This document shows positions 1 through 64,000 of a stretch of 64,000 nt of DNA, one piece after another. The notes beneath the pieces are model-generated. The model saw nothing but the letters and a program-made list of their open reading frames with translations, searched no databases and was not told the origin of the DNA. The translations under genes and the position numbers were made by a program. How positions within the stretch are numbered: position 1 is the stretch's first letter; every line of letters starts with the position of its first letter. Source of the DNA: Escherichia phage MX01; sequence record NC_031934.1; one strand, 5' to 3'.

Positions 1-1
1 T

Positions 2-619
2 GGTAAATCTGGCCAGACTCAGACCGTTGGTTCTAAAGCTGGTGTGTTTGACTTCCAGGACCCGATTGATATCCGTGGTGCTCGTTGGGCCGGTGAGAGC
101 TTTAAAGCCCTTCTGTTCCAGATTGATAAAGAAGCAGCCGAAATCGCTCGTCAGACCGGTCGTGGTGCTGGTAACTTCATCATCGCTTCCCGTAACGTAG
201 TTAACGTACTGGCTGCAGTTGATACTTCTGTAAGTTATGCAGCTCAAGGTCTGGGTCAAGGTTTCAACGTTGACACAACCAAAGCAGTATTTGCCGGTGT
301 TCTTGGTGGTAAATATCGCGTTTACATCGACCAGTATGCACGTTCCGATTACTTCACCATCGGTTATAAAGGCGCTAACGAAATGGACGCAGGTATCTAC
401 TACGCTCCGTACGTTGCACTGACCCCGCTGCGTGGTTCCGATCCGAAGAACTTCCAACCGGTAATGGGCTTCAAAACTCGTTACGGTATCGGTATCAACC
501 CGTTCGCTGACCCGTCTGCACAGGCTCCTACCAAACGTATTCAGAGCGGTATGCCTGACATCGTTAACAGCCTTGGTCTGAATGGTTACTTTAGACGCGT
601 CTACGTTAAAGGAATTTAA
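2..619 (+). CDS. 23: Major capsid protein gp23, C-terminal part; 5' end lies outside the window
   Basis: Frame open from window start; translation ending FKTRYGIGINPF...RRVYVKGI matches T4 gp23 C-terminus as recalled. Confidence 0.9.
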   Translation, partial: GKSGQTQTVGSKAGVFDFQDPIDIRGARWAGESFKALLFQIDKEAAEIARQTGRGAGNFIIASRNVVNVLAAVDTSVSYAAQGLGQGFNVDTTKAVFAGVLGGKYRVYIDQYARSDYFTIGYKGANEMDAGIYYAPYVALTPLRGSDPKNFQPVMGFKTRYGIGINPFADPSAQAPTKRIQSGMPDIVNSLGLNGYFRRVYVKGI

Positions 620-649
620 TGCTTTAACGTTAAAAATACATAACCTTAT

Positions 650-667
650 GGGAGACTTCGGTCTCCC
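650..667 (+). terminator. Stem-loop with UUCG tetraloop downstream of gene 23
   Basis: gggagac-ttcg-gtctccc perfect 7-bp stem followed by T-rich tract. Confidence 0.65.
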
Positions 668-682
668 ATTCTTGTTTCTGTA

Positions 683-949
683 CTATGCAATCTTAACTCG
701 GCGGTTGATGATATCACGGAAGTCAATACGATTTTCTTGGATTTTCAGCCAGTTACCGGATTTGTCTTTGGTATGGGTAGAATATTCGCCGTTCCACCAG
801 AAATCGGTTTCATAAGCCAGAGCTTCGTATTTCTTAACCAATGCATTAACTGCATTACCATTAGGATTGGTACCGAATTTTTCTACCAGAGCTTTGATGT
901 CTTTGTCAAGGTTAGAAAGCGTGGTACGGATAAAGTTTAATTTGTTCAT
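683..949 (-). CDS. Hypothetical small protein (88 aa) between genes 23 and 24
   Basis: ORF with GAGGAG Shine-Dalgarno 8 nt upstream of ATG at 949; longer upstream extension rejected; no recognisable motif. Confidence 0.5.
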   Translation of the reverse strand: MNKLNFIRTTLSNLDKDIKALVEKFGTNPNGNAVNALVKKYEALAYETDFWWNGEYSTHTKDKSGNWLKIQENRIDFRDIINRRVKIA

Positions 950-978
950 TTTTAATCTCCTCATGTTTTGATAGGTCT

Positions 979-1008
979 ATAGTAACACGACGCTTTTTGT
1001 GTGTAAAC
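979..1008 (-). promoter_or_regulatory. T4-type early (sigma70) promoter
   Basis: Minus-sense GTTTAC, 18-nt spacer, TACTAT, followed by the conserved leader AGACCTATCAA. Confidence 0.5.
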
Positions 1009-1014
1009 CACTTT

Positions 1015-1022
1015 TATAAATA
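1015..1022 (+). promoter_or_regulatory. Late promoter TATAAATA upstream of gene 24
   Basis: Exact TATAAATA about 30 nt upstream of the gene 24 ATG. Confidence 0.6.
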
Positions 1023-1051
1023 AAATTATATTCTCAATAAGGAAAATAGCA

Positions 1052-2332
1052 ATGGCTAAAATTAACGACCTTTTAAAAGAGTCGACCACTACTTCGAGTT
1101 CTTCGATTGGTCGTCCAAATTTAGTAGCTTTAACCAGAGCTACGACCAAACTGATTTATACCGACCTTGTAGCTCAGCAGCGTACTAACCAACCTTTGGC
1201 TGCTCTATATGGTATCAAATATCTTACAGAAAAAAACGAATTATCTTTCCAGACAGGTGCTACTTATTCTGGTGCAGTATCCGCTAAAGACCGTGCCACT
1301 ATCCCAGTTTTCACAGCAGGTGCTGTTTACGCTAAAGATGATTTGTTCCAATTTGAAAACGTAGTTTATAAAGCTTTGGTAGCAACACCATTTGCCGGTG
1401 CTACTGGTGATGAATACGAACAACTTCAAGAAGCTATTGTTAAATTAACCATTCGTATTATGTCTGACGCCGCACTGACTGAGCGTTTTGAAGGTCCTCA
1501 AGAAGTAGATATCTCTGAAGCCAGATTCATCGTTAATAAATGGAACGCTCCGGTTAAATCCCGTAAGTTGAAGAGTACTGTTACCGTAGAACTGGCTCAA
1601 GACCTCGAAGCAAATGGTTTCGATGCCCCTAATTTCTTGGAAGACCTCCTGGCTACTGAAATGGCTGATGAAATCAACAAAGATATTCTTCAGTCCCTGG
1701 TTACGGTTTCCAAGCGTTATAAAGTTGAAGGTTTGTGTGATGATGGCTTAATTGACCTGAGTTATGCTAACTCACCGGAAGCTTCTCGCAAGCTTTATGA
1801 AATAGTTTGTGAAATGGTTTCTCATATCCAGCGCGCAACCTCTTATACGGCAACTTATGTAGTAGCGAGTACTCGCGTAGCCGCTGTTCTGGCTGGTTCC
1901 GGATGGTTAAGACACACCCCACAGAACGACAAATATCTTTCTGCAAATGCATACGGATTCCTGGAAAATGGTTTGCCTGTGTATTGTGATACCAACACGC
2001 CAATTGATTATGTTACTGTAGGTGTTAAAGAGGAATTTGGTGGGAAAGAAGCGGTAGGTTCTTTGTTCTATGCGCCGTATACAGAAGGCCTTGATTTGGC
2101 TGACCCTGAACATGTGGGTACATTTAAAGTGGTCGTTGACCCTGAAAGCCTGCAACCATCTATTGCATTAATGGTTCGTTATGCACTGGCTGCTAACCCT
2201 TATACGGTTACTGCTGATGATAAACAAGCCCGTATTATTGATGCGACTAATATGGATTTGATGGCGGGACGTTCTGATATGTCTGTATTGCTTGGTGTGA
2301 AACTTCCTAAAGTTTTGACTGAATTAAACTAA
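1052..2332 (+). CDS. 24: Head vertex protein gp24
   Basis: 426 aa, position after gene 23, capsid-fold similarity to gp23 and T4 gp24 as recalled. Confidence 0.85.
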   Translation: MAKINDLLKESTTTSSSSIGRPNLVALTRATTKLIYTDLVAQQRTNQPLAALYGIKYLTEKNELSFQTGATYSGAVSAKDRATIPVFTAGAVYAKDDLFQFENVVYKALVATPFAGATGDEYEQLQEAIVKLTIRIMSDAALTERFEGPQEVDISEARFIVNKWNAPVKSRKLKSTVTVELAQDLEANGFDAPNFLEDLLATEMADEINKDILQSLVTVSKRYKVEGLCDDGLIDLSYANSPEASRKLYEIVCEMVSHIQRATSYTATYVVASTRVAAVLAGSGWLRHTPQNDKYLSANAYGFLENGLPVYCDTNTPIDYVTVGVKEEFGGKEAVGSLFYAPYTEGLDLADPEHVGTFKVVVDPESLQPSIALMVRYALAANPYTVTADDKQARIIDATNMDLMAGRSDMSVLLGVKLPKVLTELN

Positions 2333-2366
2333 CAAAAAGGGACCGTAAGGTCCCTTTGTCGTTTAT
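2333..2366. terminator. Bidirectional hairpin between convergent genes 24 and rnlB
   Basis: agggacc-gtaa-ggtccct stem flanked by an A-run and a T-run. Confidence 0.65.
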
Positions 2367-3370
2367 TTAGATACTAGTTCAATCCATACGTGTCTTAAGG
2401 TATCTTTTACGCACTCAACGAGCTGCTTTTTAACTTCAACTGGATTTTCCGCATCAGTTAATTCCAATTCTTCACGGGTGGCTTCTTCAAGGATATCCTG
2501 GACAGTCAAGCCCATTACCTTTCCAAAATCCTTCGGCGATACTTCACCAATCTTACTGATAACGTTGTTAATACGGTTAACAGTCACATAATCAGTGAAT
2601 TGCCACATCAAGTCCATATCGTCTTGGGACAAAACTACAGCAGCCTTAATAGGCTTATCAGACTTTTTCTTCTCGCTGAATTTAGAGTTCTTACATTTAA
2701 TCGCCACGCGATTTCCATTAGGAAGCCAGATAGGAGTATCAGGTTTAAGTACAAAGCCTTCAGCCGTGAATACTTTACCTTCTACCTTAGGAATAAAGTC
2801 TGTCGAGTTTGCAATAGTTAGGCCCGCGTTATCCACCGCAAAATTATAATCAGGAATAACTGAATCAAAGTCATTAGGTAATTTAATAAGGTCTTCAAAG
2901 CTGCCGGTGGCCAGACATGGAGCTACCTTAAACTTATGGATAATACAGAAGGCTTCCATCAATGTATCGGTTAGAACAGATTCTGAGCCATCTTCTTTAG
3001 TAACTCGGATATCGAACACATAAAAGTCTTTATCGCCGTAGTCCACATTCTTCTGGATACCTGTCCCAGCGAATTCGCCATAAATCTGGTATGACTGGTA
3101 ATTAATCGATTCAATTAGATGTTGAACAGATTTAATAGAATCAGCATAGTTCTTAAGTACAATTTCATAGCCATAGAAATCTTCAGCAGGGAGGATAGGG
3201 CCAGTGCGCTTGGCGCATGTGACTGCGTCACGTTCTATGATTAAACTAAAGTTGGTTCCATGAATCTTCTCACGTGCCACCCATTCACCACCGGTCAAAC
3301 CATTAGTACGGAGTTTTTCGATAAACTTACTGTTGTAGTGGTTTTCGAGACTGCTATATTTCTTGAACAT
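2363..3370 (-). CDS. rnlB: RNA ligase 2
   Basis: 335 aa; N-terminus [20 protein letters not shown] and nucleotidyltransferase motif KIHGTNFS match T4 Rnl2 as recalled. Confidence 0.9.
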
Positions 3371-3484
3371 AAATCACCATAATAAATATAATTAAATAGA
3401 AGAGCTAGTAGTCTTCTGTCACCAAGCCAAATGGTTTAACGGAAGGACCTAGACCCATTATAACACACCTAAATTTAAAGCATA

Positions 3485-3694
3485 TTACTTTGAACTAGAA
3501 CGCGCTTTGCGCCGAACCTTGTTGTTCAATCTTTTACGATAAACAACCTTTTCTTTCGCTTTAAATTTGGCCTTGGCTTGTTCTACATCAACCCATGCTT
3601 TGGCCATATCCTTAGCGGTCCCACCCATTTTTTTAGCAATTTCTATAAAATTCAACCCAGATTCGTGTAAAAAATGTACTTTAACCTTATCCAT
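3485..3694 (-). CDS. Hypothetical basic protein (69 aa)
   Basis: ORF in 24.x position; lysine/arginine-rich C-terminus. Confidence 0.45.
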   Translation of the reverse strand: MDKVKVHFLHESGLNFIEIAKKMGGTAKDMAKAWVDVEQAKAKFKAKEKVVYRKRLNNKVRRKARSSSK

Positions 3695-3724
3695 AACAAT
3701 TCTCTCGTTGAGTTGGTAAAACCC

Positions 3725-3754
3725 ATCTTAACATAGAATTTTTAACTTGTAAAC
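3725..3754 (-). promoter_or_regulatory. Candidate early promoter
   Basis: Minus-sense GTTTAC, 18-nt spacer, TAAGAT upstream of the 69-aa ORF. Confidence 0.35.
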
Positions 3755-3778
3755 AGGAATTTTGTACTTTAATGCAAA

Positions 3779-3796
3779 ATGGGCCGAAAGGCCCAT
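3779..3796 (-). terminator. Hairpin downstream of hoc
   Basis: atgggcc-gaaa-ggcccat perfect 7-bp stem with tetraloop. Confidence 0.6.
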
Positions 3797-3798
3797 AA

Positions 3799-4647
3799 TT
3801 AGTAAACGTAATCGTATATAACACCAGCTTCTAAAGCGGTGCGATGAATAATTCGACCATTACGAGATTCTTGTACATCAACCTCTGAATAGTCGGTAAT
3901 CATTTTTTGAAGTGTATATCGGTGCAAATAATACGGGCTATCCGGGTCATCTGTTTTCCAGTCTTTGCCTTCAAGAGTCATTTTCTGGATTTCATCCATA
4001 ACCCACCAACCAACCCAAATATATGCTGAATTACGAACAGGGAGTGGATGAACGTAAGGTAATTCGCCATCCGGAACCGGTGCGACTTTAGCCGTGACTG
4101 TTACATTACCGGTTTTTGTGACAGTCGCCGGGTTATAATCAGTCGCCGAAACCACAACAGAAACTTCAATAACCTGTGAACCTTCAGTGCTTGTATCGAT
4201 TGCTAGAGTATCCGTGGTGCCAACTACAGGAGAACCGTCTTTCTTCCAAGAATAGGCAAAAGTAGCACCAGCAGGCGCGCCGACCACATCCGCTTTAAAA
4301 GAAGCTGGAGTACCTTCCGGAACATTAATTGATTCTGGGGTTAATGTCACAGAAACACCAGACATAGTTTTATTCTGGATAGTTAAAGTCGTCTCAGCTT
4401 CAGCAGTTTCCGGTTCGCCGTCCGCTGGTGTAGTTGTTGCAACAACTTTAATAGTCTTGCTGCCTGCTGGACCAACAGCAACATAATCCATTGCAGCAGT
4501 CACAGAAGATTGAGGAACACCATCAACGGTCCAGACAAATGATTCGGTACCTTCAGCTGCAGCACCGGAACCGGTCGCAGTGAAATTGGTTGTTGCTCCA
4601 ATAACGGCCGTAGCCGCCAAAGGAGCAATATCTACGGTATAAGCCAT
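3799..4647 (-). CDS. hoc: Hoc outer capsid protein with Ig-like domains, shorter than T4 Hoc
   Basis: 282 aa; N-terminal Ig-like repeats and C-terminal LPYVHPLP...WVMDEIQKMT...DWKTDDPDS match T4 Hoc as recalled. Confidence 0.85.
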   Translation of the reverse strand: MAYTVDIAPLAATAVIGATTNFTATGSGAAAEGTESFVWTVDGVPQSSVTAAMDYVAVGPAGSKTIKVVATTTPADGEPETAEAETTLTIQNKTMSGVSVTLTPESINVPEGTPASFKADVVGAPAGATFAYSWKKDGSPVVGTTDTLAIDTSTEGSQVIEVSVVVSATDYNPATVTKTGNVTVTAKVAPVPDGELPYVHPLPVRNSAYIWVGWWVMDEIQKMTLEGKDWKTDDPDSPYYLHRYTLQKMITDYSEVDVQESRNGRIIHRTALEAGVIYDYVY

Positions 4648-4656
4648 AATAAACCC

Positions 4657-5328
4657 TTATTTTAAAGTGACAAAAGATGAGTTACGAGTTTCTCGTACTA
4701 ATACTGAACCATTACGATTAATGTAATAAATCAGACTAAATAATGTTTGGTGGGCAGAAGGATGTTGGAAAGCAGTTGGACGTTCTTTCCAATCTGGAGT
4801 CTCAGAAATCCATTGGTAAATCCACCAAGGAACGGTGCAATAACCTGGGTTCTTACCGATAAGCAAAAGATTAGGACTGAAGTTTTCAGGTAAAGAGAAT
4901 ACAGGTTTTTCCGATTCAATAACCTTGGCTACGGCCTCTTTGAATTTCTCTTCGACAAATGGGACATCCTCTTCAATAATCTCTACCTTAGGAAGTTCGG
5001 CCACCTCAATGACTTCGACTACAGCCTCAGGAGCATCGAACAGCAGGGTTGCTTCTTCTTTAGCAGGTTCAGCACCATCAATAAATTCATTAGAACCTGT
5101 AAGTTCGTCAGCGGCATCAATCAAATCAGAAATAGACAACCCTTCGGTTTCTGGAAGTGGTTCGTCAGCCAAGGCTTTAAGACCTTCAGTGATATCGATA
5201 ATCAAATTATCAAACGAACGGGTTTTCTTAAGTTTTAAACCGAACTGTTCGCCGTATTCGATTAACTTAGCTTTAGCTTCTTTTTTATCTTCGAGTGCAC
5301 GAAGCTCTTCAATATATTGAGTATCCAT
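4657..5328 (-). CDS. inh: Inh-position protein (putative inhibitor of prohead protease)
   Basis: 223 aa ORF between hoc and uvsW, same position and size as T4 inh; assignment is positional. Confidence 0.55.
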   Translation of the reverse strand: MDTQYIEELRALEDKKEAKAKLIEYGEQFGLKLKKTRSFDNLIIDITEGLKALADEPLPETEGLSISDLIDAADELTGSNEFIDGAEPAKEEATLLFDAPEAVVEVIEVAELPKVEIIEEDVPFVEEKFKEAVAKVIESEKPVFSLPENFSPNLLLIGKNPGYCTVPWWIYQWISETPDWKERPTAFQHPSAHQTLFSLIYYINRNGSVLVRETRNSSFVTLK

Positions 5329-5347
5329 AATTAGTCTCTTGTTGGTG

Positions 5348-5355
5348 TATAAATA
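5348..5355 (+). promoter_or_regulatory. Late promoter TATAAATA upstream of uvsW
   Basis: Exact TATAAATA 29 nt upstream of the uvsW ATG. Confidence 0.55.
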
Positions 5356-5361
5356 TAACTA

Positions 5362-5369
5362 TATTTATA
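5362..5369 (-). promoter_or_regulatory. Late promoter TATAAATA upstream of inh
   Basis: Exact minus-sense TATAAATA in the divergent inh-uvsW intergenic region. Confidence 0.5.
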
Positions 5370-5383
5370 ACTGAGAATTACTT

Positions 5384-6880
5384 ATGCAAATTCAAGTACA
5401 TTTCGATAATTTTAGTCATGTTCGTATTGAGTGTGATGAATCCACATTCTACGAACTCAGAGACTATTTTAGCTTTGAAGCTGATGGATATAAATTCAAC
5501 CCTAAATTTCGTTATGGTCAATGGGACGGACGTATTCGCCTTCTGGATTATAATCGTAAACTTCCTTATGGATTGGTTCCGCAGATTAAAAAATTCGCTG
5601 AACAATTTGAATACTCTCTGTGGATTGACCCACGTATTCTTGAACAGGAAGATATTTCTCGTGAAGATTTTGACTCATGGGTGGCATCTCAAGAAATTTA
5701 TTCAGGGTCTACCAAGATTGAGCCCCATTGGTATCAGAATGAAGCCGTATACAACGGCCTGACAAAACGTCGTGCAATTCTGAATTTACCTACATCCGCA
5801 GGTAAATCATTGATTCAGGCGCTCTTGAGTCGATATTACGTTGAGAACTATGAAGGTAAAATCCTTATTCTGGTTCCTACTACTGCACTCGTTGACCAGA
5901 TGATTAATGACTTCATCGATTATCGTCTGTTCCCTAAAGCAGCAATGCTGGGTATTCGTTCAGGTACTGCTCGTGATTCTGATGCAATGATTTACGTTTC
6001 GACTTATCAAACTGCTATTAAGCAACCTAAAGAATGGTTTGCTCAGTTTGGTATGTTTATGAACGACGAATGCCATTTGGCCACAGGTAAATCAATTTCT
6101 ACTATCATCGAAGGCCTAACCAACTGTATGTTTAAATTCGGTTTGTCTGGTTCTTTAAAAGATGGTAAAGCTAATTTAATGCAATATATGGGTTTGTTTG
6201 GTGATGTGTTTAAGCCAGTATCCACCTCCCAGTTAATGGAAGAAGGACAGGTTACAGACCTTAAAATCAACAGTATTTTCCTTCGATACCCAGACGAATT
6301 CACTGTTAAGATGAAAGGTAAAGATTACCAATCAGAAATTAAAGTCATTACTAAGGCTACTCGTCGTAATAAATGGGTTGCTAATTTAGCTGTTAAACTC
6401 GCTAAGAAAGAAGAGAACGTATTCCTGATGTTTAAAAACATCGAACACGGTAAAACTCTTTTTGAAATGGTTAAAGAGCAACATAAAGAAGTTTATTACG
6501 TATCAGGTGAAGTTAATACCGAAACGCGTAATGCTCTGAAAGTAATGGCGGAAAATGGTAAGGGTATTATTGTTGTGGCAAGTTATGGTGTGTTCTCTAC
6601 TGGTATTTCCGTTAAGAACCTTCACCACGTTGTATTTGCCCATCCAGTAAAATCTAAAATCATTGTACTCCAGACAATTGGTCGTGTACTCCGTAAACAT
6701 GCCTCTAAATCAACAGCACAGGTGTGGGATATCATTGACGACATGGGTGTTAAGCCTAAATCAGCTACGGCTAAAAAGAAATATGTTCATTTGAACTACG
6801 CCCTCAAACACGCTTTAGAACGTATTCAACGTTATGCTGATGAGAAATTTAATTACGTAATGAAACAGGTGGATTTATGA
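5384..6880 (+). CDS. uvsW: UvsW DNA/RNA helicase
   Basis: 498 aa; Walker A LPTSAGKS, DECH box and conserved N-terminus match T4 UvsW as recalled. Confidence 0.9.
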   Translation: MQIQVHFDNFSHVRIECDESTFYELRDYFSFEADGYKFNPKFRYGQWDGRIRLLDYNRKLPYGLVPQIKKFAEQFEYSLWIDPRILEQEDISREDFDSWVASQEIYSGSTKIEPHWYQNEAVYNGLTKRRAILNLPTSAGKSLIQALLSRYYVENYEGKILILVPTTALVDQMINDFIDYRLFPKAAMLGIRSGTARDSDAMIYVSTYQTAIKQPKEWFAQFGMFMNDECHLATGKSISTIIEGLTNCMFKFGLSGSLKDGKANLMQYMGLFGDVFKPVSTSQLMEEGQVTDLKINSIFLRYPDEFTVKMKGKDYQSEIKVITKATRRNKWVANLAVKLAKKEENVFLMFKNIEHGKTLFEMVKEQHKEVYYVSGEVNTETRNALKVMAENGKGIIVVASYGVFSTGISVKNLHHVVFAHPVKSKIIVLQTIGRVLRKHASKSTAQVWDIIDDMGVKPKSATAKKKYVHLNYALKHALERIQRYADEKFNYVMKQVDL

Positions 6881-7104
6881 AAACCTTTAAAGAAGTTATT
6901 CAGGAAGCATCTATTGAAAGCTTCATGTCTAAAATTAGTTCTTGTCAGACCATGGACGGTCTGGAGGAATTGGAGAAGTATTACAAAACTCGTAGTAAGG
7001 AAGCCGAACTTCGTGATTCGGATGATATCAGCGTACGCGATGCATTGGCTGGTAAGAGAGCTGAATTGGAGTCGATGGACGACGAGGAAGAGGAAGATTT
7101 CTAA
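6877..7104 (+). CDS. uvsW.1: UvsW.1 small acidic protein
   Basis: 75 aa ORF overlapping the uvsW stop (ATGA); acidic C-terminus. Confidence 0.7.
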   Translation: MKTFKEVIQEASIESFMSKISSCQTMDGLEELEKYYKTRSKEAELRDSDDISVRDALAGKRAELESMDDEEEEDF

Positions 7105-7112
7105 ACAAAAAA

Positions 7113-7134
7113 GGCCCAACCTTTCGGAAGGGCC
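7113..7134 (+). terminator. Imperfect hairpin after uvsW.1
   Basis: ggccc...cc-tttc-gg...gggcc nested stem preceded by an A-run. Confidence 0.4.
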
Positions 7135-7163
7135 AATAACCATAAATGGCTATACACACTAGA

Positions 7164-7331
7164 CTAAAGTAGTAATTGGGTTTCGTTCAGCTGTTCTTCA
7201 GTGTTTTCCGTAACCGGCAAGCTTTGAACGTAATTATAGCATGAGCCCGGATGAACCGGACCTTTTTCTGTTTCAACAACCAATGCAGCATCGATTGGAG
7301 TTTTACAGACAACGCAAATCTTATCTGACAT
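7164..7331 (-). CDS. Small Cys-containing protein (55 aa), uvsY.-2-like
   Basis: Hand-translated ORF MSDKICVVCKTPIDAALVVETEKGPVHPGSC... not in the ORF track (under 60 aa); position downstream of uvsY. Confidence 0.45.
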   Translation of the reverse strand: MSDKICVVCKTPIDAALVVETEKGPVHPGSCYNYVQSLPVTENTEEQLNETQLLL

Positions 7332-7457
7332 GATTGTCTCCTTAGTTTAACTTACATACCTATTTATTACTTGCTAAAGCAGCATTAATGAATTCTTGGA
7401 GAAGTTTCATCTTATCGGCATCTACTTTAATGGGTTTGGTATTTTTAGTACGTCTCA

Positions 7458-7892
7458 TTATTTACCCGCCTCAAATTGTCTCATCTCATGCATGGTCTTA
7501 AGGTTAAAACCACGCGCCTTAATAGCATCAAGTGCTGAACTACAAAAGTCTTGTAATAAAGCCCAATACTGAATTGATGTGTCGATTTTAATTACACTAG
7601 AATCCGCAGCCATAACGGTCTTTAATTCAGATTTCTCATATTGGTCCATACAAACCTCATCACCAGGCTCTCCACGTCCCGTGTAGAAATCTAATCGCTT
7701 CTTAAGTGAGGTCTTTTTCTGGATTTCTAATCTCATTATTTCTTTCTTACAATTCGTATACAGCCTTAGCCATTTGCTGTGCAGCAAAACGTTGTTCTGT
7801 ACTTCGTACTGTAAACGAGTCCCATCAATCTTTAAATCCTCGTCTAATGCGTCCTGGAATGATTCTAACTTATATTCAATCTCTTTACTCAT
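7458..7892 (-). CDS. uvsY: UvsY recombination mediator
   Basis: Start set at MSKEIEYKL; LQYEVQNNVLLHSKWL and C-terminal RGFNLKTMHEMRQFEAGK match T4 UvsY as recalled. Confidence 0.85.
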   Translation of the reverse strand: MSKEIEYKLESFQDALDEDLKIDGTRLQYEVQNNVLLHSKWLRLYTNCKKEIMRLEIQKKTSLKKRLDFYTGRGEPGDEVCMDQYEKSELKTVMAADSSVIKIDTSIQYWALLQDFCSSALDAIKARGFNLKTMHEMRQFEAGK

Positions 7893-7923
7893 CGCATGTT
7901 TCCTGTGTAATAACCATAGGACC

Positions 7924-7950
7924 ATTATACACTATTCATTTGAACAGCAA
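7924..7950 (-). promoter_or_regulatory. Candidate MotA-dependent middle promoter for uvsY
   Basis: Minus-sense TTGCTGTTCA (MotA-box-like, one mismatch) 13 nt upstream of TATAAT. Confidence 0.35.
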
Positions 7951-8340
7951 TTAACCACTCTGTGAGAGCTGGATTCTAATTTGCTCTAATGTATCTGGGT
8001 CATCAACAATACTAAACTGAACGGTCACGATAATCGAGTTATCATCGTACACAGGTGTCACACCTACAGCCAAGGCAGAAATTCTGGGTTCGAAGTTCCG
8101 CACAGCGGAAACTATATTACGCTTAATGGTGTCTGTGATTAATGGAGTAATATTCTCAAACAATTGGTTGCTGATGTCACAACCGAATTCAGGCATAAAA
8201 GGGCGTGAACCTTTGCGAGTAGTAATAATGCCTAACAAACTATTTTTTACTGCACGAGCACCTGTAGCTTTAGCAACGTCTCTATCCCAAGACGTTCTCA
8301 TCTCAGGGTCTAAATCCGAATACATTTTATTGATATTCAT
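7951..8340 (-). CDS. 25: Baseplate wedge protein gp25
   Basis: 129 aa; SLLGIITTRKGSRPF and EPRISALAV match T4 gp25 as recalled. Confidence 0.9.
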   Translation of the reverse strand: MNINKMYSDLDPEMRTSWDRDVAKATGARAVKNSLLGIITTRKGSRPFMPEFGCDISNQLFENITPLITDTIKRNIVSAVRNFEPRISALAVGVTPVYDDNSIIVTVQFSIVDDPDTLEQIRIQLSQSG

Positions 8341-8963
8341 TACATCACCTTAAAGAACTCTTTAAGTCCCTCAATAACATGGACGGTATGTTCACCACAT
8401 TCGCAGGAAATAGGTATGGCCAAAATAGGCTTAGGGGCGACTAGAGCATCATAAACTTCTTTTATGTCTTTTTCTGTTATCACAGAATAAAGGTCATCAA
8501 GTTCCGCATCGCTTAAATCGGAAAGAAAAAGCTTTTCGCCTGCAGAAGTTAAAATATAATCGATACACCCTGCGACCATCATAGCCCTATTTTTATCTTC
8601 AAAGAGTTTAGGATATCTGAAAACAATTTTAAAGTTGCCAAAGTCTTTAATAACATCAGGCTCTTTACCTAATGTTGCGCGAGTTAGTGTCATAGGGACA
8701 ACCTGTGAGCGACCGCAACTACAAACCCACTCACGTTCTATATTCACTTCAGCTAATGAATGGGCCCACAGGTTTATCACCAGGAGCTCAGATTCTTGCT
8801 TGTTTAAATCACGAGCATCTGTGCAATTGGAAATGAGTTCATTGATAAAGGACTCTATTCTGCCTTCTAATTTAGCTTGGAGCAAGTCCTTATACTCTCT
8901 GAGGGTAAATGCTCTGCATTTTATGGTTTTGTTTTTAATTTTTACGTCAAAAGTATAATTCAT
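8340..8963 (-). CDS. 26: Baseplate hub protein gp26
   Basis: 207 aa ORF directly upstream of gene 25 with 1-nt overlap; positional and size match to T4 gp26. Confidence 0.8.
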   Translation of the reverse strand: MNYTFDVKIKNKTIKCRAFTLREYKDLLQAKLEGRIESFINELISNCTDARDLNKQESELLVINLWAHSLAEVNIEREWVCSCGRSQVVPMTLTRATLGKEPDVIKDFGNFKIVFRYPKLFEDKNRAMMVAGCIDYILTSAGEKLFLSDLSDAELDDLYSVITEKDIKEVYDALVAPKPILAIPISCECGEHTVHVIEGLKEFFKVM

Positions 8964-8981
8964 TGTCTTCTCCTTTAAGCT

Positions 8982-8989
8982 TATTTATA
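8982..8989 (-). promoter_or_regulatory. Late promoter TATAAATA for gene 26
   Basis: Minus-sense TATAAATA within the palindrome TTATTTATAAATA. Confidence 0.55.
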
Positions 8990-8993
8990 AATA
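8986..8993 (+). promoter_or_regulatory. Late promoter TATAAATA for gene 51
   Basis: Plus-sense TATAAATA overlapping the minus-sense copy; 22 nt upstream of the gene 51 ATG. Confidence 0.55.
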
Positions 8994-9014
8994 CATCAAT
9001 AAGAGGATACCCTT

Positions 9015-9767
9015 ATGGCTAATATAGTACGTTGTGAAATGCCTGACGGAGTCCACCGATTTAAACCTTTTACAGTAGCTGATTATCGTGATTTTATTTT
9101 GATTCGAAATGACATGAATAATAAATCGCCTGAAGAGCAAAAACAAATTTTAGATGAGTTACTGGAAGAATACTTCGGTGAATATCCTATGTCATGGCGC
9201 CCGTATATGTTCATTGAACTTTACACGTCATCACTCGGCAAGACCAAAATTCCTATCCGATACACTTGCAGTAAGTGTGAAAAGGATAGACAAGTTTTAT
9301 TCAATTTGAAACAGACCAAGTTAGATAATCCCACAATTGAAGTGGCAGGCTTGAAGCTAACATTCAAATTTCCGGAAATAGAATATCAAGACAAATCTGA
9401 ATTGATTTTGAACACCCTCCAAACCGTAGAAGATGAAAACGGAAAATATAATTGGACTGACCTTTCTGAAGAAGACCAATTAGCGGTAATAGATGCTATA
9501 GACTTATCCACTTTAGAGGATATAGTCAAACAAACCAGCCCTATTAATTTCGAACTCAAATATGGATGCTGCAATCGTAGAACAATTGCGTATACCGATA
9601 TTTTAGAGGTGTTTAAGCTTATAGTCAATCCAGATGAGATATTTTTATTTTACCAAATAAACCATTTATTGGTAAAGAACAATTATTCATTAGAAAGCAT
9701 TATGCAGATGATTCCAATCGAACGCGGTATTGCTTTGTCTTTGGTTGAAAAGGACCTTAAGAAATGA
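9015..9767 (+). CDS. 51: Baseplate hub assembly protein gp51
   Basis: 250 aa ORF at T4 gene 51 position and size; ATGA overlap with gene 27. Confidence 0.8.
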
Positions 9768-10933
9768 GTTCAAAAACTATGCAGCGTGAAGGCTTTCCTA
9801 ATATTAGTATACGCCTTTACGAAGATTATGACGCCTGGTTAGAGCATCGTTTTGTTGAACTAGGCGCGACATTTACTACTCTAACAATGCGTGATGGACT
9901 TTATGGTAGTAATGAAGGATTGCTTCAGTTTTATGATGCAAAGAACCTTCATACTAAAATGGATGGCGAACAGATTATTCAAATTTCTGTTAAGAACGCT
10001 AACTCCGAGCGTACCCAGTCAAGAATTTATGGAAGCAAACACTTTGCTGTAGGAGTGGATTCGAAGGGCGACAATATCATAACAATACAACTCGCCCCAA
10101 TCCACTTTTTAGAGAATCTTAAATTTAGTCGTATGTTCTTCCCCAGTGTTCAAGAAACATTAACTGAAATGATTGGTGTTATTTATCAAGACCGTCCACT
10201 TCTTGCACCCCCATTGAACGGGATAAACGTTTATGTTCCTAATGTTCCTTGGTGTGATTCAATGGACCGTTATATGGAATTTGTACGGGAAGTAGGTATG
10301 GCCGTTGAATCTGATAAATTTGTATTTGTATGGGAAGATATAGATGGTATTTCTATCATGGACTACGAATTTATGGTTAATCAAGAGCCAATTAATTTTG
10401 TGGTAGGTGAGCCTCGTTTAATAGGCCAATACGTCCAAGATATGGACACTCCTATCGCATTTGATTTTGAATGGTTAACTAAAGCCAACCAACATTCCAG
10501 AAAACCATATGAAAACGCTACTGTATACGCCCACTCTTTCTTAGACAAAAACGCCACACGAATTACTTTTGGTGACGGGCAAAACAGTATATTGGTTTCT
10601 CGCTCCGGTGGATATTCTGATTATACCTACCGAAACGGTTTTGAAGAAGCCGATAGATTAGTTACTATGGCCCAATACGATGGATACGCTCATTGTAAGG
10701 TATATGGTAACTTTGAACTAACTCCAGGCGATAAGATTAATTTCTATGACCCTAAAAACCAATTCCAGTACGATTTTTATGTAGACGAAGTTATTCATGA
10801 AGTGAGTAACAATACATCAATTACAAACCTTTATATGTTTACTAATGGTAAGCCTATTAAGATTGAAGAACCGCCGAAGGTTAAAAATGAACTTAAAACT
10901 GATACTCCCGATCAAGAAAATAACGCTGGGTGA
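9764..10933 (+). CDS. 27: Baseplate hub protein gp27
   Basis: 389 aa, T4 gp27 size and position. Confidence 0.85.
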
Positions 10934-11414
10934 CAAAGAGATTTCCATTCCTAAATTGGGTCTTAAACACCAGAAATTGGTTAAAGATGAAAAGGACCCT
11001 TACAAGGCCCTCTATATGACAATGGAATCCATTTGTAAAGGACTGTCTGCAGCAGAAACAGATTTTGCTGCTTTACACCTTTTAGAATTCAACGGACGAT
11101 TAAAAGAAAAAGTAACTAAAGATGGATTCACATATAATTTAAATGACCTTTATATTTGCCAACGACTTGAATTCCAGTTCCAAGGTAAGACATTTAAATT
11201 TAAATCACACGAACCATTTCAAACATTTGGTCCTGTTGATAGTGTACTACAATCTCTTTATCTTGGTGATGATGTACCAGATTTTCTGGATATGCCTGCC
11301 TTTGTTGCTACATGGGCCGACGATATAACTTCTACTGTAGCTATCCCTGGTCCTAATGGTCCTATCAAAGGATTGCTTAAAATCATGGATATCTTAAATG
11401 AAGAACGAATCTAA
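10887..11414 (+). CDS. 28: Baseplate hub distal subunit gp28
   Basis: Start set at internal ATG with GAAGG Shine-Dalgarno; 175 aa as in T4; overlaps the end of gene 27. Confidence 0.7.
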
Positions 11415-13134
11415 TCAGAATAGTTTTCGTCGCAATAAACTGATTGAAGAAATGGCTCCTCAGCGTCGTGCCGAGGCGCTAGCCCAAACTCAGAACGACG
11501 AATTAGGAAATATATCAGATGTTTTATCCGATTCCCAGGCGGCGTCTGAATTGCTCTCTGAAGTTGTTGAGACAAAGTCTAACCAGATTATTAATTCTGT
11601 AGACCGAGTAGACAAAAGCGTCCAAGATGTTGTCGCTGGAACAGAATTAACGGCCGAAGCCATATCAGAACAAACCCAACAGTCTAAAGCTCTTTCGGAT
11701 GCATTAAACGAAAAGATTAATAAGCTTTCTAATATGTTGGAGGCTAAATTTTCTGGTATTTCTATTCCACCGGAAGGGAGCTCATTAAAGGTTATTGAAG
11801 ACTCTATTCCTGAAGAACCTAAGGCCGAAACTCCTAAAGTTCCAGCCGTTATTGAAGATGTTCTTCCACCTGAAGATAATAAACCTGACGCTGAATTTAT
11901 GCCGGAGCCTCCTAAAAATTCAGATGAAGGTAAAGAAGGTGATAAGACTTCTCTTTCTGGTAAAATTGAAGCCCTTACTAAAATAACTGAAAAGGGATTT
12001 AAAGCTTCTATAGGCGTCGCTGATAGAATTTCAGGCATGCTTTTTAAGTATACCATTACCGCCGCCGCTGAAGCTGCTAAACTCGCTGCAGGTTTGGTCC
12101 TTTTAATATTTGGTATAGATGCCATTCGTGTATACTTCCAATATTTCATGGACCAATTTGAGTCAGGGTGGAAAGAATTTAACGATAAGTTTAAAGAGTG
12201 GGGACCATTACTTGAAGGGTTAATGACATGGGCCAAGAATGCTGAAGCCATGTTTAGTGAAGGGAACTGGTTAGGTCTGGCCGAAGCTATTATTCGTGGT
12301 ATGGTCAATCTTACTAAAAATATGGCACAGCTTTTAATGCTTGGTATTTCTAAGTTAATTTCTGCTATTTTAAGTAAAATACCTGGTATGGGTGATTTGG
12401 CTGAAAACGTAGAGGCTTCCGCTTTAATGTCATATCAACAAAATACTGGAGCTACTTTAGATGACGAGGACCAAACTAAGATAGCCAAGTACCATGATAG
12501 ACGTTCTGCCGAGGCTTTAGAAACAGCCGAGAAAATGAATAAGAAGTATAAGGATAAACCTGAGCTTATAAACCGGGCAGAGAAATACGGCAATCTTACT
12601 AAAGAGCAAGCCGACCAATTACGCGCAGGTGGAATTGACACAAGCTTCCGTGACCTCCCTGAAGAAGAACGTTTAGAGTATTTCAAGAAACGTGATAAGA
12701 CCCAAGCTGATATTATTCGTTTGACTCAAACTGCTGATAATATAATGAAGCCTGATTCTAAAGATATCGAAAATGCTAAAGCATTTAAAGCTGATATCGA
12801 GAAACAATTAGCCGACCCTATTATGGCTAAAGGTGGAGCACCGAAGGACCTTAATATCCAACAATTACTTGATAAGATGAATAAATCTTTAGAGAAATTT
12901 AACGAAGCTGAAAAGCCTAAACCTGCTTCTGTAGCGGAATCTCCTGAAAATACCCAGGTTAAAAAGGTTGATGAGCAAATGAGAGCAAAGGAAAATGCTA
13001 AATATAGTCAGCAAGCTCCAACTCAAATAAATCAGCAAACGAATATCAAGAAAACGAGTAAGACTAGTTATAATTTACCGCCACAGTCTTCTACTCCTGC
13101 TCCTGGTATGCGTCAAGCTACTAAAGTTAATTAG
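11398..13134 (+). CDS. 29: Baseplate hub / tail length determinator gp29
   Basis: 578 aa, T4 gp29 size and position. Confidence 0.85.
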   Translation: MKNESNQNSFRRNKLIEEMAPQRRAEALAQTQNDELGNISDVLSDSQAASELLSEVVETKSNQIINSVDRVDKSVQDVVAGTELTAEAISEQTQQSKALSDALNEKINKLSNMLEAKFSGISIPPEGSSLKVIEDSIPEEPKAETPKVPAVIEDVLPPEDNKPDAEFMPEPPKNSDEGKEGDKTSLSGKIEALTKITEKGFKASIGVADRISGMLFKYTITAAAEAAKLAAGLVLLIFGIDAIRVYFQYFMDQFESGWKEFNDKFKEWGPLLEGLMTWAKNAEAMFSEGNWLGLAEAIIRGMVNLTKNMAQLLMLGISKLISAILSKIPGMGDLAENVEASALMSYQQNTGATLDDEDQTKIAKYHDRRSAEALETAEKMNKKYKDKPELINRAEKYGNLTKEQADQLRAGGIDTSFRDLPEEERLEYFKKRDKTQADIIRLTQTADNIMKPDSKDIENAKAFKADIEKQLADPIMAKGGAPKDLNIQQLLDKMNKSLEKFNEAEKPKPASVAESPENTQVKKVDEQMRAKENAKYSQQAPTQINQQTNIKKTSKTSYNLPPQSSTPAPGMRQATKVN

Positions 13135-13142
13135 GACTAATA

Positions 13143-14231
13143 ATGAAAGCAAAAGAAATTGACATTGATGTAGCCTCCTTGTTTAAAGGAGGTTCAAAAA
13201 TCTCCGCGGGTCAATCTAAAACACAAGCAATACAAACCACGGTAACCGCTCAGTATCCTGCTGAGCGGGCATCAGGTAATGACACGTCAACAGACATGGT
13301 ATTAAACGACCTCTATAAAAACGGATTGCTTTTTACCGCATATAATTTTAGCTCTCGTGTATCTCCTGATTTGCGTAATGACCGATCAAGCCAAATGACT
13401 AAAAAGTTTTCAAAGGCCGCTAGTAAACTTACCGGTAATACCGGAGGATTCAGTGCAGTTAAAAACTTGTTTAGTAATAACTCTAAGGGAGTTAAATTTG
13501 ACAGCCAAGCTTTGGCAAATATTTTACTCCCACGTTCTAAATCTGATGTGGATTCAGTGTCGCATAAATTTAACGATGTGGGCGAATCATTGATTACTAA
13601 AGGTGGTGGTACTGCTACAGGTATTTTGAGTAACGTGGCAAGTACTGCGGTATTTGGTGCATTGGAATCCGTGACTAATGGCGTTATGGCAGATTCAGGT
13701 GAACAAATATACACCACTGCCCGTAGTATGTACGCTGGCCCGGATAACCGTACTAAGGTATTTACCTGGGAAATGACCCCACGAAACGCTCAAGACCTTA
13801 TCCAGATTATTAAAATATATGAAATCTTTAACTATTATTCTTATGGCGAAACAGGCAATTCGGCCTTCGCAGGCGAATTAAAAGAGAAGATTGATACCTG
13901 GTATCGTTCTACGTTTAAAAAAGAAGCTATTGACAAGTTTGACGGTAAGCTATTAGGGGAAAGTATTACAAGCTTCCTTTCTAATGTTATTGTGGTAAGT
14001 AACCCGACCATTTGGTATATCCGAAACTTTGGCGATAGCAGTTCATATGACGGCCGTGAAGATATTTTTGGCCCATGCCAAATCCAAAGTATACGATTTG
14101 ATAAAACTCCGGATGGGCATTTTAACGGATTGGCTATTGCTCCTAACTTACCATCTACATTTAGTTTAGAAGTTACTTTCCGTGAAATTATTACTCTGAA
14201 CCGTGGCTCACTTTATACGGAAGGATTCTAA
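13143..14231 (+). CDS. 48: Baseplate tail-tube junction protein gp48
   Basis: 362 aa, T4 gp48 size and position. Confidence 0.85.
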   Translation: MKAKEIDIDVASLFKGGSKISAGQSKTQAIQTTVTAQYPAERASGNDTSTDMVLNDLYKNGLLFTAYNFSSRVSPDLRNDRSSQMTKKFSKAASKLTGNTGGFSAVKNLFSNNSKGVKFDSQALANILLPRSKSDVDSVSHKFNDVGESLITKGGGTATGILSNVASTAVFGALESVTNGVMADSGEQIYTTARSMYAGPDNRTKVFTWEMTPRNAQDLIQIIKIYEIFNYYSYGETGNSAFAGELKEKIDTWYRSTFKKEAIDKFDGKLLGESITSFLSNVIVVSNPTIWYIRNFGDSSSYDGREDIFGPCQIQSIRFDKTPDGHFNGLAIAPNLPSTFSLEVTFREIITLNRGSLYTEGF

Positions 14232-15184
14232 TGTATACTTTACAAGAATTTCAGAACCAGGCAATTAATATTGACCTGCAGAGGAATAACCTGTTTAGTG
14301 TGGTATTTGCTACAGTTCCTTCTTCTAAATCTCAAGCGCTCCTCGACCAGTTCGGTGGAGCCTTATTTAACAACATTCCATTGAATACCGATTTGTTTGG
14401 TATTACACAAGGAGAGTTGACCCAAGGTGTTACGACATTAGTGACAGCGGGCACTCAGAAGCTCATTCGTAAGTCAGGCATAAGTAAATATCTGATTGGA
14501 GCTATGTCATCCAGGGTTGTGCAGAGCTTACTAGGAGAGTTTGAAGTAGGCACCTATCTAATGGACTTTTTCAATATGGCTTATCCTACTGCTGGCCTTT
14601 TAGTCCATGCTGTTAAAATCCCGGATAATACTTTGAATTATGAAATGGATTTGAACCACAACTCGCCTAATATCAAAATTACCGGAAGAGAATATTCTCC
14701 GTTGGTATTAAGCTTCCGTATGGATTCTGAAGCTGCTAACTACCGTGCTTTTAATGATTGGGTCAATAGTGTCCAAGACCCAATCACACAGTTAAGAGCC
14801 TTACCTGAGGATGTTGAAGCCGACATTCAAGTCAACCTTCATTCTCGTAATGGATTACCACATACTGTAGTAATGCTTAACGGGTGTGTTCCTGTTAGTG
14901 TTTCATCGCCTGAATTATCTTATGACGGTGATAACCAAATTGCTTCGTTTGATGTTACATTTGCCTATAGAAGTGTGCAGACGGGTGCAGTGGGTAAACA
15001 GGCCGCTTATGAGTGGTTAGAAGATAAGATTATTAAAGGTATGGCTGGGATAAGTGAGAGTAATTCACTGAGTTCTTCAGTAGCTAAATTAAGCCGACTT
15101 TCAGGAGCTTCTAGTGGATTGACTGGATTGGTTAATACATTTGGTGGGCGTGCTATTAATAACGGAATATCGAGGTTGTTATAA
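14231..15184 (+). CDS. 54: Baseplate tail-tube initiator gp54
   Basis: 317 aa, T4 gp54 size and position; 1-nt overlap with gene 48. Confidence 0.85.
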   Translation: MYTLQEFQNQAINIDLQRNNLFSVVFATVPSSKSQALLDQFGGALFNNIPLNTDLFGITQGELTQGVTTLVTAGTQKLIRKSGISKYLIGAMSSRVVQSLLGEFEVGTYLMDFFNMAYPTAGLLVHAVKIPDNTLNYEMDLNHNSPNIKITGREYSPLVLSFRMDSEAANYRAFNDWVNSVQDPITQLRALPEDVEADIQVNLHSRNGLPHTVVMLNGCVPVSVSSPELSYDGDNQIASFDVTFAYRSVQTGAVGKQAAYEWLEDKIIKGMAGISESNSLSSSVAKLSRLSGASSGLTGLVNTFGGRAINNGISRLL

Positions 15185-15190
15185 CAAAAA

Positions 15191-15210
15191 AGGAGAGCAT
15201 ATGCTCTCCT
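15191..15210. terminator. Bidirectional terminator between gene 54 and the alt cluster
   Basis: Perfect 20-nt palindrome aggagagcat/atgctctcct flanked by an A-run and a T/G-run. Confidence 0.7.
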
Positions 15211-15219
15211 TTAGGGGGT

Positions 15220-15510
15220 TTATTTACGGAACGAAATGAAACCTGCTGCAGTCATTAATGGTTGCTTTTTAACAAACACTGTGACTGAAATAGGAGCTTC
15301 AGATTCAAGCTGACCAGTCACTACACCATTAAAGATATTTTCAGTTTGTTCTGGATGAGAAAAATTCTCAACAGGTCGGATATCAAACTGTTTGTCTTCA
15401 CCGAAAACTCGACGTAATTCATTACCTACGGCACTGTCAAACACTTCAGAAGCAGGGATAACGTTTTCAACTACCAGTTCTTGACCATTAAAACGGAATG
15501 CAGATTTCAT
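15220..15510 (-). CDS. Hypothetical protein (96 aa) downstream of the alt array
   Basis: ORF with GAGGAG Shine-Dalgarno; its own early promoter upstream. Confidence 0.5.
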   Translation of the reverse strand: MKSAFRFNGQELVVENVIPASEVFDSAVGNELRRVFGEDKQFDIRPVENFSHPEQTENIFNGVVTGQLESEAPISVTVFVKKQPLMTAAGFISFRK

Positions 15511-15538
15511 AATGTTCTCCTCATGTTTGTGTAAGGTA

Positions 15539-15568
15539 ATAGTACCACATCCTTGTGGTGTTGTAAAC
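15539..15568 (-). promoter_or_regulatory. Early promoter overlapping the 3' end of alt paralogue 1
   Basis: Minus-sense GTTTAC, 18-nt spacer, TACTAT. Confidence 0.45.
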
Positions 15569-17691
15569 TACATTTTGAATTTATTTGATAAAGAAGAGAT
15601 GTCCAAAGATGCAGCAAGGATTTCCATAGCTTCGTTGCTTTCAGAAACGGATTCATTAACCAAGAATTGACTGAATCCATCCATCAGGCGAACTTCACCA
15701 GTTTCCATCAAATGGTCACCATCGTAAACAGATTCGCTGAGCTCTGAAGGAGGTGTTACGGTAGCTTCCATAAGGTATTTGTGAGATACTCTATCATTCA
15801 TGGCAAAAGCTGCTACTTTATCAACCTTCAACAATAATCCACGCGGAAGGATAATTTCTGCTTCTTCGGCATATTCTGTAAGGTCACCAGGAGCGATAAC
15901 TTTAACTGCTTCAGCACCTCGAATAACCATACCAATTTCAGCAATTCTATCTGCAGGACCTTCAGGTGCAATTGGATTACCAAACTCGTCTTCTTCCCAT
16001 TCTACCTCTTCATCATCGACTTCACCCACATCAGATGAACTACCGCTAGCCAATTTAAACAACTCATCAGCGGAGGATAAAGAACCTTCACCACCAACAA
16101 AAACGGCTTGGTTGTCGAGGGCCATATAATTTTTACCAAATTCGCCAAAGATGTTAGGCTTTAATGAGGCTGACACAAAGTTCTTAAAGTAAAATGTTTT
16201 GTTATCGATATTATGACGCAGAATTTTGTATGGCAAATCCTGACCACGATACAAAATAGTACCCTTAGGAAGTTTAATACCCTTAGTAAATGCTGAGTCT
16301 AAATCCTTAATCAATTTAATAGCCGTTGTATTGTTTTCGGATTCAGGTTTACCTAAAAGGAACAAGTTCATAGGAGCATATTCAGCTGCGCAATATTCAA
16401 TAATAGCATTGCTTTCGTCTTTGGTTAGGCCCTTAGGTTTAATGAGCTCACCTGAATAAGCATATGCATCACTAATAGAATCGTTAATTAGTTTATAAAC
16501 GGCTTCCATAGCGAAAGCAATTCGGGATGCTTTCTCTGAAGGGGAGCCTTTAAAACGGGTACTCAGGTTATTAACAATTTTCTTAATAATATCCAGACTA
16601 TTGGTTGTATTGATTTGCGAAAGGCCACTTAAAAGTCTATCGACTTCTGTATTAAAAAATGCCATATTATTAGAGTAAATTTCAAACCCTTGTTTATCTC
16701 TATTAGCATAATTTAGTTTAAATTTACTATCAGTCATTAAAGCGTGTGTGAGAGCAATAGTGTATCTAAAGTTGGCAAGGTCCTCGCTCTTAGATTTAAA
16801 CTGAGAAGCCTGGCGCATTTTGGTAATAGCACCTTTTTTAAAGTTCTGACTAATCTGTTCAATACCTTCGTTCTCAGGGCCTTCAGCCGTGTGAACCGGT
16901 ACAGAAGCTTCAAACTCGTTATAAACCTGCAATTCTTTAGGGGACAAAGTTTCAGGCTCAGCAGTAGAATACTGCGCCGCCGCTGCCATACGACGCGAAA
17001 TCTTAGTACGAGTAATGACAGCCTTATCAGTACGTTTCTCTTCAACTTGTGCAATAGATGCCGCTACGGCTTCGACCTTACTTACGGCCTGGCCGGTTTT
17101 CTTAGAAACATACACTTCGCCAACTTTAGACTCAACTTTAGTATAAAGATCGGCATTAATTTCAGGCATACCCTTGATATCTTCAATATTAGCACCACGA
17201 CGTACTAAAAGAACGTAGGTATGTTTTCCGCTGAATTGGAACATGTCGTCAACAACTTTAAACTTACCACCGGTACGAGCCATAGCCAAGCGAGCTAATA
17301 CGCGCTGAACGGTAGGACCTTTACCTTTCATTTTCTTAGTAGGGAAACGGAACAAAACCGCGTCCATTTTAAGTTTGTTTATTTGTTCATATATGGTATC
17401 GAAAATGGTGTTCAGTGTACCGAGTGGATCGGTACCCAAACCACCCTTGAGTTCTGCCGGAGCGCCTTTAGCAGATAAACTCATTAAGATAACATGGACG
17501 TACTTATCACCCGGCTTAACCATTTTAATAGCATCGCCTTCAGACGCGTATGAAACCATACGCGCTACTAAATTGTCATTACCAGGAGCATGGACCGCAA
17601 AAATCTGCGGTACGCCCGAGCCAGGTTTAAGATTTGTTACTGGGTAATTTTTTTTATCGCTTTTATCAAAAACTTCGTTTAAATTTTCCAT
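15568..17691 (-). CDS. alt: Alt-like ADP-ribosyltransferase, paralogue 1
   Basis: 707 aa; conserved N-terminal module; C-terminal R-S-ExE signature (LYRGQ, FVSASLKP, EAEIILPRG); unique acidic insertion. Confidence 0.85.
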   Translation of the reverse strand: MENLNEVFDKSDKKNYPVTNLKPGSGVPQIFAVHAPGNDNLVARMVSYASEGDAIKMVKPGDKYVHVILMSLSAKGAPAELKGGLGTDPLGTLNTIFDTIYEQINKLKMDAVLFRFPTKKMKGKGPTVQRVLARLAMARTGGKFKVVDDMFQFSGKHTYVLLVRRGANIEDIKGMPEINADLYTKVESKVGEVYVSKKTGQAVSKVEAVAASIAQVEEKRTDKAVITRTKISRRMAAAAQYSTAEPETLSPKELQVYNEFEASVPVHTAEGPENEGIEQISQNFKKGAITKMRQASQFKSKSEDLANFRYTIALTHALMTDSKFKLNYANRDKQGFEIYSNNMAFFNTEVDRLLSGLSQINTTNSLDIIKKIVNNLSTRFKGSPSEKASRIAFAMEAVYKLINDSISDAYAYSGELIKPKGLTKDESNAIIEYCAAEYAPMNLFLLGKPESENNTTAIKLIKDLDSAFTKGIKLPKGTILYRGQDLPYKILRHNIDNKTFYFKNFVSASLKPNIFGEFGKNYMALDNQAVFVGGEGSLSSADELFKLASGSSSDVGEVDDEEVEWEEDEFGNPIAPEGPADRIAEIGMVIRGAEAVKVIAPGDLTEYAEEAEIILPRGLLLKVDKVAAFAMNDRVSHKYLMEATVTPPSELSESVYDGDHLMETGEVRLMDGFSQFLVNESVSESNEAMEILAASLDISSLSNKFKM

Positions 17692-17694
17692 TAT

Positions 17695-19740
17695 TTACCC
17701 TTGGATGAATTTTTCTGGGATTTCGTCAAAATTAATACATGAAGCTAAAATAGGCATTATATCCACCTTGGTCGATTTGACAAATGAATCAAAAGACACA
17801 GGGTTGTCGGTCTCTGTTTCTACACCTTGGTAAACAACCAATTCGCCTGTTTCCATCAATGCATCGCCATCATAGATAACCGCATTTTCTGCTAGTTGGT
17901 CTGTGGTCTGGATATCTGCTTCCAATAATTTGGTGTTGTAGTTTCCTTTATATGAGGCATCAGTAATTTTAGTAATCTTAACTGTAGTTCCACGTGGAAG
18001 AATAACCTCTTGTTCTGTTGGAGAACCTGACAATTCACCAGGCATAATTACGTTAATAGAGTCTGCACCAGAAATTTTCCAGCCGATGTTCATCATTGTA
18101 TTTTCGGAACTCGTCAGCATACTTGGAAGAACAATTTCATTATCGCCTTGGAAAGATGTCCCAGCGCGATAGTCTTGATGTACTGCTGCCATTGCGACGT
18201 TTGATACCCAGCCGCCAAAGATAATTGGCTTAAGGGACGTTGATACATAGTTCCTGAAATAAAACAATTTTGAGTGTTTGATTTTATCAAAAGTGTTAAC
18301 ATTTAAATATTGCCCACGCCAAAGTGTAATATCAGGTGGCAATTTATGGCCAATTTCAAATGCCGCATCCATATCGTTAATTACTTCAATTACACGCTGG
18401 CTATCAATGAATTCTGCATCCTCTTCATAATAATTACCCAACAAATAATTATTAACATCGGTATAATATTGGCCACAATAAGAAGAAATAGCCTCACGCT
18501 GCTCATACTCAAATCGATTATCGCTATAACCGGCTGTAAAATGCATAAGACTTTCTGATGCTTCATTAGCAAAGTCGGTAACAGCAGCACTTATACGTTG
18601 AGCATACTCTTGTTCCCAAAGCTCTGCTGCATATTCTGACGCATCCATATTAGGAGGGGCCTCATTCACTTTTCTTTCGATAAATGCAGCTTTGCGAAGG
18701 TTAAGAATCTCTGCACATGATTCGGCAAAAATCTGCATCTGCTTCATACTGCCAACAGGAGCACGTTTAAGTTCACGATGCATACGGTTAAAAATTGGGT
18801 CAGAGTCTTCGACTCGAATTTCTTCTTTCCAAACACCATTTGCTCGCATAGCCGTATCTGCCGCGCGCATACGGTCCATAGTATTCGTTTCAGAAGGTCG
18901 AACAAAAATTTCTAGTTCTTCATAATCATCGATAAGTTCTGCCGTAGCCGGTCGACTAAACTTAGCAGCTTCTGCATCAATTTCGTCCCAACCTTCCGGA
19001 ACTTCATCTCGAGGAGAATACTGGGCTGCGGCCACAGCACGCCTAGAAATCTTGGTAGTAGTAATAACAGCCTTATCCGTACGTTTTTCTTCGACTGCCG
19101 CTATACTAGCAGATAGTGCTTCTATTTTGGTTACTGATTGGCCGGTTTTCTTAGAAACATAAACCTCACCAACTTTAGACTCAACCTTAGTGTAAAGGTC
19201 TGCATCAATTTCAGGCATACCTTTTATGTCCTCAATATTAGCTTGTTTACGAACCAGTAAAACGTATGTATGTTTGCCTGTAAATTGATACATATCATCG
19301 ACAACTTTAAACTTGCCGCCAGTACGAGCCATCGCCAAACGTGCCAATACACGTTGAACAGTAGGACCCTTACCTTTCATTTTCTTGGTAGGGAAGCGGA
19401 AAAGAACTGCATCCATTTTAAGTTTATTTACCTGTTCATATACCGTATCGAAAATGGTATTCAATGTACCAAATGGGTCAGAACCTAACCCACCTTTCAA
19501 CTCGGCTGGGGTACCCTTAGCAGACAAACTCATTAGAATAACGTGGACATATTTGTCGCCTGGCTTAACCATTTTAATAGCGTCTCCTTGAGACGCATAA
19601 GATACCATACGAGCAACCAAGTTATCATTACCTGGTGCTTGGATAGAGAAAATCTGTGGAATACCGGAACCTGGTTTAAGATTTATTACTGGATAGTTTT
19701 TAGCGGAATCACTATCAAAAACTTCGTTTAAATTTTCCAT
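17695..19740 (-). CDS. alt: Alt-like ADP-ribosyltransferase, paralogue 2
   Basis: 681 aa; same N-terminal module; LWRGQ, YVSTSLKP, EQEVILPRG. Confidence 0.85.
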   Translation of the reverse strand: MENLNEVFDSDSAKNYPVINLKPGSGIPQIFSIQAPGNDNLVARMVSYASQGDAIKMVKPGDKYVHVILMSLSAKGTPAELKGGLGSDPFGTLNTIFDTVYEQVNKLKMDAVLFRFPTKKMKGKGPTVQRVLARLAMARTGGKFKVVDDMYQFTGKHTYVLLVRKQANIEDIKGMPEIDADLYTKVESKVGEVYVSKKTGQSVTKIEALSASIAAVEEKRTDKAVITTTKISRRAVAAAQYSPRDEVPEGWDEIDAEAAKFSRPATAELIDDYEELEIFVRPSETNTMDRMRAADTAMRANGVWKEEIRVEDSDPIFNRMHRELKRAPVGSMKQMQIFAESCAEILNLRKAAFIERKVNEAPPNMDASEYAAELWEQEYAQRISAAVTDFANEASESLMHFTAGYSDNRFEYEQREAISSYCGQYYTDVNNYLLGNYYEEDAEFIDSQRVIEVINDMDAAFEIGHKLPPDITLWRGQYLNVNTFDKIKHSKLFYFRNYVSTSLKPIIFGGWVSNVAMAAVHQDYRAGTSFQGDNEIVLPSMLTSSENTMMNIGWKISGADSINVIMPGELSGSPTEQEVILPRGTTVKITKITDASYKGNYNTKLLEADIQTTDQLAENAVIYDGDALMETGELVVYQGVETETDNPVSFDSFVKSTKVDIMPILASCINFDEIPEKFIQG

Positions 19741-19743
19741 TAT

Positions 19744-21828
19744 TTACCCTTGGATGAATTTTTCTGGGATGTCATAGAGGTCTATGCATGAAGCCAAAAG
19801 AGACAGCACATCAACCCGTGTAGATTTAACAAATGAATCAAAAGATACAGGGCTTTCGGAAGTATCGAAATCATCTTGATATACGACCAACTCGCCGGTT
19901 TCCATTAGTACGTCACCATCATACACCACAGATTCTTGAAGCTCATCTGTTGTCATAACTTCGGCTTGGATGAGTTTTGTATTATTAGATGTTGTTCCAT
20001 CATTATTAGAAGCATCTGTTATTTTATTAACTTTGACCATTAATCCACGTGGTAGAATAACTTCAGCTTCAGTTGCTATTCCGAGATTTCCTGGATATAC
20101 AACATTAACTTTATGAGCCCCATCAATCGCCCATCCTATTTGAACTTTAACGTATTCAGGATTTTCTTTATATGCTCTTATTTCATTAGGATTGATAGTT
20201 ATTCCTTCTTCATTTTTATCGACTGTCAATTCATTGCGAACTTCAGGTTCTAAAAGACCAATACCTGCGTGGGTAACACCAAAACGTCCGAAAATGATAG
20301 GAGTTAATGAAGTAGATACAAAATTTCTAAAATAAAACACTTTATTTTTAACTAGTGCTTCGTATATAGGAGCAGTCATACTCTGTGCACGATAAACTGT
20401 GATGCCTTCTGGTATACGGTCGCCATTTTCAAAAGCAGAATCCAAATTATTAACTGCAGATTCGATATCTTTTTCACTCATAATCTCATAGTTATGAGGA
20501 TTGTAACGACCTAAAAGAAGGTTATTTATATCGCCGTATCCAGAGCCACAATATTCTCTGATGCCACGCTTTTGCGATGGGGTATATTTAGAACCCTCAC
20601 GAGCAATAGTAATATCAACCATTGAACCACCACCCACACCAGCAAAACTATATACGCGTTTTTTAATGAATTTGGTCTTGGCTGCTTTCCACTTGGACTC
20701 GGTCAATTCATTCCAGAGGTCATCAGGTTGTCCTTTACGAGTTTTGTTATGCGTAGCCAACCACTCGCCTTTGTATTCTTCGAAAACGGTATTAATAGCA
20801 GAGGCATATTTTTCTAGAGCTTTAACAGATGTCAAAGGTTCGTTTTTGATGGCTGATAGGATTTTCTCTTTAATTTTCTCTTTGATTTCACCTATACCGT
20901 GAAGAGGAAACATTTTATAATCGTAATGCAATTCTTCAGCAGTACCTTCAGCTACTATATTAGCAACCTTATTTTTAGCCGCAGGAGAATTGTTATTAGT
21001 AACCATTTCCTGGGCCTCAGGGATTAATGGAACTGTTGCCGGTTTATTAAAATCCGCTGCAGTAGCTTCATATTTCTTAAACAATTCACTTTCATTACGA
21101 TAAGATTCCAATGATTGGCTTGCTGCAATGGCGCGCCTAGAAATCTTAGTCTTGGTTATAACCATTTTATCAGTGCGACGTTCTTCAACCTTAGCAATAC
21201 TGCCGGCAATAGCAGTTTCTTTAGTAACCTGCACACCTTCTTTTTTGGAAATATAAACTTCACCGACATCAGAATCTACCTTAGTATACAATTCAGCATT
21301 AATTCCAGGCATACCTTTGATATCTTCGATATCAGCTTGTTTACGGACTACCAGGATGTAAGTATGTTTACCGGTAAATTGGTACATAGCCGGAACCACT
21401 TTAAAACGTCCACCGGTTTTCTGTGTTACCAAACGTTGGATAATACGTTGAACGATAGGGCCTTGACCTTTCATTTTCTTGGTAGGAAAACGGAACATCA
21501 CGGCATCCATACGAAGCTTTTTAACTTGGTCATAAACCACATCAAAAATAGTATTAATCGCATCTACAGGAGTAGGGCCAAGGCCACCTTTAAGTTCGGC
21601 TGGAGTACCTTTAGCTGAAAGGCTCATAAGGATAACGTGGGCATATTTATCACCCATTTTAACTTGTTTAATAGCATCACCTTCAGAAGCGTAGGATACC
21701 ATACGAGCAACTAATTGGGACTCTGCATCGCCAATCTTCCAAATCTGGGGTACTTTAAGTTTTGGGTTCAAGTTTACTGTAGGCAGAGTGCCTTCGGACT
21801 CAAACACTTCATTTAATTGTTCGGTCAT
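19744..21828 (-). CDS. alt: Alt-like ADP-ribosyltransferase, paralogue 3
   Basis: 694 aa; same N-terminal module; VYRAQ, FVSTSLTP, EAEVILPRG. Confidence 0.85.
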   Translation of the reverse strand: MTEQLNEVFESEGTLPTVNLNPKLKVPQIWKIGDAESQLVARMVSYASEGDAIKQVKMGDKYAHVILMSLSAKGTPAELKGGLGPTPVDAINTIFDVVYDQVKKLRMDAVMFRFPTKKMKGQGPIVQRIIQRLVTQKTGGRFKVVPAMYQFTGKHTYILVVRKQADIEDIKGMPGINAELYTKVDSDVGEVYISKKEGVQVTKETAIAGSIAKVEERRTDKMVITKTKISRRAIAASQSLESYRNESELFKKYEATAADFNKPATVPLIPEAQEMVTNNNSPAAKNKVANIVAEGTAEELHYDYKMFPLHGIGEIKEKIKEKILSAIKNEPLTSVKALEKYASAINTVFEEYKGEWLATHNKTRKGQPDDLWNELTESKWKAAKTKFIKKRVYSFAGVGGGSMVDITIAREGSKYTPSQKRGIREYCGSGYGDINNLLLGRYNPHNYEIMSEKDIESAVNNLDSAFENGDRIPEGITVYRAQSMTAPIYEALVKNKVFYFRNFVSTSLTPIIFGRFGVTHAGIGLLEPEVRNELTVDKNEEGITINPNEIRAYKENPEYVKVQIGWAIDGAHKVNVVYPGNLGIATEAEVILPRGLMVKVNKITDASNNDGTTSNNTKLIQAEVMTTDELQESVVYDGDVLMETGELVVYQDDFDTSESPVSFDSFVKSTRVDVLSLLASCIDLYDIPEKFIQG

Positions 21829-21864
21829 AATAATTCCTCTTTAATAACCTTATTTATGCCAGAA

Positions 21865-21880
21865 AAGGCCCGAAGGCCTT
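21865..21880 (-). terminator. UUCG-tetraloop hairpin upstream of the alt array
   Basis: Minus-sense AAGGCC-UUCG-GGCCUU. Confidence 0.55.
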
Positions 21881-22061
21881 AAAGTGGTAGCAACGTACGG
21901 TATACTTCAAATTTAGGACCCTTTTCATAGCGGTCGAAATTATCTTTAAAATCAGCGAATGCGATTTCATTTTCAAATTCAAGGACAATTTGGGACACTG
22001 CAGTGGAGACATCCCCACCTTCTTTATATCCAATAACCACGGTTTCTAAATAAGCTTTCAT
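21879..22061 (-). CDS. Hypothetical small protein (60 aa) downstream of ligase
   Basis: ORF starting 1 nt after the ligase stop (TAAtATG junction). Confidence 0.45.
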   Translation of the reverse strand: MKAYLETVVIGYKEGGDVSTAVSQIVLEFENEIAFADFKDNFDRYEKGPKFEVYRTLLPL

Positions 22062-22062
22062 A

Positions 22063-23586
22063 TTATAGTCCAGTTTGAGACCAATCACCAAATACATCTT
22101 CAAATGTATCAGCTTCTGTTTTATCGAAACGCCAACCTTTAATGATTGGAAGGAAAATACCTACAGTATCGGTACGTCCTTTAGAATGAACCCAACCATT
22201 ACATTCACAGTCAGCAATACGTCCAATCAACTTACCTTCACGAGCTTGTTTCATAAGAAGTTCACGGTCTAAATCAGGACGGTCTTCCAATGGAATCAAT
22301 ACTTTTTTACCTGATTTATCTTTCTTATGGGTGGTATCTTTAAAGCCTGAACCACAGTCGCTTGTAATTCGACGACAACGTGATACCAACTCGACACCAC
22401 CTAGCTTGTTAGGGTCCTTCGAGTGTTCATAATAACCCACCACTTCTAAAGCAATATCGATTACTTCTTTGAACTTGATAAGATTCTTAGAACGACGGTT
22501 TTCCCAGTAGGAGTCCATGTTCTTAAGGATAATGCCTTCCAGACCCTGGTCGACATATTTCTTATAAACGACTTTAGCTTCTTCAAGATTATTAACCCAC
22601 CGGTTTTCGATAGCTTCAACACGCGTTGTACCATGCAATACGACATTATGAGCAACCATAAGTTCTAAGGCTGTAAAGCGTACATCATACTTATCGCCTT
22701 TAATTTTACCTTCGGAATATACGACATCCAATGGGACATAATCCCATGCCTGTAATACCATACCAGCGGCTTCAGTAGCCGAAATAGTTCCTTGAAGAGC
22801 TTTGTTAGCCAAGCCATTTGACGTAGAACGATTGGCGACAGTTTGGAATTCCTTAGCCTTACTTAATTCAGGAAGTTCCTCGTCAAACATACTAAACAAA
22901 TCATTAGATGCTTTAGGTTCTACCTTAGGAGTATGGTAAACTAATTCGCCATCAATCATAACGCCATTAGGATGGCGTTGTCGAGCTTCTTCGGTCATGG
23001 CCATTAATTCAGCCGCCAAAAGATTAAGCCCTTGATATTCGTTACCACCACGAGTAAGGAATGTCACACCATCGTTACGAACTTCGGCAAAACAACGAGC
23101 ACCATCAGCTTTTAATTGAGCAAACGCTGGCCATTTAATATTTTTCTTAATCAAAGCTTCATCATAAGAACTCGCCAACATCTGCGGTTGTTCAGGGATT
23201 AAACCTTTCCAAACCTTGTTAGCAATAGAAATCGATGCACCACATTCAAGGTCGCGCATCATTACACGACGTAATACCTCGGCATCCGGGGCCTTAGCAT
23301 CAGCAATGATTTGAGCCAGTTCTTCAATAGCCGCATTACCCGTAATCTTACGTGTGGCTAATGTGAATTCAGCGAAATCAAGAAGGTCTTCAAGAGTAAT
23401 CATACCAAAGGATTGAGATGTAAATCCAGGTTCTGGCCACTTTTTAATACCGTAGTTCAGACGACGGGTATAAGCCATACGATAAACACGTTTCAGAAGC
23501 TCATTGTCCTTTTCACGAGCAATAATGGCTTCTTTAGCTTTAGTAGAATCAATAGCAGCAATTTCGTTTAAAATATCTAAAATCAT
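22063..23586 (-). CDS. 30: ATP-dependent DNA ligase gp30
   Basis: Start at MILDILNEIAAI with GAGGT Shine-Dalgarno; KADGAR adenylation motif; matches T4 ligase as recalled. Confidence 0.9.
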   Translation of the reverse strand: MILDILNEIAAIDSTKAKEAIIAREKDNELLKRVYRMAYTRRLNYGIKKWPEPGFTSQSFGMITLEDLLDFAEFTLATRKITGNAAIEELAQIIADAKAPDAEVLRRVMMRDLECGASISIANKVWKGLIPEQPQMLASSYDEALIKKNIKWPAFAQLKADGARCFAEVRNDGVTFLTRGGNEYQGLNLLAAELMAMTEEARQRHPNGVMIDGELVYHTPKVEPKASNDLFSMFDEELPELSKAKEFQTVANRSTSNGLANKALQGTISATEAAGMVLQAWDYVPLDVVYSEGKIKGDKYDVRFTALELMVAHNVVLHGTTRVEAIENRWVNNLEEAKVVYKKYVDQGLEGIILKNMDSYWENRRSKNLIKFKEVIDIALEVVGYYEHSKDPNKLGGVELVSRCRRITSDCGSGFKDTTHKKDKSGKKVLIPLEDRPDLDRELLMKQAREGKLIGRIADCECNGWVHSKGRTDTVGIFLPIIKGWRFDKTEADTFEDVFGDWSQTGL

Positions 23587-23596
23587 AATCACCTCA

Positions 23597-23875
23597 TTAG
23601 TCATGGATTCTATTATAAGCCACATCAGCCAAAAGCAAGTCTAATCGCTTATGATAAGAGAACACAAATCTCATTCGCCCATCAGATTTGAACTTGGACA
23701 TAAAGTGGACATAAATGAATCCCTGTTCGACGCATTCGCGCCAAACAGGATGGTCTTTAGCCGGATTTACATCAAATGAGTAATCATGATTCACATGACG
23801 AATAAACTGGTTTACATGACCATAATCCATTGTAGTGGTAGGACCATAGTCTGAAATTGTATGAACTACAAACAT
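23597..23875 (-). CDS. Hypothetical protein (92 aa), 30.1-position
   Basis: ORF starting 1 nt after the upstream stop (TAAtATG). Confidence 0.45.
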   Translation of the reverse strand: MFVVHTISDYGPTTTMDYGHVNQFIRHVNHDYSFDVNPAKDHPVWRECVEQGFIYVHFMSKFKSDGRMRFVFSYHKRLDLLLADVAYNRIHD

Positions 23876-23876
23876 A

Positions 23877-24515
23877 TTAACCTCGAGCAATCCATTCAAC
23901 TGCGGCATTATTACGAAGGGATTCGATTGCTGCGATATCGTCCCATGAATTAACCTTTACGGCTAAATTAGGTTTAAAGTCACGTTCACCACGAGCTAAC
24001 CAATAAACTTGGATATCCATGAGAACATTAGATGCAGCATCACAGTGGTGAGCCAAATCATCAACATAAAACTTAATACGTTTACCGTACGTATTTTTAG
24101 CTCTTATGAAGAGGTCTTCTTTTGATTCTGAATGACCACACATCAGAATCTCCTTGAATGCGCCAGGGAACAAAGCATTCAAATTGAATTGTCTATTCAG
24201 CAGTGCATCAATTGAGTCGCCTAGCGCAGTCACGGCTACAAAATCGAAGTCTTTTTTGAGCTTGTTGATATGTTTTAATGCGTCCATGTAAGGAGACAGA
24301 TAACGAATAAAATCTGACTGATTGTACTTCTCGATTAAACGAGCGCCTAATTCATTATCACAATTAAACAGCTCACCAGGAGATAAGAAACGTTCGTCCT
24401 GAATCATATTCAAAATATGTTCTAAAGGCAAATTATATTTCTGTGCGAAATAAGGCAAGCCGGACTGCCAACTTAAACATACTCCATCGATATCTGTTAA
24501 GATAACTGGTTTCAT
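23877..24515 (-). CDS. HAD-superfamily phosphatase-like protein
   Basis: 212 aa; HAD motif I DIDGV near the N-terminus and a DD motif (VDDLAHH) near the C-terminus. Confidence 0.5.
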   Translation of the reverse strand: MKPVILTDIDGVCLSWQSGLPYFAQKYNLPLEHILNMIQDERFLSPGELFNCDNELGARLIEKYNQSDFIRYLSPYMDALKHINKLKKDFDFVAVTALGDSIDALLNRQFNLNALFPGAFKEILMCGHSESKEDLFIRAKNTYGKRIKFYVDDLAHHCDAASNVLMDIQVYWLARGERDFKPNLAVKVNSWDDIAAIESLRNNAAVEWIARG

Positions 24516-24979
24516 AATAAATCTCTCAATTTGTTTAGGATGTCGATAAACTCTTTTTCAGTTAGTATTGTATCACATTCTGTAAGGTGGCTCGCCATCG
24601 AATGCTTTAAAACTTTGCCCTTTGTAGCTTGTAATGCGTCGCGGAATCCTTTGTTTTGGAGCGCTGCTTCAAAATATGCATTTGTATACAACTCTTTCCA
24701 TGATGTAGAGTATCTTGAAAAGGGAATTCCAAGCCAGAAAAGCGTCCCACGGTCCGCAGCTCTTGCATAAGCTCTTCCAGTTTGTTGTGCGGCCAGACCG
24801 GACATCCTAAATATACGTTTTTGTTGTTCATGATTTCTCACCTTACACCCTTGGAGGAATCCTTCGAGTCCACCAAATTGGATACCATCCATAACGAAAG
24901 GCCATTTAGCAAAGTTACTTAATGCACACGATGGCCACGGAAAATTACTTCTGATTTCTAACTCAGACATCTTTGACAC
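24512..24979 (-). CDS. NADAR (YbiA-like, DUF1768) domain protein
   Basis: 155 aa; SNFAKWPFVMDGIQFGGLEGFLQGCK and downstream segment resemble E. coli YbiA as recalled; no search run. Confidence 0.5.
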   Translation of the reverse strand: MSKMSELEIRSNFPWPSCALSNFAKWPFVMDGIQFGGLEGFLQGCKVRNHEQQKRIFRMSGLAAQQTGRAYARAADRGTLFWLGIPFSRYSTSWKELYTNAYFEAALQNKGFRDALQATKGKVLKHSMASHLTECDTILTEKEFIDILNKLRDLL

Positions 24980-25175
24980 TTATAATTTCGACATCAGCCC
25001 AATGCCCGTAACCAGGCAGACGGTCTTCAATAGATAATCCGCCATCAGATTTCAGCATTTTAATTGTTTTAGTATATGGTTCATCTTGCGGATGCACAGG
25101 AGATAAATCAGTTACACGATAAGTCACTTCGACCATTTCCGTACCTAATAATTTCTGAATCAATTTCTTAACCAT
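24963..25175 (-). CDS. Hypothetical protein (70 aa)
   Basis: ORF in early-gene run, same strand, tightly packed. Confidence 0.45.
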   Translation of the reverse strand: MVKKLIQKLLGTEMVEVTYRVTDLSPVHPQDEPYTKTIKMLKSDGGLSIEDRLPGYGHWADVEIISVKDV

Positions 25176-25176
25176 A

Positions 25177-25371
25177 TTATCCTCGCTTTAAACATTTGAT
25201 TACAGACAGTTCACCACCCGTGCGAACATCTTCAGTTCCATCGACCCATAGGACGGTGTAGGCTTCTTTAATAGTAACATTACCTAATTTAAAAGCAGGT
25301 AGAACCTTTGAAATCATTCCAGGAATACCTACACCTTTTAGCTGAACAGTTTGTGATAAGAATAGTTGCAT
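25177..25371 (-). CDS. Hypothetical protein (64 aa)
   Basis: ORF in early-gene run. Confidence 0.4.
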   Translation of the reverse strand: MQLFLSQTVQLKGVGIPGMISKVLPAFKLGNVTIKEAYTVLWVDGTEDVRTGGELSVIKCLKRG

Positions 25372-25658
25372 TAGAACCTCATCTGAAAGCCATGTGATTT
25401 AACATTACCGCCGTAGATGTCAGACGTATTGACTTCACGGGCAGCGCTCGGGTCGATATTGATATCATGGTTGAGCTTAGTGATTGCTAGGGTATCACGA
25501 CCATTAACAGTACGGAATTCTACCGGGCATACAACATCGGCGTAAGCCTTAATAGATTCACGAGTGGGCTGTTTGTCGGCAGGAACGTCTTTACCCGCTT
25601 TAGAGAAAACAACTTCACAGAAATTTTTACGAGTATCGAAATAAGTGGTCATAAACAT
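25371..25658 (-). CDS. Hypothetical protein (95 aa)
   Basis: ORF with GAGGA Shine-Dalgarno and an upstream hairpin. Confidence 0.5.
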   Translation of the reverse strand: MFMTTYFDTRKNFCEVVFSKAGKDVPADKQPTRESIKAYADVVCPVEFRTVNGRDTLAITKLNHDINIDPSAAREVNTSDIYGGNVKSHGFQMRF

Positions 25659-25698
25659 AATATTTTCCTCAAAGGGGCCGAAGCCTCCATTTTTAAGA

Positions 25699-26064
25699 TT
25701 AGATATCGAATTCGTTCAGAACTACATCAAAGATTGCTTCCAGGTGTTCAGGTTTAGCTCGGTTGCTCAGGATGTGACGAATCCAAGTTTTAACCAGAAG
25801 CTTACGATTAACACCGTTCCAGCAAGGATGGGTACCTAAATCACGTTGACGGAAATCATCATCTAAAGCGATTTTAAAAGTAGAACCTTCCATTGTGATT
25901 GAAACCGTAATACCATTTTCAAAGCGCATATAAACGTAGTTAGGAGTCATGCACTGTTCGATTTCGCACACCGCGCCGTTGTTGTGTTTCCACAGGCAAA
26001 TAACTTCAGAAGAACCAGCGATACCGTTAGAAACATATTTACGTTCGAAGTTGATGTAGTTCAT
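25699..26064 (-). CDS. Hypothetical protein (121 aa)
   Basis: ORF preceded by GGAGAATAAAATG and the shared leader. Confidence 0.5.
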   Translation of the reverse strand: MNYINFERKYVSNGIAGSSEVICLWKHNNGAVCEIEQCMTPNYVYMRFENGITVSITMEGSTFKIALDDDFRQRDLGTHPCWNGVNRKLLVKTWIRHILSNRAKPEHLEAIFDVVLNEFDI

Positions 26065-26105
26065 TTTATTCTCCAGTTTGTTTTCGTATTATTTGGTACA
26101 GGTCT

Positions 26106-26134
26106 ATAATAACACAACCTGTACCAAAGTAAAA
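26106..26134 (-). promoter_or_regulatory. Candidate early promoter (variant -35)
   Basis: Minus-sense TTTTAC, 17-nt spacer, TATTAT, then the conserved leader. Confidence 0.35.
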
Positions 26135-26137
26135 CAT

Positions 26138-26470
26138 TTATTTCACAACATTCCAATTTTTCATATCAAGTTTACCAACTTTTTTCATCTGAGCAATCAG
26201 ACGTTCAGCGCGTGTACGGGCATTAACATAATAGAATTCACCATTTTTGTTTTCTTCAATACGACCAGTAATTACAGTTTTCAGTTCATAAATCCAACCT
26301 GTAAAGAAGTTGTGAAGCTCGATGGTGAACGTGAAATCAGTACCCGTACCTTCAGTTGTTTCAACTTCGATGATATCACCTTCAACTGCAGTCAGGACCC
26401 ACATGGTTTCTTGATATCCGCCGTTGAAACATTTAGCTTTAACAGATGCATTCAGATTTACAGTTTTCAT
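26138..26470 (-). CDS. Hypothetical protein (110 aa)
   Basis: ORF preceded by the same leader and Shine-Dalgarno as the neighbouring gene. Confidence 0.5.
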   Translation of the reverse strand: MKTVNLNASVKAKCFNGGYQETMWVLTAVEGDIIEVETTEGTGTDFTFTIELHNFFTGWIYELKTVITGRIEENKNGEFYYVNARTRAERLIAQMKKVGKLDMKNWNVVK

Positions 26471-26511
26471 TTTATTCTCCAGTTTGTTTTCGTATTATTT
26501 GGTACATGTCT

Positions 26512-26540
26512 ATAGTATCATGCCTACCGGAGATGTACAC
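26512..26540 (-). promoter_or_regulatory. Candidate early promoter (variant -35 GTGTAC)
   Basis: Minus-sense GTGTAC, 17-nt spacer, TACTAT, conserved leader. Confidence 0.4.
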
Positions 26541-26568
26541 CATTTTTTAAAGATTTAGAAACAAAAAT

Positions 26569-26586
26569 GGGACTCCGAAGAGTCCC
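26569..26586 (-). terminator. UUCG-tetraloop hairpin
   Basis: Minus-sense GGGACUC-UUCG-GAGUCCC, perfect 7-bp stem. Confidence 0.6.
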
Positions 26587-26591
26587 ATAAC

Positions 26592-26753
26592 TTATGCCTG
26601 AGGCTTACCAAAGCAAGCAGCATCTGCACGCAATACTGCACGAGCACGAGCTTGAAGCTTATCAACTACCTGATTGATACGCTTGTTGGACGCACGCTTG
26701 TAACCAGCGCGTTTAGAGGTACCGTCAACTACTTTAACTTCTTTCTTAGCCAT
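26592..26753 (-). CDS. Small basic protein (53 aa)
   Basis: Hand-translated MAKKEVKVVDGTSKRAGYKRASNKRINQVVDKLQARARAVLRADAACFGKPQA; not in ORF track; terminator hairpin immediately downstream. Confidence 0.35.
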   Translation of the reverse strand: MAKKEVKVVDGTSKRAGYKRASNKRINQVVDKLQARARAVLRADAACFGKPQA

Positions 26754-27020
26754 TTTAAATCTCTTAAATTAGAATGCAGGACTTATTGGCGTTGCCTGCG
26801 CAAGCCCTCAAGGGGAACATAGGTTTCGGATATTTAACGACAGGATAACCATAAACCTCGTCATCATACCAACCACGACTTAGACAGATAACCTTTTTCT
26901 GACGCGTGATAGTACAAAATACATTCAAGAGGTACACCGTAAAATTGTCGGGGCGGTACTTCTAAAACATACCGATTCGTAAATCGATAATCAGACAATT
27001 CGACGGCTCCTCGATTTAAC

Positions 27021-27269
27021 TTACTTCAGGGTAATAATAAAATGACGTACTGCTTTACGAGCTGCTGAAGCCAAAGGCTTAGAAAATTTCAGTTCATCTT
27101 TAGCTTCCAGTTCAGCAGCCAGAGTAGCCTGTGCTGGGTTCAGATGTTTGAAATAACGCAGGATTTCCAGTGCTTCGGCTTCAACATCAATAGATGCACC
27201 GTAGTTTTCGTGACCGTTGTTCCAAGCGTTGCGTTGCAGTTCAAGAGCGTGATTCAGATGTTTGTTCAT
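27021..27269 (-). CDS. rIII: rIII lysis-inhibition accessory protein
   Basis: 82 aa; position next to gene 31 and sequence MNK.LN.AL.LQR.AW.NGHE...YFKHLNPAQA consistent with T4 rIII as recalled. Confidence 0.7.
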   Translation of the reverse strand: MNKHLNHALELQRNAWNNGHENYGASIDVEAEALEILRYFKHLNPAQATLAAELEAKDELKFSKPLASAARKAVRHFIITLK

Positions 27270-27407
27270 TTTAGTTTCTCAATTCGAGATAAAGATTGGC
27301 GAGCACGTTCGTCTCAGTATTTCCAGCTGAGTTGTATCTCGCCGTATGGAAGAGGCTAACCCCATACACCAACCGAAGTTCTGTATGACATCAACCTCTT
27401 CGTAATT

Positions 27408-27731
27408 TTATTTATACAGGCAAGGAATTGCTTTATAATGACAGGTAACGAATTTTTGTTTAATTTCTTTAGGTTGTTTAATACCTAATGCAACCAACGG
27501 ATGAGGCACGTTAGCAATCTTACCCACAGGAAGTGGAGTCAAATCACCTACTTCACAAAAATCTTCAGGGACATCAGGTCCTACAGAATAAATTTCACAA
27601 AGTTCAGGGATTTCACCTTGATGAAGTTTGCCAATAACGATACCAGATGCAGTAGTTTCTTCATCGCCAGCTTGTTTTGGTTCGGAAACGAGAATAACAT
27701 ATTCTCCGACCGCTTTAATAGGAAGTTCCAT
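27408..27731 (-). CDS. 31: Co-chaperonin gp31 (GroES-like)
   Basis: 107 aa; [18 protein letters not shown] and C-terminal [17 protein letters not shown] match T4 gp31 as recalled. Confidence 0.9.
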
Positions 27732-27789
27732 ATTTAATCCATATTGTTTTGTTGATAGATTAATAATAACACGCTATTCTTAAAGCATA

Positions 27790-28089
27790 TTACAGGACAA
27801 GCAGAGTTTCGGTCTGAAGGCCGTTAACAGAAATCAGCTTATCGAAACGGAATGAACGCCAATCATTAACCTTGGTATCAAATACTCTGATATAATTAAC
27901 AGGTTCTTTATTGGCTTCCGGCCCAGGGGCCTGGACTTCTTTATACGGAAGCAGGTCTAAGTCACGGGTACAAGTCATGCGACGGGCACTACCATCGGCT
28001 TTTTCAAACAGGACTTCGTGAAAACCAACAGACAAAATAGTCTTGACTTTTTCACGGAGACGAATTGTTTCTTGTTCAGTTAAAATCAT
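27790..28089 (-). CDS. Hypothetical protein (99 aa)
   Basis: ORF between cd and 31. Confidence 0.5.
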   Translation of the reverse strand: MILTEQETIRLREKVKTILSVGFHEVLFEKADGSARRMTCTRDLDLLPYKEVQAPGPEANKEPVNYIRVFDTKVNDWRSFRFDKLISVNGLQTETLLVL

Positions 28090-28091
28090 AA

Positions 28092-28325
28092 TTATTCCAG
28101 AATAGTTTTGATAGTGGTTGCGTTACGCTCTTTTAGAGCTCTTAATAGGTTATGACAATTATCAAGAATAGGCACCGTTTTATATTTCATTTCGGCGCGA
28201 ACCCAATCAGATTTATAGTACGATTTCCATCGAGAGAAAAAGTACTTTTTATATTCTACTGAATAGGCTACTAAGCTTTCACCTTTTGAGTTCAGACCTG
28301 AAAATTTAACTAGACGAAATTTCAT
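28092..28325 (-). CDS. Hypothetical protein (77 aa)
   Basis: ORF between cd and 31. Confidence 0.45.
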   Translation of the reverse strand: MKFRLVKFSGLNSKGESLVAYSVEYKKYFFSRWKSYYKSDWVRAEMKYKTVPILDNCHNLLRALKERNATTIKTILE

Positions 28326-28870
28326 TATTCACCACAATAGTTTTGAATTGATTCCCAGTTCAGAGAACGGAGACCTGTACGATTATACTGGATAACTTCT
28401 ATGCCTGATTCACGGAGGATATCGTCCCATCCTTCAGGATTTCGGTCATATAGCTCAGCATAAACCAATGTTTTAATTCCAGACTGCGCAATAGACTTAG
28501 CACAATCTGCACATGGAGATAACGTCACGTACATCGTAGCGCCGTCAATAGAACTTCCGGTACGAGCTGCAAACAAAATGGCATTCAGTTCAGCATGGAT
28601 TTCATTTTTGGATGACCATGCTGCATGAGCCATACGGTGTTCTTTAAGAAGAACGGATTTGTGCGACATCCGCGCTGGGTCATACACAACACGGGTCCAG
28701 TCTTGTTCCACAGCGTGGTCACAACAGTTAACACCACCGGATGGTGAACCGTTATACCCTGTAGAAATAATGCGGCCATTCTTTTCAATAACCGCGCCCA
28801 CTTTCCATGAACAACATTTTGATTCCTGAGAAATCAGATATGCAATCTGAAGGTATGTGCTTGCTTTCAT
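28325..28870 (-). CDS. cd: dCMP deaminase
   Basis: 181 aa; zinc-binding cytidine/dCMP deaminase motifs HAELNA and PCADC. Confidence 0.9.
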   Translation of the reverse strand: MKASTYLQIAYLISQESKCCSWKVGAVIEKNGRIISTGYNGSPSGGVNCCDHAVEQDWTRVVYDPARMSHKSVLLKEHRMAHAAWSSKNEIHAELNAILFAARTGSSIDGATMYVTLSPCADCAKSIAQSGIKTLVYAELYDRNPEGWDDILRESGIEVIQYNRTGLRSLNWESIQNYCGE

Positions 28871-29100
28871 TCTATGAACACTCGCTGCGCTTCGACCAGA
28901 CCATCAGAACCAAGTTTCAACTGGGTAATCTGGCCGCCATTTTTAGGATTAACGATAACCAATACCGCACGTGGTGATTCCTGAATTACTCGCAGAGTTG
29001 CGTCAGGAAAACGTACAGAAACCTTATTAATCAGGGCCTGAGCAAATTCTTTAACTTTAACTTGGAACTGCTCTACAGTAATAGGTTGTTCGCTCAGCAT
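28867..29100 (-). CDS. Hypothetical protein (77 aa)
   Basis: ORF overlapping the cd start by 4 nt. Confidence 0.45.
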   Translation of the reverse strand: MLSEQPITVEQFQVKVKEFAQALINKVSVRFPDATLRVIQESPRAVLVIVNPKNGGQITQLKLGSDGLVEAQRVFIE

Positions 29101-29654
29101 TAGATGCTCTCCAACTTAAGTTGTTTGGTAGTGGTAGCTTGGGTAATGTCGCCTTTAACAATATAACACACTTGTTGGAACGACTTAGTCAAAAGCTCTT
29201 CAGCCTGACGATCGGCTTGTTCCTTTGTGTTATGGCGAGAATGAACTTCAATCTTACCATTTTTAACAATAAGCACTTTCCAATCAGCCGGAGTTTTAAT
29301 AGGTTTGATTTCAGGGTTCTGGAAAACTAACTGCACTTCTTTAGGGTCTACCACTTCAATAAAGTATTCGAATTCATGGCTAAAAAAGCCCGCTGAATTA
29401 AAAAGAACACTATTTGCATCGTCAGGATTACCTGTGATTTTGCTCAGGTCGATAAACATCATCTCGTCATATACACGAATTCGGCTTACACGTTCATGAC
29501 CATTATGATAATCAATTTCAACTTCAAACGGATTCATACCCACATACTTAGCAAAAGCTGTATTGAGGCCATAAGCACCGTTATTAGTGAATTTGTTTTT
29601 AGTGTATTCACCAACGAACTTGTAAAACTTACGCTCTTCAAAGAACTGGCTCAT
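29100..29654 (-). CDS. Hypothetical protein (184 aa)
   Basis: Start set at MSQFFEERKFY with GAGGA Shine-Dalgarno; longer extension would overlap the upstream gene. Confidence 0.5.
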   Translation of the reverse strand: MSQFFEERKFYKFVGEYTKNKFTNNGAYGLNTAFAKYVGMNPFEVEIDYHNGHERVSRIRVYDEMMFIDLSKITGNPDDANSVLFNSAGFFSHEFEYFIEVVDPKEVQLVFQNPEIKPIKTPADWKVLIVKNGKIEVHSRHNTKEQADRQAEELLTKSFQQVCYIVKGDITQATTTKQLKLESI

Positions 29655-29716
29655 TTCGATTTCCTCATTTGTTTCGGTAGGACTACTATACCACAGTCCT
29701 ACCATAGTGTAAACAC

Positions 29717-29995
29717 TTAAATTGCTTCGACAACTACCGTTTGTTTCTGGAAATCCATTTTGCATGAAATAGCCAAAATGTGGTTATCAATTTTAAATGG
29801 AACGATTGCAAATGCTGCACCGGGCGTGAGTTGAACAGTGATTGCATCAACTGCATCCGGGAACATGATTTCCAGAATAGCAGACAAACGACCGTGCACT
29901 TTTAGTTCAGTCGACACGTCGACGCTTTCGTATAGATAATCAGATACAATCTGACTAAAAACTACTTTAACAATTTCAGAATAAGTAGGGAACAT
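29717..29995 (-). CDS. Hypothetical protein (92 aa)
   Basis: ORF in cd.x region. Confidence 0.45.
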   Translation of the reverse strand: MFPTYSEIVKVVFSQIVSDYLYESVDVSTELKVHGRLSAILEIMFPDAVDAITVQLTPGAAFAIVPFKIDNHILAISCKMDFQKQTVVVEAI

Positions 29996-30002
29996 AATTA
30001 CC

Positions 30003-30218
30003 TCAGTGTACTGTATGGACCTTCACGTTAACAATAAACCGGTCAACGACTTCAGTCAGAGGAACAAACTCAACATAGTACTCGCCTTTGTAACGTTCAT
30101 TGAGGTCATTACGAAGGGCCGCTAGTGAGTTAATGAGGGTAGGAGACATATTCTGACCTACCAGTTTCTGAAGCTCTTTATAAGCTTCTTCTTCAACTTC
30201 GTGGTGTTTGTTATACAT
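30003..30218 (-). CDS. Hypothetical protein (71 aa)
   Basis: Start set at MYNKHHEVEEE, overlapping the upstream stop. Confidence 0.4.
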   Translation of the reverse strand: MYNKHHEVEEEAYKELQKLVGQNMSPTLINSLAALRNDLNERYKGEYYVEFVPLTEVVDRFIVNVKVHTVH

Positions 30219-30407
30219 AATGTTCTTCCAAGAAGGCAAGGAGTTCAGGAGCGGATTTAAAAATACCACCATCGACCTTGTCTTCATCTTTATAGTCCAT
30301 AACATCCAGGCCAATACGTCCATCAGTTAAAGGCCATACGCCGAAGAAAAAGCATTTACGTTTTTCAATTTCTTCGATTGTACGAAAAATCTTTTCGATA
30401 TTATTCA

Positions 30408-30408
<1 letters not shown>
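30211..30408 (-). CDS. Hypothetical protein (65 aa)
   Basis: ORF immediately downstream of pseT. Confidence 0.45.
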
Positions 30409-31611
<1,203 letters not shown>

Positions 31612-31615
<4 letters not shown>

Positions 31616-32094
31616 ACACCAAGTTCCTTATAAAGTTCTTCACGGCAAGTTTTAAGGGTTTTACCCGATTCGTAAGCAACACTTTCAGGAACATCGCCAA
31701 GGGTTACTGCGGATTGCATTTGACCGTGACGTTTAGCCGCGTATTCAAAACTTTTCACTAGCTCACGAATACGTTCTTTTTCATTATATTCTTCAATGAA
31801 TTCAGGGTATTCCCAAACCGGACGCATCATACGATACCACTGTTGGATGGTGATATAATTACTTCCATCCAAATTAATAATCTGCGAAGGCTCAATAGAC
31901 CCTGGAGCATAAAAAGTTACCTGTCTTACTACATCAATACCGTCCACAATAGCCCAAGCAAAATCGAAAGTTGCCTTCTTTTCAATTGGCGTGCTTGCAC
32001 AGGACCCTAGCTTAAGGAGCTTTTGTAATGCAGGAGATTTGACACCTGAAATGTATTCAGGCTTAGCCACAAAACTGTTATCACGTAAAGTCAT
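31612..32094 (-). CDS. Hypothetical protein (160 aa), extra relative to T4 order
   Basis: Start set at MTLRDNSFV; no motif recognised. Confidence 0.45.
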
Positions 32095-32261
32095 AATAAT
32101 TTCCTCAATTTTTATAATCCGTAGGAGCATTATACTCCGCTCCCAAGAGTTTGTAAACTACTTTCCAAAAATACCATTTATACACATGCTAAGCACGATT
32201 CCAAAACAAAAGCATGTAAAGCCAAATAGAATGACATCCGACCCATCGATACAAGACTCAA

Positions 32262-32552
32262 TCATTTGCACTTCTCCTCTTTTAGTCCGGAACGATAATA
32301 ACATAACATAGATTTCTGGTCTTGTACATATCTTTTTACGTCATTCAACCAAATACGATGTTCTTGGGAATCTTCAAATGGCATTCCAACCCAAGCTTTA
32401 CCATCGATTACCTTAACCTGCCATTTAACATTATGTTTGGCAATAGGTTGTGGCCATGAAGGATGTAGTTGTTGCTTAGGCACTACAGGGATGTCCTGGG
32501 CACATCCAACTAACAAGCCAATAGATAATACTACCACAGATAATTTAATCAT
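32262..32552 (-). CDS. Outer-membrane spanin lipoprotein (o-spanin)
   Basis: 96 aa; signal peptide with lipobox LLVGC; ATGA overlap with the upstream i-spanin gene. Confidence 0.7.
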   Translation of the reverse strand: MIKLSVVVLSIGLLVGCAQDIPVVPKQQLHPSWPQPIAKHNVKWQVKVIDGKAWVGMPFEDSQEHRIWLNDVKRYVQDQKSMLCYYRSGLKEEKCK

Positions 32553-32902
32553 TCTGTAATGCTCCTGAAGTCTTCTGTAAAGGAATCGAAGGACTTGTTG
32601 ATTTGTTTTTCGACCAATCCTGGCTTACTTGCCACCACGTGCGCCTTCTTCGAATCTTTACGGAGCTTTTCATTTTCTACCTTAATTTTATCCATTCGGG
32701 CATTCATTTCAGTAGTACGGAATTCAATATCAGAGTATTGGCCACGTAGGTCATCTACGGCTTCGGCATTCTGTTTGGCCGTTTGCTGGGTTGTTTTCAG
32801 TTCTTCAGTAAGGGTATCAATACGGCTTGATTGATACGAAATAAAACCGTAAGCACCTACTGCAATGGCTCCAGCTAAAAGGTAAATACTTAATTTAGAC
32901 AT
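32549..32902 (-). CDS. Inner-membrane spanin (i-spanin)
   Basis: 117 aa; N-terminal transmembrane helix then coiled-coil-like charged region. Confidence 0.7.
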   Translation of the reverse strand: MSKLSIYLLAGAIAVGAYGFISYQSSRIDTLTEELKTTQQTAKQNAEAVDDLRGQYSDIEFRTTEMNARMDKIKVENEKLRKDSKKAHVVASKPGLVEKQINKSFDSFTEDFRSITE

Positions 32903-33390
32903 TTGGTAATAATCTCGATGATGTCATCACGTGACAGGGAATTAATAAGAACCGTTTTAGGATTTTCGCACTGAATTTTGTACGTTTCGAACATAAAACA
33001 CAATTCTTCAGCGGTATGGTAAGGACTTGAAATGCCAAGGCGATTAAACTTGTCGCTTAATGGGTCACAAATCAAATAGAAAGTGATGCCTGAGATTTTG
33101 ACATTAGGTTGACTAATATTAATGAACACCTCGGCATCATACTTGGAAAGGTTGTTTTGGAGAAACTCAACCATAGAGTTGACGGCTTCAGGCATGGCTT
33201 CACGCTTTTCTTCTGCATAACGGGTAGAGTATTCTTTTTGCTTGATTTTCTTTTTAGCATTTTTAGCTAAAGTGACACGAAGATCGGTCAGGTAACCTAC
33301 TGCACGAGAACCTTTAAAAACTTGGATGCCGTCAGTAGAGTCACCAAAAGCCTTAACAACCATTTCGTTAGTAATCATTTGCATATTCAT
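32890..33390 (-). CDS. Alc-position protein (possible Alc transcription factor)
   Basis: 166 aa ORF between rnlA and the spanins, where T4 has alc (167 aa); positional only. Confidence 0.4.
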   Translation of the reverse strand: MNMQMITNEMVVKAFGDSTDGIQVFKGSRAVGYLTDLRVTLAKNAKKKIKQKEYSTRYAEEKREAMPEAVNSMVEFLQNNLSKYDAEVFINISQPNVKISGITFYLICDPLSDKFNRLGISSPYHTAEELCFMFETYKIQCENPKTVLINSLSRDDIIEIITKCLN

Positions 33391-33420
33391 TTTGTTTTCT
33401 CCTCATTAGTTGGTAAGTCT

Positions 33421-33449
33421 ATACTAACACGTCATGAGGAGATGTAAAC
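33421..33449 (-). promoter_or_regulatory. Candidate early promoter
   Basis: Minus-sense GTTTAC, 17-nt spacer, TAGTAT, conserved leader. Confidence 0.4.
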
Positions 33450-34597
33450 TACTCTACCACAATTTCTTTCAAATATTTTTCAGGGATTTGGGCCTTATGA
33501 TTTTTCAAGAACACAGAGTTAATCTGGTCCATGACCGTATCATAATTAATACCGCCTACGTACGCCTGCATAAGAATAGAGAACAACCCTGGGAAGTCCT
33601 TAAGGATTAATTGACCTGTAACGGCATAGTCTTTACGGTCACGTCCCTTGAGTTGGGAATATGCTGCTTCCAACAAAGCCAATGATTGTTCTAGGTAATC
33701 TAAATGGATACGTTCGAAGGCATCGATTTTCTCGATAGCAAACGAATCCGTACTGAACAGACCACGAAGGTCATCAGTTCCGCCAGCCACTACAACTTCA
33801 AACAAACGTTCGTTATTGTTAATGGAATCTTTGGTATGATGCAGTGCACTGTACCATGCAGTTTTGAGTTTAAAGAACGTACCATCTTTAAGTACAAAGA
33901 TGAAACCTTCAATACCCTCTTGTTTACGGATGTTTTCTACGAAATCACCCTCAGAGAGGTCATAGCTTTCAACCAAATGCTTACGCAGGGCGCCATCTTT
34001 AAACAATTCAGCATACGGAATATATTCACCCGTTTCATTATTACGAACGTTTAACAGGATGAGGTTTGTTTCTTGGTAAGCCAACACGATACGGTTGGTA
34101 GGTGCAACATATTCAAGGTTGCAGGTATACCCGGCTTTGGTGATTTCTTCTAGACGTGCGGCAAAAGCCTCGTTCTCAGGGAGACGAAGGAAACGTAAAG
34201 AATCATGCACCATTGATGAATGGATAGAGCCTTTAGATTTAACAGAAAGATACTGACGGTCCATGAATGTAGAAATCAGAGAACCATCTTCCTTAGCCAT
34301 TACGAGGTCGATATTTTCCGGCGACAAATCTAGACCGATAGTCATAGGGTTTTCGTCAAGGTTAAAGAACTTTTGCATAGGACGAGCAGCAATACGTACT
34401 GGACCTTTCTCGTCCATTTCAAACATAATGCCTCGACACTCTAGTGCGCCGTCTTCCAACCAATCACTGTACGATGCATAGTTATAACTAAAGATGCGAT
34501 AGTTGACTCCTAGCGCACTCTGAAAGTCTTTAAAGAAGAACTTAGATTTAGTCGAGTTTTTAACCAGGGCCATTAAGTTATCATATAATTCAATCAT
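33449..34597 (-). CDS. rnlA: RNA ligase 1
   Basis: 382 aa; YRIFSYNYASYSDWL and ALECRGIMFEMD match T4 Rnl1 as recalled. Confidence 0.9.
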   Translation of the reverse strand: MIELYDNLMALVKNSTKSKFFFKDFQSALGVNYRIFSYNYASYSDWLEDGALECRGIMFEMDEKGPVRIAARPMQKFFNLDENPMTIGLDLSPENIDLVMAKEDGSLISTFMDRQYLSVKSKGSIHSSMVHDSLRFLRLPENEAFAARLEEITKAGYTCNLEYVAPTNRIVLAYQETNLILLNVRNNETGEYIPYAELFKDGALRKHLVESYDLSEGDFVENIRKQEGIEGFIFVLKDGTFFKLKTAWYSALHHTKDSINNNERLFEVVVAGGTDDLRGLFSTDSFAIEKIDAFERIHLDYLEQSLALLEAAYSQLKGRDRKDYAVTGQLILKDFPGLFSILMQAYVGGINYDTVMDQINSVFLKNHKAQIPEKYLKEIVVE

Positions 34598-34600
34598 TGC

Positions 34601-35038
34601 TTATCCTTTTAATCGGTGTTGGGTATTCCAAGGTGGATTAAATTTCTTTATGAACATTGGCTCTTCAAGAGACATGGTCTCAACCGACATAGTTCCAAGT
34701 TCGTTAGTCATCGACAGATTAAAGCACTGCCGTGCATAGAACTCTACCTTTTTACCTGCCATTAATGCTTCATGAATCAGAATGGACTTGGTCGAATCCG
34801 ACGTTTGGTCCTTACGATTAATAGCGGTTCGGTAGTAGTTGATGCGCTTACGAAGATTTTTAGTCTTCCCAATGTAGACTAGTATATCATCAACCGCTAT
34901 AGCATATATGACATTTTGTTTATTTGGTACTGTGAGTGGAGCTATGGTGGCGTCATCTTGGAGTTCTAGGGTGACGTACTTGATAAAGCTAAATTCGTCT
35001 GCGATTTCTTTCATAGCAATAAGGGGCCGAAGCCCCAT
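34601..35038 (-). CDS. denA: Endonuclease II (GIY-YIG)
   Basis: 145 aa; GIY-YIG-like VIYAI...LVYIGKTKNLRKR; between rnlA and nrdB as in T4. Confidence 0.7.
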   Translation of the reverse strand: MGLRPLIAMKEIADEFSFIKYVTLELQDDATIAPLTVPNKQNVIYAIAVDDILVYIGKTKNLRKRINYYRTAINRKDQTSDSTKSILIHEALMAGKKVEFYARQCFNLSMTNELGTMSVETMSLEEPMFIKKFNPPWNTQHRLKG

Positions 35039-35041
35039 TCC

Positions 35042-36220
35042 TTAAAAATATTTCTTGTACGATGCCATTACTTTTTCATCGACATCGTTATCAATTTGTG
35101 CTACAAGGTAAGAACTGATTTCCACTTCCTGAGGAGCAGCCTGTACAGCATCAGAGTTCAGGTATTCACGAATCCAAGGATACGGATGGCGGGCAGGGGC
35201 ATCAGTAATAGGACATGGTAAGCCACATTGCTTCATACGAGAAACTGTCAGGTAATCGACAAAAGCACCCATGTTCTGAGTATTTAATCCAGGGCAAGTA
35301 CCGTCTTTGAACAGGTGAGCGGCCCATTCTTTTTCTTGTCGGTTAACTTCCATGAAAATATCAACTGCTTCTTGTTCGCACTCTTGGGCAATTTTAACCC
35401 ATTCGTCGCCATCAGTACCAAGTTGAAGCTGACGAATAATGTACTGAGTACCCTTGAGGTGGAGCTGTTCATCACGTGCAATGAACTTCATAATCTTGGC
35501 ATTACCTTCCATTATTTCCATGTTTTTGTGGAAGTTAAAGGTACATGCGAAAGATACGTAAAAACGAATAGCTTCCAATGCGTTGATTACATGAAGGCAA
35601 AGGTAAAGGGATTTCATTAGCTCACGCTTCCAATACATCTCATGCTCAATAGCATCTTCAATATCGTCTTCGTCTGCATTAATTTCTTTTTGGTATTCGA
35701 TATCAGCTTTAGCATTCTGCCAATAGCGAGTTTTCTCAATAACGTCGTCGTAATAACGACCAATAGATTCAGCACGTTTCATGATAGCGTCATCTAACAG
35801 AATTTCATCAAATACCTTTGACGGGTCTGTATAGAGGTTACGCATGATATGGGTATATGAACGAGAGTGAATAGTCTCACTAAAGGTCCATGTAGCCACC
35901 CATGTATCAAGGCTAGGGTCTGAAATCAAGGCTTGGAGTGCAGCAGAAGGAGCACGTCCCTGGATACTATCCAGAAGTGATTGATACTTCAGGTTATTGG
36001 TAAAAATATTTTGTTGGAACTGTGGAAGCTTATTAAATTGAGCGCCGTCCATCATCAAGTTAACTTCCTCGGGTCTCCAAAAAAATCCGAGTTGCTTTTC
36101 ACAGAGTTCTTCAAATACTTTATGGCGCTGGATGTCATAACGGGCCAATCCTAATCCTGAACCAAAGAACATCGGTTCGGCTAAAACATCAACTGGGGTG
36201 GTATTAAAAACTGTAGACAT
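35042..36220 (-). CDS. nrdB: Ribonucleotide reductase small subunit, uninterrupted
   Basis: Start at MSTVFNTTPVDVL as in T4 NrdB; single continuous ORF. Confidence 0.9.
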   Translation of the reverse strand: MSTVFNTTPVDVLAEPMFFGSGLGLARYDIQRHKVFEELCEKQLGFFWRPEEVNLMMDGAQFNKLPQFQQNIFTNNLKYQSLLDSIQGRAPSAALQALISDPSLDTWVATWTFSETIHSRSYTHIMRNLYTDPSKVFDEILLDDAIMKRAESIGRYYDDVIEKTRYWQNAKADIEYQKEINADEDDIEDAIEHEMYWKRELMKSLYLCLHVINALEAIRFYVSFACTFNFHKNMEIMEGNAKIMKFIARDEQLHLKGTQYIIRQLQLGTDGDEWVKIAQECEQEAVDIFMEVNRQEKEWAAHLFKDGTCPGLNTQNMGAFVDYLTVSRMKQCGLPCPITDAPARHPYPWIREYLNSDAVQAAPQEVEISSYLVAQIDNDVDEKVMASYKKYF

Positions 36221-36273
36221 GTTATTCTCATTTGTTAGTGACTCATCCATGAGTCAATTATAATCAGATTTTA

Positions 36274-38529
36274 TTAAAGCTTACAAGCTGCACAATCGTC
36301 GGCTTTAGGAGTTTCGATTTCATAGTCATCAGTACCAGAGCCATCACGGGTATTATGATAGTAAAGGTTCTTACCACCGTAGTACCAGAAATACAGCAGG
36401 TCATCAAGCATTACCGACATCGGAACTTTTCCTTTTGGAAAAATCTGTGGGTCATAATATGTATTCGCTGATGCCGATTGACACACCCATTTCAACGCTA
36501 TTGCCACTTGGGTAAGATAAGGTTTATTACCTTTCTTAGCAAGAGACCAAGCATAATCGTAGAGCCCTTGGTTATGTTCTACATTAGGAACTACCTGACG
36601 GAAGTTACCTTCTTTAGATTCTTTAATACTTACCGGACCACGTGGAGGTTCGATACCGTTTGTAGAGTTGGAAACCTGGCTGCTTGATTCACACGGCATA
36701 AGTGCTGATAATGTGCTATTACGGATGCCATGTTTAGCCAAGTCTTCCCGCAACGACGTCCAGTCACAAACATAGTTAGGGGCTGCGATTTGGTCAATCT
36801 TTTTATTGTACCAGTCGATAGGTAATTCGCCTCGAGACCATTTAGTGTCTGAATAATACTCGCAATGTCCTTTTTCTTCGGCCAGCTTGATGGATGCTCG
36901 GATAAGTCCATATTGTAATCTCTCAAACAGTTCGTGAGTTAAATCGTTAGCGTCTTCATAAGAAGCAAAGTTGCTTGCCAACCAAGCAGCGTAGTTCGTA
37001 ACACCAACACCCAGGTTACGACGTTTCTTAGCCTTCAGAGCTTCAGGAACAGGATAATCTTGATAGTCCAACAGGTTATCAAGTGCACGTACTTGTACTT
37101 CAGCCAGCTCGTTGATTTTGTCTTGGTCCTGCCAATCGAAGTTATCCAATACGAATGCAGACAACGTACACAAACCAATTTCAGCGTCAGGACTATTCAC
37201 GTCAGTAGTCGGGATAGCAATTTCACAACACAAGTTGCTCTGACGAATAGGAGCTTTTTCACGAATAAATGGTGTGAAGTTGTTAGTGTTATCAACGAAC
37301 TGAGGATAAATTCGTGCAGTGCCTGAACGTTCAGTCATGAACAATTCAAAAAGGTCACGTGCCTTAATACGTTTCTTACGAATACTAGGGTCTTTTTCTG
37401 CGGCTTCATACAATTCACGGAAACGGTCTTGGTCTTCGAAATAAGAATAATAAAGCTCACCACTCATTTCATGAGGACTAAACAGGGTAATATAATCATT
37501 TTTACCGAAACGTTCCATCATCAGGTCGTTCAACTGGATTCCGTAGTCCATATGACGAATACGGTTCTCATCGACACCCTTGTTGTTTTTCAGAACGAGC
37601 AGATTTTCAACTTCCAAATGCCAAATAGGATAATAAGCAGTAGCAGCGCCGCCACGGATTCCACCTTGTGAACATGATTTAACAGCAGTCTGGAAATGTT
37701 TCCAGAATGGAATAACACCGGTATGCTTGACTTCGCCCATGCCAATACGAGAACCTTCAGCACGAATCATACCAACGTTGATACCAATACCTGCACGTTT
37801 AGAAATGTATTCAATTATTGAGTTAGCAGTTTTGTTAATAGATTTCAGCGAGTCGCCGGCTTCAATAACCACACAAGAACTAAATTGACGGGTTGGTGTA
37901 CGTGCTCCAGCCATAATAGGAGTAGGCAATGAAACCTGACGAGTACTTACAGCATCATAAAAACGAATAATATGTGCTAAACGATTACCTGGCTCTTCTT
38001 GGTGCAACGCCATACCAATACACATAATAGCGAACTGAGGAGTTTCGTAGATTTTACCGGTTGTTTTATCTTTAACCAGATATTTCTCTTTCAGCTGCAT
38101 TGCGCCGGCGTAGGTCAATTCAAAGTCACGTTCATGCTTGATATGAGATTCTAAGAAAGTAATTTCTTCTGCAGAATATCGAGACAACAATTCAGGGTCA
38201 TATTTACCTTCGTTAACACAATAGGAAATATGGTCGATAAAACTACGCGGTTCAAACTGGCCGTAAACTTCTTTACGAAGAGCAAACATCAATTGCTTTG
38301 CGGCAACATACTGATAGTCAGGTTCTTCAACCGAGATAAGGTTGGCTGCTACCTTAACAGTCAGATTCTGGATATCTTTGGTAGTCATACCGTCACGAAG
38401 ATGAGATTTGATTTCTTCGTATAATTCATAGGGGTCGATTTGGGTTCCTTCACAGCCCCAAGTCAGAACTTTAATAATTTTTTGTGCGTCAAAATCTTGG
38501 GATACACCACTACTTTTTTGTACTTGCAT
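36274..38529 (-). CDS. nrdA: Ribonucleotide reductase large subunit
   Basis: 751 aa class Ia RNR alpha subunit with N-terminal ATP-cone; T4 NrdA size and position. Confidence 0.9.
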   Translation of the reverse strand: MQVQKSSGVSQDFDAQKIIKVLTWGCEGTQIDPYELYEEIKSHLRDGMTTKDIQNLTVKVAANLISVEEPDYQYVAAKQLMFALRKEVYGQFEPRSFIDHISYCVNEGKYDPELLSRYSAEEITFLESHIKHERDFELTYAGAMQLKEKYLVKDKTTGKIYETPQFAIMCIGMALHQEEPGNRLAHIIRFYDAVSTRQVSLPTPIMAGARTPTRQFSSCVVIEAGDSLKSINKTANSIIEYISKRAGIGINVGMIRAEGSRIGMGEVKHTGVIPFWKHFQTAVKSCSQGGIRGGAATAYYPIWHLEVENLLVLKNNKGVDENRIRHMDYGIQLNDLMMERFGKNDYITLFSPHEMSGELYYSYFEDQDRFRELYEAAEKDPSIRKKRIKARDLFELFMTERSGTARIYPQFVDNTNNFTPFIREKAPIRQSNLCCEIAIPTTDVNSPDAEIGLCTLSAFVLDNFDWQDQDKINELAEVQVRALDNLLDYQDYPVPEALKAKKRRNLGVGVTNYAAWLASNFASYEDANDLTHELFERLQYGLIRASIKLAEEKGHCEYYSDTKWSRGELPIDWYNKKIDQIAAPNYVCDWTSLREDLAKHGIRNSTLSALMPCESSSQVSNSTNGIEPPRGPVSIKESKEGNFRQVVPNVEHNQGLYDYAWSLAKKGNKPYLTQVAIALKWVCQSASANTYYDPQIFPKGKVPMSVMLDDLLYFWYYGGKNLYYHNTRDGSGTDDYEIETPKADDCAACKL

Positions 38530-38657
38530 AATTTCCTCAATATGTTAGGTTCTACAATTATTCTATCATAGAACCTGTTAAGCATGGACTGATATTTATA
38601 GAATGAAATTCAGTCCGACCATAATAACCAAAAACAGAGTACAGATTATTTGAATTT

Positions 38658-40343
<1,686 letters not shown>

Positions 40344-40368
40344 TTTATTCTCCTTAGTTGATAAGGCT

Positions 40369-40398
40369 ATAGTATCACTACCATAGCCTGGTGTAAAC
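40369..40398 (-). promoter_or_regulatory. Early promoter
   Basis: Minus-sense GTTTAC, 18-nt spacer, TACTAT, conserved leader AGCCTTATCAACTAAGGAGA. Confidence 0.5.
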
Positions 40399-40644
40399 TT
40401 ATTTTTGAATTAAGCCCATATAAAATTTAGCGTCTTCCGGGTGCATACCGTCACAATACTCGTAAGCCATAAAGCGGGTAAGGTCTTCAAGAGGACCTTG
40501 GACTTCAATTTGCATACTACAGAATTGAGTATCTTTAATATGGGTCATAACTAAAGAAGGATAACGATTACGGATAACTTCGTAAGTGTATTCAAAATCA
40601 ACGATATCAATATTAACCTTAGCCATTTTATTTTCCTCACTCAT
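40399..40644 (-). CDS. Hypothetical protein (81 aa)
   Basis: ORF preceded by GAGGAAAATAAAATG. Confidence 0.5.
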
Positions 40645-40658
40645 TAGTTGATAGGTCT

Positions 40659-40687
40659 ATAGTATCATGTTTAAAGGCGTTGTAAAC
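40659..40687 (-). promoter_or_regulatory. Early promoter
   Basis: Minus-sense GTTTAC, 17-nt spacer, TACTAT, conserved leader. Confidence 0.55.
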
Positions 40688-40689
40688 AT

Positions 40690-40950
40690 TTATTTTTGAA
40701 TTTTATCAAGCCATTTACCAAGTTTAATCATTTCTTTGGTAGCTTTTTCCATACTTCTAAATTTAACCAGTAAAGGTTGGGCATCAACACCCATAACTAA
40801 GGTGGTTACAAGACTATGTTCACCTACAAGCCATAATGAATAAGTTTGGATATCGAGCCCGTAATTTCGGTCTTTATGAACTCGTACACCCATCACTTCA
40901 AATTTCTCACTGGCTTTTTCTACTGCATCCAGGAAATCATCTTTAGTCAT
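40690..40950 (-). CDS. Hypothetical protein (86 aa)
   Basis: Start set at MTKDDFLDAV, 1 nt after the upstream stop (TAAtATG). Confidence 0.45.
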   Translation of the reverse strand: MTKDDFLDAVEKASEKFEVMGVRVHKDRNYGLDIQTYSLWLVGEHSLVTTLVMGVDAQPLLVKFRSMEKATKEMIKLGKWLDKIQK

Positions 40951-40951
40951 A

Positions 40952-41341
40952 TTAGGCCTTAAAAGTTTTTTGCAAAAGTTCAATGATTTGGTCAACGTTC
41001 TGTTCGGTGACAATGCAATGGATTTGAGTCACACCGGCCTTAGCAATAGGCTCATCGATTTCTTTATCTTCCACAACATATTCACAGAAGCAATAGAACT
41101 CATCTTCATGCAACTCAAAATAATTTGGCACCAACCCAAATGCATTATAAATCTCGCCGTTAGCACATTCGATTTCAGTCACAAATTTGTCGCCATCCAT
41201 AGTCAACATATCCTTTACTTCAAACCAACCTCCGTTGTCTTGGATAAGGTCGACCATGCTTTTATTATTTTCATATTCGTCCATTTCAATAAAGTCTTTA
41301 ATGCATTCAGGACGAAGTTCATAAGTTTTACCGATTTCCAT
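40952..41341 (-). CDS. Hypothetical acidic protein (129 aa)
   Basis: ORF preceded by GAGGAAATAAAATG. Confidence 0.5.
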   Translation of the reverse strand: MEIGKTYELRPECIKDFIEMDEYENNKSMVDLIQDNGGWFEVKDMLTMDGDKFVTEIECANGEIYNAFGLVPNYFELHEDEFYCFCEYVVEDKEIDEPIAKAGVTQIHCIVTEQNVDQIIELLQKTFKA

Positions 41342-41372
41342 TTTATTTCCTCATCTATTAGTTGATAGGTCT

Positions 41373-41401
41373 ATAGTATCATGTTTAAAGGTATTGTAAA
41401 C
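41373..41401 (-). promoter_or_regulatory. Early promoter
   Basis: Minus-sense GTTTAC, 17-nt spacer, TACTAT, conserved leader. Confidence 0.55.
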
Positions 41402-41417
41402 CATTAAATGCCAAAAA

Positions 41418-41437
41418 GGGAAGACCGAAGTCTTCCC
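41418..41437 (-). terminator. UUCG-tetraloop terminator downstream of gene 32
   Basis: Minus-sense GGGAAGAC-UUCG-GUCUUCCC, perfect 8-bp stem followed by a T-run. Confidence 0.7.
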
Positions 41438-41453
41438 ATTATAAATCAATAAC

Positions 41454-42365
41454 TTATAGACCCGCTAACAGGTCGTCCAGACCATCGTCATCAGAAGGAC
41501 TTACTGACGGCTCAGGAGTAGTGGAACGAGTCGGTGTAGATGGTTTGGAGTCATATGCATCAAGGTCTGCACTGAATGCGTCCAGGTCATCACCAATCTT
41601 ATCAGCGGCTGCAGAAGCTTTAGCGGCAGCACCACCAAGAGCAGCTGTACCAACAACTTTCTTAAACTTAGCTTCGTTAGTTTCGAATGATTTGAAATCG
41701 AGCAGTTTAGAAAGGTCGTGCATTTCTTCCATCAATTTAGCTTGGTAAGCTTCATCATTGATGTTAGGAATTTCAGACTGACCCATGAATTTGGAATCGT
41801 CGTAGTTCTTGAAGTCGCCAACTTTCTTAGATTTCAGTACGAAGTTCGCACCATCAAACGGACATGTTACGTCAACCGGCACTTCACCAATATCAGTATC
41901 AACTTCAACCATCTGGTTGATTTTATCCATAATTTTCTGACCGAAACGGAATTTAAACACTTTACCTTCGTTAGCAGGCACTGCACTGTCCTTAATAACA
42001 AGGATGTTAGCCCAGAAGGAAGTTTTACGTTTCATCAGTTTGTATTCGGCATTATTAGTATTAAAGGTATCATTCTGGTTCATGTATTTACATACAGGAC
42101 ATGAATCGAAATCACCATGAGTAGACGTACATGATTCGATATACCACTGACCATTTTTCTTAAAACCATGGTTAACAAGCTTAATGAATGGGGATGGATT
42201 AGCTTCGTTTTTCGAAGGAAGGAATCGAATAACTGCGGTTCCTACGCCATTGTCATCTTTCAATTTCCATTCGGATTTGTCATCAGACGAGAAAGAAGAG
42301 CCACCTTTCATTGCAGACAGTTGAGCAGCAAGTTCAGCAGGATTACGGCGTTTAAACATAGACAT
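41454..42365 (-). CDS. 32: Single-stranded DNA-binding protein gp32
   Basis: 303 aa; [10 protein letters not shown], zinc-site Cys/His cluster and acidic C-terminus [12 protein letters not shown] match T4 gp32 as recalled. Confidence 0.9.
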
Positions 42366-42463
42366 ATTATTTACCTTATTTGATATATTTAATAAATTTA
42401 TTAACAGTTGTTGTTATCACGTTTACCTTGATAACTAGGTTTTGAAGATGAAGTAATTATATA
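42366..42463 (-). promoter_or_regulatory. Gene 32 AU-rich mRNA leader (candidate autoregulatory translational operator)
   Basis: 98-nt highly AT-rich untranslated leader upstream of gene 32; T4 gene 32 is translationally autoregulated through such a leader. Confidence 0.45.
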
Positions 42464-43081
42464 TCACTTCGAATAAAGCATTTTCAACTTAATGAATTCA
42501 GGGTCATCATTAGGAACCCAACCCTCATTAAATTGTTTAATCATACTCTTTGATGTAGTTTCACTAACATTTATACCAGAGTTAATGAGACGCCTCCATC
42601 CACAAGCTCTTCCACTAGAATTAATTATACAATAATTAGTATAAGCAATATCACTAAGCATCCAATCTAAAGGGTTTGCTCTAGAAGTTTTCCAAGGACG
42701 GTAATCAGGTTGATTCATATAGTTAGCAGCTTTCATATGGGCTCTAACTTCAGGACGTTTGGCTGGGTGAGTGCATCCAAAGACTCCAAATCCGCCACCG
42801 GCATAAACCAAATTAAAATAATCATCATTATCTCTAGCTTGAACTTCCAATTGTTCTGAACGTTCAATATTAATAACAATATCAAATGGCGTTATAGCCA
42901 AAATTTCAACAATAGGTTTTTCTTCTTCGATGGCCTCTTTAAATCTTGATTGCTCGCAAGAGGTCCAATACTCTTTACCTTTACAGTCAATAATCACGCC
43001 ATTTTCAAAAGTACAATTAGTTTTAGAACCTATGTACGAAAACGGCTTAATATTATTAGCCTGACGATTAAGCCAAGTCAT
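42464..43081 (-). CDS. Hypothetical protein (205 aa) between genes 59 and 32
   Basis: ATG start 14 nt after the gene 59 stop, no obvious Shine-Dalgarno; Cys-containing; glycine loop YAGGGFGVFGCTHP; no GIY-YIG or HNH motif seen. Confidence 0.5.
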   Translation of the reverse strand: MTWLNRQANNIKPFSYIGSKTNCTFENGVIIDCKGKEYWTSCEQSRFKEAIEEEKPIVEILAITPFDIVINIERSEQLEVQARDNDDYFNLVYAGGGFGVFGCTHPAKRPEVRAHMKAANYMNQPDYRPWKTSRANPLDWMLSDIAYTNYCIINSSGRACGWRRLINSGINVSETTSKSMIKQFNEGWVPNDDPEFIKLKMLYSK

Positions 43082-43095
43082 TTTATAAACTATAT

Positions 43096-43749
43096 TCAAA
43101 ATTTGCAACCCTTAATTGTTTCAATGAACAATTTACGAGCTTCTAAATTATCGATTATAAGAATTTTCTTATAAGCATTTAATTTAGTCGAATACTTAGA
43201 CCATACTAAATCGTTGGTCTGTTCATCATGTTTATCAATTATATCCATAAATGAATCAAGCAAAATAAACGTTTCGAATGAAATAACATTCGATTGAAGG
43301 AGCTTAAAAATATAGCTCGAGTTAACTTTTTTATTATAATCAAAAATTTCAGAAAGCGATTGAACTTCCACTTTCTTACTGAAATAATAAATGTTTTTGA
43401 TATCATCCTCAAAAACTTGTTTTATTCTTTTAAGTCTACCGATATATTCTCGGTAAAAGACTAAGGCGTCAGCATCACTGATGTCGCCAATCCATGCGTC
43501 TTGGTTAGCTACCAAGTTACTCATGAAAATAAGAGCAAGCTCTTTCAAAGTGTATTTATCACTCAATTTCTCAAAGAAATATTTGTCACGACGTTTTTGG
43601 TAAGCCGTATCAGAGATTCGCATGACCCAGTTATATTTTATAACGTCGTATTTGGCATTGAAGTGATGTTTGAGCATTAAGTATAGTGAATATACGCTCT
43701 TACCATTCACCATACGGTTATTGTTTGGTGGCATGCGAATCTTAATCAT
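43096..43749 (-). CDS. 59: Helicase loader gp59
   Basis: 217 aa; MIKIRMP..., SNLVANQDAWIGDISDADALVFYREYIGRLK match T4 gp59 as recalled. Confidence 0.9.
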   Translation of the reverse strand: MIKIRMPPNNNRMVNGKSVYSLYLMLKHHFNAKYDVIKYNWVMRISDTAYQKRRDKYFFEKLSDKYTLKELALIFMSNLVANQDAWIGDISDADALVFYREYIGRLKRIKQVFEDDIKNIYYFSKKVEVQSLSEIFDYNKKVNSSYIFKLLQSNVISFETFILLDSFMDIIDKHDEQTNDLVWSKYSTKLNAYKKILIIDNLEARKLFIETIKGCKF

Positions 43750-44048
43750 AACAAGAAATCCAGGGTATTAGTCTTTTGCGTTCGGGCCATTGAAGGTCGA
43801 AGCAAGTTATCATCAATGGCCTCGTTCATAATTTTATCAATAATTCCTGCAGGCAAATAACGAGCAAAGTTACCTTCAGGAATGCTGTTCTCTTCCAACC
43901 ATGCGGTAGCCGCTTCGAGGTAACTACAACCTTCAGCCTCAACAAAGGCCTCAATATCAAGACCATTCTGTTGTTTGTTTACCAATACATGGACAGGTTC
44001 GGAAGCGGTATTAACCGCTCCATCAAAATCATTCAAAGATTGTGTCAT
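43746..44048 (-). CDS. 33: Late transcription co-activator gp33
   Basis: 100 aa with C-terminal NTLDFLL tail as in T4 gp33. Confidence 0.8.
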   Translation of the reverse strand: MTQSLNDFDGAVNTASEPVHVLVNKQQNGLDIEAFVEAEGCSYLEAATAWLEENSIPEGNFARYLPAGIIDKIMNEAIDDNLLRPSMARTQKTNTLDFLL

Positions 44049-44307
44049 ACAGTTCTACCACTTCAGTTTTTTCGTCTTCGAAACGTTCACGAGTGCCTTT
44101 ATGGTACAGGGAGAACAGTTGGTTAAACATTTTACCGTCTACACCAAGTTCAGTCTTAGCACGGTCTTTGATATCTTTAATTTCGTCACCGTAAGCTTCC
44201 ATTTTTAATTTAGTATCGGAAGCAGACTTAATCAGTTGTGCCAATGTATTACCATGTTCTTCTTGATTGAATTCAACTTTCACTTTTTCTTTAGCCATTA
44301 TATTCAC
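44029..44307 (-). CDS. dsbA: dsDNA-binding protein DsbA
   Basis: 92 aa; ELGVDGKMFN and VVELYDT match T4 DsbA as recalled. Confidence 0.8.
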   Translation of the reverse strand: MNIMAKEKVKVEFNQEEHGNTLAQLIKSASDTKLKMEAYGDEIKDIKDRAKTELGVDGKMFNQLFSLYHKGTRERFEDEKTEVVELYDTIFE

Positions 44308-44308
44308 C

Positions 44309-45256
44309 TTAATAAAAATCAGCTACTGTAGCGGTTAGTTTAGACAAACCAGATTTAACGAAATAAGGATAAACTTTAGATTTCGAAGGTTTGTTATACG
44401 TATTATATCTTTCAGTAATTAAAGCAACAATATCATCTGGAATAAAGTCCATATCAATTAAGATTTGGTTTTCACAGAAACGTTCATATTGTTCTTCAGT
44501 AAGAAGTGTTTTAATTATATCATGGTCGTAATAATTAAGAGCAATTGCTTCAAGTTCCTTGGCACGAGTGCTAGGAGTACGTTCGCCTTCAACCATCGTC
44601 AACCAGTAATCACCACGAACTTTAATACTCGCGACGTTATCCTTGCGGTCGCCTTTAACAACCTTAGTTACACAATCCAATAATGAATCGCCAGATTTTG
44701 TTTTGACGAATTTTTTCTGCATTGGAGACCATTGTTTTACCCCAGGGAATTTATGGAGTTGGGTAAAGTCACCATCCGAAGAACCGATCATAACAGGATG
44801 GCCTAAAGTTGTAAGGATACGGGTTAAAACAGCAATATGGTCGTCAGCTTCGATTGTATCGATATTCATAACAATATAAGGCATGTTTTGTTCCAGTTCA
44901 TCAACAATAATATGCATTGCTGTGAATAAACCTTCCCAATCAAATGGTGATTCGTCACGTGCCTTAGCACGGTTTTTCTTATAATAAGGTGAATAGCGAC
45001 GACGCCAATAACCTGATTTAGAGTTATCAACACAAATAACCAGTTGGTTGTAACCTTGTTTACGGAAGTCTTTAATGTTTTTCTTAATTGAATTCAACAC
45101 GAGGTGTCGAAGCATTGCTGTAGTTACTTTAGGAAATCCAGCATTCTCACCAAACTCTTGGAAAGCTGCAGCCATAATGATTTGGCTGAAATCTAGGAGT
45201 AAAAATCCATCTTTTTGTTGGTCTTCTTCAGGAAGTAAAAAATCTAAATCGTTCAT
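44309..45256 (-). CDS. rnh: RNase H (5'-3' exonuclease)
   Basis: 315 aa; ADDHIAVL and SSDGDFTQLHK match T4 RNase H as recalled. Confidence 0.9.
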   Translation of the reverse strand: MNDLDFLLPEEDQQKDGFLLLDFSQIIMAAAFQEFGENAGFPKVTTAMLRHLVLNSIKKNIKDFRKQGYNQLVICVDNSKSGYWRRRYSPYYKKNRAKARDESPFDWEGLFTAMHIIVDELEQNMPYIVMNIDTIEADDHIAVLTRILTTLGHPVMIGSSDGDFTQLHKFPGVKQWSPMQKKFVKTKSGDSLLDCVTKVVKGDRKDNVASIKVRGDYWLTMVEGERTPSTRAKELEAIALNYYDHDIIKTLLTEEQYERFCENQILIDMDFIPDDIVALITERYNTYNKPSKSKVYPYFVKSGLSKLTATVADFY

Positions 45257-45287
45257 ATGAACCTCTGTTCAAGTAGTTGAGAGGTCC

Positions 45288-45316
45288 ATTATATCATGGG
45301 TTTTAAGGAAGTAAAC
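45288..45316 (-). promoter_or_regulatory. Early promoter for rnh
   Basis: Minus-sense GTTTAC, 17-nt spacer, TATAAT. Confidence 0.55.
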
Positions 45317-45323
45317 ATCTTGC

Positions 45324-45331
45324 TATAAATA
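45324..45331 (+). promoter_or_regulatory. Late promoter TATAAATA for gene 34
   Basis: Exact TATAAATA 33 nt upstream of the gene 34 ATG. Confidence 0.6.
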
Positions 45332-45363
45332 GTTCTATACCCTGAAAACGAAAAGGAAATAAA

Positions 45364-48300
45364 ATGGCCGATATTTTAAAACCTGCCTTCCGTGCTACAT
45401 CCGGACTCGATGCTGCAGGCGAGAAAGTTATCAATGTTGCCAAAGCCGATTACAATGTATTAGACGACGGCGTCAACGTTGAATTCTTTATAGATGAGAA
45501 CACCATCCAGGCGTACGACGAGACGCGTGGATATAAGAAAGGGTTTGCAGTAATCCATGACCAACGTATCTGGGTTGCTCAGCGTGATATCGATGCTCCG
45601 GCAGGAACCTTTACACCAGGTTATTGGACAGCAACTCGTACCGACCCTAAGTGGATTACCGTAGCGTCTCCTACACGCCAACTGGCTTCCGGTGAATATA
45701 TTGCGGTGGATTCCGCTGCTAGCTTTACTACATTTACCCTGCCTCCTAACCCTACAGATGGCGATACCGTTGTAATTAAAGATATTGGTGGACGTGTCGG
45801 TTATAATGAAATCAAGGTCCAATCTAGTTCTGCACCTGGTGCCGGTAACCAGAAAATTGTTCGTTTTGGTAATCAGTTCTCTGAAACCCTGATAACCAAA
45901 CCATTTTCTTATAACATGCTTATCTTTGCTAACCGTCTTTGGCATTTCTGGGAAGCAGGTAACGAAGAACGTGGTATCCGTGTAGAACCTAACACCGCTC
46001 AGTTCCAATCACAAGCCGGTGATAACGTTTTACGTCGTTATACTTCAGGTGCAGTAATTAAATTTACTCTTCCTAAGTATGCAAACCAGGGTGATATGAT
46101 TAAAACCGTTGATATTGATGGTTTAGGAAGTAAGTTCCACTTAATCGTCGAAACATTTGATGCTTCGTCTTCATTAGGTAAGCTTGGTCAGCATAGCATG
46201 GAATTCCGTACCTCCGGTGATGGATTCTTCGTTTATAACTCTAACGAAAAATTATGGTATGTTTGGGACGGCGACCGTCAAACTCGTTTACGCGTAATTC
46301 GTGACGATGTTGAGCTCTTGGCTAATGAAAGTGTCATTGTTTTTGGTCCTAATAATACAACGCCGCAGACGATTAATATCACATTACCTACAGGTGTAGC
46401 CCAGGGTGATGTAGTTAAGATTGCTCTGAACTATCTCCGTAAAGCTCAGACGGTAAATATTAAGGCTGCTGTAGGAGATAAAATTGCTTCATCTGTCCAG
46501 CTGCTTCAATTCCCTAAACGTTCGGAATATCCGCCAGAAACCGAATGGGTATTGAATGATGTACTGACCTTTAATGGTAATATAAGTTATACTCCGGTTA
46601 TTGAACTGAGTTATATCGAAGACACCACTATAGGTGGCAAATATTGGGTTGTTGCTCAGAACGTTCCTACTATAGAACGTGTAGATTCTAAAGATGATTT
46701 AACTCGTGCTCGTTTAGGTGTTATTGCCCTTGCGTCCCAGACTCAAGCAAACGTTGACCACGAAAATAATCCTGAGAAAGAACTTGCAATTACTCCACAG
46801 ACTTTAGCTAATCGTGTAGCGACTGAATCTCGTCGTGGTATTGCTCGTATTGCTACTACTGCTCAGGTGAACCAGGACACAACCTTCGCATTCCAGGACG
46901 ATTTGATTATTTCTCCTAAGAAATTAAACGAACGTACTGCAACCGAAACTCGTCGTGGTGTTGCTGAAATTGCTACGCAAGTTGAAACTAACACGGGTAC
47001 AGATGATACTACAATCATCACTCCTAAGAAGCTACAAGCACGCCAGGGTTCGGAAAGTCTTTCAGGTATTGTAACATATACCTCTACTGTAGGAACCACT
47101 CCTGCGACTGCTAGAGACACTGTAGGTACTAACGTTTATAATAAGAACGTTGGCAATTTGGTTATTTCTCCTAAAGCTCTCGACCAGTATAAAGCTACCC
47201 AAGTTCAACAGGGTACAGTATATCTTTCTAACCAATCTGAAGTTAACGCAGGTCAAACTGCAAGTGGATTTGCCAACAGTGCTGTTTCTCCGGAAACATT
47301 ACATGCTCGTGTGGCTCTTGATACTCGTACAGGGTTAATTGAAATTGCTACGCAAGCAGAGACTGATACTGGAACAGATTATACTCGTGCGGTAACGCCT
47401 AAAACGTTAAATGATAGGAAAGCTACGGAAGGATTGACTGGTATTGCTAGAATTGCAACACAGGTAGAATTTGATGCTGGTACGTTAGATAATGTTATTT
47501 CAACTCCGTTGAAAGTTAAAACACGTTTTAATGATACTGCTAGAACTTCTGTCTCAGCAGCCAGTGGTTTGGTTGAATCAGGAACCTTATGGAACCATTA
47601 TACACTAGATATTAGAGAAGCAAATGAGACACAACGTGGTACTGCTCGCCTGGCGACCCAGACCGAAGTCAACGTTGGTACCGATGATAAAACTATCATC
47701 ACTCCTTTGAAATTGCATTCTAAAAAATCTACTGAAAGTTCTGAAGGTATTATTCGTGTTGCAACGAATACCGAAACAACCGCAGGAACTTCTAAAGTTC
47801 TGGCTGTAAGCCCTTCTGGTTTAAAATATGTAGTACAGACCGAAACCACTTGGGAAGCTACTGCCCTTCGTCGCGGATTTGTTAAACTAACCGAAGGTGC
47901 TTTAACCTATTCAGGAAATAAAGTTACTGGTTCTGGTGTTAAATTTAACTCAGGTACAGGCCTTTACGAGAACGACGATACTGTTCTGAACGCAGCTAAC
48001 TACCCTAAAACAGGTTATGCTGTTTCATCTTACGAGATGAATAAAACTTTACAGAACTTTTTACCTATAAATGCTACGGCAGTGAACTCCGAGAAATTGG
48101 ATGGCCTAGATTCACTTCAGTTCATTCGTAGAGACGTCGACCAAACGGTTAATGGTTCTTTAACGTTGACAAAACAATTGAACCTGGCAGCTCCTCTGGT
48201 GTCTTCTAGTACGGCTAATATTACCGGCAACACTATTTTAGGTTCTCTAGAAGTAACTGGAAATTCTACTTTTAAAAATGATGTATCTGTTAGCTCAGGT

Positions 48301-49413
48301 AAATCTATTAAATTTGTAGGGCCCCAGTCAGGTGCAGGTACTTGGAACTCTCAAGGTGATACTTTAGCTCCGATTTTTGCCGAGATAAATTCGACCCCAG
48401 ATGCCAAGTTCCATCCTATTGTTAAACAACGTTTAGGGCAAGGTACGTTCTCTTTAGGCACTGTAAATGATGGAACTCGTGATTTTAAAATACATTATCT
48501 TCCATCGCCGGGTTCTTTAGAATCTTTCTACTGGACCTTTAATACGACCGGTGACTTTGCTGTTAATAGTGGTTCTATTAGTATTTCCAAGAACGCTAAT
48601 ATCACAGGTACAACTACTTCTAACGGTGTTTCTACAACCACACTAAATGCTTCTGCTCTGTCTTCGTTGCAAAACGTAACTACTTCAGGTACTATCGTTT
48701 CTACCGGACAGGTATCTGCAAATAATGGTTTGGTTGCTCAAAAATACGTTCGTTCTGTTGGTGTTAAACCTACATTAGCATCGCAGGTTCCTACTGCAGA
48801 AACAGTTGGCTTCTGGTCTGTTGATATCAATGATTCGGCCACATTTAACCTGTTCCCAGGTTATTGGACGATGAAAACGAAACGTCAGGTTAATATTGAC
48901 ACGGTCCAAACTAAACCTGCTGGTGTTTCTGATGAGATATGGAATGCTTCTGGTTGGTTAACAGAAACGGGTGCATTTAGTTCTCCGGCTATTCGTTATC
49001 GTAACGAAGACGGTAGTTTTGGTGACGAAGTTCTCGGTACATCAGGTCAGAAATTACGTGGTACTTGGTTTGATTATTCTGTTCGTGATAAGGAAGTTAA
49101 ATATCCTGGTACGTTAACCCAGTTTGGTAATACTCTGGATTCATGTTATCAGGATTGGGTGTGCTATCCTACAGGATTGAATGGTGGTACTATTCGTTAT
49201 ACACGTACCTGGCAGAAAAATAAAAACGCATGGACTACGTTCTCTATGGTCTATACCGCAGATAACCCTCCTTCTGCGGAAGAGGTTGGTGCATTGCCTG
49301 CTGATAACGCTACAATGGGTAACATTACAATCCTTGATTGGTTACGTATTGGTAACGTTCGTATTATTCCTGACCCAGTCACTAAATCCGTTAAGTTTGA
49401 GTGGATTGAATAA
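45364..49413 (+). CDS. 34: Long tail fibre proximal subunit gp34
   Basis: 1349 aa; conserved ends and internal repeat block match T4 gp34 as recalled. Confidence 0.9.
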   Translation: MADILKPAFRATSGLDAAGEKVINVAKADYNVLDDGVNVEFFIDENTIQAYDETRGYKKGFAVIHDQRIWVAQRDIDAPAGTFTPGYWTATRTDPKWITVASPTRQLASGEYIAVDSAASFTTFTLPPNPTDGDTVVIKDIGGRVGYNEIKVQSSSAPGAGNQKIVRFGNQFSETLITKPFSYNMLIFANRLWHFWEAGNEERGIRVEPNTAQFQSQAGDNVLRRYTSGAVIKFTLPKYANQGDMIKTVDIDGLGSKFHLIVETFDASSSLGKLGQHSMEFRTSGDGFFVYNSNEKLWYVWDGDRQTRLRVIRDDVELLANESVIVFGPNNTTPQTINITLPTGVAQGDVVKIALNYLRKAQTVNIKAAVGDKIASSVQLLQFPKRSEYPPETEWVLNDVLTFNGNISYTPVIELSYIEDTTIGGKYWVVAQNVPTIERVDSKDDLTRARLGVIALASQTQANVDHENNPEKELAITPQTLANRVATESRRGIARIATTAQVNQDTTFAFQDDLIISPKKLNERTATETRRGVAEIATQVETNTGTDDTTIITPKKLQARQGSESLSGIVTYTSTVGTTPATARDTVGTNVYNKNVGNLVISPKALDQYKATQVQQGTVYLSNQSEVNAGQTASGFANSAVSPETLHARVALDTRTGLIEIATQAETDTGTDYTRAVTPKTLNDRKATEGLTGIARIATQVEFDAGTLDNVISTPLKVKTRFNDTARTSVSAASGLVESGTLWNHYTLDIREANETQRGTARLATQTEVNVGTDDKTIITPLKLHSKKSTESSEGIIRVATNTETTAGTSKVLAVSPSGLKYVVQTETTWEATALRRGFVKLTEGALTYSGNKVTGSGVKFNSGTGLYENDDTVLNAANYPKTGYAVSSYEMNKTLQNFLPINATAVNSEKLDGLDSLQFIRRDVDQTVNGSLTLTKQLNLAAPLVSSSTANITGNTILGSLEVTGNSTFKNDVSVSSGKSIKFVGPQSGAGTWNSQGDTLAPIFAEINSTPDAKFHPIVKQRLGQGTFSLGTVNDGTRDFKIHYLPSPGSLESFYWTFNTTGDFAVNSGSISISKNANITGTTTSNGVSTTTLNASALSSLQNVTTSGTIVSTGQVSANNGLVAQKYVRSVGVKPTLASQVPTAETVGFWSVDINDSATFNLFPGYWTMKTKRQVNIDTVQTKPAGVSDEIWNASGWLTETGAFSSPAIRYRNEDGSFGDEVLGTSGQKLRGTWFDYSVRDKEVKYPGTLTQFGNTLDSCYQDWVCYPTGLNGGTIRYTRTWQKNKNAWTTFSMVYTADNPPSAEEVGALPADNATMGNITILDWLRIGNVRIIPDPVTKSVKFEWIE
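46825..47830 (+). repeat. Internal tandem repeats in gp34 coding sequence (about 35-aa units, six copies)
   Basis: Six copies of motif E(T/S)RRG.A.IAT..E.N.GTD.T..ITPKKL read in the translation. Confidence 0.7.
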
Positions 49414-49421
49414 GAGGTATT

Positions 49422-50543
49422 ATGGAAAGATTTATGGCAGAATTTGGACAAGGATATGTCCAGGTTCCTACATTATCTGAAAACAATGCTGTAAGGTATA
49501 AACTTAGTATAGCGGGTAGTTGTACTAAGTCTACCACAAAAGCATATGTTAAATTTCAAGATGGGGACTTCGGTCCCCAGAATTTTCAAAATGGATTAAA
49601 CCTTATAGAAATCGATGTTAGTGCTGAACCCAAAATAGTGGCTAACAAAACTTATAGTTTTACAAAAGATTTTGATGTTATCTCTGAAGCTTTTATAACG
49701 TATATAAATTCTATACCAGCCAATAGAATAGTTTGTTTAGTATCTTCTGGTAGATTAAATGCTTCACAAAAACTTATCGATTGGTTCCGTGCAGCAGGAA
49801 GTACCGCATTTCCATCTAAATGGCTAATAGACCGCTTCGAGCCGTCTTATTCGGCATTTTATGTTTCAGGAAGGAATACCATAGTAATGGAACATGTGCT
49901 TTATAATGATGGGGTGTTTGTCGAAGATGTTTCTACTCCATTAGAAGTGGTATTTGATGATATCAGCGACGTCGGTGGTACAGGATATCCTGTCAGAATT
50001 GTTGAAGACGAAAGCACTTATCTAAGCAATGATGGAGATGAAATTAAGCGATTTCCTACCGAATCTCCTACCACCCCATTAACAGATTATAATATGAAAC
50101 CAGGTGAATTCTTTTACCTTAAGTTTCAATTAATGTGCGACCAAGCTTTAAAAGATGTCGGGACCTCTCAGATGTCTGTTAGATTTTTTAATGCCTCAGG
50201 TGCTTTAACCGGGACAGTTAATATGGACGTTCCTTCCAACGTTCCTGCTGGTGCATGGATGACATTTGAACGGGTTGTAATGGTTCCTGAAGGTACTACA
50301 GACTTTACCCTTTATGCCAGAAAAACAGCTTCGGCCGGACAAGGTGGAGTTCGAAATGTTATGTTCGGTGAGATATCTGAATCAGAACCTCAGCCAAAAC
50401 CTGCTGAATTTGGTGTTAACGGTATTCGTATGAACTTTGGTACGGAAACTAAAAATATGGGTACTACCATAGCCCAGCTATATGATAAAACAGGCACTAA
50501 ACCTGGTCAGGTTTGGGTCGCTGAATTTAGAGAAAAATATTAA
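49422..50543 (+). CDS. 35: Long tail fibre hinge protein gp35
   Basis: 373 aa, T4 gp35 size and position. Confidence 0.85.
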   Translation: MERFMAEFGQGYVQVPTLSENNAVRYKLSIAGSCTKSTTKAYVKFQDGDFGPQNFQNGLNLIEIDVSAEPKIVANKTYSFTKDFDVISEAFITYINSIPANRIVCLVSSGRLNASQKLIDWFRAAGSTAFPSKWLIDRFEPSYSAFYVSGRNTIVMEHVLYNDGVFVEDVSTPLEVVFDDISDVGGTGYPVRIVEDESTYLSNDGDEIKRFPTESPTTPLTDYNMKPGEFFYLKFQLMCDQALKDVGTSQMSVRFFNASGALTGTVNMDVPSNVPAGAWMTFERVVMVPEGTTDFTLYARKTASAGQGGVRNVMFGEISESEPQPKPAEFGVNGIRMNFGTETKNMGTTIAQLYDKTGTKPGQVWVAEFREKY

Positions 50544-50567
50544 GGAACCTTCGGGTTCCTTTTTCGT
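50543..50567 (+). terminator. UUCG-tetraloop terminator after gene 35
   Basis: AAGGAACC-UUCG-GGUUCCUU followed by a T-run. Confidence 0.7.
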
Positions 50568-50617
50568 TTTTACAGCCATAAATATATAAAAGGCTATAAC
50601 TCCCAAAGGAAACTCAA

Positions 50618-51265
50618 ATGGCAGATTTAAAATTAGGTTCTACAGCAGGAGGTTCGGTATTATGGCACCAAGGTAATTTTCCCTTAACGCCTGTATCAAA
50701 TGACCTTCTTTACAAAACATATAAAGTTTACACCGAATATAATAAACCACAAGCCACTGATAACGATTTTGTTTCAAAAGCAAATGGTGGTAATTATAAG
50801 AATAACGTGTATTTTGAAAAAGGGCTGACCTTTAATGATACTAATGGATACGGTATTAAATTAGGAGCAAGAACTGGCGGAGCACCGTTCACGGCTTCTT
50901 TCCGTATTAAAGGCGCTTTTGGATATGAAACGGAAGACGGTACTCCGTTCATGATATTCAACCCAAGTACAGTAGTAGGTGCTAAACGCCTTACAGTAAT
51001 GGGTGATTCATTATTCCGTCAAGTTTATGACGAATCAGGTCGTGTATTCAGCCCAGGCAACACCCCTACTAAAGCTCAAGTAGGATTATCGTTAGTAGAT
51101 AACGCAAAACAGGTCCAAATAAATAATACTAACATGCAAACAATGACCGGGGTACTTGCTGCTCCTAACTTTATTTCGCTGAATCCGGCCTCTGACGCAG
51201 GACACGTTCCTCGTTTTGACCAGATTGTTATTAAAGATTCTATTCAAGATTTTGGTTATTATTAA
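50618..51265 (+). CDS. 36: Long tail fibre hinge connector gp36
   Basis: 215 aa, T4 gp36 size and position. Confidence 0.85.
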   Translation: MADLKLGSTAGGSVLWHQGNFPLTPVSNDLLYKTYKVYTEYNKPQATDNDFVSKANGGNYKNNVYFEKGLTFNDTNGYGIKLGARTGGAPFTASFRIKGAFGYETEDGTPFMIFNPSTVVGAKRLTVMGDSLFRQVYDESGRVFSPGNTPTKAQVGLSLVDNAKQVQINNTNMQTMTGVLAAPNFISLNPASDAGHVPRFDQIVIKDSIQDFGYY

Positions 51266-51273
51266 GAGGCATT

Positions 51274-54200
51274 ATGGCTACTTTAAAGCAAATCCAATTT
51301 AAAAGAAGTAAAGTGGCCGGTGTACGTCCAACACCGGCCCAGTTGGCTGAAGGCGAACTGGCTATTAACTTAAAGGACCGTTTACTTTTTACTAAAGACG
51401 ATACTGGAGCGATTATCGACCTTGGCTTTGCTAAAGGTGGTAATATCGATGGTAACGTTATCCATAAAGGAAATTACACCCAAACCGGTAATTATACTAT
51501 AGCCGGAGCCATTTCACAAACGTCCGGACATTTTACTACTACTGGTAATATAACAGCAACCGGTGATATTACTGCAAAAGCCCGTTTAATGACAGATAAC
51601 GGTGAAGTTCTTGTACGAGGTACAGGAACTACTCATGTTCGATTCCAGGATTTGGCTGATGCTCGCGAAAGAGGTATAATTTATTCTCAAAACCGTGCTG
51701 GGGATACCAAGCAAATCTTGAACGTTCGTGTCCAGGATTATACTAATTCGACATCTAATATTTTTGCATTCAACGGCGACGGTTTATTTTATGCTCCGTC
51801 TATTTCTGGTGGAACATCAATAAAATCTCCAGTAATTTATACTAATACCGTTAATACTGATAGTAAGAAGATTGGTGATTACGATATATCTTCATTAGCA
51901 AATAACACTCCATTTGCAGAAGGCGAAACGGCTATTAACCACCTCCGTGTTATGCGAAATGCTGTAGGAGCAGGTATTTTCCACGAAGTTAATGTTAATG
52001 ACGGAATAACCTGGTATTCCGGAGATGGCTTAGACACTTATCTTTGGTCGTTTACCTGGTCCGGTGGATTGAAAGCAGGTCATTCTATTTCTGTAGGTCT
52101 TCCAGGTGGTTCTAAAGGATATTCTGAATTAGGAACTGCATCAATTGCTCTTGGCGATAATGACACCGGGTTAAAATGGCATCAGGATGGATATTATTTC
52201 AGCGTTAATAACGGCACGAGAACTTTCCTGTACAGCCCCGCAGAAACCACCAGTCTTAGAAAAATGGTTATGGGTTATTCTGTAAACGGTACCGATTTAA
52301 CCACTCCTCCGGTGGAAAACTATGCATTAGCCACTGTTGTTACTTACCATGATAATAACGCGGTAGGTGACGGCCAAACTCTTTTAGGTTATTATCAAGG
52401 TGGTAATTATCACCACTATTTCCGTGGTAAAGGTACTACAAACGTTAACACTGCTGGCGGTTTGTTAGTTACTCCTGGTAATATTGATGTTGTTGGTGGT
52501 TCGGTTAATATTGATGGCCGTAACAACGCTTCGACTCTTTTGTTCAGAGGAAATACAACAGGAAGTAGTTCAGTTGATAATATGACTATCAGCGTTTGGG
52601 GTGACACTTTTAATACGGTAGGTGGTTCTCGTAAAAACGTAATGGAAACATCTGATGCTACCGGCTGGATGCATTATATTCAACGAACTACAGCAGGTAA
52701 AGTCGAATCCTATTTAAATGGTTCCATGAATGTAATTGAAGGATTGACTGTAGTAAAAAATGCTACATTTGACGGTACAATCAGCGCAGCCGGTGGAATC
52801 GCGACAAATGCTGTAAATGGTCTTCGTATTTGGAACGACGACTACGGTGCTATTTTCCGCCGTTCTGAAAATGGCCTTCATATTATTCCTACCGAGTTTG
52901 GACAAGGTAAAACCGGAAATATCGGACCACTTCGCCCATTTAGTATAGCTTTAGATACAGGTAAGGTTAATATTCCTGATTTACAGTCAAGATACAATAC
53001 GATCACTGCGAACGGCTATATTAAATTTGTTGGCCATGGTGCAGGCGCTGGTGGTTATGACATTCAATATGCTCAAGCGGCTCCTATTTTCCAGGAAATT
53101 GATGATGACGCAGTAAGTAAATATTATCCTATTGTTAAACAGAAGTTTTTAAACAGTAAAGCTGTTTGGTCTTTAGGTACTGAAATAGAATCTGGTACAT
53201 TCGTTATTCATCATCTGAAAGAAGATGGTTCACAAGGCCATACGTCTCGTTTTAATCAAGACGGTACTGTTAACTTCCCGGATAATGTTCTGGTCGACGG
53301 TGATATTAACATGAAAGGCGTGATGACTTTTGATGCCGGACGTTTAGGATCACGAGATTATTTTAAATTTAACCATTGGGGTGATAGTAATAATGCTCGT
53401 GATAACATCATCCAGTTAGAAGATAGTCAAGGCGCCCATTTTTCCACTGAACGTACTTTAGCGACAGGTGCAATTAAAACTCGTTTCTTTGGCGAAACAT
53501 TCACTGATGGTACATTATACCTAAATCAGATGAATAATAGCTCTGAAGGATTCTCTATTAATAATTGGGGAAATTCAGAAGTTGGTCGCGCGGCAGTGAT
53601 GGAAGTCAGTGATTCCAAAGGTTATCACTTCTATACGGAACGCAGGACAGATAACAGTTTGGCGTTTGATGTTGCTGGCAATTTTACTACGCATGGACCT
53701 AGCGGAATAACCATCAAAAACTCAACTGGCGCTCGCCACATCTGGTTTAAAGATGATAGCGATGCAGAAAAGGCTGTTATCTGGGCTACAGATGAGGGTA
53801 TTTTACATATTCGCAATAATCATGGGGGTTCATTTAGTCATCACTTCCAGGGCGCAATGATTAAAGTGGGAGAGCGTGTTCCTTATGCCGGAGATCAAGG
53901 GCTTATTCGCGGTGAAGTTTCTGGTGGTGCATGGGTAGACTGGCGAGAGCGCCCGGCTGGTATTCTCTTAGATTGTCAGGATTCACAAAACCAAGCATAT
54001 TCAATTTGGAAAGCAGTTCATTGGGGTTCTGATTATCTTGCGACAATGGGTGTTCATGCTGGCGGTGGTAACGCTACCGTAATGATGCATATGAACAAAG
54101 GCGGCTGGTATTCATGGGCTGCAAATGGTGATTTCACATCTAGTGCTTCTGTATATTGTAACGACGTTTATATTCGTTCTGACCGTCGTCTGAAAATTAA

Positions 54201-54531
54201 CGTTGAAGACTACGAAGAAAATGCGGTAGATAAGGTAAATAAACTAAAAGTTAAAACCTACGATAAAGTTAAGTCTCTTTCTGACCGAGAAGTCATCGCA
54301 CATGATATTGGTATTATCGCGCAGGATTTACAAGAAATTTTACCGGAAGCTGTTAGCACTTCTAATGTCGGATCTCTTGATAACCCAGAAGAAATTTTAA
54401 CAATTTCTAACTCTGCTGTGAACGCGCTTTTAATTAAGGCCATTCAGGAAATGAGTGAAGAAATTAAAGAATTGAAAACGCCTCTCTTTACTAAAATTGC
54501 TCGCAAAATTGGTAAATACTTTAAATTCTAA
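51274..54531 (+). CDS. 37: Long tail fibre distal subunit gp37 with C-terminal intramolecular-chaperone-like domain
   Basis: 1085 aa; N-terminus MATLKQIQFKRSK...GELAINLKDR matches T4 gp37; C-terminal about 115 aa carries an SDRRLK motif. Confidence 0.85.
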   Translation: MATLKQIQFKRSKVAGVRPTPAQLAEGELAINLKDRLLFTKDDTGAIIDLGFAKGGNIDGNVIHKGNYTQTGNYTIAGAISQTSGHFTTTGNITATGDITAKARLMTDNGEVLVRGTGTTHVRFQDLADARERGIIYSQNRAGDTKQILNVRVQDYTNSTSNIFAFNGDGLFYAPSISGGTSIKSPVIYTNTVNTDSKKIGDYDISSLANNTPFAEGETAINHLRVMRNAVGAGIFHEVNVNDGITWYSGDGLDTYLWSFTWSGGLKAGHSISVGLPGGSKGYSELGTASIALGDNDTGLKWHQDGYYFSVNNGTRTFLYSPAETTSLRKMVMGYSVNGTDLTTPPVENYALATVVTYHDNNAVGDGQTLLGYYQGGNYHHYFRGKGTTNVNTAGGLLVTPGNIDVVGGSVNIDGRNNASTLLFRGNTTGSSSVDNMTISVWGDTFNTVGGSRKNVMETSDATGWMHYIQRTTAGKVESYLNGSMNVIEGLTVVKNATFDGTISAAGGIATNAVNGLRIWNDDYGAIFRRSENGLHIIPTEFGQGKTGNIGPLRPFSIALDTGKVNIPDLQSRYNTITANGYIKFVGHGAGAGGYDIQYAQAAPIFQEIDDDAVSKYYPIVKQKFLNSKAVWSLGTEIESGTFVIHHLKEDGSQGHTSRFNQDGTVNFPDNVLVDGDINMKGVMTFDAGRLGSRDYFKFNHWGDSNNARDNIIQLEDSQGAHFSTERTLATGAIKTRFFGETFTDGTLYLNQMNNSSEGFSINNWGNSEVGRAAVMEVSDSKGYHFYTERRTDNSLAFDVAGNFTTHGPSGITIKNSTGARHIWFKDDSDAEKAVIWATDEGILHIRNNHGGSFSHHFQGAMIKVGERVPYAGDQGLIRGEVSGGAWVDWRERPAGILLDCQDSQNQAYSIWKAVHWGSDYLATMGVHAGGGNATVMMHMNKGGWYSWAANGDFTSSASVYCNDVYIRSDRRLKINVEDYEENAVDKVNKLKVKTYDKVKSLSDREVIAHDIGIIAQDLQEILPEAVSTSNVGSLDNPEEILTISNSAVNALLIKAIQEMSEEIKELKTPLFTKIARKIGKYFKF

Positions 54532-54535
54532 TAAC

Positions 54536-54552
54536 AAGGGGCATTGCCCCTT
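54536..54552 (+). terminator. Hairpin between genes 37 and 38 (possible attenuator)
   Basis: aagggg-cattg-cccctt stem-loop. Confidence 0.4.
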
Positions 54553-54564
54553 TGGAGATAAATT

Positions 54565-55368
54565 ATGGCAGTAGTTGGAGTTCCTGGCTGGATTGGAAGT
54601 TCAGCCGTAAATGAAACGGGTCAGCGCTGGATGAGTCAAGCAGCTGGTCAATTAAGATTGGGTGTTCCTTGCTGGATGAGTCAATTTGCAGGTCGCTCAA
54701 GAGAAATTATTCATACACTTGGAGCAGACCATAACTTCAATGGTCAATGGTTCCGAGACCGCTGCTTTGAAGCAGGCAGTGCACCTATAGTGTTTAATAT
54801 CACAGGTGATTTGGTATCTTACGACCGTAATGTTCCATTGTTCTTTATGAATGCCGACACACCTAATGAATATGTCAATTTGACTATTCATGGAGGCGTG
54901 CATATGTGGGGCCGAGGCGGCCACGGCGGATGGACTCATTCAGGTGGCGACGGTAACGGTCAATGGGGTGGTGATTGTATAGTCAACCATATAGGTAATA
55001 GACTACGTATTTGGAACTATGGGGTTATCTGTGGCGGTGGCGGTGGCGGTGGTGGCATTGCGTATCGTCCTCACTCAGGTGCTAACTGGCAAGATATCGG
55101 TGGTGGTGGTGGACGTCCATTTGGTCCTGGTGGCGGTGGTGGATACTCCGGTGGTGGTGCTTCTTATGAAAGCCCTGGCGGTGGATACGATTATGGTAAC
55201 GCCCACTCGGGTCGGGGTGGTGATGCTGGCGGTGCAGGCGCAAACGCATGGCATGATGGGGGTAAGGTTCTTAAAGTTGGGGCCGGTGGCGGTTCTGGAG
55301 CTGCTGTTGCCGTTTCTGCTCCTGCATGGGGAGCGACAGGTACGATTTACGGCCCTTGGCTTAGTTAA
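54565..55368 (+). CDS. 38: T2-type receptor-recognising adhesin gp38 (glycine-rich)
   Basis: 267 aa; conserved N-terminal region then poly-glycine islands (GGGGGGGG, GGGGG) separating variable segments. Confidence 0.8.
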
Positions 55369-55373
55369 GAATT

Positions 55374-55381
55374 TATAAATA
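55374..55381 (+). promoter_or_regulatory. Late promoter TATAAATA for holin gene t
   Basis: Exact TATAAATA 19 nt upstream of the t ATG. Confidence 0.55.
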
Positions 55382-55399
55382 TCTTTAAAGGAGAAAAGT

Positions 55400-56053
55400 A
55401 TGGAACCAAAAGTAGGAATATCATTATCAGACCTACTTTTTGGACTTCTTGATAGAATTTTTAAAGATACTTCTTCCGGGAAAGTAGTTTTTTCCCGGGT
55501 CCTAGTCGTAATATTATTGTTCTTTATGGCATTGGTTTGGTATAAAGGCGAGTATATTCTAAACTTTTATAAAGAGACTACTTATGCCTCTTATACTGAA
55601 ATGATTAGACAGGACCAGGACAATAGATTTAAAATTGCGGCTATCGAGCAGCTCCGAATAGTGCATTCTTCTTCAGGCGCAGACTTCACAGCAATATATT
55701 CTTTTAGACCAACCAACATGAATTATTTTGTGGATATGGTGGCTTACGAGGGTAAATTACCGGAAACGGTAGACGCAAAAAACACGGGAGGGTTTCCAAT
55801 TGACAAAACGTCAATAGAATATATGGCGGGAGTTAACGGGAACTATTTTGAATCAAGTACTGAAACTGTATTCCTTCCTACAAAGAAGAAAACCCATTTC
55901 ACTTATATGTTTTCATGCCCGTTTTTTAATTTGGATAACGTCTACGCCGGCTCGATATCGTTGTACTGGTATGATATCAAACCGGATTTAGGATTTCCTA
56001 GACTTTCGTCTATGTGTGGACAAGCCGGAAGGACATTAGGTCGAACACGTTAG
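55400..56053 (+). CDS. t: Holin T
   Basis: 217 aa; LLFGLLDRIFKD, single N-terminal transmembrane segment, YMFSCPFFNLDNVYAG match T4 T as recalled. Confidence 0.9.
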   Translation: MEPKVGISLSDLLFGLLDRIFKDTSSGKVVFSRVLVVILLFFMALVWYKGEYILNFYKETTYASYTEMIRQDQDNRFKIAAIEQLRIVHSSSGADFTAIYSFRPTNMNYFVDMVAYEGKLPETVDAKNTGGFPIDKTSIEYMAGVNGNYFESSTETVFLPTKKKTHFTYMFSCPFFNLDNVYAGSISLYWYDIKPDLGFPRLSSMCGQAGRTLGRTR

Positions 56054-56325
56054 AAATTGGAGGTATACATCATTAGGTAGCGGTGTATATCTTCATACCC
56101 TTCATTAAATTGCTCAATAAGAGTTTCACGCTCGTCTTCAGTTAAAGACTTAAATAATTTGTTATAAGACAAACCATTAAGTTCCTTTCCATGTTCATTA
56201 CGAATACCTAACTCATTCAAAAAGGCAATAAACTCATCACGACGTTGCATGATGTCTTCACAATCAGTTTTAATCAAAATGGAAACAATAGTGGCAATTT
56301 CGGAAACGATTTCAATTTTAGTCAT
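56050..56325 (-). CDS. asiA: Anti-sigma70 factor AsiA
   Basis: 91 aa; C-terminal EQFNEGYEDIHRYLMMYT matches T4 AsiA as recalled. Confidence 0.85.
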   Translation of the reverse strand: MTKIEIVSEIATIVSILIKTDCEDIMQRRDEFIAFLNELGIRNEHGKELNGLSYNKLFKSLTEDERETLIEQFNEGYEDIHRYLMMYTSNF

Positions 56326-56366
56326 AATATTCTCTTCAATTCAGTACGTCATTATCTGATAGGGCT

Positions 56367-56395
56367 ATACTAACATATCCTTAGGGATTGTAAAC
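56367..56395 (-). promoter_or_regulatory. Candidate early promoter for asiA
   Basis: Minus-sense GTTTAC, 17-nt spacer, TAGTAT, conserved leader. Confidence 0.4.
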
Positions 56396-56539
56396 ATGTT
56401 TTTCGTTCTTTTTAACATATTCCTGATACATCTCTTCTATCGGTTCCTGGAACTTAAAATCAGCTCCCAGGAATTCCTCAAAGCACTCCTGCTCACGTGT
56501 ACGCATGCCTGTTACGGTATTCTCTAAGTTATGACTCAT
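56381..56539 (-). CDS. Small hypothetical protein (52 aa)
   Basis: Hand-translated MSHNLENTVTGMRTREQECFEEF...; not in ORF track. Confidence 0.3.
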   Translation of the reverse strand: MSHNLENTVTGMRTREQECFEEFLGADFKFQEPIEEMYQEYVKKNEKHVYNP

Positions 56540-56628
56540 AGCCTTTACCCTTATGTTTCTGTTTACGTTTAGACTCTTTAAAGTTTTTCTTTTTGTCCTT
56601 GTGGACCGAAGCCTTATTGAAATCGTGC

Positions 56629-56910
56629 TTAGCTACCAGATTGTTCACGTAATTTCCTTAATTGATATTCAAGAGAGCTGATAATTTCTTTATTAGTTGC
56701 AATATACATGTCACGTAGGAATGGCTTCAACCCTTCCATATTCCCATGGATTGTCTTAGAACTAATATTCTTTATATATTCGTGGTCCAATGCATCCCAA
56801 GCCGGTTGGTTTACATAAGTTCCCCAATTATCTTCCAGCATAACATTCAGACGTTTAATATGGTTAATATGGGCTTCGATTGCATCAATCTGGAGTTGTT
56901 TAAGATTCAT
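56629..56910 (-). CDS. Hypothetical protein (93 aa), arn-region
   Basis: ORF in the region where T4 carries arn; no sequence confirmation. Confidence 0.45.
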   Translation of the reverse strand: MNLKQLQIDAIEAHINHIKRLNVMLEDNWGTYVNQPAWDALDHEYIKNISSKTIHGNMEGLKPFLRDMYIATNKEIISSLEYQLRKLREQSGS

Positions 56911-57407
56911 TAGTAAAGGTCCTCAGAGTAAAGTTCTTTTTCACTACCACCACGTTCAATACGCACTTGTCCGGCGTAAGTTGCAATAATCATCGCTTCT
57001 TCACGGGTCCAATAGTTTGAATATTGGTCAATAAAGCCTTGGTCATCATCACAGACAAATCGTGTTACCAATTTATCTTCAACGGCCTTGATAACCGCAC
57101 CCATATCTTTAGAGTAATGACGTGTCGCAGGAATAACCAGAGTTCCACCATCTTTTAACTTAAAACGGTTTGCAGCACACACAATTCGACGCTGGAATTT
57201 TTGGTCTTCACACCAATGGGCCACTTGCCAACAGATTTCAGGAACCTCTTCTAAAACATCCTCTTCTGTATATTCGGTGTAATCACCATAGGCCTGTAAT
57301 TTAGCTGCTAGACTTTCAGGAGTCTCGCGAGAAAGAGCTTTATCCAACAAGGCCATACGGTCTTTAAAGGATAATTCTTTACCTTTTAATGGATTCATTT
57401 GAACCAA
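56910..57407 (-). CDS. Hypothetical protein (165 aa)
   Basis: ORF with 1-nt overlap to the downstream gene. Confidence 0.5.
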
Positions 57408-57724
57408 CCTTTAATACGCTGCCATAAAGATTTCTGTTGAGCTTTATTAACACCAATTGAACGAATAACCGGTTGTGATTCTTGGTATTCTTTGTAGTCC
57501 GCTTTATAGACTTCATAAGCGGCCGGAACAAAGGTGCTGATTGCTGCCATAAAGTTCTTACGAATTCCCATAGAAGCTTCAGAACCACCACGGATGATTA
57601 AGTATTTACCTGCTTTAATCTTAACAATAGTGCCAAGATAAGCACCGTGGTACCAAATGTCCCAACCTTCTTGAGTAGGTTCTGCACAACGACGAAGTTC
57701 ATTAACAATATTAAGCTTGTTCAT
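57395..57724 (-). CDS. Hypothetical protein (109 aa), motA.1-position
   Basis: ORF immediately downstream of motA. Confidence 0.5.
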
Positions 57725-57742
57725 AATAATTTCCTCAGTCAG

Positions 57743-58375
57743 TTAAATTGCGTTAGTTACGGTTTTGATAACTTCAGATGATACATTTTGGAAGTCGATA
57801 TAAGTATTCTTACCACCAGTCTTAATCTTAACATCTAGATTCAAGGAAGTAAACACTTGTTTTTCTTTATCAGTCATATTATAACCGAAGATGCGCATCA
57901 TTCCGTCACGGCGGACTTCAATTTGACGAATGCCATTGGTGCGTTTGGCGAATCGAACTTCAAGGTTGCTACGGTTTTCAGCAATTTCACGAATCTCGAT
58001 ACGGTCTTCTAATAAAGCTTTAACTTCATCAGCCAGTGTTACCATTTCAGGAGTAACACCACGTGAACTACGCGTTTTACGTTTTTCCAACATCTCTGGG
58101 GCATTTTCAGAAGCGAACAGGTCGGCAGCTTTTTGAACTAGGTCCATTGCTTCACCTGTAGCCACTAAACCGTCACCAGATTTTTCGATGAATCCTTTCT
58201 TAATCAATACACCGATGTTAGAGTTAACTACCGCAGCACTAAATTGCTCACTCAGGGCTTCACGGACTTCACCTGAAGTGATGAAGTTATGCTTGATGAT
58301 ATGTACTAAGATCGAAGCAGTTTTTTCATTCAGGACGTCTTCAGAAGCTTTGATGATATAAGTAATTTTAGACAT
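57743..58375 (-). CDS. motA: Middle-transcription activator MotA
   Basis: Start at MSKITYIIKAS with GGAG Shine-Dalgarno; 210 aa; matches T4 MotA as recalled. Confidence 0.85.
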   Translation of the reverse strand: MSKITYIIKASEDVLNEKTASILVHIIKHNFITSGEVREALSEQFSAAVVNSNIGVLIKKGFIEKSGDGLVATGEAMDLVQKAADLFASENAPEMLEKRKTRSSRGVTPEMVTLADEVKALLEDRIEIREIAENRSNLEVRFAKRTNGIRQIEVRRDGMMRIFGYNMTDKEKQVFTSLNLDVKIKTGGKNTYIDFQNVSSEVIKTVTNAI

Positions 58376-58413
58376 TTTGTATCTCCATTTCACTCTATTG
58401 TTTTGATAGGTCT

Positions 58414-58442
58414 ATAGTATCATGTTTAAAGCAGAAGTAAAC
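58414..58442 (-). promoter_or_regulatory. Early promoter for motA
   Basis: Minus-sense GTTTAC, 17-nt spacer, TACTAT, conserved leader. Confidence 0.55.
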
Positions 58443-58465
58443 ACTTTTTTCACCAAACCCAAAAA

Positions 58466-58485
58466 AGGAACCCGAAGGTTCCTTA
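58466..58485 (-). terminator. UUCG-tetraloop hairpin
   Basis: Minus-sense AAGGAACC-UUCG-GGUUCCUU, perfect 8-bp stem. Confidence 0.6.
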
Positions 58486-58587
58486 CTTTTTAAAGTGAGC
58501 TGCTATTAAACCTATAGCTAAGCCTGTTGCCAGGCCTAGAATAACAGCAAAGATACAGAGTAACAAGAACTCGACTCCAAGGCTCAT
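58483..58587 (-). CDS. Small hydrophobic membrane peptide (34 aa)
   Basis: Hand-translated MSLGVEFLLLCIFAVILGLATGLAIGLIAAHFKK; start overlaps the gene 52 stop (ATGA). Confidence 0.3.
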   Translation of the reverse strand: MSLGVEFLLLCIFAVILGLATGLAIGLIAAHFKK

Positions 58588-59912
58588 AGAGCCTCCAAAT
58601 CTTTAACATACTCAGTTACAACATCAGTGGTTTTCCAATATTGATGCTCTTCTTTCTTAGCCTTGGCTTCGAGAGCTAGTTTCTTGGCTTCATCTGATGT
58701 AATATGGAAAATGTTCATTGCAACCAGTTTATCAGCGTATTCGCCATAAACTTTATTACCTGCCAATTCCTCGGTTAAAACCTTACGGGTCTTACCTTGG
58801 ATAACTACAGTCCCATCAATAACATCTTTGATGAATGTGGCTTTAGCCAATGCCAGTTTAAAAGCTTCTTCGGTTTCGATGATTTTACCATCAATACGTT
58901 TCTGTACAAAGGTCTTACGGACCTCAACGAAATCACGAATCAGTTCAACTGCATCTTCGTAAACCTTAAGTTTACCTTTTTCATTAATGACTGTCAGGTT
59001 TTGTGAACGGCGTTCGATTAATCCGAAGTCCTTCATGAGTTTTTCGTGTTTCTTATCTTCATCAGTAGGCAATTCATATTCTTTACGAATCTTAACCTTG
59101 AAGCCGAAACCGTTCTCGTCACAGTCATCATCATATGTGATATACCCTTTGTCTTCCAGAGGGTCTAATATCTTGGCTACGTACGTTTCACGGTCATATT
59201 TGTACGGGATTTCCGTGATATGCATTTGGGTTCGAGATGTGAACTTATACGTTCCACGAATCTCATAACTACCTGGTTCAATTTCAACAACTTCACCACG
59301 GAATTCAGGATAAGCCACTTTAGGCTTGGTTACTCGTTTTTCCTGAAGAACTTGCAATACAGCTTTCTTAACAGAATCAAAACTATGAGGAAGAATATTA
59401 GTTGCATAACCAGTTGCAATACCGGAAACGCCATTAAGAAGAACAGTAGGAATAATAGGCAGATAAAAAGCCGGTGGCTTATGTTCAACATCCACATGAA
59501 CCGGAGCATATTCTGTGTCCTTATAAACTTTTGCAAAGTTACTTCCAATACGTGCAAAGATATAACGAGAGGCCGCAGCTTTTTGAACCAATCGGGAACC
59601 AAAGTTACCTTGACCATCTAACAATGGATAGTTGTTGTTCCATGTGTTAGCCATCAAAGCCCCTGCTTCCTGAGCAGAACCTTCACCATGGTGATATCCA
59701 AGGTCGGCTACGCCACCAGCAATAGAAGCGAGTTTGTGGAATTTTTCTTTATTACCACGAGCCATATCAAGACAACGAGCAACTACAAAACGTTGTACAG
59801 GTTTAAAGCCATCAATCATATTCGGAATGGCTCGGTTTTCGACAGTATACATTGCATAAGCCAATGCTTCGTTGTCGATAATACTTTTTAAACCACGAGA
59901 TGTTAATTCCAT
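58584..59912 (-). CDS. 52: DNA topoisomerase II medium subunit gp52
   Basis: 442 aa; NEALAYAMYTVENRAIPNMIDGFKPVQRF (active-site Tyr region) matches T4 gp52 as recalled. Confidence 0.9.
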   Translation of the reverse strand: MELTSRGLKSIIDNEALAYAMYTVENRAIPNMIDGFKPVQRFVVARCLDMARGNKEKFHKLASIAGGVADLGYHHGEGSAQEAGALMANTWNNNYPLLDGQGNFGSRLVQKAAASRYIFARIGSNFAKVYKDTEYAPVHVDVEHKPPAFYLPIIPTVLLNGVSGIATGYATNILPHSFDSVKKAVLQVLQEKRVTKPKVAYPEFRGEVVEIEPGSYEIRGTYKFTSRTQMHITEIPYKYDRETYVAKILDPLEDKGYITYDDDCDENGFGFKVKIRKEYELPTDEDKKHEKLMKDFGLIERRSQNLTVINEKGKLKVYEDAVELIRDFVEVRKTFVQKRIDGKIIETEEAFKLALAKATFIKDVIDGTVVIQGKTRKVLTEELAGNKVYGEYADKLVAMNIFHITSDEAKKLALEAKAKKEEHQYWKTTDVVTEYVKDLEAL

Positions 59913-59916
59913 AATT

Positions 59917-60057
59917 TTACCATACTAGTGAATGAATAGCCATAATAACATCGGAAATAAAAAGCACAACTTGGATAAGTCCGAATATTACTCCATAATA
60001 CAGTGCTACTAATAAAGCAGCAAGGGCTACCGAGTAGCCCAAGATTTTCTTAATCAT
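59917..60057 (-). CDS. Small hydrophobic membrane protein (46 aa)
   Basis: Hand-translated MIKKILGYSVALAALLVALYYGVIFGLIQVVLFISDVIMAIHSLVW; overlaps upstream gene by 8 nt. Confidence 0.3.
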   Translation of the reverse strand: MIKKILGYSVALAALLVALYYGVIFGLIQVVLFISDVIMAIHSLVW

Positions 60058-60211
60058 TTTTAATCATCTTAAGTAAACCGACAAAAGTAGAAAGAACCCA
60101 GCCAATAAACAGAAAACTTAAGAATACCGTACCAGGGGTCCATACGCCTAAAAAGAAGCAAACCGAACAGACTATAGCCATAATAAGTTCAATAAAAACT
60201 AGAATAACCAT
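60050..60211 (-). CDS. Small hydrophobic membrane protein (53 aa)
   Basis: Hand-translated MVILVFIELIMAIVCSVCFFLGVWTPGTVFLSFLFIGWVLSTFVGLLKMIKND; GAGGAAAATATG start context. Confidence 0.35.
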   Translation of the reverse strand: MVILVFIELIMAIVCSVCFFLGVWTPGTVFLSFLFIGWVLSTFVGLLKMIKND

Positions 60212-60298
60212 ATTTTCCTCATTAGCGTCCGAAGACGCCTTTAGTTTTAAGATTATTACGATAGAACTGCATCACATGTTCGTTATAGAAATTGCTCA

Positions 60299-60748
60299 TT
60301 AGTAAGCCTGCAGAATGAATTTAAAGTTATCAGCCAACATACGGTTCATTTCTTCCAGTGTCTGGAGGTCGGAACTATGATTGCGAGTGAAAGCCATTGC
60401 AATTTGACCCTTACCAAAACCTGTAGTCAGAGGTTTCATCTTAGAAGCTGGTACATAAAGAACTTCATACACAACACCGTTCACTGCCATGGTGCGGGCT
60501 GATTGAGAACGTTTCTTACGAATGTTAGCCACGATACCGTCGAGACCTTGAGCCGAACGTTGATTACCGACATAAAAACGAGCCGCTACGACACGAGAAT
60601 CAGCTCCACCTTTAACAAAGAAGTAGAAGCCTGGCTGAGCAGCCGTTTCTTTAGAAGGTTTACCATTTTGGTATTCACCATTCTTAACATAAGCAACAGT
60701 AGTAGCACCAGCAGACAGAACGTTACGGCGAGTCATATAAGTATTCAT
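60299..60748 (-). CDS. ndd: Nucleoid disruption protein Ndd
   Basis: 149 aa; [23 protein letters not shown] and C-terminal [18 protein letters not shown] match T4 Ndd as recalled. Confidence 0.8.
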
Positions 60749-60797
60749 ATCAATTTCCTCAGTAGATTAATGTTTTGTTATCCGGTCAACGAGAACC

Positions 60798-60826
60798 ATT
60801 ATAACATGATTCTCGAGGTTGTAAAC
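60798..60826 (-). promoter_or_regulatory. Early promoter for ndd
   Basis: Minus-sense GTTTAC, 17-nt spacer, TATAAT (consensus). Confidence 0.6.
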
Positions 60827-61194
60827 TATTTTTGTAGCTGTTCTAAAATAAATCCGCTGGTGTAAAGGCTTGCATTATACAGGCGGTCAAGAGATAACGA
60901 ATCCAATCCATAAGCTTCACGAATTGCATTGATAACACTTTCATAACTTGTATAATAAACGTCACGATAATCGCGGTCCATAGTCATGCGGAACTTAATA
61001 AATTTGTAGAAACCGGTTTCAGGGTCCTGATAGAATGCAAATTCTGCAGACGCTAAATTTTTAAGGTTAACAGCTTTTGTGTCGCCTGAATAACTTAAAT
61101 CAAATGTTTCTGACATGCTAATCTGTTTAAAGAACATAATGTCGCGATTACCAAAAAATAATTTAGACATAATATTTTCCTTATTCAGCGTCAA
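60826..61194 (-). CDS. Hypothetical protein (122 aa)
   Basis: ORF in ndd.x region. Confidence 0.5.
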   Translation of the reverse strand: MTLNKENIMSKLFFGNRDIMFFKQISMSETFDLSYSGDTKAVNLKNLASAEFAFYQDPETGFYKFIKFRMTMDRDYRDVYYTSYESVINAIREAYGLDSLSLDRLYNASLYTSGFILEQLQK

Positions 61195-61435
61195 CAGAAA
61201 TAGCCATCAGTTCATCAACGGTAAGGCATTGCACACTAGGTCCTACACAAAAGCGCTTAGTTGAATCATAAAGGTCTGTAGCATTAACAGGTTGTAATTC
61301 GGTCCCAACTTGTAAAGGAGAAATGCGAATCAGTTGTTGACCATTATGTAATACAAAGCTCTCACCAACTACCACATCTTTAAAAAGTTTCATAATATTT
61401 TCCTCAGAAATTAAAGAATACACGTACATGGTCAA
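61181..61435 (-). CDS. Hypothetical protein (84 aa)
   Basis: ORF preceded by GAGGAAAATATTATG. Confidence 0.5.
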   Translation of the reverse strand: MTMYVYSLISEENIMKLFKDVVVGESFVLHNGQQLIRISPLQVGTELQPVNATDLYDSTKRFCVGPSVQCLTVDELMAISVDAE

Positions 61436-61514
61436 TCATAAAAACGATTGGGAAAATGCTCAATACAACCAATAACACAAACATGTTCCAAATTGCTTTA
61501 AGTAAGTTTTTCAT
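61404..61514 (-). CDS. Small hydrophobic peptide (36 aa)
   Basis: Hand-translated MKNLLKAIWNMFVLLVVLSIFPIVFMIDHVRVFFNF; GGAG Shine-Dalgarno; early promoter upstream. Confidence 0.3.
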   Translation of the reverse strand: MKNLLKAIWNMFVLLVVLSIFPIVFMIDHVRVFFNF

Positions 61515-61540
61515 AATCATCTCCATTAGTTGATAGGTCT

Positions 61541-61569
61541 ATAATATCATGATTAATGGAGATGTATAC
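61541..61569 (-). promoter_or_regulatory. Candidate early promoter (variant -35 GTATAC)
   Basis: Minus-sense GTATAC, 17-nt spacer, TATTAT, conserved leader. Confidence 0.4.
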
Positions 61570-61659
61570 TGATTTATACCAATTTCCACAACAATAAACT
61601 AAAACATACGCAAATCACTGGGATACAGGCCATCCAAATAAGGCACCACATTTTGCTAC

Positions 61660-61926
61660 TCAAAACACCACCTCTTTTATCTCAATCAATCCATCGGACA
61701 ATGCAACACGGAGGTCATAAAAAATATCTATACCATCAATATTGTCCAGCTTGCCATCAATAAGCTTTTTTAAATCACGCTTTGAGGCAACTAACGGGCG
61801 GAGAAATTTACAATCAGAAAGAGATAACTCTGTAGTAACATCATCGCCGTCACCCGACGCGTCATACATAGCGGCAACAACCATACCTGTAACTTTGTGT
61901 TTAGCGTAATATAATTTGATATCCAT
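61660..61926 (-). CDS. Hypothetical protein (88 aa)
   Basis: Start set at MDIKLYYAKHK with GAGGAGAA Shine-Dalgarno; extension would run through the promoter. Confidence 0.5.
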   Translation of the reverse strand: MDIKLYYAKHKVTGMVVAAMYDASGDGDDVTTELSLSDCKFLRPLVASKRDLKKLIDGKLDNIDGIDIFYDLRVALSDGLIEIKEVVF

Positions 61927-61954
61927 TTTGTTCTCCTCATTAGTTGATAGGAAG

Positions 61955-61984
61955 ATAGTAACACCATCCATGGCGTATGTAAAC
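61955..61984 (-). promoter_or_regulatory. Early promoter
   Basis: Minus-sense GTTTAC, 18-nt spacer, TACTAT, conserved leader. Confidence 0.5.
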
Positions 61985-61996
61985 ACTTATTTTAAA

Positions 61997-62554
61997 TTAT
62001 AAGGCGAGATACCAGCCGTTGTAATTGCTCTTACGGACTAGCTTTGTGATGGCTTCTCTGTCACCAGAGAACTTAGGAGTGAACAGGACGTCGCCTGCCT
62101 CATTTACTGAAGTGTCGAATATAATTATACAGTCTGCAACTTTATGATTCAAGAGCGGACCCAGGTTAATCCCTGTTCCATAAGGAAAGTCACCAGAGTA
62201 TCCTGTAGTGCAGGAAATCCACTTAGAATCTGATTGATGGGTCTTGACCTCTACACGTAGTCCACAATACATAGGGTGAGCTAAAACATCCCATGCATAA
62301 GTATAAGGGTCGTCATGGTCTTCCTGGCCACTGTTAACGTATCCTTTCAACCAATCGGCAACCATGTACTCGGCATACGTTGCAATGACACACCGAGTCA
62401 ATACTTCTTTCTTATCTTGGGACGGGTCTTGACTTAAGGAATACAGTACAGTATCCTTAATCTTAACCTTCATTTCACCTGTTAAATCAGATGTCTTCAG
62501 GGTAAATGTCGGCATCGCTGCCAATCGGAGTAGTCCCGGGTTCGTCTTCACCAT
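61997..62554 (-). CDS. denB: DenB-position protein (possible endonuclease IV)
   Basis: 185 aa ORF, same length and position as T4 denB; start may be the internal MPTFTLK; not sequence-confirmed. Confidence 0.55.
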   Translation of the reverse strand: MVKTNPGLLRLAAMPTFTLKTSDLTGEMKVKIKDTVLYSLSQDPSQDKKEVLTRCVIATYAEYMVADWLKGYVNSGQEDHDDPYTYAWDVLAHPMYCGLRVEVKTHQSDSKWISCTTGYSGDFPYGTGINLGPLLNHKVADCIIIFDTSVNEAGDVLFTPKFSGDREAITKLVRKSNYNGWYLAL

Positions 62555-62795
62555 AAATGCCTCGAATATGAAGTTCGCCGTAATAAATTCGGTCGTCGGG
62601 TTCTAAAGTATCAGAATCCGCTAAAGGAAATTCACCTTCGACCACCTCATCGCATTCTAGAAAAGCGTAATGAACATCACCCGGGTGTTTAACGAGCTTA
62701 GCACAATAAACAGTACCTGCTTTATGGAATCCACGCAAATTAGAAATCTTGATATCACGTTCACCGACATTCAGGTAATTAATCATTTTACTCAC
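62487..62795 (-). CDS. Hypothetical protein (102 aa)
   Basis: ORF overlapping the denB-position gene N-terminus; start uncertain. Confidence 0.4.
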   Translation of the reverse strand: MSKMINYLNVGERDIKISNLRGFHKAGTVYCAKLVKHPGDVHYAFLECDEVVEGEFPLADSDTLEPDDRIYYGELHIRGIYGEDEPGTTPIGSDADIYPEDI

Positions 62796-62985
62796 CGAAA
62801 TAAGAAATACGAACCTCTAAACAATGAGCATAAGCGCCCATCGCATCCAGTTGTGCAATCAGTAACCCTTGTTGACGGATATCAAGAGTTTCAAAAACAC
62901 CACCTTCAATAAAGGTTTCTAGTGCGTTAATTTTAAGAACCAACTGGTCGTATTCTTCAACTACACGTGCTTGGTAACCTAACAT
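62788..62985 (-). CDS. Hypothetical protein (65 aa)
   Basis: ORF with GAGGAATTATG start directly downstream of a hairpin. Confidence 0.45.
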   Translation of the reverse strand: MLGYQARVVEEYDQLVLKINALETFIEGGVFETLDIRQQGLLIAQLDAMGAYAHCLEVRISYFGE

Positions 62986-62997
62986 AATTCCTCATTA

Positions 62998-63013
62998 GGA
63001 GGCCGAAGCCTCC
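62998..63013 (-). terminator. UUCG-tetraloop hairpin downstream of rIIB
   Basis: Minus-sense GGAGGC-UUCG-GCCUCC, perfect 6-bp stem. Confidence 0.6.
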
Positions 63014-63022
63014 GTTATTGAT

Positions 63023-63988
63023 TTAGTATTTGTATTCGTTTGCGAACTGTTCAGTGACGTCTTCCAGAACTTCATAATAACATACACGCATTTTAGCATC
63101 ACCGTAATCGACCGGGATACTAACAACATCACGTGGGTTAACTTTACATGAAACTACTTTACAGCTTGAGTTACCAAAATGACCGATATAGCTACGAGAG
63201 CAAACGTGCAGACCACTTGAACAGGTTACTTCATCATCGTCATTTACACGAGAACGAGGCATTTTAACCGGTTTGCCTGGTGAGTTATCAAACGTACCGG
63301 TACGGCAGTCGGTGTAATCGGAGTTAACCACCTTCCACGTAATAAAGTGACCATCTTCAGTAATTTTGATGTCGTTTGCCACCAAGAAGTCGAACAAACG
63401 TTGTACAGCTTTTTCACTTGGGTTTTCTAAAAGGTTCTCAAGGAACGGCAGGTAGAATTCGAAGTCTTCACCGTTTTCCATTGAAGTGATAATACGGTCA
63501 ATCAACCCTGAACGCAATTCAATGCCTTGGTAAACCAGACGTCCACCTTCAATACGAACGTTGCCTTTAACAAAGGCCTTAACGGCTTCTTTAATGGAAA
63601 TCAGTTTAATCGCGTCATCGAAACGAGATTCTTTAAGAGCCTGTACGATGGCATCAAAATGTTTGTTCTTATTAGTGGTGTTCCATACTGTACGACCTTC
63701 AGTGATGGATACGAATTTAGAACTGGCATTCCAAATAATTTCAGGACGAGAACCACCAATAGTGGCTTCAACAGGAACAACCAGCAGGTTAGGAACTGTT
63801 ACCGTAACATTTCCGGTAATAACCACTTGAGAACGTTTAGCTTCTTCATCATTTTTCAGAACTTTACGAATGGTATCAACCGAAACACCATACCAGTCAG
63901 CTAGTTCTTGCTGAGTATAATTACCGGATTTATAGAGGGAAACTACTTTCTCTTGTTCAGATTTAGCCAGACATTTAATATTGTACAT
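63023..63988 (-). CDS. rIIB: rIIB membrane-associated protein
   Basis: 321 aa; N-terminus MYNIKCLAKSEQ and GNYTQQELADW, FDFLVANDIKITEDG, PGKPVKMPRSRVNDDD match T4 rIIB as recalled. Confidence 0.9.
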   Translation of the reverse strand: MYNIKCLAKSEQEKVVSLYKSGNYTQQELADWYGVSVDTIRKVLKNDEEAKRSQVVITGNVTVTVPNLLVVPVEATIGGSRPEIIWNASSKFVSITEGRTVWNTTNKNKHFDAIVQALKESRFDDAIKLISIKEAVKAFVKGNVRIEGGRLVYQGIELRSGLIDRIITSMENGEDFEFYLPFLENLLENPSEKAVQRLFDFLVANDIKITEDGHFITWKVVNSDYTDCRTGTFDNSPGKPVKMPRSRVNDDDEVTCSSGLHVCSRSYIGHFGNSSCKVVSCKVNPRDVVSIPVDYGDAKMRVCYYEVLEDVTEQFANEYKY

Positions 63989-64000
63989 AATATTTCCTTA

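Follow-up and report, generated by a model that had tools for sequence, protein, structure and literature searches.

Early promoter-leader cassettes of the T4 type in a Dhakavirus genome, with promoter spacers often complementary to the start regions of their own genes

The closest known counterparts of the repeats analysed here come from T4-like phages. Promoter-early stem-loop cassettes (PeSLs), known from RB49/phi1 (Arbiol et al., 2010; PMC2839356) and from PST/T4 and nt-1/KVP40 (Comeau et al., 2014; PMC4122927), are defined by an upstream stop codon in an AT-rich tract, a promoter, a stem-loop, a Shine-Dalgarno sequence (SD) and an ATG (PMC2839356; PMC4122927). T4 early promoters have been noted for "additional regions of consensus", and those of relatives for a C-rich stretch at -3 to -1 (PMC2988021; PMC1524935). 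The element reported below is of a kind that is already known, and its extension to the JS98/Bp7 group is not surprising.

The window, i.e., the whole analysed stretch of 64,000 nucleotides (NC_031934.1), belongs to a Dhakavirus (JS98/Bp7 group, T4-like coliphage) and is 98% identical to phage IME540. Gene names were assigned from the annotation of Bp7, JS10 and T4. A sequence-only reading had claimed a repeated element at no fewer than 13 minus-sense intergenic sites, and all 13 listed coordinates display the architecture it described: on the minus strand, GTTTAC, a spacer of 17-18 nt, TGn-TAYNAT, a AGACCTATCAAC-like stretch, an SD and an ATG, with at least three further sites of the same layout. 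A profile built from the 13 sites recovered all of them and added 45321-45274 (rnh; E=1.4e-4) and 29721-29661 (E=3.8e-4), together with a weaker extra match at 27775; all significant matches lie on the minus strand. A stricter scan for promoter, SD and ATG yielded 16 sites, one of them new (3754), and a further promoter-like site is present at 32164. All 16 scanned sites carry GTTTAC (at most one mismatch), a 17-18 nt spacer and TAnnnT, as is typical of early promoters of the sigma-70 type, and 15 of them also carry TGn. The 3' end is that of a PeSL, with SD and ATG in 16 of 16 cassettes and a distance of 25-49 nt from the -10 hexamer to the ATG, and the tract 5' of -35 that belongs to the PeSL definition is seen in AAAAATAA-GTTTAC (40398), AAAATAAAT-GTTTAC (40687) and AAATAAGT-GTTTAC (61984). 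The 21-nt leader string, with up to three mismatches, has 5 matches (0.00 expected), and GTTTAC-N16-19-TAYWATAG also has 5 (0.01 expected). The strict core CTATCAACTAA is found at only 5-6 sites and is represented elsewhere by the variants CAAAAC, GTACCAAAT and TTACACAAAC. In total, cassettes precede approximately 16 of the 78 minus-strand genes (~20%).

The identification of the promoters as early ones is supported by a direct match to the T4 consensus (GTTTAC, TGn, TAnnnT and A-rich sequence further upstream) in front of orthologues of T4 early genes, namely motA, asiA, alc, ndd, frd.1-3, 30.7, 30.8, alt.-3 and rnh. The sites lie on the early strand and have A-tracts near -42, and promoters of this type also precede the orthologous genes of T4. 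With the T4 early promoters (consensus of Wilkens and Ruger; PMC2988021) they share the GTTTAC -35 element, TGn, TAnnnT, A-rich UP-like tracts and the genes served; T4 copies, too, carry CTATCAAC after the -10 hexamer, and the denV promoter of T4 literally has the Dhakavirus form. The two sets differ in the discriminator, which is ACAACT or TACCCT in T4 and AGACCT in Dhakavirus. Architecture, strand, position before early-gene orthologues and repeat statistics are direct observations; transcription would begin ~7 nt past the -10 hexamer, directly after infection, judging from what is known of T4.

We interpret the repeats, with a probability of roughly 0.85, as sigma-70 early promoters of the T4 type, each with its 5' leader, homogenised by recombination between cassettes and forming PeSL-type modules with insulators. 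Such a module would start with an A/T-rich tract, usually holding the stop codon of the upstream gene, and continue with a promoter for the host sigma-70 of the T4 "early" type (GTTTAC as -35, a 17-18 nt spacer, TGn as extended -10, and TAYNAT). The promoter would be followed by a conserved discriminator/start region, AGACC-T-A(+1)TCAAC, and by a short leader that is poor in G and presumably unstructured; a strong SD, in many cases GGAG, and the start codon (ATG) of a small early gene would complete the module. As the repeat is dispersed, measures 45-60 nt and has its core in ~9 exact copies per genome, it might also be taken for a small mobile element or the gene of a structured non-coding RNA. 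This is highly implausible here, since every copy has sigma-70 hexamers at canonical spacing, orientation and distance to the ATG are fixed, terminal inverted repeats and target duplications are absent, and the cassettes' own transcripts are predicted to be unstructured (0 to -1.8 kcal/mol, z ~0). The sRNA or riboswitch version was rejected, as an Rfam scan over the whole window matched no family.

Copies of the cassette are found in the frd region (all features given below are on the minus strand). The cassette of frd.2 (41339..41401) reads GTTTAC-17-TACTAT-AGACCTATCAACTAA-SD-ATG and has no internal hairpin; 17 nt upstream of its -35 element lies the intrinsic terminator of gene 32 (41418..41437), composed of GGGAAGAC-UUCG-GUCUUCCC and a T-run. 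From the -10 hexamer on, 22 nt of the cassette of a frd.3-like ORF (MAKVNIDIV; 40624..40687) are the same as in the frd.2 cassette; the spacer of the former reads GGTCTATAG in JS10/JS98-type genomes and is there complementary to CTATAGACC. Other cassettes precede a small ORF between genes 23 and 24 (947..1008) and asiA (56323..56395). An extra early-promoter-like site with the -10 hexamer TAAGAT and a terminator ahead of it, absent from the earlier list, precedes a 24.3-like ORF (3692..3754). The promoter-like site before ORF 31612-32130 (32100..32164) consists of GTTTAC-18-TATAAT, has no TGn and shows a short GGAGC/GCUCC repeat around -10; the body of this ORF is missing in Bp7 and IME540.

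Cassettes are closer to their own paralogues than to their T4 orthologues. Over the 22 nt that start with the -10 hexamer, most cassettes of the window agree with a paralogue at 18-22 positions, the divergent alt.-3, cd.2-3, pseT.x and ndd copies at 11-16, and the match to the T4 orthologue is 11-17 of 22. The 30.7 and 30.8 cassettes have a 47-nt leader in common, and the 18-mer TACTATAGACCTATCAAC occurs in ~9 exact copies per genome, preceding 12 or more unrelated ORFs. The variants are genus-specific (TACTATAGACCTATCAAC in Dhakavirus, TACTATACAACTATCAAC in T4 and TATAGTAGTCCTATCAAAAC in RB69, which has its own family), and only YCTATCAA around +1 is common to the three. Cassettes have also been reassigned between genes; the alc and alt.-3 promoters of T4, for instance, are nearly identical to each other and unlike their Dhakavirus orthologues. 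The leader of the window alt.-3 cassette (15508..15568), TACCTTACACAAAC, is like the T4 30.8 leader and unlike the T4 alt.-3 leader. From these sequence comparisons, we read the cassettes as more alike than promoter function needs and as a product of concerted evolution through inter-cassette recombination. A homogenised promoter-leader of its own in each genus, with gene positions kept, would make a clean case of concerted evolution in viral regulatory DNA.

The same uniformity could be explained by plain strong promoters, independently selected to one optimum for the sigma-70/Alt-RNAP and without any special role in recombination; cassette-flanked inserts would then merely reflect that new early genes need such a promoter. 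We consider this explanation somewhat unlikely. The conservation of YCTATCAA at +1 in T4, RB69 and Dhakavirus speaks for it, as it suggests functional constraint, and selection within a lineage for the best start region, rather than gene conversion, could account for part of the within-genome uniformity. On the other hand, equally canonical promoters have different discriminators (ACAACT/TACCCT in T4, AGTCCT in RB69, AGACCT in Dhakavirus), so function does not demand the exact sequence, and yet it is the same throughout any one genome.

Inter-cassette homology would, according to the PeSL model, allow promoter-plus-gene modules to be inserted, deleted or swapped. The proposal that the cassettes mediate such shuffling was followed by comparing six Dhakavirus genomes (the window against five relatives; Bp7, JS10, IME540, VR5 and PSD2002 are cited), and cassette-bounded insertions, deletions and swaps were indeed found among them, but not in excess over what gene boundaries in general would give. 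The clearest example is the locus between genes 52 and motA, whose junction is the motA cassette (58373..58442). This locus, referred to in our analysis as three-state, is empty in the window and IME540; Bp7 has one ORF there, JS10 another that is unrelated to it, and VR5 carries an insert. Every insert lies between two cassette copies; at the Bp7 and JS10 inserts, the two copies are almost the same over ~40 nt, an observation that argues against plain promoters. The other events included: (i) in PSD2002, an additional ORF between two copies of the cassette that in the window precedes a small ORF next to denB (61924..61984), (ii) also in PSD2002, exchange of the 30.8 gene body exactly between two cassettes, (iii) in JS10, deletion of 30.7 and 30.8 with the crossover just 3' of TATAGAC, and (iv) in Bp7 and VR5, replacement of the frd.2 body from 20 nt past the cassette ATG. 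A class I hairpin cassette (defined below) with the arms GGTAGGACT/AGTCCTACC stands before alc in Mosigvirus-like contigs and before an ORF of the cd region in Dhakavirus.

Crossovers within the cassette core, as in the RB49 mini-circles (PMC2839356), are likewise at odds with plain promoters. With PeSLs the Dhakavirus cassettes share the position before small accessory ORFs; crossovers between -10 and SD and the flanked insertions, deletions and replacements among close relatives may be further common traits. Of the structural differences between the window and its five relatives, ~8 of 26-28 touch a cassette, four clearly inside repeated cassette sequence and four adjacent to it, and the remaining indels are mostly homing endonucleases, introns or tandem duplications. 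Against a gene-boundary null (~20-30% expected) the enrichment of junctions at cassettes is not significant, which is the other point in favour of plain promoters. As the junction count does not exceed the cassettes' ~20% share of gene boundaries, shuffling is illustrated by these cases rather than statistically demonstrated. For annotation and for the engineering of therapeutic coliphages, the cassettes are useful in showing spots where genes could be swapped and neighbours spared.

The stem-loops differ from those initially pointed out. Several repeats were said to be immediately preceded by a UUCG hairpin, and this applies to three of the 13 (26512, 41373 and 58414), each hairpin being followed by a T-run, but not to the other ten. 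Apart from the gene 32 terminator, these are located at 26567..26588, upstream of the 30.8 cassette, and at 58465..58484, upstream of the motA cassette. The window contains ten UUCG hairpins, of which only these three stand before cassettes; others precede plain SDs without a promoter, and the UUCG hairpin was rejected as an integral part of the cassette. The UUCG hairpins at the three cassettes are ordinary intrinsic terminators. The assignment to PeSLs fits the published layout, but the PeSL-type stem-loops are inverted repeats inside the promoter and not the UUCG hairpins.

These inverted repeats were divided into two classes: class I, a spacer-discriminator hairpin overlapping -10, and class II, a spacer that is reverse-complementary to the SD of the cassette's own gene. 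The window has four class I stem-loops with duplex energies of -12 to -19 kcal/mol, two weak ones, four upstream terminators and three spacer-SD helices. Three folded class I hairpins reach -16 to -20 kcal/mol with z of -3.7 to -5.6: those of frd.1 (40341..40398; AGGCUAUGG/CUAUAGCCU; -16.1 kcal/mol, z -3.7), of 30.7 (26062..26134; 10 bp around -10, UGGUACAGGU/ACCUGUACCA; -20.2 kcal/mol, z -5.6) and of an ORF between cd.3 and cd.2 (29652..29714; GGUAGGACU/AGUCCUACC; -18.4 kcal/mol, z -3.7), whose T4 orthologue has the arms GGUAGAG/CUCUACC. The ndd cassette (60746..60826) has a divergent leader and the class I repeat CGAGAAUC/GGUUCUCG. As in class I, the stem-loops of PeSLs lie between -35 and -10 or overlap -10 and contain G-T pairs. 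Dhakavirus nevertheless represents another genus with its own homogenised sequence, lacks GGGG/CCCC stems and has a conserved discriminator/start block of 12-15 nt. About one third of its copies are without any stem-loop. In 6-7 of the 16 window cassettes neither a stem-loop nor a terminator can be recognised, and the PeSL definition applies to these only loosely.

Upstream terminators accompany 17 of 62 hairpin-less promoters, none of 28 class I and 4 of 29 class II promoters (Fisher P=0.007, first three genomes only). A cassette would tend to carry one of three interchangeable insulators against incoming upstream transcripts, i.e., a UUCG terminator ahead of -35, a class I hairpin at -10 or a class II anti-SD spacer.

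A promoter spacer is usually treated as sequence-neutral; in these phages it is often complementary to its own SD or discriminator, which is the case for about half of the early promoters of Dhakavirus, T4 and RB69. In the window, class II pairing connects the spacer UCUCCUCAU with the SD AUGAGGAGA in the alc cassette (33388..33449), UCUCCGGU with ACUGGAGA in the 30.8 cassette (26468..26540) and AUCUCCAUUA with UAAUGGAGAU in the cassette of a ndd.4-like membrane ORF (61512..61569). In the rnh cassette (45254..45316), GACCUCU of the discriminator/leader pairs with AGAGGUU, which includes the SD. These four (alc, 30.8, 61569 and rnh) form the window subset with an SD helix whose 5' arm precedes the point at which transcription would begin. 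Read-through RNA folds at -17.4 kcal/mol (z -2.9) for alc and -18.8 kcal/mol (z -3.5) for the ndd.4-like ORF, compared with -0.6 and -1.8 kcal/mol in the respective own transcripts. Spacer pairing is specific for the cognate SD (P=1.5e-4 in JS10, P<5e-5 in T4 and P=8.5e-4 in RB69; the 16 window sites taken by themselves give only P=0.06) and covaries between genera. A locus search based on Alc returned only 12 close loci, too few to model covariation gene by gene, and covariation was therefore followed through the whole genomes of T4, JS10 and RB69. Mean SD accessibility is 0.28-0.36 in read-through RNA and 0.63-0.65 in the own transcript; it was dropped as evidence of sequestration, since swapping or shuffling spacers leaves it unchanged and the average effect is thus generic. 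The support for specificity of spacer pairing consists only of the duplex-energy permutation, covariation and strand asymmetry.

Strand asymmetry also bears on the idea that the inverted repeats act as DNA, either as cruciform or hairpin targets of recombination (e.g., for endonuclease VII) or as products of quasi-palindrome template switching. T4 is known for templated quasi-palindrome mutations, and the short class I loops (8-12 nt) are compatible with cruciforms. The authors of the PeSL concept themselves speculated that a recombination protein that binds DNA might recognise the stem-loop (PMC2839356). We nevertheless regard a DNA-level role as unlikely, because in 17 of 19 class I and in 18 of 22 class II cases the sense strand gives the stabler RNA duplex (~50% in a non-cognate background under symmetric selection), meaning that G.U pairs sit on the mRNA strand. 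In addition, class II arms are 23-40 nt apart and always involve the SD, and the near mutual exclusion of internal hairpins and upstream terminators points to a role at the transcript level.

We propose, at somewhat less than even odds, that in roughly one quarter to one third of the early promoters of the T4 type, across the three genera, the anti-SD in the spacer gates translation and RegB cutting to RNA made from the gene's own promoter. Being encoded 5' of the transcription start, the anti-SD is carried only by RNAs that read through from upstream. Read-through RNA would hide the SD and the RegB GGAG, and the own immediate-early transcript would expose both; long middle-mode polycistronic RNAs would stay silent at the gated cistron, and intact. 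If functional, this arrangement would let a dense phage genome make translation depend on the promoter from which an RNA originates. Long-range spacer-SD pairing, on which the PeSL papers are silent, sets this Dhakavirus subset apart from PeSLs, and the words "translation" and "ribosome" are absent from the text of PMC2839356. A literature search returned no earlier description of anti-SDs in early-promoter spacers, although older subscription papers may hold one.

A parallel is provided by the SD-sequestering hairpins of T4 e, soc, 49 and I-TevI (PMC3014915), in which a helix hides the SD and its 5' arm lies upstream of the start of an internal promoter, so that long transcripts are predicted to be untranslatable and promoter-proximal ones translatable. 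The same prediction covers alc, 30.8, the ndd.4-like ORF and rnh in the window, and regB, denV and motB.2 in T4, JS10 and RB69. Unlike in those hairpins, where the promoter is a late one (TATAAATA) and translation "late-only", the promoter here is of the early sigma-70 type, the arm is placed in the -35/-10 spacer and the predicted effect is "early-only" translation. The cassettes of this subset may work like the e/soc/49/I-TevI family, without being members of it.

The shared leader had been suggested to be a common translational control element. What stands in its place is two separate parts, a predicted RegB/S1 target and an SD-spacer pairing restricted to a subset. The RegB/S1 consensus is GGAGRAYARAA, a single-stranded GGAG with an A-rich heptamer after it (Durand et al., 2006; PMC1702504). 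It is perfect over its 11 nt in four window leaders (26106, 26512, 40369 and 61955), including the end of the frd.1 leader (GGAGAATAAAA; 40369) and GGAGAACAAAA (61955), and GGAG falls within the SD in nine of the 13 listed leaders and ten of the 16 scanned cassettes. The genus also has regB (annotated in JS10), and leaders of own transcripts are predicted to be unstructured, as suits candidate RegB/S1 targets. The predicted sites span only the 3' end of the cassette and are a general feature of early SDs, not one specific to the repeat. Gating by the spacer, if functional, could account for the sparing of GGAG sites by RegB when they lie in long transcripts.

In IMG/VR, the 18-mer TACTATAGACCTATCAAC is nearly confined to contigs of 155-172 kb that are of Dhakavirus type by size and content; three of the matches fall in metagenome contigs and lack a promoter context. 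The IMG/VR contigs with this 18-mer also carry nearly identical alc loci.

The segment 39000-43000 of the window shares 98% identity with Enterobacteria phage vB_EcoM_IME540 and 90-97% with phages Bp7, PSD2002, IME08 and JS10, all classified within Straboviridae, Tevenvirinae, Dhakavirus. Gene names were transferred from the annotation of Bp7, JS10 and T4, giving the order 24, hoc, uvsW, baseplate genes, alt, 30, 31, cd, pseT, alc, rnlA, followed by nrdAB, td, frd, 32, 59, rnh, tail fibres 34-38, t, asiA, motA, 52, ndd and rIIB. Early and middle genes occupy the minus strand, and the region 40355-41440 comprises three small genes of the gene 32/frd interval.

The sequence-only reading had proposed at least 13 intergenic minus-strand copies of a promoter and leader, and all 13 positions proved to carry, on that strand, GTTTAC (or a one-base variant), a 17-18-nt spacer ending in TGn, TAYNAT, a AGACCTATCAAC-like block, an SD and ATG. 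The repeat is not a chance product; the leader 21-mer (up to 3 mismatches) was matched 5 times (0.00 expected), as was the promoter pattern (0.01 expected). A profile built from the 13 sites revealed additional copies on the minus strand, one preceding rnh (45316) and one preceding the ORF of the cd.3/cd.2 interval (29714), and gave no significant match on the plus strand of the window. A rule-based scan demanding an SD, an ATG and an ORF identified 16 sites, with 25-49 nt between the -10 and ATG. Downstream of these sites lie orthologues of the classical early genes of T4: motA, asiA, alc, ndd, frd.1, frd.2, frd.3, 30.7, 30.8, alt.-3 and rnh. At the level of sequence the element is a repeated promoter-leader-SD module of the early strand, placed before early genes. 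The leader, described earlier as shared, is strictly conserved (CTATCAACTAA) in 5-6 copies, the others being variants.

The hexamers, TGn and A-rich upstream tract match the published T4 early promoter signature (PMC2988021; PMC1524935). The identical rule applied to T4 returned the known site type before orthologous genes, with CTATCAAC directly 3' of the -10, as TACTAT-ACAACTATCAAC or TACTAT-TACCCTATCAAC. Given a start about 7 nt 3' of the -10, which we assume from general knowledge of sigma-70 and T4, the conserved block would be composed of the discriminator AGACCT and the first transcribed bases, AUCAAC... RNAs from this predicted +1 are predicted to be unstructured (0 to -1.8 kcal/mol, z about 0), and no Rfam family matched anywhere in the window. 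The 3' end of many leaders corresponds in sequence to a target of RegB/S1 nuclease (consensus GGAGRAYARAA; PMC1702504), which is perfect at 26106, 26512, 40369 and 61955; the SD contains GGAG at 9 of the 13 sites, and regB is found in the genus Dhakavirus. A candidate MotA-dependent middle promoter before gene 31 (27751-27787, minus; TGCTTTA, 12 nt, TATTAT) is also followed by the CTATCAAC start region.

Many cassettes have a spacer that, immediately 3' of GTTTAC, forms an inverted repeat with a segment farther downstream in the cassette itself. In class I, the spacer pairs with the -10 end and the discriminator, as in the minus-strand cassettes of 30.7 (26085-26140; 10 bp, -20.2 kcal/mol, z -5.6), the cd.2-3 ORF (29672-29720; -18.4 kcal/mol), frd.1 (40355-40404; -16.1 kcal/mol) and ndd (60778-60826), where the hairpin encloses the -10. 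This hairpin is the stem-loop "overlapping the -10" of promoter-early stem-loops (PeSLs), described by Arbiol et al. and interpreted as an attenuator (PMC2839356). Window and T4 orthologues differ in a compensatory manner (AGGCUAU/AUAGCCU vs AGGGUA/UACCCU; GGUAGGACU/AGUCCUACC vs GGUAGAG/CUCUACC). The T4 record notes a 14-bp stretch (T4 133,300-133,313; 13301-13314 of locus L009) earlier reported as its inverted complement; it falls in the class I inverted repeat of the cd.2/cd.3 early promoter, covering an arm and some of the loop, and the discrepancy may stem from faulty sequencing or from a genuine inversion between the inverted repeats.

In class II, found in a subset of promoters of the window, T4 (loci L052 and L009), JS10 (L049 and L050) and RB69 (L065-L067), the spacer is the reverse complement of the SD of its own gene. 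Predicted read-through folds place the SD inside the helix at three minus-strand cassettes: alc (33388-33449; UCUCCUCAU/AUGAGGAGA; -17.4 kcal/mol in read-through RNA and -0.6 from the predicted +1), an ndd.4-like ORF (61512-61569; AUCUCCAUUA/UAAUGGAGAU; -18.8 and -1.8 kcal/mol) and 30.8 (26468-26540; UCUCCGGU/ACUGGAGA; -11.6 and 0 kcal/mol). A predicted hairpin in the rnh leader (45254-45290; GACCUCU/AGAGGUU) also hides an SD; its 5' arm begins in the discriminator and may therefore be missing from the promoter's own transcript. The T4 equivalent is AAUCUC/GAGGUU, with a G.U pair.

Specificity was examined by setting each spacer against its cognate partner and against those belonging to the other promoters of that genome (20,000 permutations). 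The resulting P values for class I and class II, respectively, were 1e-4 and 0.06 in the window (16 sites), <5e-5 and 1.5e-4 in JS10, <5e-5 and <5e-5 in T4, and <5e-5 and 8.5e-4 in RB69, which was taken up only after the other genomes. Pairing is kept by orthologues with differing sequences (regB, denV, motB.2, alc, 30.8 and the ndd.4-like ORF), the arms of regB being UCCUCUUGACUG/CAGUUAAGAGGA in T4, AUCUCCUGUAG/CUACAGGAGAU in JS10 and UUCUCCUCUAGUUG/CAACUAGAGGAGAA in RB69. Across 38 unselected one-register cassettes the helix was 68% paired vs 61% when shuffled (0/500 as high), and 31-52% in slid controls; both sides had changed in 45 cells vs 22.8 in shuffles (0/500 as high), a count that overstates independence because the 38 rows are related sequences. 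The complementarity of spacer and leader is thus cognate-specific, as judged from these comparisons. The mRNA-sense duplex exceeded the antisense one in 17/19 class I and 18/22 class II cases under symmetric selection (non-cognate background about 50%), an asymmetry that favours action at the RNA rather than the DNA level. Mean SD accessibility in read-through RNA, taken over all sites, was equal with cognate, swapped and shuffled spacers, so sequestration is claimed for a subset and not for the whole family.

Hiding of the SD is known in T4 genes e, soc, 49 and I-TevI (PMC3014915); class II cassettes, with their spacer-encoded anti-SD, would share this logic, but differ in having the early promoter inside the hairpin. 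A literature search for such an arrangement found no description, though older papers may hold one.

UUCG hairpins, reported earlier at several cassettes, precede only three (26512, 41373 and 58414), and the T-run after each identifies them as intrinsic terminators of upstream transcription units; that of frd.2 is the gene 32 terminator. None of the 7 remaining UUCG hairpins of the window adjoins a cassette. Two UUCG hairpins lacking a promoter (62998-63013 and 60225-60238, minus) are directly followed by TAATGAGGA and a start codon, which makes this part of the leader a general ribosome-site motif of the phage rather than a cassette-specific one. Among early promoters counted genome-wide in the window, JS10, T4 and RB69, a terminator lies within 85 nt upstream of 17/62 without an internal hairpin, 0/28 of class I and 4/29 of class II; terminator, class I and class II therefore look like alternatives.

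We propose that host RNA polymerase would start at the A of CCT-A-TCAAC in the first minutes of infection, that the unstructured leader and strong SD would permit efficient translation, and that the exposed GGAG sites would then be cut by RegB. Transcripts derived from upstream would be halted where a terminator is present; alternatively, a class I hairpin would cause their attenuation or processing, or a class II helix would leave that cistron untranslatable and RegB-resistant. Homologous recombination between cassettes would homogenise the copies and occasionally insert, delete or swap a gene between two of them.

The window was aligned to IME540, Bp7, PSD2002, JS10 and VR5, and the junctions were inspected. 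The 52/motA interval is empty in the window and IME540, and contains one small ORF in Bp7, an unrelated ORF in JS10 and an insert in VR5, each lying between two cassette copies that are nearly identical. PSD2002 has (i) an additional ORF with a copy of cassette 61955 on either side and (ii) a different 30.8 gene body, the exchange running precisely from the 30.8 cassette to the 30.7 cassette. In JS10 both 30.7 and 30.8 are missing, and the 30.8 promoter is joined, just past TATAGAC, to a standard leader preceding 30.6; in Bp7 and VR5 the frd.2 body is replaced from 20 nt 3' of the cassette ATG. The aligned sequences thus display gene differences bounded by cassettes, and these junctions fit the PeSL model, including the crossover positions of RB49 mini-circles (PMC2839356; PMC4122927). 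The element is a PeSL-type early promoter cassette in Dhakavirus, a known type of element; with the corrections made here, the original identification is supported. The suggested cassette-mediated swaps, insertions and deletions were seen, but only about 8 of 26-28 structural differences touch a cassette, and about 20% of minus-strand genes have a cassette in front of them, so the junctions show no statistical excess.

The other differences consist of insertions of homing endonucleases or introns, of tandem duplications (alt, 30.4 and frd.2) and of junctions at overlapping stop/start codons. Free-standing homing-endonuclease-like ORFs and an intron, at 42464-43108 of the window and also at 6858-6875, 34608, 35544 and 43742 in relatives, vary in presence among relatives, accounting for several of the indels without cassette association. 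Three tandem alt (ADP-ribosyltransferase) paralogues lie at 15568-21828, with two in IME540, Bp7, JS10 and VR5; the alignment break coincides with the upstream boundary of the alt.-3 cassette.

Over 22 nt starting at the -10 hexamer, most window cassettes agree with a paralogue from their own genome at 18-22 positions, but with the T4 orthologue at only 11-17; for alt.-3, cd.2-3, pseT.x and ndd, which are divergent, the paralogue match is only 11-16. The dominant variant is TACTATACAACTATCAAC in T4, TACTATAGACCTATCAAC in Dhakavirus and TATAGTAGTCCTATCAAAAC in RB69, a pattern that indicates lineage-specific homogenisation. The exact Dhakavirus 18-mer (about 9 copies per genome) precedes at least 12 unrelated ORFs and occurs in IMG/VR almost only in large Dhakavirus-type contigs, along with 3 metagenome-contig matches without promoter context.

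Cassettes have, by these resemblances, changed gene partners between genera. The T4 alc promoter is near-identical to that of T4 alt.-3, both being unlike their Dhakavirus orthologues, and the Dhakavirus alt.-3 leader resembles that of T4 30.8. The promoter-leader of T4 denV (L052, T4 65,413 region) is of Dhakavirus type (TACTATAGACCTATCAACTACAGGAG), unlike other T4 early promoters, which suggests either joint movement of cassette and gene or an exchange of the cassette between lineages. The class I cassette GGTAGGACT/AGTCCTACC stands before alc in Mosigvirus-like contigs and before a cd-region ORF in Dhakavirus. Upstream of alc, the cassette is of class II in Dhakavirus and T4 and of class I in Mosigvirus-like phages (L061 and L063), and VR7-like phages (L060, L062 and L064) have a GGGG...CCCC hairpin over the -35.

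Follow-up and report, generated by a model that had tools for sequence, protein, structure and literature searches.

The long tail fiber tip of Escherichia phage MX01: a T2-like gp37 with an S74-type chaperone domain and a glycine-rich gp38 adhesin encoded at a recombinant locus

The analyzed window is a 64,000-nucleotide stretch of the genome of Escherichia phage MX01 (NC_031934.1), which has a Dhakavirus-like backbone, and it contains a region that can be assigned with high confidence to a T2-type long tail fiber as its distal host-range module. Genes 37 and 38 are separated by 33 nt (stop to start), and the holin gene t lies 3' of gene 38 at 55400-56053 (Pfam Phage_holin_T), giving the order 37, 38, holin t.

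51274..54531, plus strand: gene 37, long tail fiber distal subunit precursor, 1085 aa, 117.8 kDa (ORF list)
54536..54552, plus strand: 7-bp GC-rich hairpin AAGGGGC-ATT-GCCCCTT in the interval between the gene 37 stop and the gene 38 Shine-Dalgarno sequence (sequence)
54565..55368, plus strand: gene 38, predicted receptor-recognizing adhesin, 267 aa, 27.1 kDa (ORF list, Pfam, PDB, model)

The Shine-Dalgarno sequence of gene 38 is GGAG (54554-54557). The hairpin preceding it folds with a centroid energy of -11 kcal/mol and a z-score of only -0.64 over a 66-nt stretch; it lacks a U-tract, and terminator prediction made no call there.

An earlier, sequence-only reading of this DNA had placed a 267-aa gp38 directly downstream of gp37, as the ORF list bears out, and had described gp37 as about 60 aa longer than its T4 counterpart; T4 gp37 has 1026 aa, so that the excess is 59 aa. 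The string SDRRLKINVEDYEEN...IAHDIGIIAQDLQEILPEAV that it quoted from the gp37 tail is present in the sequence. The T2/T6-type gp37 and gp38 were reportedly described by Drexler in 1986 and Riede in 1987, both cited in PMC3157838, and the gp37-gp38 tip complex of Salmonella phage S16 (PDB 6F45) by Dunne et al. in 2018, whose work PMC6851490 and PMC7917993 summarize. Because both proteins match MX01 RefSeq entries exactly by protein look-up (gp37, YP_009324141.1; gp38, YP_009324142.1), nothing at the locus is new in kind. The MX01 tip is an ordinary, well-studied T2-like fiber tip consisting of a gp37 predicted to cleave itself and a glycine-rich adhesin gp38, and the reading of this arrangement, which is already textbook T2-type (PMC3157838; PMC6851490), is correct without being new.

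The C-terminal part of gp37 can be divided as follows.

51274..54177, plus strand: predicted mature gp37, residues 1-968, 104.6 kDa, ending ...YCNDVYIR (homology to S16/fPS cleavage sites)
54178..54528, plus strand: intramolecular chaperone (IMC) domain, residues 969-1085, 117 aa, 13.2 kDa (Pfam, alignment, model)
54178-54354, plus strand: Peptidase_S74 core, residues 969-1027 (Pfam)
54178..54195, plus strand: catalytic motif S969-D-R-R-L-K974 (homologue alignment)
54178-54180 and 54193-54195, plus strand: Ser969, predicted nucleophile, and Lys974, predicted general base (alignment)
54409-54519, plus strand: long C-terminal helix, about residues 1046-1082 (AlphaFold model)

The proposal that this tail is an S74-type chaperone of about 115 aa is supported by Pfam, by alignment to S16 and by the predicted fold. 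It comprises 117 aa from Ser969 to the end, that is, the extreme C-terminus of the 1085-residue distal fiber subunit, and the start proposed for it, 54178, is exactly the first nucleotide of the Ser969 codon. Residues 969-1027 score 53 bits on Pfam PF13884 (Peptidase_S74), for which the cut-off is 22, with E 4e-14 and coverage of profile positions 1-57 of 58. A PDB sequence search aligned residues 930-1069 with S16 gp37 (6F45_A, E 1.8e-10), including the motif YC.D...^SDRR.K. The AlphaFold model of the gp37 C-terminus, which is a monomer of a chaperone that works as a trimer, has a pLDDT of 82 (88-95 in the core) and combines an alpha/beta core with a long C-terminal helix; its top PDB matches by Foldseek, MyRF ICA 7DC3 (E 9e-6), endosialidase K1F 3GW6 and 3GUD, are all IMCs. 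With these proteins and T5 pb1, the MX01 domain shares the Pfam family, the Ser-x4-Lys pair, the core and helix, and the position at the C-terminus of a trimeric fiber. In contrast, identity in the Foldseek alignments is only 8-23%, the preceding fiber domains are unrelated, and in MX01 release of the chaperone would also free the surface to which a separate adhesin docks.

The Ser/Lys dyad expected of such a domain is present in the aligned tail and invariant in the aligned homologues. In an alignment of about 120 gp37 homologues reaching down to about 31% identity, Ser969 and Asp970 are each conserved in 115/115 sequences and Lys974 in 117/117 (counting sequences having a residue at the column), and all three are likewise invariant in a separate 75-sequence alignment (A1). 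Across these 75-120 homologues the invariant positions are S969, D970, L973, K974, G1013, A1016, Q1017, L1023, E1025, A1026 and E1059. The S-x4-K spacing (+5) equals that of Ser1264/Lys1269 in T5 pb1.

IMC self-cleavage and release have been reported for S16, T2/T6, T5 and K1F. In S16, the chaperone, formed by the last 113 aa, cleaves itself N-terminal to the catalytic Ser, at DLNVS^SDRRIKK, and thereby uncovers the gp38 docking site; the corresponding site of the fPS phages is DVYIR^SDGRLKI (PMC7917993). For T5 pb1 and K1F, a Ser/Lys mechanism has been described in which the Ser departs with the chaperone (PMC4690869), and the gp37 of T2/T6 is processed and then capped by gp38 (PMC3157838). 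Since S16 is cut before its catalytic Ser and the Ser of T5 and K1F leaves with the chaperone, the scissile bond of MX01 gp37 is predicted to be Arg968^Ser969 (DVYIR^SDRRLKI), between nucleotides 54177 and 54178, rather than the Ser-Asp bond that the earlier reading had named.

Downstream, gp38 shows the following organization.

54565..54690, plus strand: attachment domain at the N-terminus, residues 1-42, three short helices (Pfam Gp38_N, model)
54703..55362, plus strand: beta-helix and polyglycine (PGII) sandwich, predicted receptor-binding region, Pfam GP38 residues 47-266 (Pfam, PDB, model)
54931..54966, plus strand: variable segment 1, residues 123-134 (entropy peak in 132 sequences; allele comparison)
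55033..55056, plus strand: run of eight glycines, residues 157-164, corresponding to S16 PGII helix 3, 151-GGGGGGGG-158 (sequence, S16 alignment, PMC6851490)
55057..55098, plus strand: variable segment 2, residues 165-178, containing RxHSGA (entropy; allele comparison)
55144..55215, plus strand: variable segment 3, residues 194-217, split by a conserved GGG at 205-207 (entropy; allele comparison)
55234..55284, plus strand: variable segment 4, residues 224-240 (entropy; allele comparison)

Pfam, PDB sequence matches and the predicted fold support the assignment of gp38 to the T2/S16-type adhesins, in agreement with the T2/T6-type adhesin originally suggested. Both Pfam families of these adhesins (PF05268 and PF21721) are represented, Gp38_N with E 2.9e-20 (72 bits, cut-off 25) and GP38 with E 1.5e-63 (215 bits, cut-off 25). 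These E-values and that of the gp37 core all lie past the curated cut-offs, and the features of the tail module are not attributable to chance. By PDB sequence search gp38 matches PP01 gp38 (9V85, E 8.5e-60) and S16 gp38 (6F45_D, E 2e-46). Its AlphaFold model (pLDDT 90.5) predicts a beta-helix with a PGII sandwich, and its TM-scores to these structures are 0.79-0.85 (Foldseek: 9V85_C, E 5.6e-24, TMt 0.85; 6F45_D, E 4.4e-23, TMq 0.79, TMt 0.84). Beyond these two, the Foldseek search gave no significant PDB match. The model helices of the attachment domain span residues 10-18, 23-29 and 38-41, and the three conserved Trp residues by which S16 gp38 plugs into gp37 (PMC6851490) have W9, W22 and W37 as their aligned counterparts. 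In a 71-sequence gp38 alignment, conservation reaches 90% or more at W9 and W22, and W37 is absent from the list of positions conserved at that level.

PP01 gp38, which also combines a beta-helix with a PGII sandwich, is the closest solved structure by both sequence and predicted fold; its loops differ, and its receptor is the OmpC of E. coli O157 (PMC12892980). Likeness to S16 extends across the module: in S16, gp37 carries a self-cleaving IMC of about 113-117 aa with the motif YC.D...^SDRR.K (PMC7917993), gp38 joins an attachment domain with three Trp to a beta-helix and a PGII sandwich whose helix 3 consists of eight Gly (PMC6851490), and gene 37 likewise precedes gene 38. However, S16 gp38 is only 42% identical by structural alignment, its loops are unrelated (the S16-like allele is 22% identical over the variable segments), the strand preceding the cleavage site is DLNVS in S16 and DVYIR in MX01, and the S16 receptor is Salmonella OmpC.

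The glycine-rich character ascribed to the C-terminal half of gp38 is confirmed by composition: glycine accounts for 36.8% of residues 116-267 (56/152) versus 11.3% of residues 1-115, and the protein contains 14 runs of at least two glycines. The run of eight glycines noted earlier exists, but lies at 55033-55056 and not at 55031-55054, positions shifted by 2 nt and therefore out of frame. In an alignment of 132 homologues, entropy is near zero at the glycine motifs and peaks between them, so that variation is concentrated in the segments between glycine islands, where it had been expected. A PGII sandwich with variable loops has been described for S16 gp38 (PMC6851490).

Two other interpretations of gp37 and gp38 were considered. 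Database records name homologues of gp38 'distal long tail fiber assembly catalyst', a label inherited from T4, with which MX01 shares the genome position and numbering of genes 37 and 38; on that basis gp38 would be an assembly chaperone outside the virion, with the receptor-binding tip formed by the gp37 C-terminus. In T4, gp38 is indeed outside the virion and gp37 itself bears the receptor-binding tip (PMC6851490). However, MX01 gp38 matches PF05268, PF21721 and the S16 and PP01 adhesins by sequence and predicted fold, T4 gp38 has a very different sequence and serves only in assembly (PMC6851490), and the PDB search with gp37 returned only S16 gp37 and T4 gp34, with no T4 gp37 tip. The MX01 locus is not of the T4 gp37/gp38 type, and this interpretation is extremely improbable. 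Retention of the S74-like tail in the mature fiber, as an inactive relic or structural cap, also appears highly unlikely, if slightly less so. Cleavage in MX01 is deduced by homology, and the phi29 appendage is somewhat ambiguous as to the exact cut position, which leaves this idea some room; against it, all family-invariant residues are kept, including the Ser/Lys pair, the flanking DVYIR^SD recurs in the fPS phages and lines up with the S16 site at which cleavage was shown by experiment, and an uncleaved chaperone would mask the surface described in S16 as the docking face of gp38.

Regarding the receptor, OmpA is the most likely candidate, considering that the gp38 loops are about 85% identical to those of OmpA-dependent phages and only 11-25% identical to other alleles. 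A comparison with adhesins of known receptor had been recommended; over the variable segments, MX01 gp38 shows 85-86% identity with those of FL08 and AV119, which are OmpA-dependent (PMC12032242), and 11-25% with the alleles of T6 (Tsx), of M1 and FL18 (OmpA type 2) and of the S16-like group. Over residues 116-267, MX01 gp38 is 80% identical to these 'type 1' OmpA-binding adhesins and shares RxHSGA, a stretch reported to contact OmpA in FL08 and AV119 (PMC12032242), as well as GGDAGG. In contrast, its attachment domain is another allele (70-76% over residues 1-115), and FL08 and AV119 belong to Tequatrovirus, whereas the MX01 backbone is Dhakavirus-like. Loop differences from FL08/AV119 include P169 in place of V, E201-S202 in place of V-A, D209, R217 and A226 each in place of Q, A224 in place of N and H230 in place of S, and the last 25 residues also differ; P169 (V166 in FL08/AV119) falls at or near reported OmpA-contact residues.

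A receptor other than OmpA (Tsx, OmpC, OmpF, FadL or OmpW), or a second one besides it, with the architecture unchanged, is a serious possibility, though somewhat short of an even chance. A single loop substitution can change the receptor, as in RB51/RB68, where Q206L switches OmpF to OmpW (bioRxiv 10.64898/2026.04.02.716166), and about 15% of the loop positions, along with the last 25 residues, differ between MX01 and FL08/AV119. In Dhakavirus LHE83, which uses OmpA, anti-gp38 serum blocks adsorption, and the phage is still 50% adsorbed to an ompA deletion strain. Over residues 116-267, MX01 gp38 is 98% identical to that of QL01, WG01 and KIT01, and the literature searched contained no published receptor for phages with this allele. 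Nevertheless, loop identity is bimodal, at least 80% to the FL08/AV119/wV7 group and at most 25% to the T6, M1, FL18, MN04 and S16-like groups, and in two independent studies like gp38 C-terminal sequences share a receptor, which favors OmpA.

From these features and from relatives we infer the following pathway. The 118-kDa gp37 precursor would use its last 117 residues, the Peptidase_S74 IMC, to nucleate trimerization and folding of the distal beta-helical fiber. After correct folding of the trimer, Lys974 would activate Ser969 to cut the Arg968-Ser969 bond, and departure of the 13-kDa chaperone would uncover the ...DVYIR terminus of the 105-kDa mature gp37, the proposed gp38 docking face. 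A single copy of gp38 may then attach to this trimeric tip by its three-helix N-terminal domain (W9, W22, W37) and remain part of the virion. About two thirds of the adhesin, on the C-terminal side, would form a beta-helix from which the PGII sandwich of conserved glycine motifs projects, presenting the variable loops to an outer-membrane protein, most likely OmpA. The presence of gp38 in the virion and its binding to such a protein are extrapolated from experiments with S16, PP01, the FL-series phages and LHE83.

In addition, the tip locus is a recombinant between Tequatrovirus FL33-like and Dhakavirus QL01-like sequences.

54757..54818, plus strand: recombination junction inside gene 38, codons 65-85 (informative sites, sliding identity, segment identities)

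The FL33-like part lies 5' of the junction (gp37 tip, IMC and gp38 residues 1-64), and the QL01-like part 3' of it (gp38 residues 85-267). MX01 and FL33 are 97% identical in the IMC and 100% identical over gp38 residues 1-64, compared with 56% from residue 85 to the end; they have the site DVYIR^SDRRLK in common, whereas the receptor-binding part of FL33 gp38 is another allele, FL33 depending on OmpF/TolC. Similarly, gp38 residues 1-115 are 88% identical to those of T6, in contrast to 16% over the variable segments, and T6-type adhesins depend on Tsx. The locus is quite probably a two-piece natural chimera, in which a docking-compatible FL33/T6-like cassette, made up of the gp37 tip, its IMC and only the first ~64 gp38 residues, was exchanged while gp38 from about residue 85 stayed QL01-type. 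If so, the IMC and attachment-domain alleles would be co-inherited, and about 64 N-terminal gp38 residues would be enough to match a gp37 tip, fewer than the 113 exchanged in the T2/PP01 swap experiments. The crossover falls where gp38 is most conserved and not in a glycine motif.

The distal end of the MX01 long tail fibre is specified by a gp37 distal subunit ending in a Peptidase_S74 intramolecular chaperone and by a T2-type glycine-rich adhesin, gp38, encoded next to it. Both genes lie within the window in a long tail fibre operon of T-even type with canonical gene order, for which the ORF list gives the following features:

45364-49413, gp34
49422-50543, gp35
50618-51265, gp36
51274-54531, gp37 (1085 aa)
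54565-55368, gp38 (267 aa)
55400-56053, holin t (Pfam Phage_holin_T)

By exact-protein look-up, gp37 and gp38 are identical to MX01 entries YP_009324141.1 ('long tail fiber protein distal subunit') and YP_009324142.1 ('tail fiber protein; host specificity'), respectively. The phage backbone is Dhakavirus-like, with 92-96% nucleotide identity over 15 kb to vB_EcoM_FB, AnYang and JS10. Since such an arrangement has been known from T2 from the 1980s onward, has solved structures in S16 and PP01 and is covered by Pfam families, and since the proteins are exact RefSeq entries, the finding has little value as discovery. The module is real but ordinary, of a known kind and in a phage whose genome was annotated before, and it was read correctly from sequence save for the cleaved bond and a shift of 2 nt. 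Its practical value lies in annotation and engineering.

The sequence-only reading had proposed an S74-type chaperone at the end of gp37; its sequence strings and lengths are correct, and the codon for Ser969 begins at 54178. From Ser969 the tail comprises 117 aa (13.2 kDa), and the rest of gp37 968 aa (104.6 kDa). The proposed relationship is borne out by several lines of evidence. Pfam Peptidase_S74 matches residues 969-1027 over nearly the full profile (53 bits, cut-off 22, E 4e-14), and the S16 gp37 construct 6F45 is the only solved relative by sequence at E < 1e-3 (E 1.8e-10), its alignment spanning YC.D, SDRR.K and the region up to the C-terminal helix. Weaker sequence matches are the MyRF domain 7DC3 and the tail fibre 8JOV, which carries an SDERLK motif. 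When about 120 database homologues, with identity down to about 31%, are aligned, the expected Ser/Lys pair (Ser969 and Lys974) is invariant, as are Asp970, Leu973 and Glu1059, and the G-x-x-A-Q...L-P-E-A-V block (1013-1027) varies only at Pro1024 (118/120) and Val1027 (119/120). An AlphaFold model built on this alignment (pLDDT 88-95 over the domain) comprises an alpha/beta core and a C-terminal helix of about 37 residues. Among PDB structures it matches best the ICA domain of MyRF, 7DC3 (E 9e-6), together with two chaperones, 3GW6 from the K1F endosialidase and 3GUD.

The position of the cut is where the reading requires revision. Autocleavage had been placed at the Ser-Asp bond, but the homologous S16, T5 pb1 and K1F sites point to Arg968-Ser969. 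S16 gp37 is cut at DLNVS^SDRRIKK and the fPS phages carry the site DVYIR^SDGRLKI (PMC7917993); the MX01 junction reads DVYIR^SDRRLKI. In T5 pb1 and K1F the catalytic Ser departs with the chaperone, and phi29 alone was modelled differently, with weak density (PMC4690869). On these grounds, Arg968-Ser969 is the predicted scissile bond, and Arg968 the likely end of mature gp37, which is useful for annotation and engineering. Processing of gp37 followed by capping with gp38 is long established for T2 and T6, according to Drexler 1986 as cited in PMC3157838.

Assignment of gp38 to the T2-type adhesins, with variable segments set between glycine islands, is likewise upheld. Pfam places Gp38_N on residues 1-42 (E 2.9e-20) and GP38 on residues 47-266 (E 1.5e-63), and sequence matches in the PDB include PP01 gp38 9V85 (E 8.5e-60), a receptor-binding domain fused to sfGFP (PMC12892980), and S16 gp38 6F45_D (E 2e-46). 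These two structures are also the only significant Foldseek matches (E ~1e-23, TM 0.79-0.85) of the AlphaFold model (pLDDT 90.5, pTM 0.83), in which three short N-terminal helices are followed by beta strands and by extended Gly-rich parts of non-regular structure. A T4-type organization, with gp38 as chaperone and gp37 as adhesin, was considered and rejected in view of the Pfam, PDB and fold results. In S16 gp38, three conserved Trp residues plug into gp37, and W9, W22 and W37 of the MX01 protein align to Trp of S16 gp38. Glycine content rises from 11% in residues 1-115 to 37% in residues 116-267. The run of eight Gly that had been noted is present and aligns to polyglycine-II helix 3 of S16; it occupies codons 157-164 at nt 55033-55056, 2 nt downstream of the 55031-55054 originally assigned. 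Across 132 homologues, column entropy falls almost to zero in the glycine motifs (116-122, 157-164, 179-183, 205-207, 241-245) and peaks at residues 123-134, 165-178, 194-217 and 224-240, an alternation of conserved and variable stretches already reported by Trojet et al. and in subsequent studies. These variable loops are thereby located as targets for host-range redesign.

Among the alleles compared, variable-segment identity has a bimodal distribution. It reaches 95-98% to the Dhakaviruses QL01, WG01, KIT01 and IME540 and 84-89% to a Tequatrovirus group including FL08 and AV119, and falls to 11-25% to T6 (Tsx), M1 and FL18 (other OmpA type), MN04 and S16-like alleles. The FL08 and AV119 adhesins are 'type 1' and OmpA-dependent by experiment, with the R165-A170 stretch reported in contact with OmpA loops (PMC12032242); here they read YRVHSGA, whereas MX01 gp38 reads YRPHSGA. 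Similar gp38 C-termini predicted a shared receptor in two independent data sets, and a single loop substitution is able to switch receptor (bioRxiv 10.64898/2026.04.02.716166). A literature search for MX01, WG01 or QL01 yielded host-range swap work only, with no receptor assignment. The OmpA phage LHE83, a Dhakavirus, was considered as receptor evidence; megablast with the 3' half of g38 matches 18 phage records, LHE83 not among them, so that its allele is a different one and is uninformative for MX01. By sequence similarity, OmpA is somewhat favoured as the receptor of MX01 gp38, a suggestion of practical value.

Sliding nucleotide comparison with the Dhakavirus reference QL01 and the Tequatrovirus reference FL33 reveals a mosaic origin. 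Identity to QL01 is 92-100% over g36 and the initial ~250 nt of g37, becomes lower and patchy (67-95%) over 51380-51900, drops to 25-50% through the distal g37 half, the chaperone and the g38 5' end, and returns to 91-100% from ~54780 to the end of t. Over the QL01-divergent stretch, identity to FL33 is mostly 88-100%, with a few windows at 78-87%. Affinities alternate in a patchy manner over ~51900-52950, including IME540 and P479. Sites that discriminate the two references change sharply from FL33 to QL01 affinity within 54757-54818 (gp38 codons 65-85, its most conserved segment). QL01 carries a 111-aa chaperone of its own, whose motif is SDIRVK.

Protein identity of MX01 to the two references (chaperone; gp38 1-64; gp38 85-end)
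FL33: 97%; 100%; 56%
QL01: 30%; 61%; 98%

The tail-fibre locus (50618-56053) is thus a recombinant with junctions near 51900-52950 and 54757-54818. Its QL01-like portions are g36 with the 5' part of g37 on one side and the 3' two thirds of g38 with holin t on the other; the FL33-like portion between them comprises the distal part of g37, including the chaperone domain, and codons 1-64 of g38. Because the identities split between gp38 residues 64 and 85, the gp37 tip, chaperone and gp38 attachment domain appear to move jointly and the receptor-binding body separately. The mosaic represents a known kind of event, in agreement with a report that T2 gp37 is incompatible with the N-terminus of PP01 gp38 (PMC12892980) and with recombination reported in conserved adhesin sequences (PMC3157838). 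It would provide a natural example of a swappable gp37-tip/gp38-attachment cassette that leaves the receptor-binding domain untouched.

Between the g37 stop and the g38 start, a 33-nt gap contains a 7-bp GC-rich hairpin (AAGGGGC ATT GCCCCTT, 54536-54552) immediately 5' of the GGAG Shine-Dalgarno sequence. An intrinsic terminator was considered here and rejected: the scan calls none, and the hairpin is without a U-tract. The surrounding 66-nt stretch folds no better than shuffles (z -0.64). It may contribute to mRNA stability or to translational coupling. Several ORFs of 55-119 aa overlapping g38 in other frames and antisense (among them 55019-55378, +; 55075-55254, -; 54697-54939, -) fall within 54697-55378 and are most likely artefacts of the GGN-rich sequence (57% GC versus 40% for the window). 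Over 1-64000, no tRNA genes and no Rfam matches at the gathering threshold were found.

Several further modules were observed in the fibre proteins. Residues 57-130 of the hinge protein gp35 show a marginal Pfam ILEI (interleukin-like EMT inducer) match (28.5 bits versus a cut-off of 27, E 2e-6). Residues 452-558 of gp37 (52627-52947) match the trimerisation domain found at the C-terminus of gp34 (Pfam Gp34_trimer, E 5e-6) and the T4 gp34 structures 4UXE and 5NXH (E ~1e-9), indicating a module common to gp34 and gp37. Finally, LGTASIALGDNDTGLKWHQDG in gp37 residues 285-313 (52126-52212) matches the S16 gp37 construct at its residues 22-50; in S16 this segment lies directly before the terminal beta-helix, whereas in MX01 it lies ~650 residues upstream of the tip.
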